From: Trichoplax adhaerens
Taxonomy: Eukaryota > Animalia > Placozoa
Direction of reading: 5' to 3'
Length of the DNA: 64,000 nt
Assembly (NCBI RefSeq): GCF_000150275.1
Contig: NW_002060951.1
Location: forward strand, 865,186 to 929,185
The translations under genes were made by a program, and so were the position numbers. The notes under the pieces are model-generated. The model saw only the letters and a list, made by a program, of their open reading frames with translations, did not search any database and had not been told where the DNA came from. Below are positions 1 through 64,000 of the stretch, one piece after another; within the stretch, counting starts at the first letter, position 1, and each line of letters opens with the position of its first letter.

Positions 1-149
1 TATAATATATATCTACAGTTTATACAACTACTATTATCCAAATTTTAAAAAATCGTTTTCTATTGTTATTTACGTAATTATGTTTACATGGTTAAATTAT
101 AATTTAGACCTCGATTTGACCGATAATAAAATATTACAAGTATTCTTAC

Positions 150-3100
150 GTGACATTGAGGTGAGGCTGATTTACTATGTGGCAGTATAAATGATAATGC
201 TTCCAATTTACCACCACATGGTTTGTGATTGCTTGCTGATCCATTACATGCGACTTGATCCGAGTCTTGACATTTTACAACTATTTTATAAAGATGCGTC
301 GGAATAGCTACAGAGCCTATTTCGCCGTTTAGCCAACTGAGAATAGAAATGAGGACAATAGCTACTTACTATAATCTATTCTTTTAATTAGCATTCTATA
401 CTAAAGTGGCTACGATACTACTTACTATGAAGGATCGCTCATGACCGTTTCATGATCGGCTTTTATCATTGCTCCTGATATAACAAAAATCCCTCCGTAC
501 TTTTTAGACCATTTATTAATTAACATCTCCAAGTAGTTCCATGGTCCTAGTTAAAGCAAGTTTTAGCATAATAGAATAAGAGGTCAAGATTTCTGTATCG
601 TAGAATATTTACAGCTTATATAAGTTTTCTTCTATACAGGCTAGTCTAACCTGTCTTAAATGCAGCATGGAGCGGTACGATATTAGATAACATATTTGAA
701 TTGGATTGAGTTACCACATCGAAGCTTACATCGCCTTAATCAATTCAAATTTATCAAAATACAAATTTTATGCATTCTTTTTACAATCACACATTGTAGG
801 ACACTAGAATATCTTCTTACTTTTAGGCATGAGATGTCCCTTTTCATAGCTGGAGTTTACATAATTTGAGCAATTAGAAGTCTGTGTTGCAATATCTAAT
901 CGTATGTCACGATGATAGCACGTGTCTTTATTAGGAGAGGCAGTCGATTCCTATCGTAGATATAATTCTCTTATTTTTAGTTAAAACTGTAGTCAAGTTA
1001 TGAAGCCTTTGGAGTTTAGCCTAACCTTATCAGACAGGAAATAACCAGCGAATAAAGGTATATGGTAGATATTACTATATCCAGATATGTATTGCTTATG
1101 ATAAAGTGTACACGTATCCATAGCATTTTCATATTTAGGTACACCCCACGGGAGGTTATGCTGTTCTGAATGTTTTTCTATAATAATTCGAGAAGTACGT
1201 TACAATTTTGCTAGCATGACTGTTTATCAGTTACCGGAATCTTACCTTGCTCAGCAGTCATCTTTAAAGCCTCGTTACTACGAGTTAAATTGGCTCTAAG
1301 AGAAGGCTGTAAGTTAAAATTTGTAAATTTAGTTTCATAGTTATTCTAGTAATAAATGGAATGGTAGTTAATTATAACTTTAAATACTGTTTCAATTAAA
1401 ATATTATTTAAAGATAAAGTCAGCCTAATTGTAAATAGAGAAATGCAAAGATGAGAGAGTCTATAGAATTTTTGAAATTTCATAATAATTATAAAACTGA
1501 AAAGGTAGATTGATAATCATGACGAAGTTGTTATTATGATAGTTCAGGATTTGACATCTTAAAATTGACTTTTAACGTTGAGCTATGATCTATAACTAAT
1601 GAAACAATGGAAACTGCAAGAATTTTGTAGATTTAGTAAATCGCCGACCGTGCGTACTTATCTTGCTGTAGCAGTTTCAGCTAATCACAGCAGTGATCGA
1701 AGTACGGTAGCATGAAGAAGTAGAATAGTCTACAATACTTATAAGGTAATTTCATGATTGCTGGTGATGAAACGGTGTACTTATACTATTCGTACTAACT
1801 ATGTATAAGGCCGTAGAAGTTAGCTATATAAGGTGATGTTTTTGTGTAATGTCTTAATATAACTGTTAGATAATATGGAATTGTTATCGTGGAGACGAAG
1901 TCGATTATCTGATTTATCTTAGCCACTTTCGACTGTTATTATGAGGGAAGAAAAGTGAATTCTTCTCTTATCGAGGGTTCTATTAATAAACGGATACTTT
2001 TAAAGTTAAACATGGAGTCTGCCTGATTTTGTATCGCGTTAGAGATTTGCTCAATTTCAATAACTCAGATTTTTGAGGTAGACCATTTGGAACCTAAGGG
2101 TAGTAAAACCCAAGCACTATACCCGCCTGTTTATGTACGCTTGCTATGATCAGCTATTAAAATAATAATCCTGTCGGTTTCGGATCCATTTGACTTTATG
2201 TAAAAGACTAAATTCTATACTATGATTATTTATTTAATTAAAGTAATACTCACATGGCAAGAAGAACAAATGCATTCAGAGCAATTCTGTCTAGCTGCTA
2301 AGATAGCAGAATCTTGAGGTACTCTGCATACCTTACCTAATGACATAGAGCCGAAGGAATTTAATTATATCGTTAACTCATCTAAATAATTTTAAATTTA
2401 GTGCTTATATTTAATAATGCCTTAATTTTCCTTCCTGATCGAATATAATCCGTCAAGTTAAATTAATTTACCGGGTTGACCAGTACTGATTTTTGAAATT
2501 GGAGGAGGATTCTTGAGAATATGATGTAACCTTCCAAGTGTTCCGTTATTTTTAGCAGGTGGAATATTTAAAACAGCTAGATAGGATTATTCTTATTTTA
2601 TTAGAGGTGTCATAAAGTAAAAACTGAATATTCATAATTATTTTATTATACTTATATAATCTATATTTATACGGAGCAAATATGAAACTCTAAAAGCGTA
2701 TAATTTGAGCTGTCGATACAGTCGGTGCTTTATTTTCTAACTCAAATAAGGACAACTCTAGCATGTGAATGTTTATTGTATTCCTGAACTTACTTGCCAT
2801 CAAGTTATAAATTTCGATATTTAAAAAGGGTTTAATGATAACTCCACTCTTAAATGCTGGCCCGCCTGCTATAAAAATTGTTCTCATATCTGGATCCAGA
2901 TTATTCCAACCATGATTAGCGCCGTGACAGAATGTGTAACGAGGACTGTACCTATGATTTAAATTTTATTTAGCTTTAATCAGCCATAAACGATAGTTTG
3001 CAGATTATTAACGAGACTTACGATTGTCTAACGATCCAATCTTCATCTGGTAGAACTATAATTTCGGGAATACGTCTAAATGAAGCAGCAGATCATTGCA

Positions 3101-6100
3101 TAAAGCTCGGAGTGATATCAATTATCTTCATTAATTACAAAAATTCATTCAACTAACCTGTTATCATAATAGTGCATACGGATTGGCAAGTCTTCTTTCT
3201 TAAATACTTTCCAGTGTTTATTTTTACACTGAAAATACGTGTGTAAAACAGTCGAAGTTAACTTAAGTAGTTTGTAAAAGGCTGAATCGATGCACTTATT
3301 GTCTGAGAAATAATAAATGCACGTATTCTCTAAAAGAATCCTTACCCGCAAGTTTTCTACAACTTCATCAACATTGCCTACAGAAATTGAAGTAAATTAA
3401 GATTTTTACTATTTAATACATTCATGGTTATTTATGGTTTCAAATACTTAAGGTTATCTAGAACTATCCGGTCACATACAGTACACAGTTAACTTGATCT
3501 TATATAGAGTGCAATTTTGGATTTAACAAAGAACAGTACTGCACGTATGATCGAACAATTAAAAGTCAAAGCGAATTTATGTCATGATAATCTTAAAAAT
3601 TTGCATTACTTGTAATTATCTAGTTATATTAAGGATAGAAATCTCTTTAAATATTTATAAATGCCATAGGGAAATATCCAGTAAATTAACTAATCCTATT
3701 GCATTAATAGCCCTCATAAATTAATATTCAATTTCTGAAGCTTATACAGGAAGTGAGACTGTAATTCTATGCCTCACAGTAGAAATTTCTTTTTCTTTAA
3801 TTAATTAATGCCTTCATACTGAAGGTCATCATAAATTATTATCACAAGTGAGATATAAATATTCTGCGTAGTAGGTATAAAAACCTTGTATTCATTGGTG
3901 CTTTTGCATTAAAAGAGTTGACAAATTAGCACTTCATTCATGCGAGTGTCAAGTAGAAGCAAATATCTCATCTCCTATTTGCTAACTTAAACATTGATCG
4001 TATAACAAACGCTAAACTAGTTACTATAATTTTCAAAGCGACGTACCTTCTTTAGTTTGAATACCGCCAAAGGGTCCAGAATTGCGTACATAGACTTCAG
4101 TTGTATTGATATACTACATCAATTACAGATCAAGTAATCAGTTAACGATAGCGAGATCAATATTTTATAACGTTACACTACTAATAATTTATTCATAGAA
4201 AAGATTACCTTGTTGAAATAAAGAATTCGGTTACAGCATGTTTTTCTCATACCTTGAAATGTCAAATAAATAATAAAATTTCACAAGATACATGAATGCT
4301 AGATGATAGCACCTAGTAGATTAAATAGTATTATTCATTAAAGAAATGGCACCATGCTTTATCAGCAATAAACTTAAGTCTTGCATTAAACCTCAAAGTG
4401 TTTTATGCTTACCATGATCTGCGGTTATGATAATATTTACGCAATCTTGCATTCCTCGCTTCTTTAAGCCGTAGAAAATAGCTCCCATTACATCGTCAAC
4501 GATTTTAATTTGCTCATTTACCTAAAATGGATTCAAAATAGTTTATCTTTAATAATGTAAATTTATTTATAACGCAAATTGTATCAATCTAGCCAGGATA
4601 GACATATTGAAGAAATAGAATCTGAAATTATGAAATAAATATTGAAACATGATGGTAGCATACCTCAGCTGAATCTGGGCCATATCGATGTCCTGCAGTA
4701 TCTGGTTGATCAAAATACATGGTTACCATGCTAGGACTGTAGAAAACAGTAGGCCTAGTTAGTCAATTTTCAAACGGCATTGTGGACTGGGCAATCCAAA
4801 AGTATTCAGAAAGCAAAACTTTACCGTTCATCATCAGGCATTTCCATCCATTTAAAAAATTGATCCACGCGATCCATGAAAGGCACTCTTCTATAATACG
4901 TAAATAAGGAAAATATAATACATGCAACGGTCACCTCAGCAAAAAAAATATATTGCGAAGTGCGATATACTTCCATCACAGCACGCGATTATCAATAATT
5001 TATCAACAAATTCAGATCAAGAACGGTAACTACATTTGTGCTACATACCCAGAGTAGGTATACCAATAATTTGGTTGATAGCCTAACAGTGGGAAAGAAT
5101 AGATTATAATTACTATTAACGGTGCGTATTAAATTTCACACAACACAACTAATATCAAGCTAAGAATTTGCTAGTTAGTATTATTTAACTTTTGGTTGGA
5201 TAAAAGAAAGCCCAATGTTCGCGTGCACCAAAAATGTGAATTGAATGCTTTTGATATCGTTTTGCCTCATGAAAATATTATAAGTGCTAAACCATGTTGG
5301 TTATCGCTTTACTAATCATACTACGTTATTACAGTGATTATAATCTACCATAATAGCAATATCATTCTATGCTAAAACTGCTCAATTTTCGAACTTTTCA
5401 ATGTAAATCATTTCTTTAGTTTAGACATCTGTCAAATTCTATGATATCAATTACCTGCAATCTTGGACTCAGAACCGACCCAAAAGTAGCTAGCTGATTT
5501 CAAATTGTGTTTTCTTGCTGTCACCCAAATCTAAAGATAAAAGGGAAACAGCGGTAATATTATAGAATAAATACGTAGTTTGGTCATCACTGATCTTAAC
5601 AGGCAATTTACTCACCGGTTCTCCACCCCACCATCTCGACTGACTCGAATTCTTCGCTCCAATATAAAATTGATCCTTAAAGACAGGATCATAAAAGCTA
5701 TTTCCAATAATGCCATGGTAGGCGGGATACAGACCCTAAATCGTACATGCATAACAAGCGTGACAAATACAATCCCATCTATTTCATCGATCTTTGTAAT
5801 AGAACTAACCGTTACTATAGTATAATGATTGGGAAATGTCTTGGTAGGAAAACTAGATTGCATATATTCGGCTCGAACACCCTCCGCAGCTGTTACATAA
5901 AGCAGTGTTAGGGGGTATAAATAAACCAAGTAAATATTAGAAACGAATTTGCTTTTAAACGATAAATTGAAAAGTTACATATACATACATATATATAGCA
6001 TATATTCTAGTATAAACTAACTTAACTTGATTATTCCGTCTTCGAATTATTTACTCACCAAATTTGGATATATTAGGGGAATATCCGCGATGAAAGTAGT

Positions 6101-9100
6101 TCCAACGAAAGCCATCGAGAGAAACTAGCAACAGCGGTTTGACTTTTCCTCTGATACATTAAGACAATTTAAGAAGCTAGTCAATATCATGACTTGCAAA
6201 TTACAGCAACCATTATAATACTTTCATTGCATCCTATAGCGTGCAGCTCATACTTTTAATAGAAACGGATAAGCTTTTACATACTATGTTAAAATCATAA
6301 ACTATTCTAATTGCATGCATGCATACATACTTGCAAACGCCTGGAATAGGTGGTTTAGTCGGCTTTGAAGTTGTTGGTCGAGAAGTAATGACCGGTGAAC
6401 GCGTTGGTCGCCGAGTCACTGGAGGTACAGTATTAGGAGCTTTAGTTGTTGCACTAGTTGTGCGGGTTATAGTAGAATCCTGTCCGTCTGAATGACTATT
6501 GGCTGCGATATTTTAAATTTACAAGAGTACATTCATTAGAAATGGCTGATAAATTCATTGTACAGCAATATGATTGTAAGATCTCGCTTCCTTCACTTCA
6601 CTTCCATTTGATCAATTTGCTAGAATTAGCAAAATACTTTCTTGTCACAATAAGTACTTATAATTAGAGTATTACTCAACTAGTTAATCCTGAAGGAATC
6701 TTTAAATTTACGTGGCACTACAATGATAAAATAGCCTATAATTCTTATCCAGTGGTTGATTACAACACCACTCTGGTTACATGAATTTAGTATTGACTGA
6801 TAGCTAGTTTATTTATGATTTTATCTGGATGTCTATATATACGTGCATTGTATACGTATAAATAGCATACATTTTGATACTGCTATTTATAGGTTAATAG
6901 ATACGAGCGCAACTTTGTACTTTTTCGCATTCATTACGCAGGTTAGAGGATACTGACTAGAATCTTCGACCAACAACTCTAGGCGATTTATTTACAGTTA
7001 GAATATTGAGTTTATAGTAGTTGGTACATATTGAAGCATAAACTAGTGATTTTCTTCATTAATTAGCATAAAGTTTTGCTTCGTTACCAAGCAGTCATGC
7101 AATGTGTTTATCATCTATCCCATCCATGCTGATTCTATCCCACGTCTGCAACATTTTCACTCTATATCAACAGTCAAATTTACCTGCTCTTTGCGTAAAT
7201 ATACCGATAAGGAGACCAATTGCAAAGGCTACAATGATCAGAATTATCCCGGCAATCTAATTAAAACATTTAGAATTAAAATATCGTAAATTAAATATTA
7301 ATAAGAGTTCTTGGTCTTCACTGAGTTTTGCGTTATGGTCTCGCTTAAACACTTTGCCTGATTATACTTTCTTCTGCGCCGTTGTCTAGATACCTTAGCT
7401 GCCTAGAAATACTAGGCTATATTCCCTGATAAATATACTATATCTACGGTTTAGACATGAGCAAGTCTAAACTAACCTAGAATTACAATTACATTCTATT
7501 GACTCGAACGATATTCAGCATTATAACTCATTTCAGCTAATAATTATAATAATACTAGAAGATCGTGATAGCTAACACCGATCTATACAAACCCTTCTAA
7601 GTGTAAGCAGGTTAGAAACGGATTAACTTACGCTTAAATTTAGAAACAGCCTATTAATCTTATTTAGCTATACGCATATTTAGGGTAGTTTCTAACACTG
7701 GCTAATTAGATTATCATTACTGAGGAATTAATTGCTTTTGGCAATATCTTGAGATCATGTCTTAATTCATGCAGAAATGCCGGATTTTAGTTTATGGCTG
7801 CATATTTATAAGATCATTTATCGCGGTGCCACATTAAGTTATTACAACTCTCTGAAAATGAATATCGCAATCTTGTTAAGTCGTATATTGTATCATGTAT
7901 CGAAGGATTACTAACGAATAAAGGTAAGTTAAGCTAGCAAGGCCTTCTTATTAACATAACTGTAGTTTATTGTGTATTAAATCAAGTATAAAATACAGTA
8001 CATTAGTAGGAGTACCTAACGAGCTTCACCAAGCTTAATTTATATTCATTATTTGCAACTCTAAAGTTAACAGATGTAGCATACAATCACAGAAATAGGT
8101 GTTAAAATTAAGAAAATGTCAATTGTTATTAAGGAAAAGGCTATATCGTATGCGAAGTGAAGGTAATTAGTACCGTAAGTATTTTCGAAGTAACAGCTAA
8201 TTTAAGACATTCATAGCAATAAGGAATTATAATTCTATCATTATTTCACGTAACTTTAATAGATTACAGTATAATTTGCCGTAGCGAATTTATTCTATGT
8301 TTAAATCTTACCAAATAGGATCTTTTTATTTTACCATCCGGTTGCTTCTTACTTTCTTCTTCAAATTGCGCCTTTCAACAACCGTATTGGCGTGGTTGAA
8401 AGGTAATACAGCAGAGAGAAAATAATAAATTTTATGCATATACTCTGAGTCAGGTTAAGTTTCAAGAATTAAATTAGTAGAGATTAATCTATAATACAAA
8501 TTGTTAATTTACACTGGATGAGAGAAGAAATACTAGTTGCTGCAATCTGCTAGGCAGAAAACAAGTACATCACTCTCATTGATTACCAAATAAATTAAAA
8601 TCACCTATGCATTACTGCGGTGAACTCAACATTAGATGAATCAATAGCAAATTTGAACATGATTTACTAGTTATCTTCAATTTTAAGAAGCTATTTATGG
8701 GAACCGAATCATAGTTAAGTAAACTGCAGCTAAATTGAATTATCCTGTTCGATTGGTGACCTTCAGCAAGATTTTTGATATAACTTATATCGCTAGGATG
8801 GGTTAAGCAAGAATATCTCACTTAAATCATCCAATATCAATATTTAATAAGCTCTATATCTATATTTCTAACAGTTTACTAATAACTGCCACTGAATTGT
8901 TTTAGTATAACTTTATATCGCTAGAATGGATTAAGCAAAAACATGTCCCTTAAAATATCCAATATCAACATTTAATAGATTCTATATCGCCATCTCGAAC
9001 AATTTGCCAATAACTGGTATTGATCATCATACGACAAGCGCTTCCTAAAACTTTCTACAAGGAATCCTATAATTTAACTCAGCAATATTATCACTTTTTA

Positions 9101-9122
9101 ATTTTACCTTTTCACTAAACAT
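150..9122 (-). CDS. ENPP-family paralog A: type II membrane ectonucleotide pyrophosphatase/phosphodiesterase with degenerate C-terminal nuclease-like domain; multi-exon, final exon lies beyond the window start
   Basis: Manually spliced exons give MFSEK (9108-9122), TM helix IAGIILIIVAFAIGLLIGIFTQ (~7184-7256), Thr/Pro stalk (6331-6502), LDGFRWNY, catalytic [51 protein letters not shown] and a nuclease-like domain (YEKGHLMP, SNIVPL, IPTHLYK). Splice sites are GT-AG. Confidence 0.92.
8779..9023. repeat. Diverged direct duplication of ~120 bp (two copies, period ~128 bp) in intron 1 of ENPP-A
   Basis: TAACTTATATCGCTAGGATGGGTTAAGCAA...CCAATATCAATATTTAATA...AATAACTG at ~8779-8895 recurs as TAACTTTATATCGCTAGAATGGATTAAGCAA...CCAATATCAACATTTAATA...AATAACTG at ~8907-9023. 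Confidence 0.85.
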
Positions 9123-12100
9123 TTTTCTGCCTTTCCTTCTTTATGATCACAAGAAATTTTCTTATCTTCCGTTAAACGGAAGCAAAATGAACCAGTTTAA
9201 GCAAAAAAAAAAATAAGAACAGCAAACGCTAGTATAAATTGTTATGAAATTTACTATGGGAAGATGTGATTGGACAAGATCGATTAAGCCACGTGCTTGG
9301 ATTCCTATAGTTTCTAATGTCTGGACAAATAATTATATCTATAATTTACTTGTAATGTGTACGATATTATGATCAATTTATAAGAGGCTTAAGTGCATCG
9401 ATTATTTAAGCAGTCCAACCCTATCTTGAACATATAATCTCGTAATTTAGACTTTAACTAGCAATAATAATATGACTATGTCGACTTAAAGTGTGATCGT
9501 ATATAAATATGCTAATGTTATTAGCTTTCTAGTTGCGATAAATGTTCACGAATAGCCAGGCAATCATCGCTAGATTAATAATAATACCATCAGAGCCAGT
9601 TAAAGGGAGATCTTATATAAAATTCGGCTTTTATTATTTTTCTAGGTTGCAAAAGATCTTAATAAAGCATTAAAAATAGCAAACAGGATATAGAGAAATC
9701 AATGGTTAGTTCAATAACAAAATAAAACGTCAAGAATAGGAATAATAACAGCGTAAAGTTTTTTGCGCTGATATAATCTATAGTGTTGTGATGTTATTAT
9801 TGTGAATTCATTAAATCTAGAATCAGCGAGATTGTGCATACAGTCTTTACTTTATGCCCTGATAGTTAATGCAAATAAATACTATCCAATGATATTATAA
9901 ATACATAGGAAGAATTCCTCTATAGCCTAACCTAGTAATAGGGGCGATTTGCATAGTTCTATTTGTCATTATATTAGTTAAAATTAGGCAATTAATAACA
10001 AACATTAGATAATTTATATTTTTCTCTTAGGACTTACGCTAAAGAGAATAATATAGCAATATAGCAATGATATTAGAAAATTCAAGATTAATCACTTCGT
10101 AGGCTATGATAATCATTTTGAATGTTAGTGCAATAGAATTTGCTTCCTGAAACATGATATCGGACATTGAAAATAGCTTGTGTATGATGTATTTGTAAAG
10201 ATTTTGGTATTATTTCATACTTAATACTTAAGTTATGAAAGCTTATCTGAATATAAACTGAACGAGTATCAACGTTATAACAGTTGGAATTGATTTGCAA
10301 TTACTCTACTTAATCTAATCAGATCGCCACCATATTTGTATCATGATTTAAACACAGTACCTGGCACAACGTAATACTTGCTTTAAATAACTTAAATAGT
10401 AACTTAAGTTAGCTCCTCCTGATTGGAATTGCGAACTTTGTCAACCACAAGTAAACAAATAAATAAGTTCATCAATCGCGTCAGTAACTGCTAAATTAGC
10501 TCCGCTAGTGCGAAATAGCTTAATGATGCAGAGTTATAAGCTTTTATCTGAATTTTCTATCGAAGTAAATCACGCACATATATAAATAAACTCATCTACT
10601 TAACAAAATAAACTGACTAATGGTTAGAACTGATGTATCTTAACTGGAATAGCCTCAGTAGATAGACTAGAATCTCATTGTTTTGGTTATAATCCCCTTA
10701 GGTTGATATTGTGACATACAATGGCTACCAACAGTATAGGATGAAAGTTTTAAATATTCTGAAAGTCAATCCATCGATTGTTACATCAGTGCAAATCAGT
10801 AAATTTGATACTACAGCAAGCCCTACAAAATCGATGATCGGCCACTTAAAATGACTTCAACTCAGAATATATTTGCCAGATGTTACTAAGAGTGATGTCG
10901 TCAATTCAAAATTACCTTCTATAGAGCTTACTTGGATTAATTTTCTAGCGTTATCTATTCAATTACAGAGTAAAGTAACAAACATTAATAAGGAACACAC
11001 CACTTTTAATTTTTAGCGTTAGTAAAAAGCCTAAATTCTTATTGTAAATAGTTCATGACAAATTTTCTAAGGCGATAAGTAATTTTCGATTCTCTGCAGT
11101 TACCCTAACTGTCGTAGTTTATAAACTCGTAGCAATTATTTTATTATTTAGTCAAACATTACTAACAGATTGACCCTTATACAATCACCTTAGTAAACGT
11201 ATAGTAATTGAATGATTGATTTGCTTACATCGAGAGCTAATTCATAACATACGGTAATTCAATGAGAATACAATACAAAATCCAAACAGCTATTTGTTTA
11301 AGCGAATATTTTTCTAGTAGCTTTGATGATGCTACCGTATATTGAGCTAGTACACTAACAAAAGATGAGATAAATACATAGGCTATTTTGTTGAGCAGTA
11401 TCTTAAAGAATACATATATTTACGCCTATCAAATAATTTCTGTAACACTTGACAGCTATTGATGCTAGATACTATCATATAATTGAGTAGCACTAGTACG
11501 ATTATATTATGATAAAATCTAATGATTGAAATATGAGTGAATTTCTTTTCTATACAGCAAGAGTTATATATTTTTCCTTAGTGGTATGGTTTAAGATATT
11601 AAATGTGATAATGTGATTGATTTAGAACTAGACAGTTGTAAATATTATGGTAAAATTGCAATATTCAACTATTAATGGATTTCCATCAACGACTGTGTAG
11701 ACGTAGGTTAAGTACTATGCAATATACAGTGTTATAATCAAAATTGCAGTTGTCACACTTTTAAATTGTTTATTGGAATAAGTTACTGTTGGCTCATAAT
11801 ATATAATTAACACATATATATCTTCTATAAAAATTAATATAATTGCCTGCGTATAGAAAATACTATATTCCGATATAGGAAATGATTAACAAATTGCACA
11901 GATGGAATTTGGCACAAGTATATAAGGAAGTGCACTTGTACTCAAGGAAGGAGTAATTTAAGCTGCGTAGTGTAATAACAGTGAATAAAGCTAGCTTTTA
12001 ATATTACTTAAAAGCTTCTAGACTGGCTCTTACCGTTGACTAAGGTCTTTTGCGAAGGAAGTGAAAATAGTGACGCTTGGTAGCAGTCTTATAGTACGGT

Positions 12101-12418
12101 AGAAGGCTTTACAGGTAATTATAGAAAAAGGATTCATTGTAGCAAACGGCGTTATGACACTTAGATTAGAATAATATTGACAATCGCGATATTGCGATTA
12201 ATACCCGCGATATGCAAGCGACGTTTTAAGATAGATGCAATTAAGCAACATAGCTGACAAATGAAAACGATTATCGTTAATGACGTTATATTAAAATAAT
12301 ATTCTGTAATTCTAAAATTGATTTCCAGCTACAGTACACTATATCTCAGTATTACAACATATATATTTCACCATAACAGTATATCATGAAGTCGTATATA
12401 CTATAATCATGATGTTTG

Positions 12419-15400
12419 TCAATCAACTTGTGATAATGTAAATTTGCGTAATTGCTCTAGCAAAGATCGAATTTCTTGCTTGCTTTGATCGATAGAGATA
12501 TTTTCTTGATTTTCATATAGCTGTGCAATATGTGGATGCTCATGTTCAAAGTCTGTTGATAAAATTACAAGTGATTTCTCAATCATCGAAATGCCTTCTT
12601 CATGCCTGCCCTGATCCAAATAAACACCTCCAATTAGGCCATATAATTCACCGATATCGGGATGACCGTGATCAAGGACTAGTAATCGAATTTCAAGTGA
12701 TCTATTATACATAGAAATAGCTTCTTCGTACTTATCCTGATCTTTGTAGAGACTTCCTATGAGAGCATACGAACTAGCAACTTTAGGGTGATGGTGATCA
12801 TGGACTAATAATCGAATTTTGAGTGATTTCTGATACACAGAAAGAGCCTCTTCATACTTGCCTTGATATCGATATGTACTTCCCATGTTGTCATACAAGT
12901 CAGTTATATCAGGATGATTCTCACCAAAGACTAATAGCATTATTTTAAGCGACTTATCATACATGGAAATTGCCTCTTCATATCTGCCCTGGTTACAATA
13001 GACATTTCCTATGCTGAAATATAATATAGCTACATCGGGATAATTGTCATCATTGACCGATAATTGAATTTTCAGTGACTTCTCATACATAGAAATTGCT
13101 TCTTTATACTTTTTCTGATTATTATAGATATCTCCTATCTGGCGATATGAATTAGCAACATTGGAATGATTACAACCATAGACTAATAATTGAATTTCTA
13201 ACGACTTTTGAAACATAGAAATAGCTTTTACATACTGACGGCGATGACGATACATCAATCCCATGTTGCTATAGGATAAAGCAATATCAGGATGATTGTG
13301 ATCAAGAGTTGATAATTTAATTTCGAGCGATTTCTCTAACATAGAAATTGCCAATTCATCTTTACCATGATCAGCATAGGTAGCTGCCATGTTGTTATAC
13401 AATAACGCAATAGCGGGATTATTGAAGCCAAATTTTGATAGGCTAATGTCGAACGACTTCTTAAACATAGAAATAGCCTCTGTATGCTTGCCTTGAAGAC
13501 AATATATACCTGCCAAGTTGTTATATGATGTAGCTACTTTGCAATGATTGTGGCCGTAGACTGATAATAGAATTTTGAGTGATTTCTCATACATAGAAAT
13601 AGCCTCTTCATACTTACCCTGATCCATATAGACAACTCCGATTCGGTTATATAATCCAGCAATTTCGGAATGATTCTGGCCATAGATTGATAATAGAATT
13701 TCTAATGATTTCTTATACATGCTGATAGCCTCTTCAAATTTGCCCTGTTTATAATAGATAGTTGCTATATTGCTTCCTGATCCAGCTGCATCTGGATGAT
13801 TTTCACCATGGACTGAAAGTTTAATTTTGTGTGCCTTCTCAAACATAGAAATGGCCATTTCATATTTACCTTGACTGCTGTAGGTAGAACCCATGTTGTT
13901 ATACACTACAGCAACATGATGATCATCATGACCAAAAACAGAAATTGAAATTTCGAGCGCCTTGTTGTAACTAGACAAAGCCTCTTTATAATTGCCCTGA
14001 TCATCGTAGATAGATGCTATACGATCATATACTGCACTAACATTTGGATGATTGGGACCAAGGACTGATACTTGAATTTCCAGTGATTTTTTAAACATTA
14101 ACATGGCTTCTTCGTACTTATTCAGTTTTGAATAGGCCTCTGCTACGTAAAAATATGATTTAGCAGTTTCGGGATGATTACGACCAAGGGCTGATAATTG
14201 AATTTTAAGTGCTTTCTCAAACATAGAAATGGCTTCTTCATATTTATCCTGCATTTTATTGATAATTCCAATGTTGTAATATGATGAGGCAATATCGGAA
14301 TGATTCGCATCCAGAAGTGCTAATTGAATTTCAAGTGCTTTTTCGTGCATTGAAATAGCCTCGTCAAGCTTGCCTAGATGAGATAGCAAAGTTGCCAGAT
14401 TGTTATATGATTGACTAACAACAGGATGTTTAGGACCGAAAAATGATAATCTAATTTCGAGTGCCTTCTTATACATAGAAATACCCACTTCTTCGTTTTT
14501 CAGATCGCTATAGACATTTCCCATGTTGCTATATATCGTGGCAATATCAGGATGATTGCGACCAAAGATCAATAATAGAATTTCAAGTGCCTTTTTATAC
14601 TCAGAAAGAGCCTCAGTATACTTGCTCTGAAAATAATGAACATTTGCAATACCCATATGTGAAGAAGCAACTTTGAAATGATTATAACCAAAAACCGATA
14701 ATCGAATTTCGAGTGCCTTTTTATGTGCAATTATGGCTTTGTCATAATCGCCATGAAATGTATATGCATGTCCTATAGAGAAATATGATGCAGCAATCCC
14801 AAAATAATTCAAGTTTGATAGAAAAATTTCAATTGACTTTTCCAATATTATAATAGCTTCTTCATACTTGCCCTGATTCGTATACTCATTTCCAATGTTG
14901 ACATAGGATTGAGCAACATGGATATGATTGGAACCAAGAACTGACAATCGGATTTTAAGTGATTGTTCGTGCTTGGAAATAGCCTCGTCATACCTTCCCA
15001 AATTGGAGTAGACACTTCCCAGGCTGTTATACGATACAGCAACATCGAGATGATTATGACCGAGCACTGATAATTGAATTTTGAGTGCTTTATCATACTG
15101 GGAAATAGCTTTCTCATACTTCCCCTGATTAGAATACACAGCTCCCATGTTGTGATAGGATGCAGCAACATCGGAATGATTGTGACCAAGGACTGATAAT
15201 CGAATTTTGAGTGCCTTTTCAAATGTTGATATAGCTTCTTCGTATTGATTCCGATTGAAATAAACACTTCCTATGTTATTCAGAGAGTGTGCAACATCAG
15301 CATGATTTTGACCAAAGACCAATAAACGAATTTCGAGTGACTTCTCATACATAGAAATAGCATCTTCAATCTTGCCCTGATCATAAAAAACATTTCCCAT

Positions 15401-16342
15401 GCTGTTATATGATTCGGCAACATCTGGATGATTGTGATCAAGTGTTGATAATCGAATTTTAAGTGCTTTCTCATGCATAGAATTGGCCTCTTCATACTTG
15501 CCTTGCTCATTAAAGACAATTCCTAAGCTGTTATATGATTTGGCAACATCGGGATGATTGTTATCGAAGACGGAAGTTCGAATTTTAAGTGACTTCTCAT
15601 GCATAGTAATGGCTTCTTCATGTTTACCCTGCTCACTATAGACATTTCCTAGGTTATTATAAGAATTGGCAACATCGAGATGATTATGACCAAGGACTGA
15701 TTTTTGAATTTTAAGTGACTTCTCATACATAGTTATAGCCTCTTCATGCCTTTTTAGCTTCCGAAGCACATTTCCCAGGTTGTAATAAGATATAGCAGTG
15801 TCAGAATTATAGTTACTTAGGGCTGATAATTTAATATGTAGTGATTTCTCATACATCGAATGAGCCTTATCATATTTACTTTTAGCTTCATAAATAGCTC
15901 CTATATTTTCGTATGAATGACTTATGACTAAATCTTTCTCACCAAAACCTTTTAATTTTATATCTAGTGATTTCATATAATAATTCAATGCTCCATTCCA
16001 ATCCCTTTGTGACCGTTTAATTGCGCCTTGTCTATCTAAAGATCGAGCAATGATCATATCTTCTTGTAGCTTTTCACCTACTTCTCCTATTTTTTCATTC
16101 AATCTCTCTGCTTCTACCCAGTCACTTTGTTGTTTATAGATATCGCTCATATGAATATAAATATCACATTGAAGTCGATCAAGATCGACATGACTTCTGG
16201 ATATCGTTTCAATTTTATCCAAGGCTTGTTTGTAGTAAGTTATTGCTTCATTATAGTTGCCCGATTGATCACTCTCTTCACCCCGCTCGTATAGAGATCT
16301 TATTTCTTGAGGGATAACAAACTTGACGGATTGGTTTTCCAT
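12419..16342 (-). CDS. Intronless tetratricopeptide-repeat protein (~1307 aa, roughly 28 repeats of 42 aa, kinesin-light-chain/nephrocystin-3-type TPR)
   Basis: Long ORF with the repeating unit HPDVAxSYNNLGxVYxxQGKYEEAISMYEKSLKIxLSVLGxN. The track's TTG start at 16438 is unlikely: a strong acceptor (TTCTTTCTTCAG) ends near 16353 and is followed by AAC-ATG-G at 16342. Confidence 0.93.
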   Translation of the reverse strand: MENQSVKFVIPQEIRSLYERGEESDQSGNYNEAITYYKQALDKIETISRSHVDLDRLQCDIYIHMSDIYKQQSDWVEAERLNEKIGEVGEKLQEDMIIARSLDRQGAIKRSQRDWNGALNYYMKSLDIKLKGFGEKDLVISHSYENIGAIYEAKSKYDKAHSMYEKSLHIKLSALSNYNSDTAISYYNLGNVLRKLKRHEEAITMYEKSLKIQKSVLGHNHLDVANSYNNLGNVYSEQGKHEEAITMHEKSLKIRTSVFDNNHPDVAKSYNSLGIVFNEQGKYEEANSMHEKALKIRLSTLDHNHPDVAESYNSMGNVFYDQGKIEDAISMYEKSLEIRLLVFGQNHADVAHSLNNIGSVYFNRNQYEEAISTFEKALKIRLSVLGHNHSDVAASYHNMGAVYSNQGKYEKAISQYDKALKIQLSVLGHNHLDVAVSYNSLGSVYSNLGRYDEAISKHEQSLKIRLSVLGSNHIHVAQSYVNIGNEYTNQGKYEEAIIILEKSIEIFLSNLNYFGIAASYFSIGHAYTFHGDYDKAIIAHKKALEIRLSVFGYNHFKVASSHMGIANVHYFQSKYTEALSEYKKALEILLLIFGRNHPDIATIYSNMGNVYSDLKNEEVGISMYKKALEIRLSFFGPKHPVVSQSYNNLATLLSHLGKLDEAISMHEKALEIQLALLDANHSDIASSYYNIGIINKMQDKYEEAISMFEKALKIQLSALGRNHPETAKSYFYVAEAYSKLNKYEEAMLMFKKSLEIQVSVLGPNHPNVSAVYDRIASIYDDQGNYKEALSSYNKALEISISVFGHDDHHVAVVYNNMGSTYSSQGKYEMAISMFEKAHKIKLSVHGENHPDAAGSGSNIATIYYKQGKFEEAISMYKKSLEILLSIYGQNHSEIAGLYNRIGVVYMDQGKYEEAISMYEKSLKILLSVYGHNHCKVATSYNNLAGIYCLQGKHTEAISMFKKSFDISLSKFGFNNPAIALLYNNMAATYADHGKDELAISMLEKSLEIKLSTLDHNHPDIALSYSNMGLMYRHRRQYVKAISMFQKSLEIQLLVYGCNHSNVANSYRQIGDIYNNQKKYKEAISMYEKSLKIQLSVNDDNYPDVAILYFSIGNVYCNQGRYEEAISMYDKSLKIMLLVFGENHPDITDLYDNMGSTYRYQGKYEEALSVYQKSLKIRLLVHDHHHPKVASSYALIGSLYKDQDKYEEAISMYNRSLEIRLLVLDHGHPDIGELYGLIGGVYLDQGRHEEGISMIEKSLVILSTDFEHEHPHIAQLYENQENISIDQSKQEIRSLLEQLRKFTLSQVD

Positions 16343-16883
16343 GTTGTAAAATCTGAAGAAAGAATTCATACGATCGATATCAAACGATACATTAGGTAAA
16401 TATGAAACTAAATTTTGCAACTGATAAATAAGAACCAAACGGAAATGGTAGTTGCTACTGAAGATAACTTCTGCATATGTTATATGAATATTTAGGCTTA
16501 ATTTTCAATAGAAGCTACAACAATATTATAAGAATTTATTCGTATGTTTTCTACAATATTTATTAAAATAGTGTCTTATTGCAAAGTTGTTATTCTGATT
16601 AATAAATTTTGATGTATAAATATTAATGATTACCGTAATTCATCCATGGCCGCATTCATCAAGTGTTAAAGTATAACTAATAGAACATGATGTTGAAATT
16701 AAGCTATTCAGTAGGAAATTTAATAAGGGGATTTCAAAATATTGTAACTGGAACTTTGTATATATCATTATTTTGTTGATAATATCATGATTACTAAATC
16801 ATAATATGATTCGTTATTCATTTTCATAGTTAAACTAAAAGTATTATCAACTACTGTACGACACTCATAAAGCTGCTATAATT

Positions 16884-16897
16884 CCCCCCCCCCCCCC
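16884..16897. repeat. C14 homopolymer (G14 on the minus strand) upstream of the TPR gene
   Basis: 14 consecutive C in an AT-rich background. Confidence 0.9.
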
Positions 16898-18671
16898 AAA
16901 TGAAGGTATCGCCTTTTAAATAGTCCCTGAAATTCTTATCATCTACGCATGTAGCGTCGTTGAAGATTAACTGATTACTAATTCTTATTTCATCGTTTCT
17001 CCAGTAGAGTACTACCCACTATAGGGCGGCAGCTATCCGAGAGAGATAGTTATAACTTTTTTGAGATATAAAGATAAGAAACGGAATCTACGCGTTCTCA
17101 ATTGGAAGAATTGATTTTATGAGAATTCTAGCACTATCTAGTAAATTCACCTTAGATCACCGCAAGGTATTGTATGTGTTAATTAATACTATGAAACTTT
17201 TTAATCTTTCACTAATCACTAATGCGCTAACACCTCTTATTAGTAATCGCTATATGCACAACTTACTTTCGAAAGAAAGAATTGTTTACTTCATAAAACT
17301 AGGCATCTAAAACTCATTATAACATAAGTCATTTATAGAATGCGCTTTGAATTGATTTTTATTTTACACGTATAAAATCGAATAGGTATCAAAGGATAAT
17401 TAAGCACTTAATGTAAAGTACTACTGTAATTAAACCTATCTTAAGTAAGCTTTAATCGGGTAAATCTCGGAAAACACTAATTTAGATCTGTTTAAGTGCG
17501 ATACAATGGAGGATTGTAATTGGGTATATTTAGACGGAAGCTGACTCATTGAATTTCAATCCATACCAATCAACTTTATAAAAATTAAAAATGTAACCGC
17601 TAGTGCTCTCTTAAAGTACAGTAACAACTTATTAAAGAAAGCTAAAGGTAAAGCACTAAAAGGAGTGATATTGAGAAAGATTTATTCTGGCAGAATTCAT
17701 ACTGTCAGTATAAATCGAACAACCGTTGGAAAAATAAAAGTTTAACATTTACTTACGATTAAGTAGATTTTTCTTTTAAGTTCTAGTTCTACGCCTATAA
17801 CCGAAGAGCTCTATAATTTTCTAAAATGAATCACCTTTAATAGGTTTAAGAAAGCTCCAGGTGGCATACAAGAATAAATATTTATCAACCTTTGCATTCC
17901 AGAAGAATCTGCTCATCAAAATAACTAATTACGCAAAGTTCAGATTACAAAAGGCTTCAAATTCCCTTAAAAAATACTGTACGTGTAATATTAAGTAATT
18001 TTTTTATCTTATCTTTCTTATAATATAAGATGTAAATAAAGCTGAATATCTGTCCAGATTCATGGACTACTAACAGAGAAAAATATTTTTCTCTCTTAGT
18101 TTTCATTACTACAGGCAACTTACTGTCAAGGTAGGTACTGAATCATACACCTTAAAGTTTTAACTGAGATCTAGAGTAACGCGTAATTAAAAATCATGCA
18201 GTTTAGAGCAGCAATACGCAACTTCTCCATTTTAATATTTATAGCCTCAATCAATTGGCAGACGGACAAAAGGTAGCCTCGATATGACATCTTTTTATTT
18301 CACCCTAGCCAATAACTCTTAGAGATTTATTTTATATCGTCGCGGTGACAGAGTTCTAAATATTCTCTGTCATTGACGGTAAAATATCTATAAAGATTTA
18401 CAAATTGATTTCACACAGAGTTCCTGTAAAAACAATTATCTAAATCATAATTATTAAATAAAATAGTAACCCATGCTTGACAGCTGTGGTACTATAAAAA
18501 CGCCTCCATTATCCTATCACTCAATAAATGCTATAATTTACTATATGCATATATTGCCCCACTGTAGGCATGCTACAACAAAGATAAATGTATAGGATAA
18601 ATTTAGAATTGGATTGATCAAAACGAAATATCATGTAATCAAAAAAATATTGAGAATGATGAATGACATTA

Positions 18672-21600
18672 CTAAAATGTTGTCCACATTTCTGTTGCAG
18701 CTTCACTTTCTATCCTGTCTTGTAGATCAGGCGCCATGTTAGGGAAGAAATTAATTCCAGTCAATTCTTCAATATCGCGAACGCTAGCCACATGGCTAAA
18801 TAAGTAGGAATTATAGGTCTGTTAAGAGTAGAAGAAATAAATATTAATAAAAATAGGATTAATAGAATCAAAAACCTCTCTGTTTTATATTTCATTTTTG
18901 ACATATCGTATATAAAGTGATGAGGGATTACAATATGTTTATGTTCAATTGCCATTCTCTACCTGGCATTGAGGAGCAAATGATTTAATATGTGGTAAAA
19001 TAAATGCTATAACATCAATTTTTCCCTTGCAAGGCTTAGCAGTCATAACTGAAGAGTCGCAAAGTAATTGATCAGAATCTTGACATTTAGCTAAAATTTT
19101 ATAAAAATGGGTTGGAATGACCACGGAGCCAATATCTCCTTTAAGCCAACTGACAAAGAAAGTAGTATGAAGTAGGATAAAACAAGGAACAATTTTCGCC
19201 ATCATTTGATATTTAGTTATAGAGAATGCACTCTAAGTATACTAGATTTTCAGAAATTATTATTTAACTTACTACGATGGATTACCCACGACAGTTTTCC
19301 AGTCAGCTTTGACAATTGAGCCTGAAATGACATAAATACTTCCAAATAGCCGAGCCCAATCGCGAGTTAATTTTTCCAAATCAAGCCAAGGTCCTTGATT
19401 GATTATGAGATAAAATTAGAAATTTCCTATGTTATCTTTAGGTATCTTTACAAATTATCTGATTGTTAGAGAAATTGTTTAGCTATTTGATATTCAATCA
19501 GCTTGTGAACGGTCAAGAAACATTCCCATTATTTGAATGAACTCAGACTAGCGTTTACCTGCATTAAAGGCGTAGACTTGTGGAGCAATATTGGATAGAA
19601 TAAACGTATTCGCTTGCGCTTCTAAATCAAAACTCATATCACCTGAGCATATAATCAAGGAATTATTTTAGATATCGTTAATTATTAATACAAGTTTCAT
19701 CAGATCGTTGTGTATTGGAACTAAAAATGACTAGAAGCCAACTATTTGCTACCATTAGGTGCTAAATGCCCACGATTATAACCAGATCGATAGTAATTAG
19801 AACAATTAGATGTTTGGGCAGCAACATTTAGCCTACTATCACGTCGAAAACAGTCTATTCTTGATAGTGGCCTTAATGATTCCTATAAGAATTTAATTCC
19901 GAGATAGAATTTTAAGTTACAATATTTTTTCCATTAATTAGGTCATTATTGGACATCGACCATTAACAAACTTACTGTATCAGTTAAATGATAGCCAACA
20001 AATAACGGTACATGAAAGGTATTGCTGTATCCAGTTATATAATGATTCTGGTATAGAGTACAAGTATCCAATGATGCTCGATATCTGGGTATTCCCCACG
20101 GAAAGTTGCGATTCTCAGACTCTTTCTCTGTTGTAATATATTTCGTTATATATAAAGTTAATCATAGAAATAGAGTATGACCTCTGCAGTTATGAAAATG
20201 ATAATCTATGGATTATTTCAGTTTTAGACCTTGTTGTTGTGTCATTCTGAGAGCTTGATTAAAGATGGTGAGATTTACCGAACTCTTAAATTTTTAAATA
20301 GATAAAAGCCTTCGCTCAACGATATTAGGTATGGCTAATCTGTTACCGAGCTGAAAAACTTTTATTTGTTTTCCATCTTTAATGAAAAATATTACGTGAA
20401 CGTACAAGATTCCTTAACTATTTTTTAGTTACAATCCTACAAGATCTACCTTACAATCTGGACAAACACAATCAGAACAATTTTCTCTATCGATATAAAC
20501 GTTATGATCTTGTGGTACTCGACAGACTGACCCCAACTGACCAGCAATCTGGGTAGCTGCAGCCGTAGAATTTTGCAAAATGAAATTCAGTCTTCCTATA
20601 GTGCCATCATTTTTAGCTGGTTTAATCGATAAGAGAGCTATACAAGGCCAGAAAGAAAATTAGTAAAAATTAAGCTCTTGTTAAGTACCTATTTCTTAGA
20701 ATGAATTAGAAATCGACTTTGACACATTAGCGAATAGCGTTAGTAAATTATTTAGTCTTAGGGCTTTACTAAGATCAAACTGAATATTTTATACATTATC
20801 TGCCGTGTTATTACAGAAAATTTAAATTGAGAACTTTGTGGCTAATTGCCGTCACTGTAAGGTATAACTGTACATCCCACATACTTCAAAACTAAAAATT
20901 CTATTTCTATACTTTACTAGATATGCAAGAATTATGTCTATTAATCCTGGTGTACGGTAAGCCATGAACGTCAAAAAATGGAGCAAAGGCATCATGTCAG
21001 TGATTTATCTCTAAGATATTGCATAAAATTAAGATTTGATTATGATCTGCATAGCTAAAAGTTGTCACAACATCATAAAGGAAAGTTTTGCAAAAATTAT
21101 TACATGATTATCCAAAAAGGTGCATAGACTGGATCAAGTGACTAAGTCATCCATTACCTGCCATGATATTGTATAGTTCAATGTTTTTAAACGGTTTAAT
21201 TGTGAGTGATTTTTTAAATCCAGGGCCAGCAGCGAAAAAGATAGTTCTCATATCAGGGTCTAAATTGTCCCAGCCATGATTAGCGCCATTGCAGGATGTA
21301 TCTGCTGGGTTATATCTAGAATTGTTCAATCAGAAAGCAGATTTAGAATTATCGGATAGGCTATTTTCAAATTTAGTAACACGGTAATGTCGAAAAGTAT
21401 TTCTGTACTACATTTAGATTGTACTGTAACTATAATCTACTCATAATATAGACATTTTATATTGCTCTTAAATATGGATACCTTTATAGTCTGTTTGTAC
21501 CATATTCAAATATGGCTCGCTGTGTTTAGTTATTTATAGTATTTACAGTCTTCACTATTTTCTACTACCATTTGCTATTACATAGTCTGTTACGATGCAT

Positions 21601-24600
21601 GTTGTATTCCATTTTGCAATCTTGTTCTCTACTCGTGTTTTATCTCAGAAGCTATAAGAAGCGCCGATTTCTACCTTAGAAATCATCAGTTGCACTAGTC
21701 GCAGTAGTAGTACTTCCTAACGTCACTTCATGGCAGCCTACACGTTGATCTACCGTAACTAGCGCATTTTAGCTCCACTACTATCTAAACATAGTATCCA
21801 CTTTTATTAAAATTCATTGCTTAATTTATGTAAATGACTAATAAGTCCGTGGCCGCTGACTCTTCGAACCCTCCATCACAATTTATATTTTACATCCCTC
21901 TAACAATAAATTACTTAAAAATAAGCCCAGATATTCCTAGATTTAGTCTCCCTACTGATATTAATAGGGCGAAATAGAAAATAAAGTATAGCTAAATTAA
22001 AATCCTTTTCCGTATTTAGTACTATCGATTCTTTTTCCAAAATATTAGCAAAGGATCCGTCTATTAAAACAATAGGATTTGGTTAAAGTAAGGTAAGGAG
22101 AGCTTAATCAATTATTTACTAAAGATATTTCACGGATTTAGCTTAATTTTCTACGCTGCATTATGCGCAAATATTTGAGAGATAAATCACCAAATCAATC
22201 AACTGATGATGCCGGTTAATTTAAATTTCAATACAATTAGTAAATATCAACGATCAGATGGAGCGATTCCCTTTCTTAGAATAAATAGGGTACGGTAATC
22301 CTGAGTAAAGGTACTTCGTTGATTTAGCTTAACTTTCTACACACTTTAATCATGATGCTATAGGTATAATCATCCACCTAAATCTATTACAACAGGTAAC
22401 AGTTACTTCATATTTCCATAATAAAATACTAGCGTTACCAATAGCGAAACAGGTGCAAGATGATATTGTAACGGTAATATTAAATTGTCTCTAGTTGTGT
22501 GGAACATGGTGTCAGTTCCGCATATGTTAGCGCTATATATATGTTATTGATTATCTATTGGTGGGAATCGAAAGATGTAGCGGTGTTAATGGGCCTCTTG
22601 GCGAGAAGTGCAGGTGGAAGTCCTAGAAGATTGACTATTGGTCGAGGAGCTGAGAAACAAGGTTCGAGGCGATATAAACAAGACGCGGACCATGTTAAAG
22701 GGCTTCTATACTGTAGCCGTTACGATATACTATTTTGTATAGGGAAAATTGTGATAGAGTTTTGATGTAAATATTTACATCAAAGATAGATATATAAGGA
22801 GGCTAATATAATTGTAGAAGTAGATAGATTCATTCATAGGTTAGCTTGAAGAAGACATAGTAGTTATTCTTTTGATATTATATCCGTAGTTTTTAATGCC
22901 TGTATTTTAACATCGTAATAAACTTTTTATATGATATATAATTTCTTACTTAGATTAGCTAGCTGAAATAAGATTACTTACGTTGACCCTACCAGCCAGT
23001 TTTCATTTGGCATAATAATTACATCTGGAATACGGCTATACAAATGAAGAGTATACCATATACAAGCTCATTGTCTTTATATCCAGTTGGGCATATCAAA
23101 ATCTCAACTGCATCATGTGTTATACTCTCTTTACCTGTTGTTACAATAATGAAGTCGATAGGGTAATTCTTCTTTCTTATATACGCTCCAATGTTTGAAT
23201 TTGCACTAATTTCACAAAATAGGTTGATCTACTTTATTTTCATTTCTACTTTAGAATTGTTGGATATACCAAATATTTTTGCTTACTTTTAATTTCTGTA
23301 CAAGCTCCGTAGCGTTTCCTATCATTATGAGACAGTCAAATCTTCACTCAGAAAGTATAGGCTAATCGTGATAGTTATTTCATGGCTATCTATTCCATTG
23401 ACGCTATTTAATTCTTCATCAATTTTACCTCCATGAATTCGAATACCACCAAATGGTCCACGATTAATAATGTTATAATGACCGATGTCGATTAACTGAA
23501 AGAAACATCATACTATTGTAAGTAGACAGTGTGCAGCAATATTTGACTCAACAAAGCAGGATTCTATCATTGTTAACTTACTTGGTCGAGATAGACCACC
23601 CTTTTGCAGCATGTTTTTCTCATTCCTTGTCAAAGATAATAGGACAAATTCAAATATCTTTAATTTAGTCATTAGCATTTTTGCTTTATTGCTATCAAAA
23701 AGGAATTAGGGTCTGTACAATCGCGAATGAAAAATGTTAGCGAGCTAAGTAGCTTTGAATATATCAATTAATTTCCTATAATCAAGAAAGCATATTTCGT
23801 AGGATATTACAGGTATCTATAAATGTAACTAATATAACTCAAGTTACAGTATTAAGCATTCTACATTTGTACAGCATACAGTACACGGTATAAAGTTACT
23901 GAACCTCTGACAGGTCTATCAAATGGTAATACTATCTGTTAAATGAGCACATTATCGTAAACCGTCAGCAAAGCGACGAGAGTTTGTACTAGTATAACCG
24001 ATACTAACCATGATCTGATGTCACGATAATATTGACGCAATCCTCTAATCCTCTTTCCTTTAATCCTGAAAATATAGCTCCAAGAATATCATCTACTCTT
24101 TTAATTTCATAATCAACCTAAAAATCAATAGTAACTTCATCAGTATTCACGCGCAATATATCCGGCTGAGAATAGAATATTTGCTATCTACCTGATTAGA
24201 ATCTGGACCATAAAGATGCCCTACACGATCTGGCTGGTCAAAGTACATGGTAATGATCATAGGCCTACGAGCATAAATAATTACCATACGTTATTATTAA
24301 AGCCATAGACGAATCGTCATTAACTGCCATTTTAGTACGTAATTGGAGCAGTTTTATACAATCTGGAAATGATTGCAATTTCAATTGTTAAACTTTCCTT
24401 GCTATTCGCTATTTTGATGTTGTGGTACTTATTTTTGAACGTGAGATATCGCATACTCGTATATGCGTATAAGCAAACTTTGGATGATCGTAATTTTACT
24501 ATGTACCATAGATTCTGCATGTAGCATTTGTATAAATGTGAGCTAAACTACTGTTGATAACGATATTTAGCTATATAGTGTTAACAGTATAGAATAATTA

Positions 24601-27600
24601 GGCTAAATGTGCAGTTATTTGGAGAACAGTGATGTAAATTGGATGATTATGGGTATTATTTGCACTCTTAACTTTACAATGTAAAATGTCGATTTATAGC
24701 TTTAATGAAGCAGGTATAAGTTACCTTCGATCTGCTGGCATTTCGAGCCATTTAAATAACTGATTTACACGATCTATAAAAGAAACGCTCCTAAACAGAA
24801 ATTAAAATCATCACATACTCATTAACTTATGGGAAGTTCTAGAAATTAGACGATTGCGTTGCTCACAATCAATCGATCAGGATCAGATTATTTGCTACTG
24901 ACATGAATAGCCATTTATGTCCAAAGGCTGATAACAATGAGATGAATAATCTTACCTGTCATAGGGAAACCAGTAATCTGGTCGATAACCTATATTAGAA
25001 TATGCCGTGACGAATATTGTAATATTATATAATATTGGAAAAGAAATTTGTATTTCGCCTACTTTACAGGAGCAAATAATGTCAAGAAATTACTTTAGAG
25101 CTTATTACCTTGGATTTTCGCTTCTGAACCTGCCCAATAAAAACTGGCTGATTTTAGATTATTCTTTTTAGCCGTTACCCAAATCTAGAAAAACGATATT
25201 AGCATACTTAAAATTGCCTATCAGGCACTTTAATGCTCTCTACGTAGATACATCGATGATAAACTAATCATTCGAAACATATTTCAGCCTCAAAAATGAA
25301 GACAAAGCTATATGAACAAGGAGCTTTAAAATACAGAAGGATGAAAAATTACGATACATGTCTATATATTTTGCAGACATTCTTGTTATGACAATCAAGA
25401 TACTTTGCAAGTTAAAAGACTTACTGGTTCACCTCCCCACCATTTGGATTGATTGTTATTTCTACTACCGATATAAAATGTTTCGCCTAGTTCCGGATCG
25501 TAAAATGTATTAGCAACGATGCCATGATGTGCAGGATAGAGGCCCTATATCGCAAATAATCAATAATACCCCTAAGTAAGGTCAAGCAATAATTCTATTT
25601 ATATTTTACAGCATCAGAGCTTACTGTAACAATAGTATAATGATTTGGGAATGTTTTAGTTGGAAAGCAGGACTGCATATATTCCGCTCGGACACCTCGG
25701 CTGGCTAAAATAAAGTGAAATGATTAAGAAAGATAAATTGCAACGAAGTACATTCTAACTGTACAGGTGTCAAAGTTATCTTTAATCCTATAGATAAAAA
25801 ATATAATGTTAGCAATATAGAATAAACTGCAATAACTGGTCAACTATGAATCGAAGCTGATTGCTTAAGACTATTAGACAAGTAATGAGGCTATGCTTGA
25901 TATTTTGGACTGCTAACCCGACAACAAGCAATCAGCTAAATTTATCATACTGTCNNNNNNNNNNNNNNNNNNNNNNNNNNNNNNNNNNNNNNNNNNNNNN
26001 NNNNATCGTCTATCGTCAAATTTGAACCATTTGTGACTATAAATACTGCTATAGATCAATCATATGTCTAAGATTTTCAATTTTATATATGTACAGTACA
26101 GTATGCTAAATCAGTTTTCGTAACTTACCAAACTGCGTCAGCATGGGAGAAAGTCCTCGTTTAAAATAATCCCAGCGAAATCCATCAACGGAAACCACAA
26201 TCAAAGGTTTCCTTTTAGCGCTATCGATTTTGTTAGATGAAAAATTGTAGTTCATATCGTTTGATTAGAGCACATAGAAATGGGTAAATCGGAACTGACT
26301 AGTAAAAGATTTTGTAAACGTCTGACAATATCGTAGAAGGAAAATGGGCAGTAGCTTAAGATAGTATCTACCTGCAAATTGAAGCATCTATGGAAGGTGG
26401 ACCACTATTAACAGGTATCGTAGAGCGTGGAGGAGATGCTGTGAATTGATTACTACTATTGTTATTACTATTATTATTGCCTTGATTACTTTGGTCAAAG
26501 CCTAGAAAGAGTAATGTTCTTAATAAGAGGCCAACGATAATCATTCAGCTAGACCATAGTATTATAAAAGCTCAAGCATCTACAGTAACTGATCTAATTC
26601 CTAACCTTTATCACTTGAAAACCAACCAATAACAAAGCCTCCAGTAAATGCCAATAACAGGGCGAGAGCGCTTAAAACCTAAGCAGGAAACAAATTTGAT
26701 GTCCGTTTAGTAACATTGATTTTATGCTATTGGCAATAATGCATTTAAAATCACATCTAAAAATATCAGGTGGACTATACGATCTACATTATTTGCATGA
26801 TGAATTCAGGAAAAGTTTTGTCATAGGACATGAGATAGCTTAATTACTGCTATGATGGTTTCGTTGATCTTCAGACCAGTTCAGTCAAGCACCAATATTA
26901 GAACAGTCATAAAATAAAAATGAGATCGACTTTGCTAAGATTCATTCCAGCTTTTGAGACAATCAACTGTCATTAATCACTAGAAACCTCTATTAATTCA
27001 TTATGCAACAGTTTAATTGTTGCTATTAGGATAAAGTTAACCTTTTAAGTTATTTAATCGGTTAAAACTGGAATGGCCATAAATGAGGCAGATTGCTGAA
27101 ACTTTTTCGAATTTCTTAATCACTAACTGCTGGATTATTAATAGCTCATTTAATGCAGCATGTGTTAGCTTAATTGCTGCTACGATGGCGATGTCAGGAA
27201 TGTAATCGCTTATAGTGCCAATGGAGAATAATTTAACAAGCAAATTAAATCAGTTTGATTATACGATGTATTTCTGATAGTAAAAAAGTAATCAATACTA
27301 ACTTATCCTCTTGAGAAATCTTATAACGCAGCAGAAAGGTACCGTACTATAATTTAAATGCTGTTCTGGCGATATTAAATTCTTAGCTAACGCAATCCAC
27401 TGCCGGTACCAATAATAAATTAATGTTCGTAGGTCAAAAGTTTGGTTTGATGTTAAAACAAATCTTGAAACTGTCAAAAGTTACACAGATACAGCAACCC
27501 ATCTAAAGCAACAAATGTTAGTTCCATGACTGTCATGATAATACTCTTAATTTTCTATTTCTGTTGGTTTAATTATTAACTGATGCTAATATCAATTGAA

Positions 27601-28647
27601 AACAGATCGATTTTGTCTAATCTCTCAAAGCATTCAAATTTTTTATAACCATTAGCAGAAAGTTTTCATACCTAGTAATCAGCTACCTATAAGCATTGAT
27701 AGCATTTAGAATTTAAATGAATATGCTCAATCCCCAAGGTGTAATAAAAACAAGGTAAATTTCTTCGTACTAACCATCATAAACGCCGTTTTACGTCTGT
27801 TTCTCAAACGATATTTTTTCTCATATTCTTCTATATTACCATTTTTATCCTATGAAAATGAAAATGGAGAATCAAAATCTGTTTTAAATATAACCAATAG
27901 AGAACTTATTATGTTCATTGTCGCTGTTATCCAAAGCACCTTCTATTGCATATAGAAATCTTGTCGAATTTTGAGAGAAGCAAATATCAAATAGCATCTA
28001 TTTTTGTAGCTTATATACAATAAATTTGCATAGAAATTTTAGCACTATATTTGCTCCATGAAGTATGCCGTATGTACTTGAACTGCAGAATATGAAAAAG
28101 TAAATTTTAACTAGCGTAATTGCATACTTCTAGGTACACTACTAGTAATCTAAATTAATCTGAAAGGGATCAGATTAGAAACATGGTGTTCTGAGAATTG
28201 GATAAAAAGCGGGTGGGCAAAATCAGTTACTTCGATAGTGATAATGATAGAAAAATGATGATTATTATGTAACTGAGGTTAAAATAAGATAAAGATAAGC
28301 AATCAATTTCATAATTATGAATTAAATATCGCTTGTGTTTATAGCCATCTAAATTAATCCAAATTAGACGTAACCCGACATACAGTACAAGGGAGAGTAA
28401 AACTAGTATGCAAAATCAGATTACTTTAATTTATGACAATCTTATGATAGCGATAGAGAGATGGAAATTATCTCAGCTAAAGTGAAGTTAATCAAGATAA
28501 ATTATGTAGTAAGTATACAAATAGATAGTAAATTGGCCTGTAGTTTTTTACCACTTGCTGTTCTAACAATTCAAAGTAATTAGGAAAGACTATTACATAT
28601 TTGTAGATTAATATCATCAACTGACTGATTACCATGTTATCGGGCAT
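18672..28647 (-). CDS. ENPP-family paralog B: type II membrane phosphodiesterase plus EndoG/NucA-type nuclease domain with intact active-site residues; multi-exon, apparently complete
   Basis: Exons give MPDNM (28633-28647), a basic cytosolic segment, TM VLSALALLLAFTGGFVIGWF, an Asn/Ser/Pro stalk (26372-26501), [96 protein letters not shown] and stop TAG at 18672-18674. Confidence 0.92.
22467..22724. mobile_element. Candidate solo LTR or short non-autonomous insertion (~258 bp) in an ENPP-B intron
   Basis: Begins TGTAACGG and ends CCGTTACG (7/8 inverted match). It is flanked by an (G)ATAT direct repeat, is GC-richer than its surroundings, and sits in an intron much longer than the equivalent introns of A and C. 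Confidence 0.5.
25955..26004. other. Assembly gap (50 N), intronic in ENPP-B
   Basis: Run of N; the flanking exons splice in frame, so no exon appears to be missing. Confidence 0.95.
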
Positions 28648-30925
28648 TTTCTCCTTCCAATGCTTTCTCTAATAATATTATGGTAGTCTATCTAGGTAGC
28701 TGTATCAACTCTAATTTGGAACAGTACTTTCGTTGGCAGAATAGATTAATCAATCAATCCGATAACGTCATTTATTATATTAATTAATTATTAGTACCAA
28801 TTATTTATTATGCTTCGATTTGTTTACATATAAACAACTTAGAGCTTTAGTTATTTATAGGGCATTTAGATTGTTACATATCGTTCGTTAACGATAATAA
28901 GGTAGAGCGGTAAATAACCGATGAAAGAATGATTAATTTAAGTGGGAGTATAATAATAGACGCTGATGATGAATTGGTTAAATATTCGACAGGATAAGGA
29001 CTCATCCTACAAGTATTCTATGCAGGAATATAATTAGCATATCGATGCATGAGCTAGGTAGGGTATGACAAAAATCAACGTTAAATGCGTTATTTACTTA
29101 AAAATAGCACGTGTGTAAACCTCCATAGAATCGATCAAGTAATCCGCTAATTTGTTCTCTACTCCTTGCATATTAACACCAGGTAAAATTTCATTATAAT
29201 TGCTATAATGGCTTGATGTTATTAGCATAATCTCTTCATCATTTGGTTATTACTAATTAAATGATAATTAATGTCATTGATGTAATTTATCTTGGAGAAT
29301 GCTTGAATCATGTTTGTACTGTAAACAATGACCACCGAAGAAATTCCCTTCCTTAGAATGTCCTCAAGCTCACGTACGACGAAGACATTAAGAATTGAAT
29401 GTAATAAATGAGTGGCAACTATCAACTCTTTCGATCAGAGTCTGACACTAGGCTCAGCAACTTGCTAGTTCTTCCAGTAATTCTACTTTGATTATTTTGC
29501 TTTCTATCGGAGCAATTTCTCGATTTGGTCTTAATTACAATCCGTTACTGTAAAAACGTTTAATTAAATGACTTTGCTTTAACTATCTTTAAGATAATAA
29601 GTAAGGAAATAAGTTAAGATTTGACTATGAGCATCCTATCCTTGCAGGACAGATATCTTACAAGATAACATTGCATAAAAACATTAAAAATATTAGGCGG
29701 CTATCATTCTTTGTGTTGCTACTTTGTTGAAAAGAAGAAATGAATGCTAGACTCTGACTTTAAAATCTGTTCGCGTACCTGTTGTGTATTTGTCTACGAA
29801 CCGAGTCAATCAAAACAAGAATACCTTACACTACTAGTATTAACCAAGTCTGAGAATCAGATATACGTACGCGTACCAATTAAGTCATTTCTAATTTTTA
29901 ATTCACTGCAATGTATAAATGCAATAAATGAGTTTTACGTGGCTTAGAGTTATTGCAATATGACTATATTGAATGAATTTTTCAGAAAAATCATTTACAC
30001 TCTTACCATCGATTAAAAATAAATATAAATATTTTTAACACGAAAGAATATCCTCAAATATCGTCAATGCCTATGCGCGAGTTTTGAATCATTGAGGTGA
30101 TTTAATTCATATCAAGCTACCTTTGAACGAGTATTAACGTTCTGCCTACAGCTACAATATTAGGTATATAAAAATAGGACACCCTATATTTCAAGTTCCT
30201 TTCTCAACATTATATTCTATGCAGTACCATGTATAATATTATAATATCTTTATTAGTCGCCAAAACATGCTTTAAAGCTAACGGAACCTTCCTAAATAGA
30301 AGAAATCTCCTCATCAAACTAGAAAGTATGTGAAAACTTTCATCAATAAGTAGATATATATATAAAAAATGAGGTATCTTATGCCTAAAATTTCTTTTGT
30401 TAACACCATATTCCGTACCTAACCTTATGTAATGCTGTATTATTGATGAATCGAAGAAATGCCCTTATCATACTAGAAATATGCCAAAATTTTAATCAGT
30501 AAGTATGATAGCTAGTAAAGAGTGTTAAGAATCATGCTGATATTTCAAATTAGAGTAAGCAGTTTGAAACAAAATAAAGCTACTTTATTTCAGATTCTTG
30601 TAAGGAGTTATTATACATCTTACATCTTCCTTGACTACAATCCTCTCAAGATCATAAATATGCTAACTGATAGTCCACTTACGGAATATCAACGTATAGA
30701 AAAAAGTACAGATGAAATTCTATTCGATAAATTAGCTAGTTCGATAATTAATCTTAGCATAGCCCTGATTAAGTAGGCTGTTATTTATCCTACTAAACAT
30801 TAGGAATAAATACTGTTTAGTTAGGTGATAATGAATACGTACGATTACTACCATGAAATAAAATCATAGTTGCAGCTAATCTACGTCCAAGCTACTAAGT
30901 CAACGACGTGTATTAAATAGTTATT

Positions 30926-33900
30926 TTAATAAGTGGGCCATAAATCAGTTGGAGAATCGCTCTCAATCATATCCTGCAACTGTATAGGCATATTGGGGAA
31001 GAAGTTAAGACCAGTCAACTTCTCAATTTCTCGAACGCTGGCCACATGGTGAAATAGGTTAGAGTGATAAACCTGTTGGTACAAAATAGGAAAAAATCGA
31101 ATTGAATTAATGTTACTTTCAGCCTAGTTTATCCATCTTTTCTTGTATTAAAATAGATAACAGTGCATAAATACTACAAAAGACCATTTTAAAGGAGGAA
31201 TATTAAACATCAGCATCCTCTCGTTTCATATCATCTCTATTTTCTTAATTAATGAAACTTATCAGTCATATCTGAACTCAACTATAGCATAAACATAGTT
31301 GTTGGCACATATGGCTAAGTGCAAGGACTGATGATTTAAATATTTGGTGTGTTATGATCTTGGTACTAGCATCGAATTCGCCATAAAAGGAAGGAGATCA
31401 ATAGAATGAGCTGCTTATTTTTCAAGCATTTCCTTAGTATTTTGTGTACTACAATATTCTAGATTAACATATGGGCAAATATAGAGAAAATTCATCCACA
31501 GGCAGATAATTGAAATTTTTCTATGCACAGAAATGAAGGAAGGAGAGCTAATGGGATTGATAACGTATTGTTGAGTGTTACTGTAGCTAAGTTATTTGCA
31601 AATCATTCTAGATAGATATGAGCGTAGATTTGTACCTTACCCGTATTTATGCAAGAGACTATAAAATAGACATCATGAGTTATCATGCTTAAGGGTTAAA
31701 TTATATTAGCAATCACACGAAAAGAAATCTATAAAAACTTATTCTTCAACACCTCTCTACTATGTTAGCGATAAGCTATGATCCTTTTAATAACTAGCTT
31801 ACCTGGCACTGTGGTGTAAAACTATCAATATGAGGTAAAACGAAAGCAATAACGTCGAGGTGGCCCTTGCATGGTGAGGAAGTGATGACAGAAGAATTGC
31901 ACAAGACTTGATCAGAATCTCGACATTTGGCAATAATCTTGTAGAAGTGAGTTGGAATGACTACACCACCAATTTCACCTTTAAGCCAACTTAAAAATAT
32001 AGAAAACATTCTCCATTAATTATTCTGATATAGATTTTATGGTTCAAGATTCGATCGTCGGTAATTGAGCTAATTATGTAACTAAAATAGGAAAAAGTTA
32101 ACAGTAACTTACTAGGATGGATCACTCCACACGGTTTTAGGATCTGCCTTGACAATTGAGCCAGAAATGATGTAAACACCACCGAAAATTTTGGCCCAAT
32201 CACGGCTTAGTTTTTCCAGATCTAGCCACGGACCTGTCAAAATTTGAAAATAATGTTTCATTTCCAGCCTTAAGTATTTATTAAATCTTTTGCAATCTAT
32301 GACTTTGAAGCTGCAGTTCTTATCGTACCAATATAATGAAATATCACGGGTTATTATAAATATAAGGAATAAATTACCGGCATTGAAAGGATATTTTTGA
32401 GGAGCAATATTGGACAAGAGGAAAGAATTGCCTTGTGCTTCCAGATCGAAACTCAGTCCGCCTAGAAATGAAATTAAATTAGGATTACTAAATATGAGGA
32501 AGGGTTGCTATCTTTTCATTTCCGTTCACTTTAGACTATGAAAAGATATTCTAACAGAATACTATAATTTTCGTTTCTCACCATTAGGAGCTAAATGGCC
32601 GCGATTATATCCAGATCTATAATAGTTTGAGCAATTAGATGCTTGAGTAGCAATATTTAAACGAATATCACGTCGGAAGCAATCCTTTCTACTTAGTGGT
32701 CGCAATGTTTCCTAATAAAGTGCAGTAAAGCAGATGATGAGATGTTGTTTGTTAATCGAATGTGGGAAGAGTCCTTAAATCAAGTTAAATGAAGGTGAAT
32801 GGATAAAAGATTCGATCATGCTCCTATAGAATAAGTTTATGCCTTTAATATCAACTTACCACATCAGTTAGATGATAGCCAGTAAATATTGGCACACGAT
32901 AAGTATTGCTATAACCGGTAATAAAATGCTTTTGATACAGAGTACAGGTATCCATCGATTTTCGGAATCTTGGTATACCCCACGGGAAATTACGATTTTC
33001 AGATTGCAGTTCTGTTTAGTTAATGATGTTATCAATATAATATATTAATTGTCAATTTTATGATAGGAACTTTGGGTATACAACTTATATGCGGTATTAA
33101 GAACCTTCTTTTGGGGTCATTATTAGGCCTTTATTGAATAAAGGAACATTGATCGTGGCCTATAATCGTCACAAAATAAAAATGTGCTAGTTACGGTGAC
33201 ATAATTCAATCTATTCAAGTTTAGATCTAGCCTCCTCCACTTTCTGTGATGGTTTACTAAGATAGAAGAATATTTATCACGATTTATCATTAAAATAGGG
33301 ACTTTACCTACTACAACAACTCCAAAAGGCGTGAGAATAGATGATACAGTATGCATTAATTATATATTATTAAGCTAGCCCTGATGTATCATAAATTCAA
33401 CTTACTTTGCAATATGGACATACACATTCTGAACAGTTTGCTCTTTCATCAAAAACCATCTGATCGGTAGGTACTCTGCACACTTTACCTGCTTCGCCAA
33501 GATTTGGATCAGTAACAACTACGGGATTGGTTAAGATACTATTCAAACGTCCCATGTTCCCATCATTCTTAGCCGGTTTTACACCCAGTAAGGCTATATA
33601 AATTATGTTGCCAACAATCAGAATTTTAATCTTCTATTCTATAAAATTCTACGGTCTAACATTGCCTCAATGTCGTTGTTATTTTAACTGGTTAATGAGA
33701 ATATGTTGCTAAAGGAATGATCCTACTAATTATTAAAGTACCTGCCATAACGTTGTATAATTCAATATTCTTGAACGGTTTAATTACTTTGGCTTTCTTG
33801 AAGCCAGGACCAGCAGCCATGAAGATTGTCCTCATATCAGTATCTAAATTATCCCAGCCATGGTTAGCACCGTTACAAAATGTATATCTTGGATTATATC

Positions 33901-36900
33901 TGTGTGTTCCAATTACATGCAGTGATGTGAGCATCATATCCAATAGAATGAAGGAAAAGTAAAGGCATTAAGGAAGTATAAAGACGAAAGTCCAACCTAT
34001 TATCCGAATTAGCATCATTTATAAAACTTACGAAGGTCTCACAAGCCAATTCTCATTAGGTAAAATAATTACATCCGGAATACGACTACATAAAGAAATC
34101 AAAGCAAATTCAAAAATAAGTGTTACCACGAAATTTAAGATGCATAAGATGAAGATTGATTAAGAACATAGTTATATTCTTTAATCACTAATTTAAGATA
34201 TCCTATCGAATATATGGTAATTGATAGCATGAATTTACATCCTAAAATGATTTAATCTTTCAATTTCAACAGGGATAAATATTAAACATAGAAAAAGATG
34301 GAACGCTATGTTATCAGAGCTTCACGATATTCGTTATGATACCATAAAATTAAAGTACGAGCTCTGCCATCTACCAAGTTAAGTTACCTGTTATTATCAT
34401 AATGGAATCGAACAGGCATATCCTCCTTCTTATAAACTCTCCAGAATTTGCTCTTACACTTTGACATAAAAAATTGAATTTTAAATTAATAATTATAGCT
34501 AGCAAAGTAAGAATCTACGAAATTCCCAAAGAAGTCATAATCTAGTTATTATGATAAATATAACATACTCTTAACTTTTCAGCAATTTCAGTTGCATTTC
34601 CTGTATTAAGTAATGGAGCAATAAGTTATTAAAAAATCCTGCAGATATTAAAAATGCAGGAAGAATAATTACAGGTATCAAATTAACTTTACCTCCTTTA
34701 ACACGAATTCCTCCAAAAGTTCCGCGATTAATGATATCGTTGGTTGTAATATTGATAAACTAGAATAACAAGAGATCTTTAGCGATATTTTTATGAAGAT
34801 TAGTCTAGCTTTTTATTTATTCTCGGTTTATCCAATTCCACTTACTTGATCGAGGTAAATCATCCTTGAACAACATGTTTTTCTCATACCTAATTGAAAG
34901 ATAGCATTGCACAACATTAAATCCGGTCACCAACTATTCAACCTTTTCAATTAGAGATCAGGATACAGTAAATCAATCTTTCATTTCACTTTAATTAATT
35001 TTATATTACTTATAGTCAAAAACAAGAATAAACTAACCATGGTCTGAGATAACAATAATATAACACAATNNNNNNNNNNNNNNNNNNNNNNNNNNNNNNN
35101 NNNNNNNNNNNNNNNNNNNNNNNNNNNNNNNNNNNNNNNNNNNNNNNNNNNNNNNNNNNNNNNNNNNNNNNNNNNNNNNNNNNNNNNNNNNNNNNNNNNN
35201 NNNNNNNNNNNNNNNNNNNNNNNNNNNNNNNNNNNNNNNNNNNNNNNNNNNNNNNNNNNNNNNNNNNNNNNNNNNNNNNNNNNNNNNNNNNNNNNNNNNN
35301 NNNNNNNNNNNNNNNNNNNNNNNNNNNNNNNNNNNNNNNNNNNNNNNNNNNNNNNNNNNNNNNNNNATACGATACCATAGTTAGGTCGATAACCTGAACA
35401 ACAAAAAACTCTTAAGATGATTTATTCGTATAGTGCATTTGAATGGCATCCTTACAGATCTATATATAGATCAATCTAGCTCAGCTAGATCTACGTCATA
35501 ATGCCAGCCAGCACTGAATTTTGCTACCAAGGCTAACCTTTAATTTCCGATTCAGAACCAACCCAGAAGTAACTTGCGGCTTTTAAGTTATTTTTCCTTG
35601 CAGTAACCCATATCTGAAAGGAAAAGAGTATCTAGTTATAGTATTCATTTTTGTAAGTGTTATAACTGAAAAATTAAGAGCTAAATGAGAGAAAAGGTGG
35701 CAACAATGTGAGAGTTGGTCATATAATCTACAACGAATGTTTTATTTGTTAAACATATTTCTATCCACATCAAGATCGGCCTTTGTCAATAATTAAGTGA
35801 ACTAATATCTCAAAAGTTTTGAGATATTTTGATCTACACTCCATATGATAGATTTTTCCTCGTTAAAATACAAACCATAGCCAAAAAGAAACACATCTAT
35901 CTCCATGGATTGTGATTATTTTCTAATTATAGAATGGTTACGATTCTATTGGTAAACATCATCATGCCTATTGTATAGTCACCATAAAATTGGCCAAATT
36001 GCTAATGCTCAAGATACAACTAAGTCTATAGCTATGTTGCAGCCTTAAATACAAAGGACAGGAAATAGAATATTGATAAAGATCTATATGAAATCATGCG
36101 AAATTGTAAATTTTATTATGATATTGTATGGTAATTATCATCATCCGTGAATGACCGAATTATAACTATCAATACAAGATTATGTATAAAACTACGTTTC
36201 GTGATTAACTTAAGTCTATATTCTACAAAGATAGTACCAGTATGAGGGATGCTGATCTTTAAAGTTTTATCAGCTAGAGCAACAAACTGTAGCAAGTATA
36301 TTACTAGCATTCTAAATCAAATTTTGATATAGGAAAACAATTTAATCAACTACATTTCTAATCATAATGGCATTGTTACACAGATCAGATCCCATCATAA
36401 TCATAGCTAAAATGCAAATTATCTTCGCGAGAAAAAATCTAATTTACTGAAATTGAAGATATGTTACGCTATTTTACACAGAAATACTATTCTTAGGACA
36501 TTGAAAGGCAATTATCAAGGAATTAATATCATTGTCAGATTCTCCTCATTTAACCGAATAACATTTTTCAATCAGAACATTATCGACTAGTACGCTAGTA
36601 ACTAAACTTAAAATGTGATTCGTTCTAAAATTTTTAAACACTTACAGGTTCACCTCCCCACCATTTAGATTGGGTGCTATTCTTAGCGCCAATATAGAAT
36701 TTATCATTGAGTTGGGGATCAAAGAATGTATTCGCCACGATGCCATGGTGGGCCGGATACAGTCCCTATTTGGATGGAAAACTGTCTGATTTATATTTTA
36801 TTTAATATTGGTAGCTAAAGAAAGAAATAGCTATAAAGTAAAATCTATTAAGATACTCTAAAATTAAAACTGATTGATAATGAAACTTACAGTCACAATA

Positions 36901-39900
36901 CTGTAATGATTGGGGAAAGTTTTTGTAGGGAAACATGATTGCATATAATCCGCTCGAACACCTCGGCTTGCTAAATTATAATTGTAAATTTGATTAACAC
37001 ATAAAGTAGGAAGCCTGCCCTATTAATGTAAATTCATTAAATTATCACTAAAAAATAACAATAGACTAGATATAAACAAGTCTTAATAATTATAATATGC
37101 TATTGTAGGAATTAATTATACTTGTATACAGTCTATTAGACACCGTAACATAATTATAGGGTAAATCAAAGTAGAACAGTAATAAACTGTTTTATATTAC
37201 GCAAAAATGAATAATATCTAGACTGCTTGGAATTAAAGCAATGATAATAAATCAGCTACATTGTGAAATCTTATATATGACTGTTGCACATTCAGCTTGT
37301 TGTGGAGCAATTCTGCACTACCAAATTTATTGTTATCATTAGAATTAAGAGATAACTGAGCTATTTTGATTTACCCTACTCTCGGTAGCCTTACCGAACG
37401 CGGTCAAGTTAGGAGAGAAACCACGTTTGTGATAGTCCCAACGGAATCCATCCACAGAGATCAAAAGTAATGGTTTAACTTTTGCACTATTTATTCCATA
37501 CAAAAGCAATTTAGTTTAATCGTCAATACAATTTCATCTTAATTACAATACCATACAAAGAAAAATCTGAACTCAATTAAAGTTGTATGATGTAATAAAA
37601 TCTGACGCACTTGCAAATTGATTTTACGTAAGATGGCGGTGGTGCAGTTGTTCCGCTTGATTGCTGGCCTTGAAAAGCAGCTATTAAAGTTACATCAACA
37701 ATAAAATTTAGTTAGTTAATTGCAGTCTTTGAAGGAACTACAATAGTGTATTTTAAACTAGAATACACTATTATGGGCTTAACTTTATAGTTACTGAAAG
37801 TGATATCGGTATCTAAGGCCATTAATCACAATTAGGCGAAGACTGAAGCCATCAATGGTAAATATTTTATTAAAACAATTGATGATAAATTAAGATATTT
37901 TTACTTCTACATAAGTAAAATATCCTGATCAGATACTTAGGTAAGAATTACTAAAATATATAGCCTAGTTTTAGTTTGATTTTATTATTTGTGTCTGCTA
38001 GATCTATGAATGGGTTTACTGTTTTTTTATTATGATATAATATAATTTATAGTAAGTATTACAGTTTTTTAAGATCCATTTACAGGTATACTATATTTTT
38101 CTATTTGAAATAGCGGTGGTTATGGTTTACGTCTAATCTGTAGTTGCTACATTTAATAAACAATACCAGCAATTTACTGGCAAATATGTCATGAATATTA
38201 TTTATGTAACTGATATGATATGCTAAAAAAATTAAAAGTTAGCTAGATTTTCAACAAGGCGTAGATTAGTTGTACATCCGATTACAATAACATTAGGGAG
38301 GTAGGGCCCATTAGCATACGGTATGCGTATGACCATTAAGTATATTTTAAATCGCTAAAAATTGAATTGCTAACATGAGCGATTCAGCCATTTGGCGCAA
38401 ACTACAAATTTTACTTCTTTTAAATATAACTATATTTATATACTATACGTCTTACCTTTCTGAGTAAATATTCCGATTAGAATACCAATAGTAAATCCAG
38501 CAGCAACAAGGATTATCCCACCAATCTGCAGAGAATATTAAAATCGTCAAATCACTGTAGCAGGAGATTAATTAATGCTGTAAATATCTTATGACAATAT
38601 TACAATTTATTTGAATTTTAAATAATAAAAAAAGGAAACCTTAAGATAGTACAAATTTATCTAACTTTTATTAATATAAATAATACATCCATTAACTATT
38701 GGGCATGCTTAGATATTATTACAATGTAAGAAAGGTTCTTGCAATTACAAATAATTCAAAACCCTGATCTCATTATGCGCTCATGAGAACACGTGCTTAG
38801 CTAAGGTATGTACCGTATTAATGTTCAATGTCATTGTCAAGGTGACAAGGCCTACAACATTTTGAAAGAGGTTAGTTATACATACAGTAATTTTATTGGT
38901 CATTTACAAGCTATTCCAGGGACTTCTCAATTTTTTTACCCAGAAGTCCCTGCTTATTCACGCCAACAGTAAGGTCTAGAATACTTCTAATTATAACCGC
39001 CTAATATAGCTATTCATTAGCAATATTACTTGTCAGAGTATAATTACCAAGAATAATTATTGTACGACACATTAGAATGTGTACAATGACTGATATTACT
39101 CCTGCTTACGGTTTGGCAATGTCGTGCATATTAATTATGATATTGTTATGTTACAAAATAAATGTAATACACAGTACACTGTAAATAACTGCGATATGAA
39201 TTATTACATTAACTCTTCATAAATAATTTTATGATCTAGTGTTATTTTTATTTGAAGATAAATTCTGATTATTTCGGAACTTTCTATTCTCAATAAACTT
39301 TATAAGATATAGCCAACTAGTACTGTATAATATCAACTATAATTAAGATATATCTTTGTAGACATGGCAAAATGATCGTAATTACAGTTGGATGTAACAA
39401 TTATTCCACATCATCCATTATCTTTGAATATGACATTATTTGGTCGTGATCACTTCATAGTTATCAATATTTATGACAGGAGTATGAGTATTGTGTACCA
39501 ACGCATATTATTAGTCAATGTGGTATCTAAAATATTCCTCAGATTCACGTAATCTGAGACCTAGCCGTACTTACTACGTAAACATATACGTTTCTTCGAT
39601 TTCCTCCACGGAAAGTTGTATCGTCGCCAGTTAACTTATCTCTCTGTAAGAATCGAATCAAATAGAATTGCATCAAAGATAATATCTTCAATCAAGTTCT
39701 TGTACCGTACATTAAGAAAACAATTTTAGAACAAAAACTTTTTCAGTCAGTTCATATCAATCAATATAGCGAAGATAAGTGAAAGGTCATTCAAGCATTA
39801 CAATTAGAGCGCTTAATAATGTTACGTTAAGCCTAATCCCAAGGCAATGCAATGCAATTCAGAGCAGTTTTTTTGATTTGTAGAAATTCATAATTATAAC

Positions 39901-40492
39901 TTTAAATCTTAGTAAAAGCTACGTAGACGGAATTCGATGTACAATACAAATTTACTGTAGCTACTGCGGATCCCCTATACTCAGGATCTATCTAGGTACT
40001 TGTCAACTCATGATAGGTAATTTACAAGATGTTCTATGCTAACTAATTTGAGTACCGTGAGCTATAGGATTATATATGGCAAAATTTTGAAACTACGGAC
40101 GTTATGGTGAAATTGAACGTTAATTCAACGCTATTTACTAAAATTTCGACTGCAAATTGTAAATACATCTACTCTTAAATTGCCCAAAATTAAAATCTAT
40201 CAATGCACCACTGCACCAAGTAATCTATACGATGATGCGAATCAATTTTCTGTAAGTAGTTCACACATGTAAAATTTATCTGGGTACTGCATGATAATAA
40301 TCCATTTATAACCACATCAAAGATTCGTACAGAAAGTAGTTTGTTGAGCAAAAAAGTTTATAAATTCAATTGAAAGGATTAGCCAAAAGCTCATATAATA
40401 GAACAATTTCACCACTTCTCATGAAACATATGTAGATTAATCTGTAGTTATTTTATAAGCCAGACGAAATAATTTTTTACCTTTTCAGACAT
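30926..40492 (-). CDS. ENPP-family paralog C: type II membrane phosphodiesterase plus nuclease domain with intact active-site residues; several central exons presumed hidden in an assembly gap
   Basis: Exons give MSEK (40481-40492), TM IGGIILVAAGFTIGILIGIFTQ, a short stalk (37611-37680), [80 protein letters not shown] and stop TAA at 30926-30928. Confidence 0.9.
35070..35366. other. Assembly gap (297 N) interrupting ENPP-C exons
   Basis: Run of N that cuts the GYRPNYW exon. Confidence 0.95.
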
Positions 40493-43400
40493 TTTGTTAC
40501 CACTTGTCGTTGGACTTGAGGTTATTAATCTAGCAGCAGTTTGCCGACTGGTAGTATCTAAATAATTATCATCAACGGCCTTAAGTATGGTAATAGCCTG
40601 ATAACATACGATAAAACTTACATTAATTAGTCTATGGGAGGGGTAAAAACCTGCTGGCAAAATTGTTTCTCTATTGTCCACTCTCGTTTCTATTCGTATA
40701 TCCAAAATATATTAGCAAAGCATCTATTATTTCAGGCAACTATGATATTGCGAAAACATCCTCTATTGATATTAGTAGCTTTGTCAACAAGCTTGATATA
40801 CCTTTATTATGTAAATAATCAGCATCAATAAGTTGAACATTTGTCTCTTATTTGTTATTATTTGTTTAGAATTTCCGACAAGACCTCAAAGAAGTTCCAG
40901 GTACAGCTATCACGATTAATCACCATGTCATATAACAAACAATTTGAACTTAATGGGATTTCAAAAGTCAATTAGTAGCTAGATAAAATGTGTTAGGTAT
41001 GCTGCTGCTAGTCCAATCAAGGATATCAATCTCAGTCGAATCATTATGACATTGATGATCCAATGTGATTAATATGTTTTAGCTTGTTAATGTGTTATTA
41101 ATTATTAATTTTTTCGAGTTGAAACCACTTGATTAATAGTAATATTTCGTAATAAGATCTATTAGACAGCATATTGTCGTAGAAAGAATGCAACAGCTAA
41201 GGGCAATGTTTATAATTTCAAAGCATCAATAGAGTACGGTCTTCTTGTTGCAGGCTAATCTCCTGATAAGGTGCATCTTTCCAACTCTGATCATAAATTT
41301 TGCAGTTACTTTAGACTACATACATTAACGAAATAACTTCAGATTTTGACCTCTAATCATGATGATAATGTTGCAAGTTATCATGGTAATTCCTTTTGGA
41401 ATCAATTGTCCATAATTATAATTAATAATTATAGATTACGTTACATTTGTATGGCTAATACTACTGTTAGTAATTTGAACGAAGTAACAACAAAGATATC
41501 TATTTCATTGGAGTAGACTACAAAATATTGCTTGAATTTTTCAGCATTTGATGATGAAATACTAGAATTATTAGAGAATGAACTGAAACATTTTGAAGAT
41601 TTAGTAAAGTAGAAGCGATTGCGAGTTTAGATATTTAATGTAGGGATGGGCTTTGTGTACTGATTCGATTTGATCGAACCAAATTCAAAGGAAAGAATGG
41701 CAAGTAGAATTAGCTGTAATAGTAATGCATCTCAAATAGAAAGTATCTATGTATGCATAAATCTTAGAGGTTCAGTGTAGGCTACGTTAAGCAGTTCAAA
41801 AATTATTATAACTCGTAAGTAGACTAGCGTAATATATTTGAGATAAAAATTCGATGAAAATCAATAGAATCTTTAGGCTGCTTATTACAAACTACGGAAG
41901 GATGCATAAAATTTATTAATTCTTCCTTTACAATTAGGGGAAACAATTATGTCTTAATATCAATAGAGTTCAAGCCCTACGAGGATAATGACTATCTCTT
42001 TATCGATTAATGATTAACTGTTGAGCATATTTATCGATTATTTATAACGGACAATAATCCAGTTCGAACTCAACTGATAACCATTTCCTTATTGTAATAT
42101 TACATAAAAACAATTTGGATAAAGGATAAACTGACAATAATGACTATTTTAAATCGCAAGATTTTCTTGCATCAATCGGCAGCCTGTTGCATTTAATTTA
42201 AATGGTACATACTGCGTAGTAAGAAAGCAGCAACTAAACTTTCTGGTCAAATAATACCCAGCTAAATAATATTAATAGTTTATACATTTGGTTAATAGAT
42301 AGTCTTTCAGTGGCCGTTGAAATCTACCTCACACTATTACTCTGTATAGGTTCGAAATCTACCATGTCTATTAACCACAAACTATGCAAGACATCTAAAA
42401 TTTGCTATACTTTATTGACTATCTAAATACACTATTGGGTATCAGAAAGTAATAACATGAGCATATGATTCACTTTCTTACTATCGCTTCAGTCCGTAAA
42501 TACTATAATTAGATAGAGTAGATTCATAATTACCTCACTCCATTATCCTACCGAATAGACTTATCTATATTTCCAGCAGTACAAAAGGCAAGGAATTTAT
42601 TTCCAGCTTACATATTAAGGAGTGGATAAATTTTCGACTGCAATGATTAATTTAAAGTATCGTAACCTTTATCAGCAACATAAATACGCTTAATGACAGC
42701 GAAAAGCAAGACTACACATATAGCACATTTAAGATACTTGTTGATTAACTGTTTTCATGATGAACTTGTGGAATAGTATTACTTTTGTATGTTACCGACA
42801 GTACCATAAGATTGGTCAAATAGCTTAATTAATATACATATTAGAGTGTGTTTAGATTAATTTCTGAAATCTAGAGTAACTTTGCACATCTTATCTCAAG
42901 ATATTTGAAAAGATAATACATAAATTCCTATTTTCCTAATACTGATGCGAAAAATAGCACTTTACGCCTGATACAGCCGTGAGTAACCTGAAATCGCCAA
43001 TATCTGTTAGAATAGCATCTCAAATTAGGTAACTTCTTGCTACAATGCTATACGAGCACTACAGCTTTCATAGTCTGCTCATCTACTTATATTAAATTTA
43101 ATGAGGTATTACTACGGAAGAAATACTCGACATGTTATGACAAGATAGATTAAACTTAGAAAAGCTCTCAAGCTGACTAAAAATAGAGAACAGTGAAAAT
43201 TATTGGTATCAGACTATCAGTAACTTGTTAACTAGCTACACAATATTAAGATAACACGAGTATCTGGACGCTCTTGAGCTCTATTGGTATGTCAACTGGA
43301 TATCCGCGACGAATACAGTATACTTAGCTCTATAATATGAACATCATAATGAGTGATATTTTCATTATAGGAACTTTATGGTGAATAAAATACAAGATTC

Positions 43401-43856
43401 TAAAGTAATTTAACAAATTACGAAACAGTTTATATCGGGTAGCATATCATACAATACTAGAAATTCGATAAACAATGACAACATCACTGCTACATTAGCT
43501 GATATCGGTTAGAAAAGCCGTAGTAAATACTGAAAGCTTATAGGAAGGATTAAAGCATCATAGAATTAATCACTTATTAAGATTTTTTCTCCCATTTAAA
43601 TTGTGGTGTTAGCTAATATTTTTTATATTTTAATACACGTAACCACATATATTTACATGAATGATATATTGCAAGTATCAACAGCAGTAATATATAGTAC
43701 GATAATTAAAGTAAAGTTAGAATGATATATTGTCATACTCTGATTCATGATTATATCAACAGTAACTTGAACATGGCTACTAATTAGATATTTGTATTTG
43801 AAAAAGATCATTTAAAAAAACAATACCAAACAGCAACTACTCGGGTAATTTACGCC

Positions 43857-45978
43857 TTATTTATCAAGCAGAGGTGTGTCCATGGGAGTAGTAATGTTTC
43901 CGCGTATGTTTACGTCAAAAATGATCTTTGCTCCTGTCGAAACATGTAAGCCGACTGATACAATAAACAATTAAAAATTAAGATTTATATAACTTAATAG
44001 CGTGTATTTGAAGCTAAAAACAAGTTCTAATATTAGCAATATCAGTTAACTTGCAGGTGTATCCTACAAGAATTCATATATCTAACAAATTACTAGAGAA
44101 TAATCTTTTTACTCCTCAATTATAGTGACTATATCGAGGCCAACAATTCATTTTATAAATCTATTACTAAATATAGATTTACTGCAATTAATATCCAAAA
44201 TAAACAATTGGTCCTGCTGATCGATATCTAACTGTTTACTAGTCTCACTTATATATATCAATAGTAGTACTAGTATATGATATGTACGTTGAAAATTTTC
44301 AAGTTTAATAGTTAAGTAGCCCTCGTTTACTAGTAAGCTAACGAAGCACCTCACAGAAATCTATGTGCACGAAATATATCTACAAAACTTGAAGTGGTAA
44401 TTGACTATTATAAGGATAAGAGCTGAGCAATATTCTACATAACTAACCACGGTCCAGATGATCCTCTTCCTAACAGTTTAAGCGTTATAATCATATACAG
44501 TAATGATACAAGAATGAGCAATGAAGAAGATTTTTAATTTTATGCTGTTGGTAAAGGTAGACTAATCTGGTGCCTTGTATACTTTATTTTCAACTAAGAT
44601 TTTTTTGAATTAAGATACAAAATAGATAAAAGATACTAACGTCGCTAATTTTATATATTCGATACCGGTTTCCCTCGCGGACACATAATTCTAAATTTAA
44701 GGTAGCTTAGATGAGTAGGAAACTTCTAAGCGATAAATCATCAGCGATAATTAACTTCGCACGATCGACATAGCTACAATTTTTTGTTTACTTGAGCGAA
44801 ATAGGTTATAAGTAAATATTGAATTAAACGGATCTAACTGCATAATGGCTATTTTGGATAGCCTAATGATGTTACATGACATTTTGACCACTTTGGCAAT
44901 GCATAACAAAACCACTAGAGTCAGTGGGCTAGTTCACAACGTCATTACGTATGTCAATTATTAATTGTAAATTGATTCTATAGCGGTATTATTTTACAAC
45001 GGACGGAAGCGGGTATGAAATTTAATTAGCCATTTTATAATGACAATATTGCGATTATAATTATAGCATTTCAAGCCATTGCGACCGGCTAGTAAGACCA
45101 ACAATAACCATCATTACCGGTACTCTTCCCTTAAAGATACCTAATTTTCTTGTACAGTAAACTCAATACAGTGATTCTAAATTTTTCTCCTGAATGAATA
45201 TTACTGAACTGGATCAAGTACAGAAGTTATTCAGGCTTTTTGATAAGCTAAACAATATTCTATACATTCGAGCGGTACTATATGAAACACTTAATTACTC
45301 TATTTTAATGTCATAATCGATGCAGGGGTACGGATACTGTTGACTCAAGAGCTGTACAATATAGAGTGAGCCTACGCTAGTAATCCACGATTGATTTTTT
45401 ACGGTAAAACATATCCAATTTTATTACATACATGATACTGTACATCTTTTGATAATGCATAATTATAGTTACTAATTTAAGATTGATTCCTATGTTCCAC
45501 TTAAGAGCTATCCAGTGAGTATGCAGTACACTGCACGGTCAGTCCACGCTAGTAATTCATGATAGATTTGGACGTAAAGAATGCTATATATATAAAGATT
45601 TATTGCATGCATATATGCATAAGGTATCATATTTTAAGTTTAAGTACTGTCACATCCAATATGTGAAGATGAAAAAAGTATCAAGAAATTATTGTACCGC
45701 CAAGGGCATAACGATTAAGATGCAACTAAATTTAGGAGCTTATGATTTTAGAGTCTGACAAAGACCTCTAGATATAACACACATTTATATCCAATTCTTC
45801 AATTTTAGCAACTTTGCAAAATGATATTGTAGCAAGATTGTGGCTCACTGTGCAGCATACATTGCAGCTCTTTGCACTACAGCGTACCGTCTAGGTATGA
45901 ATAAGTAATCCACCTTATCAACTAAAGCACTCCTACCCTAGAGCTGGCTCTCGCAGCTGCTGGCCCACTAGCCCACAT
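43857..45978 (-). CDS. Candidate small micro-exon gene (69 aa), or spliced non-coding/5'-UTR transcript
   Basis: GC-richer islands at 45937-45978, 45118-45140, 44666-44690, 44448-44469 and 43857-43954 are joined by GT-AG introns and splice in frame to MWASGPAAARASSRVSLREEYRIMCPRGKPEEDHLDRVGLHVSTGAKIIFDVNIRGNITTPMDTPLLDK*. No homolog recognised. Confidence 0.35.
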
Positions 45979-46426
45979 ACGATGTGATTACCGGTTTCGA
46001 CTGACCACTGAGTGCCAATGACAATACTGTATTATATAGTCTGTATACAGTAGTACAGTAGTTATATAGCAATTGTCATATATCGTAATACATTACTGAC
46101 TTCCGGCTATTATGCATATTAACCGAGATCGGGTTTTAGCCATGTCAGATACATACTGAACCGAACTTTTCTCAGGTCTACTAGCTAGGCTAATCAGAGA
46201 TTGGTATTTGTTAGTACTTGCATCTTGTATATAGGAGTATACGCGTATATTAACATCTATACTGTATGCTATACTTTACCGCAAGTTATGCTGCTATATT
46301 GCGCTATATTGTATATTGCACAGTATATTACAGTATAAACTACTACGGCAAATAACATTGGTTGTATATGTGTTACACTAGACCATCTGAAAACATCCAA
46401 ATTATTTCCAATTTTTCGTTACCCCA

Positions 46427-46546
46427 TCGCAGCTGATACTTCAACTATGACTATAATATCGAATTGAAATTTTGTCCATATAAATTTCAATATCGACAAA
46501 ATTTCAATTGGATATTATAGCGTACTAGTTAAAGTATCAGCTGCGA
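46427..46546. repeat. ~120-bp imperfect palindrome (foldback/MITE-like)
   Basis: Arm TCGCAGCTGATACTTCAACTATGACTATAATATCGAATTGAAATTTTGTC pairs with GACAAAATTTCAATTGGATATTATAGCGTACTAGTTAAAGTATCAGCTGCGA. Confidence 0.88.
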
Positions 46547-46739
46547 CATGTCCAGACTATTTACTTTTGGTACCAACTATCACCACGGCAGCCGACTAAC
46601 GCAGACCACAGTGCATATCGTGTATGTCATACTGTATATCAGTAAGACTGTGTTGTTAGTCTGATACTCGATACTCTCATGTTGCAGACATGCAGCCGGA
46701 CGGACTAAAACCCATTGTTGCTATTCGCCACGGCATGGA

Positions 46740-46753
46740 GTTTCTATGGTTAC
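46740..46753. promoter_or_regulatory. Putative RFX X-box upstream of the Tctex-1 domain gene
   Basis: GTTTCTATGGTTAC, whose reverse complement GTAACCATAGAAAC fits GTNRCC-AT-RGNAAC; ~420 bp upstream of a probable ciliary gene. Confidence 0.5.
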
Positions 46754-47170
46754 TGAATTCGTATCACGTAGATTTTTCACTTGACAACATGCTGCTTTAA
46801 TGTATAGCTTCAGGGAGAAAGGTTCTAGTCTGTATTGATCATATTGTATGTTATTAAAAACTATCCAGGTTCATACAACAATTTTAACTCTTATTTACAG
46901 TTTACTCCCCGTGATATCAACACTTTTATGCTTCTATTAATCAACAGTACAAGGTTAGCTATTAAGTTCAAGTATTGGCTTATACAAGACTACAAATTGT
47001 ACTGCATTTATTGCAGGATTGGATAAAAGATAGCAATTAATTTAAAGAGAGAAAGAATAATTGAACAAATAGTTCAGTGCACAATCTTGGGAAAAGGTGA
47101 TTTCAACAAAATTGGCTATTCATACTAGAGGAATACTGCCAGGCCAAAATCATAAGACGACTAAGTCAAA

Positions 47171-47722
47171 ATGGATAAAAATAGGACACAATCCAATCTT
47201 GTCCCCGAGCAAAATCATAATAGTTTGAAACATTCCAAATCATTCAAGGATCTTAAACCAGTCTCTAAAGGTAAATCACAACGTAAAGTGGAAATTAATA
47301 TTCCTTTCATAGCACATCAAAGTCGTGATAATACCATCATTCACAGTGCTAAAAGTGAAGGTCTTCCAGTATTAGACAGAACTTTCAAATTAACGCCAAG
47401 CAATTTCTTTCCTGAAAGAAAAGTTCAAGCTATTATACGTGAAGTCTTGAAAAAACACCTACAAAATGTCGTCTACAATAGTGATAAATGTGCTACACTA
47501 TCTAAATTAATTAGCGATGAGATTAAGCAACGAGTTAAAAATTTAAACTTAGATCGATTTAAAATCATAGCTGTGGTCCATCTTGGCTCTGATGGTAGTC
47601 AGTCGTTAAATATTGGTAGTCGGTGTGTTTGGAATACCCAATTCGATAATTTTGCATCTTCTACTTTCCAAAGTAATACCTTATTTGCTGTTGCTGCGGT
47701 TTATGCTGTCTATTTTGAGTAA
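47171..47722 (+). CDS. Tctex-1 domain dynein light chain (TCTEX1D/DYNLT-like) with N-terminal extension, single coding exon
   Basis: C-terminal motif pattern VREVLKKHL..YNSDKC..LSKLISDEIKQRVK..L..DRFKIIAVVHLG....Q.L.IGSRCVWN..FDNFAS..F.S..LFAVAAVYAVYFE is typical of the Tctex-1 family. Confidence 0.92.
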   Translation: MDKNRTQSNLVPEQNHNSLKHSKSFKDLKPVSKGKSQRKVEINIPFIAHQSRDNTIIHSAKSEGLPVLDRTFKLTPSNFFPERKVQAIIREVLKKHLQNVVYNSDKCATLSKLISDEIKQRVKNLNLDRFKIIAVVHLGSDGSQSLNIGSRCVWNTQFDNFASSTFQSNTLFAVAAVYAVYFE

Positions 47723-49478
47723 TCGTAATATCAAAAACAGATTTAATCTATTTAACTTAACTTCTAACTTTCTTTGTTTATTGAAAGGAAAATTCTATAT
47801 CAATTAGAGTACAGTTCTTATCTTTATGAAAATTATCTCTATATCTCATCGCTTTTCTTCACTTATATTTAAATCACAAAAGACGACGAGTGCCAACAGG
47901 GTCCTCTAAGACGATAACGACTATTAATTACTGTTTATGAATATAGCATTTTCAACTTCGTACTTGACTTGCAGCAGTCAAAACTTGATTCTAGGATTAT
48001 AATACATGCTTTTATCTCTCTCTCTATATATATATACTAAACACATATATTACTATTTTACTTCAGAGCGTCTCTTGTACTACATATTCTTACGTGTATA
48101 TTTAACAGCATTGTGAACTTACTCTAATTTCTACCCGTCTATGTCTGTATACTAATATTTGATCATTGATATAAATCGTTCAATTTAATTTATACGTACT
48201 AAAATGATTTCTCTATAATAATCGATATTTCTCTATGAAAGAAGCAAGTAAACCGTATAATCATAGCTATCAGTCGATGGAATCATATTACAATGTTTAA
48301 TGATCTTCATATTTCACAAAGCACCTTTGTTATGATGTATACGCATATATACATAGTATGTATATATTTCTACGCGTATGTAACTATATTAGTTATAACT
48401 AATACGTATTACTCATGCTGTACAGCCTATCAATAGAGATGCGTATTACGTATTACCGTCAAATTATCAATTTTTGGTGCGCCCATCTACTTTATGATGG
48501 AAGTTGAATATTAACCAGTCAATTGTTAACCAACCAATGCTTTCTTAAACTTGTTTCTTTATGACCATTCCTTAAATACTACAATAAAATATTTTAGAAA
48601 TTGTAAATTTCTAATTTCTAACCTCCTTAAATCCTACATTTACTAAATGATCATGTAATAATTTCATCCTTCATGCAATATAAGTAATGCTTATACTGCA
48701 TGTCGCTGTCTTGGTTACGGTTTAATAACTACCATGGTTTAAAGAATTGCCGTAAAGAATTTTCATTCAGTTAGGTCGGAAGGGAATAATGGTGTGCATT
48801 GCTCGTACGTAAATAGGCTTCAAGGATAAAACTAATACCGTGATGAGCTAATTTAGCTATAATATTATGATTTTCTGGTATAGCGTTGGTATAAATGCCG
48901 TCAACTAGGTTCCGGTTATTGTTAAAAGTCCGCTAAGAACAGTCCATTTAATTCCAGTAATACTTTTCATCGATAATGTCGATAGTGTGTTCATATAAAA
49001 ATGATATATTACTGCATCGATAGTAATATGTATACTCGTTTATATATATATACTGTATAAGGAAAATGCGTGATGTACTGTAATATGTACTGTTAGTACA
49101 AGGTGAACGTAAAAGAGTTTAACAAAAGAAATAACTTAAATATAAATAAAATCTCACAGTGTAAGAGTCTGAAACATTACACTGCCGCCTATCAAAATAC
49201 CCTTATCTTTTATATTCCCATACGAATTAACATCGAATAGATTAAGTACGGTATATGACAGTCTATACTATAAGTGTATCCAAGCTGAAAAGCTTAACAA
49301 CGAGAATTCTAGTCTATATGCAGATTATACCTCTAGGTATAACCAAACACTAATAAAACGCAGTTGAGTAAACTCTTACCAATAATTTATTTACAGTTAA
49401 TAAAACGAAATAAAATAAACGTTCAATATCGTACTATACATAATTCCGTTACTCCTTCTTAAATTGTAAGTTTAAAAA

Positions 49479-52400
49479 TTAAAAAAATTTCTCAACAGAC
49501 TCTCCAGTAATATTCTCAATAACTGCTACAACTTCTTGACATTCTTTCTCAACTTCAACAGACTCATCTAAGTATTGAATGATATAGAAATTTAGAAATT
49601 TAAGACTTTATGTATTTCTTACATTAGTAATAATGGGTATTTTGAAAATATTAGCCATTACCTTCCATAAGTTCAGCTAAGAACGGAATGGTTTCAGGAA
49701 GTAACAAAATAAAATTTTCCCCTAATCGGCGATACAGTTCACCAATTATTTTAACGCTGGCGAAGCGTACCTATAAATAGAATACAGTAATTGGATACAA
49801 AGTTAAATACTTTAAAACTGAGAAACAATCAAAGAATCAATAAAGCTAACCTGTGGTGATTTATGTCTAGTTTTCAGGCAAATTTGATAGTGTAAAGGTT
49901 TCCATAACGCATCATTTTCAATAACGACAGCAAATTCAACTATGCATGGTAAAAGATGTTGTAGTACACGCTCTTCATATTTCGCTGCTCCGTCAATTTG
50001 ATTGTCAATCTGTATCAATATAGCCGTTTATACAGTTATTATTGAGATATTAAATATCATTATAACAAGTCTAATGATGAGATACCTGATCAACTAAAGG
50101 CTGCATTAAAAGATCAAATTTCTCCTGATCAAAAAACTTTTGACGATCATATAAAAAACATTTATAAAGACAATCTAAAATCAATTCTGTAAGTAGGGAC
50201 GATTTTTCTTCTGCAATTGATGCATCGCTTTCGTTGTTGCTAAAAAATTTCCCTAATATACGCGTATAATTAATACATAAATTCTGAGTTGCTTTCCAGA
50301 AGTAACTGGCCAAAGTAGCAATTTGAATTATTATCATATACAAAGACTTAAGTACCTCCTTTGCTGGCGTTATTGGCATCTAATAATTTAGCACTATAAG
50401 TTACCAAATCGCTCGCAAAAATGAGGAAGAGACCTTTTAGTGTATCAGCAATTCTAATCCGTAAAATCACAAAATTAGGCAAATAGGTCATAACATCCGG
50501 ATTACGTACCTACAATATTATTCTGAACTAACTAACCTGTTTGTAGCGCGAAAAAAAACAATATTTCTTTCTTTAGGAACATCACCTACGGTCGCCCAAT
50601 CAAATACCTGTCAAAAGATGACCAAATACTAGCTATAAAACGACTTAGCAATACAACCACAGAAAAATATATACGTTAATATTCCAAAGCAAAATTACTA
50701 ACAAATTTACAAATAACAAATATTAGCATAGATATTCACTAATTCTACTGTAAGAGTAAGGAAATCGTTGTTTCATTGATTGCAATACCCTCAAAGATAC
50801 TGTAATGAGGGCAGATTATTGTATCTAAACATATGCTGAATCACCTCAGTGATATAATCTTGCGTCATGTATGTTTTACTTTATGAATCAATACATGTAA
50901 AAATTTGTATCTTATATTGATAACCTCAAGTTAAAATTTCAAAAAAGCGAATTAATAAAACAGCTAGTTATCTTTCCAGACGAACCTTCCTAAATGCTGG
51001 CCAAAATGTTTTTTCAGACAGTCTAACGACTAAAGCTAAAAAGGCTTCAATAATGGCATTTTCTGATACATCCAATGAAACCGAACAGATCTGTAAAAAA
51101 TTAAGTAATTAGTTACATTTTCGACTGCTTTATAAATACTAGCGTTTAAGGCAAGATAAGTAACCTTTGCTTGGGTCGTAATTCTATAGTCAAATGCTTC
51201 CATAAAGATATTAATCAATTTTGGTTGCATAGACTTTATATCCACGCTAGGCATTTTCGAAATGCTTATCTTAACGACGCTCATAAGCATTGCAATTCTG
51301 TTGGTATCGACTTCGAGCCACTAGTACAGAATAGATTTTATTCAAATTTATCATCGCTTCCCGTACAAAAATTACTACATTTTGTAAGCTTCAAAACTTA
51401 CATCATCTTCAAGCATAATTTCTTTATAACTCTGGCCGATTGCCGGTAATAAAATATGTGGTAATAATGAAGCCGTGTCTTCTCTAAAGAATCATTAAAT
51501 TAATCAACATGTACAGTATGATTAATATTAGTAACATTAAGACGGTGAAAATATGTAACATAACTTAATTTGAAAACTGATATTACCTTAATCCATCAAG
51601 TTCATTTACCAACTCGGATGTTTGCGAAGATTTTTTTGCATTTAAATCAATCAAAGTTCCAGAAATATAACTACGAGTAAACTTAAGTAATAAAATCACA
51701 CGCGTAAGCACAATCATCGATAGATATAGCATAAAAATTTAGATCGCAATACCTCTTTCAACAACTCAGTTAGATAAGGGCTAACAAAGTGAGGAAGACA
51801 GCTAATAATTCGATGGGCAAATTTTACCGCTGCCGTAACTAAAACTTCCAATTTCCTAGAAAAGAACTCAAATCAGCTACTTGACGATAAATATTAATTC
51901 AAGTTTTTGGCATTGCACTCACTTAGAAGGCTGATCTCCTTGACTTTCGTCTCTAATCAATTTAAATATTTTCATTATCTGCGGCATTAATTGTGGCAAG
52001 AACGCGATCATATGAGCACCAATTCCTCTACAGATTTCACTTAGGCAAAAAAGAGCAGCTGCTAAAACCTATCAAATTAAAATTATTAAAGAATTCAGGA
52101 TTTAATAGTATGGAGGTCACATAGCATACACTTCTACAAACACACAGTTAAAACGGTATAGTATAATTCAGATATAAAGTAATTTACCGGCATCGACAAA
52201 CTTGGTTCGGTCAAAACTTTAAGACATCCTTTAATAACCTGAGTATTGAAACAGAATATACACAAACGTTAATATTAACGCTTATATTTCTAATGTTAGA
52301 ATTCTAAAATTAATTAAAAATAGTAGATCACTAACATGAGTAAACAATGGAGGATCTTCAGGAGCTAAATAAGAGGAAATTGACGAAATGCAGTATAAAG

Positions 52401-55400
52401 CTTTTTCTTTAATGTATAGTTGATCCTTTGAGCCAATTACGATTTCTAAAAGCTGATCTACTAAACCGATTACTTGCGTTTTCTGAAATAGTACATAAAT
52501 AAAGCTTGATCATCATATTACAATGCAAATCTGTCATAATTGCACAAAATAAAGATAATTACATATAGATATGAGATCGTTTGATCTGACTTACCAATTC
52601 TAATATTGTGCGTAGATCAACATGAACAAGCTTACTGCCCAATAAATCGAATGATTTGCGACAAGTGACGATATTGTCACTTTTTAACAATGATGAAATG
52701 ACAGGAATAAAGGCATGCAAAGGTAATAATCCATTAACCTTTATTAATAACGAATAAAAACTCATCTTTAATACTTCTACCTAATTATTTTAGGGTAAAA
52801 ATACTGCAATCATACTTTATCCACAATAACATTAAAACGGTTATTTAAGGCGTTCCAGTAGCGACCGATAGATTCAACCCGATGTAACTCTGCTAGTTTC
52901 GATATTTTCGTGATATATCTCAGCGATTCTTCTAATAGCCTTGAAATTAAATATCAGTTATAACTTAGTGATATCACACGAGATGACTAATATCATCGTG
53001 AAAGTACGTAGAAGCTACAAAGTAACGCATACTCGATAAACTTCTTTTCAAGTTGACGAGTCTTGTCATTCTTAAGATCGCTGACCTGAAATAAATTTAA
53101 AGGAATTGATCATACGCGGAATAAAGATCACGAGAAGTTTACATATAGAATAAAATACTAAGCAAACGTGTAAATCGTACACACACAGTCTCTCTCTATA
53201 TATATATTTAAGTACATACTGCTTCAGTGTATTTACTGTCATCCATTAAGTTCACAATTAATCCAGCAACAGTATAACGATATCTCCTTAATTGTTTGGA
53301 TGTATGAGTTTCGGCGTCAAAAATTTGTAATATCTGCAGGGTTTCTGGGGATTTTCTAGATCGACCTGTCACTGGTTTCGAATCTAAAAAATGAATTGTA
53401 ACCTTTAAAGCTTCGGCGCATATTTATTAGTGAACAATCATATCATCGTTAAACAATATACAAATGGACAATTTACCCCGTTGATCATCAGAAAGATTTG
53501 AAATATATTTCACGCAATCAATGATAGCATCGAGTTGAGTAACAACGTCGAATTTTTGATATAAAGGTAAGCAAAAATCTATCTTGTTGTCCCTGTTAAC
53601 CTGAAATTAAAACCAATTTTGTCAATCATATAACGAGCATAATTCCAAATCTTATAATGCATAGACTACATACTTGCGCTGTTGTATCCTCATCCACATT
53701 ACTAATTTCAGATTCCACTAACATCAACAAAGTAGTACTAAGAGATCGGCAAGAACCAGATTTCCGTAATAAATGTTCAAATAATGGTACACGACGATGA
53801 CTAGGTATGTGAGCCCAGGCGTCAACAAATACCTGTATAACTCTCGTAATAACATCTCCAACCGATGTCATTACGCCTTTTCCTGAATTAATTTCAATTT
53901 TCATTTGACTTTCCAGAGTATTGGACTATAGATTAATGGATAAATTGAAAGTAAAAAAAGAGACAGAACAGATCTAGAACTGTAATCGTAATAAACCTTT
54001 AGTTTTAGGCGTAATACCTATTAATTTATTGACTACGAGCCATATATAAGGTTACATACCTCAAGTAATGGAGGAATAATGGCATCAATTGTTTGATTTA
54101 TAATTTGAAAATTGTAAGCACTATCGTGCTTCATAATATTAGCTCCCATGAACGTAAATACCGACATAACGTTATGAAATAGTAAGTCCTATAACAAAAG
54201 TTAGATTTTTAAGTAAAGCAAATGGTTTAATAATCAATAACAATTATGTTCATAAATTAGAGCGCAGCTTACAGGGAAAATATTTGCTATTAGATTAAGA
54301 GCCAATAGTGCTTGTTGATGCGTCTGAGGATTATCTGATTTCCGTATACAATTGACAACTTGTTCGACGTCAAAATATTCTTCCAGTAGTATATCTGCAT
54401 AATAGATATTGACGTTAAAGTTCAATAATATCAAGATAGATCGTTTCGAAAATTTTGATGTGAGTATTAGTTCTACCTTTATGTACTATTTTACAAGTCC
54501 ATATTATATTAGATAATAGTAATTGTTTTCCATATTCGATATCAGAATCATCTAGTTCCATACATCTGATCGTCAAGTAATTTAAAACAGTACCGCAAGA
54601 TTAAAAGATGTGGTTACAAGAGTATTATCTTAAAATGAGAGGAATCCATTATAAATTTTCAAGTTACTTAGATAAAAGGCCAAAAAATATCGGTAGAAGT
54701 TCTTGAGCGTTGATGACATTTTCCTTTGACTGCAGGCTTTCAAGTAAAAGAATTAATCTTCGCCAATCTTCAGAACTGCTCGTTGTTGTATTAACTACTT
54801 TTCTGTTTAATACGAAAGATAAAGAAAATTCCAAACATGTTACATAAAACTAATTCTAGAAAGAAAATTTTTAACAGATGTCGCTAACATTTGTTTTCTA
54901 GGACGTTTTGAAGTCTGATCTTTAATTGAAGTAAAGTTAAGCGTTGTAAATTCCGTATTGTACTGACCAGCAGTTAATGGTATCTATTTATTTAATCGGT
55001 AAAATAAGGGAAACATGTCAGTAAAAAATTCTTGTATTATTTTTAAAGAATTGCTTTAAATGCTATTTCTTACCTTAGAAAGTGTTAGAGGTATAGTAGA
55101 CGATCGTTCTACAGCCGATGCAATTAATAACTGATCACATAAGTAACTAAAAATCTTTTGTTGAATCTTTTCATCTTTGATGGCAGCGAAGAAACCAGGC
55201 GTCACCTAAGTATAGAAGTGATGTACGTAAATTATTTACTGTTCATTAAGTTAATTTAGCTGCATGAGTATCAAATTATCTCTTATTTAATTATCTATAA
55301 ATTCACAGACCTGTGTAAGGCTCAGCGTTTGTGGTGATTGATGAGCCAGATATGGTATATCATTCGGAATAGATAAAGCAGTCATAAAACTATTCAGTAA

Positions 55401-58400
55401 TAATGGTTCCGTAGCTAGATTTTTCGCTACATCTTTCGTAAAACAATTTAAAAAATTTTGCAGACACAAGGCATCTTCTTGACGTAAGTCTATACAGATA
55501 CGAAACAAATAATAGTGAAATCTGATCAATGATTAATGGACTAGGAAGTTTATCTGTCCTATTACGTTATTATGGCAACACTTCATACCGAAAATCTGCT
55601 CCGATTGGACGATGTCCAATAGCCTCATAAAAAATTCCATACCAAACTTTAATTTGAGCTAAATTACCAAAGTAATTGTATCAGTAATTGTAAAACCTAC
55701 ACATAAAATCTGCACAATCGTAAATACCGTATTATTGACTTGTTGTAACGACGTTAAAACATTATATCTGATAATGGGAGGCGTTTGAAGGTTTGTCACA
55801 TGTTCCATAATACAATTAAAATTTGCTTCTATGGCACTTTCTTTAGCTCTTTTTAATATAGCTGCTTTGCTTCTACTTGATTTCTTCTCTTTGCTTTTAA
55901 CATCAGCTGTTAATTTGTCGAAATGAGACGCAAATACTTTAGAAATCTGCTCCCTGTCAGCCACAATAGTTTCAGAAGCTTGACAAATGGTTGATGATAT
56001 ATTAGCGAAAGCAAATGCCATCACGCTTGAATCAATAGCATGTATTCGATCGATACATGTTTTCAAGAATATTACAGCTGCTTTACGAACGCAAGGATTT
56101 TCACTATTGATAGGGACTAATAAAGATGGTACCACTAAAATAAAATAAGTATAATGCATAAAAAAATTACATCTCACACCGCATGATACGATTAACAGTA
56201 AATTAAAATAACAGTATCATGCCGAAATCAGTCAGACCGACAATGACGATCAATCAAAATACCCAGCAATAAATGCTATACTTACAAGGACAACTGCTAT
56301 TCATAAGATCCTTTAATATCTTGTCGGTAGCACCTTGTATAAGTGCAGTTGCTAGATTCAAACTGTAGCATTGCAATATTGGCGAAGAGTTCAAGAAATT
56401 ACTGCGATCTTTGTTTGATAATTCCTGTTTACAATAGTTTAACGACCATATATGGCTCAAGAATTGAATAGCCAGTCTACTCTGTGAATTCCGTTGCTGT
56501 AAAATGTGACAAACGTAATAAAACCGTAGCTCAAAAAAGGTTCAATTAATAGTCGATCAATTCAAATTTTAATTAAATACGTATATTTGCTTACCATTAA
56601 TAATTCCTTGGTTAAATACCGAAAATATAATTGATACTTCAGCTTAAATAAAATTCCTGACCCATAAGCAATTAAATCAACCAACTTGATTTTTGCCTAT
56701 TAATTATGAAGATACAATGACAACACTTATAACAACCTGTACATCACATGATCTGATCGTATATCTGCAGATACACGGGCTATCTTTTAGTTATTTATTT
56801 GTGGCTAATAGTAAACTACCTACGAATTCTAGATAATTTAGTTAAGCAAGCATTAAAGTTAGTAGTACCTGATATTCATCAGTCCACTTCCACCAATCTT
56901 TAAAATATATTAAAAGATACCAAACATTAAACAAAGCATATAACAAGTAAGATAAAGCTAAAGAAATACTAACCGACTTCCGCATTTTGCGAAGGCAATA
57001 CACCTAATAAAGCTTTCAGAAACCTTAGTAGAAACATAGATTTGCTCTTTTTGTAGCGTTTGCTATCACATTTCCGAATCATGATGGGGATTGTATTAAA
57101 AAAACTTGTCACAATTGCATCGTCATTATTTTCAATTCCGTCGCCAGTATCAAATTCAACCTGCAATTAGTTAGTATCAATGGAACTAAATTCAAAATAC
57201 TTTTAAGTGCAAATATGTGTAGAGAGCAAGTAAATAAAAATTCAATGCATTACCTGCAACTGATGCCCACGATGGCTAGCCAACAAACGAAGATCTTCAT
57301 AAAGGTATAATATGAGACAGTTTATAGATGCTGAGTTCAACTGCTTTTGTTGAGTACTCCAATGTTTAACCCATTGATAACATACGCAGTAAATAAAGGA
57401 GTTAAAGACATCTCGCTGAGTATCAGATCGAAATTTTTGGCTTTGGTTGCTACAGTTATCAAGCTGATATAAAAAAGGCCATGATTAATGTTCGATTTAT
57501 GCTACAGTATTACTTTTACTATTCTCTATTATCATATATTAGCAAAATGGTGTACTATACAGCTAATACAAGCTTGAAAACTTCTACTCAACGGATATCT
57601 TAATAATTTTTAAGCCAGTATTTTTTAACTTACAAAATTTTGTATATTGTCTTGTGTTAGATTGCTGGTAAGCCATTTGCATATAGCATTATTTACTTTA
57701 GCCACTTTACTACCTTGATCAGCTGCCAAAGCTTCTTTCACGGCTGTAAGTTAGCCAGGGAGGCAAATAAATAATCAATTATAGATTACCTTCGTGCCAC
57801 TGTGTACATCCAACTAGATATTAAATTATAACAGATCTATATCTAACTTACTTTTATTTGAGATCAAGCTCTTAATATCATGTAACAACGGATGCTTTGA
57901 CACCAATAAAGATTTTGCCAACTTTAGTATTAGTTTACTAGAAAAACCTTTTCTTTTAGGCAACCATATAAGGTGAGGTATTATAGCCACAAAAATAGTA
58001 TCAAAATCTTTCAAATCTTCAAGAAACCATCGATCCAGCATAATCGTTAGAATATTTTGAAGAACTTCCTGACTATTAAATACAAACATAATAATATTTT
58101 GTAAATGACTATAGCTAACTCCTTGATAACTATACTCTGATGATTGTAATTAATTGCATGATCCTAAGGTTGGCATTATCGTAGAATATGAAACAAACGA
58201 AAAATGATTTATTTCTAAAAGCAATGTTTGAAGTACCTTAATAGATTTTCGTCTAGAAATAATTCATTGCATTTATTAATAAGCATTTCACTTAAATGTT
58301 GCATATCAAAAATCTGAGTCAAATTCTGAAATAAAGTCATGATAAGACGAGTAACTTGGCAAAATGAATTCCACAAAGAGATTGTAGAGATATTTCAAAT

Positions 58401-61239
58401 AAAATCTATTTACTTGTCCAATATTTAAGACACTAGAAACGACAGTGTAGTCATCGTCCTGCCATCGATTAATAAGGGCCTCATAATAGAATTGCTTGTT
58501 GTCAGTATCCACCTTCAAAGAAAAGTGCATTTAAGTTAATGTGTACATAGTTAAAATCTAGATATAAACCACTAGGTAATAAGATTATACCGGCTAGAAA
58601 ATATTTTACTGATAATAGCAATAGTGAAATCCAAGTTATTTTACCTTTTGGGTTAACAAGTTTTGTTGAATATGCCTGACGGCTAAGCTACGAATTTTCG
58701 CTTCAGGATGATATAAGCTAACAATTAATGGACGATCATCACATTCTGGTATCACCTATTAGGCAAAGAAGATACTTATAAGATATCAAGATAAATATCA
58801 TGGAAAATAATGAGATTGTTCTACTGTCGGCATAATTATAGATGATATTAGTTTATCTACTATTAACCTTATATTTGGATATAGCTGTTGCAAGGTAAAC
58901 CATTTCTTCTATCCATAGAATGGAATTTCGACCTGACAATGGGTCAATATCATTACTGTCATTTTTGCTTTGTGTCTGGTCTATGAAATCCTTGATACCG
59001 TCATCAATTACGCTTGGATATCTAGAGTTATTATAATATAATTGTAAGTTTTCATCCATGTTTCAATCAATCGCAAAGTTATAATTATGTAAATAACGTT
59101 TTCAGTTACTAAGGTTATTAATGTTATTTGCACTAAATCATTACAGCTGGTATCATACATGTTTGTTTTAAAATCTTATACATTACCTTGAGTTAATAGA
59201 TTTTAAAATAAGAGCAACCGTTTCCTTTAACACATTAATTTCATCATCGTCTGTCAGGATATGTCTTTGATGACAATACAATTTCAATAGTTTGCTAAAG
59301 GTGGAAATTTCATCATTAGAGCTAATAAGATGCTAGCTATTTAATTGCTTCGATAAATAGGTTTCATATTAAAATGAGTAGAGTTCATCTGAATTACAAT
59401 AAAATATAATCTAATTTTTGAAAAACAGCAGTGAAAGATTTACTTGGTAATTTTTCGGATCCAATTATCCTGAAATTGAATATCTTGGAATAATTGTTGT
59501 AATATGGTGACGTAAGCATTTATTGTGATATTGTTACTGCGTTGTAGTTCTTTATCTGGAGTATCATCATCATCATCATCATCATCATCATCGTCTTTAT
59601 CATGAATAGAATGCGAAGAAACGCAATAAGCAATTAAACGATCGATCATCGGCGCGAGCAGAGGCATAATATTGTGAGCTGTCGATAAGGCTTGCAATGA
59701 TGTAACAATTTCAGGCGCAGAAGTTAATGCATTAAATGCTCTATAAGATCAACAGATGCAATTTAGAATAAACTATTAATTAGAATAGATGTATTTCTCT
59801 ATTTCGTTAAGAGCAACAAGTATTGTTTATCATTACCTCCAGCTTAATGTTTGGACATTTTGACTTTGACAAATGCACGTGATGCATGCAATAGCTTCAA
59901 CTTGCAACGATGGAGATAGATGCTAATGGAAGATAGATATAACCAGATAAGAAACATTTCCCTTGAATTAATTACCATTATTTTGCATAAGAGAAACATT
60001 GTAAAAATGATACATTATTAAGCAATGACTAGCGCCAATGAAATTACGTATGAAGGAATAAATTTAATTTTAACTCTCTCCGCTGTCTATCGTAAACGTA
60101 TAATTATAATGGACCACTTTGTTGGAGTTGGTATCATAAATTTAATAATAAACATTATCGCACTAGAAGTTATGACAGGCTATCTAAAGTACTGTACGTA
60201 GTAATCGATCAGTCAATATCAGACACTAAGCTGCAATACTCGTATTGCACTATCGGATCAAGTTATCATGGTGATATTCTATAAATACGAGTCAGCATGT
60301 CATGCGTATAACATCGATTCATTTTGATCCTAGCCTGGAATAAGAATGTTAATATCGTACCTTGGTTACACAATCAATAAGCATAGTACAAAACTTGTTT
60401 TCAAAGGTCATTTTCATCATCATTTGCGTTATGATTATGTAGGTGCCAGCAATGGATTCATTATGTTTTGACTTGAGGCCTTTAATCAGGTACGGTGTTA
60501 AGGTAATCATAAATTGTTCATTCATTTTATCAGAATGGCTAGAATCTAGTAGGCCAACTATAGTTGAGGTATAGAAATTAACGACTACAGTTGAACTTGC
60601 ATTGATATTATACTTGAGTGAATCTTGAAGGTTACGACATATTAACGTCAAGATGGATAAATCGCTTAAGCAACGTTGTTGCAATATAATGGAGGATAGA
60701 GGTACACCTTGAGCACGATTATTTTTCAACCAATTCCATCGTGAACGATCATGAGCAATAGGTAGAACTTGTAGAACACGTACAAATTGTTGAGTTTGAT
60801 GGTAAGGTAGGATGCAAACCATGACATCATCAGTATTAAATTGATGTATAGAATAGCGACGAATCAGCCATTCCATGCATTTCATAGCAGCTTGTAGCAT
60901 GAAATAGGGGCATAATCTTAACAAGAAAGAACGAATGCGTTGGCTAATTGCCTCATTTTCATCTTGTGTTAATTGAGAACGATAAACACTTTGACTATCG
61001 ATATGGAAAAGATCATTAGCAAATTCTTCAAAATTTCTCTTATTAGCATTGATTAAACCTTGTAAGCCATTGACACCCAAAGCAAATATAGTTTCATCGT
61101 CGAAATCTGCAGCTTCTTTAAATTGAAAGAGGACTGATACTTTCTTGCGTACATCAAAATTTTCATATTCTACAACTTGTTGTGATTTTAAGCGTTGCAA
61201 CTGCTTCACAAGTGCAGTATTGGAGTTGCGTGCAGCCAT
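49479..61239 (-). CDS. HEATR1: HEAT repeat-containing protein 1 (UTP10/BAP28), SSU processome component; many exons
   Basis: N-terminal motifs LVKQLQRL, SVLFQFKEAADFDDETIFALG, FLLRLCPYFM, CMEWLIRRYSIHQFN, CILPYHQT, followed by C-terminal BP28CT/HEAT motifs LSEKTFWP, WKPLHYQICLKTRH, LLPETIPFLAELMEDESVEVEK; stop at 49479-49481. Confidence 0.95.
59563..59595 (-). repeat. (GAT)n coding microsatellite encoding poly-Asp in HEATR1
   Basis: ATCATCATC... run translating to K followed by 11 D (KDDDDDDDDDDDTP). Confidence 0.9.
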
Positions 61240-61488
61240 ATTGCACTAAAAATTAGAGTAATGGATGCTCTTAAGCTCTTTAAATTGGCCAAGATTTGCA
61301 GCTTTCAGTGGCCAACGAATGAAACAACTGGCTGGACTTGCAGCGAGGTATCATGCATGATCTAAGGCAAGTGTTTGATGCAGCGATAATCGCTTATAGT
61401 AAAGATACCGTAAAATGAATGATTATTATATCGCACTGCACGACTGATGCAGGTCACCTAGTCAAGCACACGTGCGCAACGCTGATGA

Positions 61489-61574
61489 AGTACAGTACAG
61501 TACAGTACATTGACTGTAATATGAAGACTGTACAGTACTGTACTGTACACTGTACACTGTACAGTACAGTACAG
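61489..61574. repeat. TACAG/CTGTA pentamer array in mixed orientation upstream of HEATR1
   Basis: TACAGTACAGTACAGTACA...CTGTACAGTACTGTACTGTACACTGTACACTGTACAGTACAGTACAG. Confidence 0.85.
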
Positions 61575-62917
61575 TTGCAGAGCGGCTTAGTGACAACTCA
61601 GGTCTACTGACAAGTGAAGCTAGGGAACGGGTCAAAGTCACATGTTGCGATCCGGCCCGTACCGGTACAGACCCTACAGTACCGCATATCTACATATTGG
61701 ACCATCATGGCTAACTAAATCACCGGTGCTTTTTTTTGTTCCACCTACTGTACTTTAGTAGTCCATGATAGTTGTGCTATCCATCATCTCTACAGACATG
61801 GGTGCCATCAAACTTGTCAATATAAAATGGATACTCATTTGTTTCCGTCAATACAAGTTCTTGCCTTTTGAGTATCCATACTTGAAGATTACGTAGCATG
61901 AATAGATTGCATTGTTTTGGATAAAAATTCATCAATCTTGACATCTAAAATACAATGCAACTAGTCTTTCCAAATTGAACACTATCTACTATTTGGTGGA
62001 TTTGGTCAGAGCCTTATAATTCGATTCTGTATAGTACATTATTACCACTTAGTACTTTATTGCTCAAGAATCATGGTTATGACAAGTTATAGTTTCACTA
62101 CTAGGGTTCTACAGTACATAGTAGTGCTGTTCATATTCACTTTGCGGTCTGAATAATACCCATACTTCGTCTTATATTTTCTTATAGGAATACAGCAGTT
62201 ACTTATTGTACTTTGCAAGCTCAATATTTTGGGGAGCTTATATTTATCAGCTCTATTTAATACTTTGCATGCGCTACTTTATAATAGATATACTAAAATA
62301 TAAAATTTCTTAACCTAAACGTAAAATTAATTTAGTAGGATATTAACCTGGCAGAGCTTGCAGGAAAAATCTGTTTGCATCAAAAGTCTAATATGCTAAG
62401 ATACGACAGGCAATAAATGTATCCTTGACTGAAAATGAGACTGATTTGATATTTATCTGCTCATACTTACAACAAGTGATAGACAAATATGAAACGATCC
62501 AGATTGAAACCGGTCATAGAGCATTCCGTCTTTACAATAGACAAAATGACACTAACTACGAGATTAGACCATGTAGATACTTATATGCGTATGTAACATT
62601 ATACTACCATTTTTCATCTTTATAAAAATAAAAGATAACTCTATACGGGCAAATGATATTTTTTAGTTTTACAATCATGATTTTAATACTTTCTTTTCTA
62701 ACTTCCGTAATAAGATATACAGTGCAATAGACATACAATACAATAGAATACGGGTATCATCAAACTTAATTTAAATGTACTAAAAAAATAATTTCATTAT
62801 TTTGTGGATAGTAGCAAGTAATAAAGGATACCACACAAAAAATATGTACGGTATCAACAAAACCGAAGTTAAAACTTCAGTTACTTTCTTAATTTAAGAT
62901 CTTCAGCTCCAGCAATT

Positions 62918-64000
62918 TTATTCAGAAAAAGGGGTTTCTTCTGTTGTATACACAAAAATTTGCCCAACTTTATCAAATGTGTACACTTTACTTTTAAATG
63001 TATCTAAAAGCTGCAATCCTGATATGACCTATAATTGAAATCGTAATTAATGTAAGCGTCATGTCCCTTCAATTTCCGATTGATCCTTATCAAACTTGAC
63101 ATATATGGTAGAAAATAAATATCAATATACACTCACGTGCAATCCAGGGTATACCGGTAAAATGTTAACAGACACTTCTATACTTTGACCAGGTTTTAAT
63201 TCGCCAAGCGCCTAATTAGACAAGAATAAAAGATGAGTATACTGGCATTTGATCAATTCATACTCTAAGCTATATTATTCTTACAACCTGGCCAGAGCGG
63301 CCAACCCATAATAATGGCTGGACCTTGGTATTATCCAACATTAACCTCAGGTTCATGATACGATCACTTTGTATAATGGTTTAAAGTTAGTTTGATCTTC
63401 TAGTGATAAAGCATAAGTACAAAGCGCGACGCGTTGTAAACATAGATACTTAATGAATACCTGGTTAAATTAATAACAGACAGTTTAACAGTAAATAACT
63501 TCTCCACCGGAACAGCATCTGCTATCTCAATACAATTAATTCTTAAATCATTTAGATCCCTAGGCTAAACCAACAAAATAAAAAATTAAAAAACAAGCAA
63601 TGACCATAATTGAGAAACAAACAAACTGCACTCGACATCAAAAAACCATCATTATTGTCTAAAGCTATGATCAAACTTTACTATACCATTCGTTGTAGCT
63701 GGCTGGTCTGTAATCTTCCTTTTTCACCAAAACTTGTTAACCACTGAATATCTAATTTACCAACATCGCACGCACTCTATCATATTAAAAGGACGTGCAC
63801 ATTAGTAAAACAAAATCTATTTCACATTTCATTTAGCGCTAACATTTATTATATTTCGAATAACCTTATCGCTTTTCTCAATTATTGGAGATACAGGAGT
63901 TAAACGATAGAGGTATTGGCGGACATCCATTGGACGTAGATATGAAATCTTTCCATTAGAACTTGGGCCGCTATTAATTTACAGAAACAAGCTATGGTAT
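62918..64000 (-). CDS. TRAPPC13: Trafficking protein particle complex subunit 13 (C5orf44), 3' exons only
   Basis: Spliced exons give [85 protein letters not shown]; stop at 62918-62920. Confidence 0.9.

What the first reader, a model, noticed from the sequence alone, without database searches (positions are those of the whole stretch)
19273..19882. ENPP-B keeps a complete EndoG/NucA endonuclease active site: candidate dual-function ecto-nuclease
Seen: three spliced exons give SRIDCFRRD...YYRSGYNRGHLAPNGDMSFDLEAQANTFILSNIAPQVYAFNAGPWLDLEK. Established: DNA/RNA non-specific endonucleases of the beta-beta-alpha-metal class (EndoG, Serratia NucA) use an upstream Arg, the (D)RGH general-base His, a Mg-ligand Asn about 30 residues later and a Glu 8 residues after that. 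In vertebrate ENPP1/2/3 this domain is a catalytically dead scaffold. Here His, Asn (+31), Glu (+8) and both Arg are present with EndoG-like spacing; only D of DRGH is changed to N. The phosphodiesterase Thr nucleophile and Zn ligands are intact as well. Inference: one membrane-anchored chain may combine endonuclease with nucleotide-releasing phosphodiesterase activity, degrading extracellular nucleic acid to nucleotides (external digestion or defence). It may represent the ancestral state of ENPP1-3. The motif spans short exons and is invisible in the ORF track.
Basis: partly seen in the sequence, partly recalled or inferred. Interest (0 to 1): 0.9.

Follow-up and report, generated by a model that had tools for sequence, protein, structure and literature searches.

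The report
Placozoan ENPP keeps live nuclease site
A membrane enzyme of Trichoplax from the ENPP1-3 family still has every catalytic residue of an EndoG/NucA-type nuclease in the domain that is dead in vertebrates, and cnidarians have it too, so this domain probably began, and here probably still works, as a real nuclease.

Summary
The window is from Trichoplax adhaerens, and the gene is TRIADDRAFT_58867 on the minus strand.

The spliced product reads Arg...Asn-Arg-Gly-His...SNIAPQ...Asn(+31)...Trp...Glu(+8)...Arg(+4), in register with EndoG, EXOG and NucA. The phosphodiesterase Thr nucleophile and metal ligands are also intact.

The whole protein aligns in one stretch with human ENPP3 (E 8e-121). 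Its model superposes on ENPP3, ENPP1 and venom phosphodiesterase.

New here:
- The same complete site is present in every cnidarian class sampled (sea anemones, stony corals, hydrozoans, jellyfish).
- It is lost in sponges, octocorals and all bilaterians sampled.
- In 30 intact sequences, 11 of 12 catalytic or substrate-binding columns are invariant.
- Paralogues B and C show omega of about 0.05 in the nuclease core. Paralogue A has decayed.
- A domain tree supports one ancient fusion with several later losses.

The literature I could read describes the whole ENPP group as lacking the catalytic histidine.

Nuclease activity, exposure of the site in the two-domain protein, and the biological role remain untested. 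Verdict: a real and well-conserved new variant of a known family. The dual-function reading is likely but unproven.

The parts
18675..28647 (-). ENPP-B gene = TRIADDRAFT_58867 (P0025, 818 aa in the database model): N-terminal signal-anchor, PDE domain, linker, NUC domain
   Evidence: Exon-by-exon matches of P0025 in its own genome. Identity of P0025 to the RNA-spliced model.
19975..20127 (-). First NUC-domain exon (..NFPWGIP..)
   Evidence: RNA joints 20127>20230 and 19881>19975.
19751..19881 (-). Exon with the upstream Arg (CFRRD) and Asn-Arg-Gly-His
   Evidence: RNA joints. Pfam Endonuclease_NS 24.1 bits. Aligns to EndoG and NucA.
19844..19846 (-). Codon of the Arg equivalent to Serratia nuclease R57
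   Evidence: Invariant in 30 intact ENPPs.
19766..19777 (-). Codons Asn-Arg-Gly-His (the DRGH motif with D>N). His is the general base.
19558..19640 (-). Exon with SNIAPQ and the Mg-ligand Asn (codon 19563-19565)
   Evidence: RNA joints. Pfam 27.3 bits. Aligns to EXOG. Codon position.
19273..19392 (-). Exon with Trp (19386-19388), Glu (19374-19376) and Arg (19362-19364), followed by the VISGS strand
   Evidence: RNA joints. Pfam 23.4 bits. Aligns to EndoG. Codon positions.
18963..19149 (-). NUC exon (..IPTHFYK..AFILPH..), the ENPP-type C-terminal part
   Evidence: RNA joints. Aligned with ENPP3 within the single stretch 129-802.
18675..18818 (-). Last coding exon and stop codon
   Evidence: RNA joint 18818>18963. 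Translation.
20230..20284 (-). Small linker exon present in RNA but missing from the database gene model
   Evidence: Joints 20127>20230 and 20284>20450. Comparison with P0025.
20450..20637 (-). Cys-rich linker ('lasso'-region) exon
   Evidence: RNA joints. Translation.
25598..25723 (-). Open frame holding the PDE exon with the Thr173 nucleophile (FPTKTFPNHY). Exon limits not set by RNA here.
   Evidence: Pfam Phosphodiest 37.4 bits. T173 invariant.
26109..26264 (-). Open frame holding the PDE exon with metal ligand Asp137 (VSVDGFR)
24150..24290 (-). Open frame holding the PDE exon with Asp293 and His297 (DQPDRVGH)
24008..24115 (-). PDE exon with Asp340 and His341 (TSDHG)
   Evidence: RNA joints..
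21158..21315 (-). PDE exon with His444 (NHGWDN)
   Evidence: RNA joints..
30929..39646 (-). Paralogue C = TRIADDRAFT_58868, with the same intact nuclease set (catalytic codons 32204-32675)
   Evidence: tblastn mapping. Codon comparison.
129..8374 (-). Paralogue A = TRIADDRAFT_58865, nuclease site decayed (R>H, N/D>E, R>K, N>K, R>N at codons 517-914; His and Glu kept)

Best explanation
ENPP-B is an expressed, type II membrane-anchored ecto-enzyme of the ENPP1-3 type, without SMB domains. Its C-terminal domain is not a dead scaffold but a catalytically competent Mg-dependent beta-beta-alpha-metal nuclease of the DRGH (EndoG/NucA) class, fused to an intact nucleotide-releasing phosphodiesterase.

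Shown: the residues, the splicing, the fold, the conservation and the purifying selection.

Inferred: His635 activates water. Asn666 holds Mg, positioned by Asn632 in place of the usual Asp. Glu674 orders the Mg water shell. Arg609, Arg633 and Arg678 bind the phosphate backbone. The domain cuts extracellular DNA and RNA into oligonucleotides with 5'-phosphate and 3'-OH ends.

Also inferred, from the known chemistry of venom and ENPP-type phosphodiesterase I: such oligonucleotides are the substrates that the PDE domain trims from the 3'-OH end to 5'-mononucleotides. One chain would then take nucleic acid to nucleotides at the cell surface.

This is probably the ancestral state of ENPP1-3. It is kept in Placozoa and Cnidaria, lost once at the base of Bilateria, and lost separately in sponges, octocorals and single paralogues.
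For: - Splicing and transcription are shown in three studies, and the joined frame is open.
- Each exon passes Pfam Endonuclease_NS and aligns best to active nucleases.
- Full-length P0025 matches ENPP3 6c01 at 8e-121 in one stretch, and EXOG at 4e-20 on residues 569-798.
- The model has pLDDT 84.6 and pTM 0.81, with strand 631-635, strand 658-662 and helix 663-684 at pLDDT 86-95. The whole model superposes on NPP3, venom PDE and ENPP1 with TM up to 0.87.
- The intact set is found in Trichoplax adhaerens and sp. H2, Nematostella, Exaiptasia, Actinostola, Acropora, Porites, Oculina, Desmophyllum, Pocillopora, Hydractinia, Hydra, Clytia, Sanderia and Rhopilema.
- In 30 intact sequences, 11 of 12 catalytic or substrate columns are invariant. 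In 129 other ENPPs the same columns are scrambled.
- B versus C: pS 0.73, core pN 0.11, omega about 0.05. Paralogue A has core pN 0.33 and has lost four key residues.
- In the tree all ENPP NUC domains group together (SH-aLRT 93) and the bilaterian dead domains form one clade (100).
- In this family the His predicts activity: Tsal proteins with Gln have only residual activity, and Serratia H89Q has under 0.001% (PMC3479092).
- Loss of the DRGH Asp lowers activity less than loss of the His (PMC3025545).
Against: - No enzymatic data exist.
- The Asp of DRGH, which positions the Mg-binding Asn, is Asn in paralogues B and C, so their activity may be lower than in TRIADDRAFT_64138 or the cnidarian proteins.
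- I could not read the model's coordinates, so I did not test whether the linker or the PDE domain covers the site. The only indirect evidence is a review statement that only the C-terminal part of NUC and one EF-hand-like Asp touch the PDE domain in ENPP1-3.
- ENPP-B lacks the EF-hand-like DxDxDG loop that stabilises NUC in other ENPPs.
- No cell-type or localisation data were found.
- The clade of all ENPP NUC domains has SH-aLRT 93 from a quick search only, with no bootstrap.
Confidence: 0.6

Rival explanations
1. The nuclease residues are kept, but the domain works as a nucleic-acid or nucleotide binding and holding module, or purely as a scaffold, with no useful endonuclease turnover. It would feed or position substrates for the PDE domain. 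Activity could be blocked by the D>N change, by the linker, or by a missing cofactor geometry.
For: B and C have NRGH, not DRGH. In EndA the D157A change diminishes activity. Relatives in this family can act mainly as high-affinity binders (Tsal). In ENPP1-3 the domain has a proven structural role. Site exposure is untested.
Against: Tsal lacks the His, while here the His, the Mg-ligand Asn, the Glu and three Arg are invariant in 30 sequences from two phyla. A pure scaffold tolerates their loss, as 129 other ENPPs show. When constraint relaxes (paralogue A, octocorals, Sanderia paralogue 2), the first residues to go are the catalytic ones. Cnidarian proteins and TRIADDRAFT_64138 keep the full DRGH.
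Confidence: 0.27
2. The nuclease domain is active but works independently of the PDE domain and for another purpose than feeding. It might degrade foreign or biofilm DNA as defence, or clear the animal's own extracellular DNA. The tandem array would reflect diversification of such functions.
For: There are five tandem paralogues with different site states. Extracellular nucleases of this family serve defence or offence in many organisms (PMC5714182). I found no evidence tying the gene to digestive cells.
Against: The fusion has been kept for the whole history of the family with both sites intact. The nuclease products (5'-P, 3'-OH) are the natural substrates of phosphodiesterase I, which is established enzymology and was not tested here. 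None of my data separates this reading from the best explanation.
Confidence: 0.1
3. Artefact: a pseudogene, a mis-spliced reading, or chance motifs.
For: None found. The database model misses one small exon.
Against: There are spliced RNA contigs from three studies and an open frame. Omega is about 0.05. The Trichoplax sp. H2 orthologue has an identical motif block. All three exons pass Pfam.
Confidence: 0.01

Closest known systems
Vertebrate ENPP3 / ENPP1 / ENPP2 (autotaxin) and snake venom phosphodiesterase
   Same: The PDE domain has a Thr nucleophile and two-metal site, followed by a Cys-rich linker and a C-terminal Endonuclease_NS-fold domain. There is one continuous alignment (ENPP3 6c01, E 8e-121) and whole-model superposition (TM up to 0.87). 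A type II anchor is present, as in ENPP1 and ENPP3.
   Different: There are no SMB domains (no PF01033). ENPP-B has no EF-hand-like DxDxDG loop. Most importantly, the nuclease His, Arg, Asn and Glu are all present. Vertebrate proteins read PGF/YGF/YAF where RGH should be, K/T/Q for the Mg-ligand Asn, and H/Q/N/S for the Glu.
Mitochondrial EndoG and EXOG; Serratia and Anabaena NucA (DRGH-type beta-beta-alpha-metal nucleases, Pfam PF01223)
   Same: Motif order and spacing match: Arg, (D)RGH, SNIAPQ, Asn at +31, Trp, Glu at +8, Arg at +4. The exon-level best PDB matches are these enzymes. EXOG matches at E 4e-20 over the whole domain.
   Different: The domain is fused behind a phosphodiesterase and is extracellular and membrane-anchored. 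The Asp of DRGH is Asn in B and C. It carries the ENPP-specific C-terminal extension (AFILPH...) that docks on the PDE domain.
Cnidarian 'ENPP3-like' / 'venom phosphodiesterase' proteins (e.g. Nematostella XP_048584755, Hydractinia XP_057300015, Acropora, Hydra)
   Same: The architecture is the same and the nuclease set is intact. NUC identity to Trichoplax is 41-45%. These are the true nearest relatives outside Placozoa.
   Different: They keep the canonical DRGH and the EF-hand-like DxDxDG loop. No paper that I could find comments on their nuclease site.
Tsetse Tsal1/2 (Endonuclease_NS proteins with Gln for the catalytic His)
   Same: Secreted members of the same fold that take part in handling extracellular nucleic acid during feeding (PMC3479092).
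   Different: Tsal lacks the general-base His and has only residual activity. ENPP-B has the His.

Membership tests
ENPP1-3 subfamily (NPP with nuclease-like domain) | PDE domain (PF01663) with Thr nucleophile and six metal ligands | tested here: met
   Pfam on exons. PF01663 is listed for P0025. D137, T173, D293, H297, D340, H341 and H444 are present and (nearly) invariant.
ENPP1-3 subfamily (NPP with nuclease-like domain) | C-terminal Endonuclease_NS-fold domain joined by a linker, packed on the PDE domain as in solved ENPP1-3 | tested here: met
   Single-stretch alignment of residues 129-802 to ENPP3. Foldseek whole-model TM 0.86-0.87 to rat NPP3. This is a predicted model, not a solved structure.
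ENPP1-3 subfamily (NPP with nuclease-like domain) | [quoted passage not shown] | tested here: not met
   No PF01033 for P0025 or any non-chordate relative. It is present in vertebrate hits and in one of the two Clavelina (tunicate) hits.
ENPP1-3 subfamily (NPP with nuclease-like domain) | EF-hand-like DxDxDG calcium loop in NUC | tested here: not met
   ENPP-B reads KADWKT at that place. Cnidarian and vertebrate proteins read DxDxDG.
ENPP1-3 subfamily (NPP with nuclease-like domain) | NUC domain lacks the nuclease catalytic residues (as the family is described in PMC8808174 and PMC5714182) | tested here: not met
   All are present except D>N. This is the point of the finding.
DNA/RNA non-specific endonuclease, DRGH type (PF01223) | Pfam PF01223 match over the cut-off | tested here: met
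   Each of three exons scores 23.4-27.3 bits against a 23-bit cut-off. Paralogue C whole domain scores 111.8 bits. Own-genome scan.
DNA/RNA non-specific endonuclease, DRGH type (PF01223) | General-base His in the RGH motif, with the preceding Arg | tested here: met
   R633, G634 and H635.
DNA/RNA non-specific endonuclease, DRGH type (PF01223) | Asp of DRGH, which positions the Mg-binding Asn | tested here: not met
   It is Asn632 in B and C, Asp in TRIADDRAFT_64138 and 25 of 30 intact ENPPs, and Thr in Oculina. Alanine at this place lowers activity but less than loss of the His in EndA.
DNA/RNA non-specific endonuclease, DRGH type (PF01223) | Mg-ligand Asn about 30 residues after the His, and Glu 8 residues later | tested here: met
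   N666 (+31) and E674 (+8), aligned to EndoG LNQNAW..LE (spliced junction). Invariant in 30 sequences.
DNA/RNA non-specific endonuclease, DRGH type (PF01223) | Substrate-binding Arg residues (Serratia R57 and R131 equivalents) and Trp | tested here: met
   R609, W670 and R678 are invariant in intact ENPPs. The equivalence to Serratia numbering rests on my knowledge of that enzyme plus the alignment.
DNA/RNA non-specific endonuclease, DRGH type (PF01223) | Beta-beta-alpha-metal finger fold | tested here: met
   Model strands 631-635 and 658-662 and helix 663-684 at pLDDT 86-95. Predicted only.
DNA/RNA non-specific endonuclease, DRGH type (PF01223) | Mg-dependent cleavage of DNA and RNA | not testable with these tools
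   Needs recombinant protein.

The most novel reading that the evidence does not exclude
The ancestor of all ENPP1-3 enzymes was a bifunctional cell-surface machine: an active EndoG/NucA-type endonuclease fused to a phosphodiesterase that together turned extracellular DNA and RNA into nucleotides. This machine still operates in placozoans and cnidarians. The 'nuclease-like' scaffold of human ENPP1, ENPP3 and autotaxin is its fossil, inactivated once at the base of Bilateria.
Probability: 0.5. Interest if true: 0.75.

Novelty: new variant of a known kind. Interest (0 to 1): 0.66.

Why it matters
ENPP1, ENPP2 (autotaxin) and ENPP3 are heavily studied drug targets, and why they carry a dead nuclease domain has never been explained. 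The reviews and the His-Me finger classification that I could read state that the whole group lacks the catalytic histidine.

Here the full site survives under strong selection in two early-branching animal phyla. That gives a concrete and cheaply testable origin story: an active nuclease fused to a phosphodiesterase for complete breakdown of extracellular nucleic acid.

It also points to a so far undescribed nucleic-acid digesting enzyme in animals that feed by external or gastric-cavity digestion. And it offers natural intact/decayed pairs for study: Trichoplax paralogues B and C versus A, the two Sanderia paralogues, and hexacorals versus octocorals.

Tried and rejected
- **Joined model.** Exons were searched one by one by reference. 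The exons were joined only inside sandbox scripts, from coordinates, to check the frame, to compare with P0025 and to count codon changes. From then on I used the database protein P0025, whose nuclease domain is identical to the spliced model.
- **Exon searches against PDB.** Exon-level PDB searches did not reach ENPP1-3 at all. Only the full-length protein did.
- **Site exposure.** The ENPP1 and autotaxin structure papers are not held.
- **Literature on the gene.** No paper mentions the four gene identifiers. Papers on placozoan secretory cells and on non-bilaterian digestion do not mention nucleases or ENPP, in the text or in the one supplement held. Searches for cnidarian or placozoan ENPP nucleases gave nothing relevant.
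- **First dN/dS script.** It failed because of a faulty co-linearity filter and was redone.
- **'Stand-alone' nuclease P0007.** It is the closest short hit to the RGH exon. It nests beside Clytia in the tree and comes from a 1.6 kb contig, so I read it as a fragment of a hydrozoan ENPP and not as an independent nuclease.
- **High RNA depth in two introns.** This is not a small RNA gene (no Rfam or tRNA match). Both spots are dispersed repeats.
- **Survey limits.** The word-indexed searches may miss intact-site ENPPs in phyla not sampled, such as ctenophores. The list of losses is therefore a minimum, and 'only Cnidaria and Placozoa' is provisional.
Full report
**What is there.** The window is G000:C1406:865186-929185 of a 105.6 Mb, 32% GC genome with short introns. 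Database names identify it as Trichoplax adhaerens. The finding lies on the minus strand.

**Splicing.** I laid contigs of four public runs from four studies on 18500-24400. Three of them (X7, X8 and X13; X13 is on record as RNA) show joints that remove 19882-19974, 19641-19750, 19393-19557 and 19150-19272. Eleven further introns are removed as well. Each skipped part ends CT..AC, which is GT..AG on the minus strand. The fourth run holds unspliced pieces and looks like DNA.

The three exons are therefore 19751-19881, 19558-19640 and 19273-19392. They are present in the transcripts and are not skipped. Joined in a script, the RNA-supported exons give one open frame from the phosphodiesterase SDHG motif to a stop near 18675.

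**Which gene.** The one large representative search, run with the RGH exon, led to Trichoplax protein models. P0025 (TRIADDRAFT_58867, 818 aa) is ENPP-B. It equals my spliced model except that the database model omits the 55-base exon 20230-20284, which the RNA supports. I did not send the joined model to any search tool. Exons were searched singly by reference, and from then on I used P0025.

**The nuclease site.**
- Each of the three exons alone passes Pfam's cut-off for Endonuclease_NS.
- Their best matches among solved structures are Drosophila EndoG, Anabaena NucA, human EXOG and EndoG. ENPP1-3 are not found at this level.
- In P0025 the residues are Arg609, Asn632-Arg633-Gly634-His635, Asn657 in SNIAPQ, Asn666, Trp670, Glu674 and Arg678.
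- The spacing is His to Asn +31 and Asn to Glu +8, the spacing of EndoG in the alignment once the true splice junction is used.
- The only departure from the canonical set is Asn for the Asp of DRGH.
- In EndA that Asp positions the Mg-binding Asn, and changing it to Ala lowers activity less than losing the His does (PMC3025545).
- In this family the His is a good predictor of activity. Tsetse Tsal proteins with Gln at that place keep only residual activity, and Serratia H89Q keeps under 0.001% (PMC3479092).

**The rest of the protein.**
- P0025 aligns to human ENPP3 (6c01) in one stretch over residues 129-802 at E 8e-121. It aligns to ENPP1 and autotaxin at about 1e-108 to 1e-102, to the PDE-only ENPP4-7 at 1e-78 or weaker, and to EXOG at 4e-20 over residues 569-798.
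- The PDE metal ligands, Thr173 and Asn176 are present and invariant or nearly so in a 50-sequence alignment.
- A 23-residue hydrophobic stretch follows RLRNRRK, as expected for a type II anchor.
- An AlphaFold model built on that alignment has mean pLDDT 84.6 and pTM 0.81. It shows strand 631-635, strand 658-662 and helix 663-684 at pLDDT 86-95, which is the beta-beta-alpha finger.
- The whole model superposes on rat and human NPP3, cobra venom phosphodiesterase and ENPP1, with TM up to 0.87 over about 730 columns.
- Differences from vertebrate ENPP1-3: there are no SMB domains and no EF-hand-like DxDxDG loop.

**How general it is.** A full-length search and two NUC-domain searches gave named relatives from many phyla. 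Cluster look-ups named the rest.

The complete set is present in:
- three Trichoplax adhaerens paralogues and their Trichoplax sp. H2 orthologues;
- sea anemones (Nematostella, Exaiptasia, Actinostola);
- stony corals (Acropora, Porites, Oculina, Desmophyllum, Pocillopora);
- hydrozoans (Hydractinia, Hydra, Clytia);
- scyphozoans (Sanderia, Rhopilema).

It is absent from octocorals, two sponges, an annelid, echinoderms, amphioxus, tunicates, arthropods and every vertebrate sampled. In 30 intact sequences, 11 of 12 catalytic or substrate-binding columns are invariant. The twelfth is the DRGH Asp (D 25, N 4, T 1). In 129 other ENPPs these same columns are scrambled.

**Selection.** Between paralogues B and C the synonymous sites are saturated (pS 0.73). 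Non-synonymous difference is 0.145 in the NUC domain and 0.11 in its catalytic core, lower than the 0.21 in the adjoining PDE and linker part. Omega is about 0.05.

Paralogue A (TRIADDRAFT_58865, window 129-8374) has a core pN of 0.33 against B. It has lost four key residues while keeping His and Glu. This agrees with the two neighbouring first-stage notes.

**Origin.** I built a maximum-likelihood tree of 50 NUC domains.
- All ENPP domains, intact and dead, group together apart from bacterial and fungal nucleases (SH-aLRT 93).
- The order inside broadly follows animal phylogeny.
- The bilaterian dead domains form one clade (100).
- Separate losses occurred in sponges, octocorals, a second Sanderia paralogue and Trichoplax paralogue A.

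The simplest reading is one ancient fusion with an active nuclease, followed by repeated inactivation. The support value comes from a quick search without bootstraps, so this point is good but not settled.

**Mechanism.** Shown: the residues, fold, transcription, conservation and selection. Inferred: the domain cleaves DNA and RNA by the Serratia/EndoG mechanism, with His as general base and Asn-bound Mg. Its products carry 5'-phosphate and 3'-OH ends. These are the substrates that ENPP-type phosphodiesterase I trims to 5'-mononucleotides, which is established enzymology of venom phosphodiesterase and was not tested here. I put 0.6 on an active, bifunctional enzyme.

The main rival, at 0.27, is a binding or scaffold role with little turnover. 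It is kept alive by three things: the D>N change in B and C, the missing calcium loop, and the fact that I could not test whether the linker covers the site, because the model's coordinates were not readable. A review states that in ENPP1-3 only the C-terminal part of NUC and one Asp of the calcium loop touch the PDE domain (PMC8808174). That argues against burial by the PDE domain but says nothing about the linker.

**Comparison with what is known.** The ENPP review says none of the catalytic residues are present in ENPP1-3. The His-Me finger classification says the whole ENPP group retains neither the His nor a Tyr counterpart and is presumed inactive (PMC5714182). My searches found no paper on an ENPP with an intact nuclease site, on these Trichoplax genes, or on nucleases in placozoan digestion.

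The proteins themselves are in public databases under automatic names. This is therefore not a new gene but a new, unremarked variant of a known family.

**Verdict.** Activity, exposure of the site and biological role remain to be tested.

Noticed in passing
G000:C1406:833645-904831 (window -31540 to 39646): Five ENPP1-3-type genes lie in tandem on the minus strand: TRIADDRAFT_64138 (833645-841096, canonical DRGH), a copy at 847017-854479, paralogue A (58865), B (58867) and C (58868). Exons of the 847-854 kb copy and of paralogue A give identical scores at a constant offset of 16,751 bases. This is either a very recent segmental duplication or an assembly duplicate.
   Followed up: partly
window 20230-20284; window 30929-39646: Database gene models are imperfect. 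TRIADDRAFT_58867 lacks an RNA-supported 55-base exon. The 715-aa model of TRIADDRAFT_58868 lacks PDE exons that the 857-aa Trichoplax sp. H2 orthologue has and that map to the window.
   Followed up: partly
window 23870-24000 (intron of ENPP-B): A dispersed repeat of about 125 bases: 470 first-look candidates, and the 40 or so scored copies are 90-100% identical. RNA contig depth here is 500-2900 against about 5-10 on the exons, with many different flanks. No Rfam or tRNA match.
   Followed up: yes
window 22560-22900 (1.67 kb intron of ENPP-B): A second dispersed repeat, with at least 30 copies at 80-100% identity, several clustered on contigs C1377 and C1394. RNA depth reaches 150. Element type not determined.
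   Followed up: partly
window 12422-16504, minus strand: An uninterrupted open frame of 1361 codons full of TPR-like repeats (..NHPDVA.SYNN.G.VY..QGKYEEAISMYEKSLKI..) lies directly downstream of ENPP-B.
   Followed up: no
P0053, P0055 (Branchiostoma); P0057, P0060, P0062 (echinoderms): Amphioxus and echinoderm ENPP NUC domains have Tyr at the catalytic His position. Two amphioxus proteins also keep the Asp, Gly and Glu (D-I-G-Y ... E). The His-Me finger paper mentions Tyr as a counterpart of the His in some groups, so these may deserve a look.
   Followed up: no
one search hit table: SMB domains (PF01033) appear only in vertebrate ENPP1-3 hits and in one of the two Clavelina (tunicate) hits. 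No non-chordate ENPP1-3-type protein in the list has them, so the SMB pair looks like a chordate addition.
   Followed up: no
G000:C1411:6305205-6306137 and 6310126-6310542: Two neighbouring loci give the strongest Endonuclease_NS matches in the genome (50.4 and 44.3 bits per exon). They are probably the stand-alone EndoG/EXOG-type genes of Trichoplax.
   Followed up: no
window 19608-19609: One low-depth RNA contig of run X13 (labelled as a different organism from most runs) reads AT>TA, changing a non-catalytic Asn (QANTF) to Ile. It is probably a strain or sister-species difference.
   Followed up: yes
window about 25950-26010: A run of N (an assembly gap) lies in the intron between the first two PDE exons of ENPP-B. 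The flanking exons are contiguous in the protein, so no exon seems lost.
   Followed up: partly
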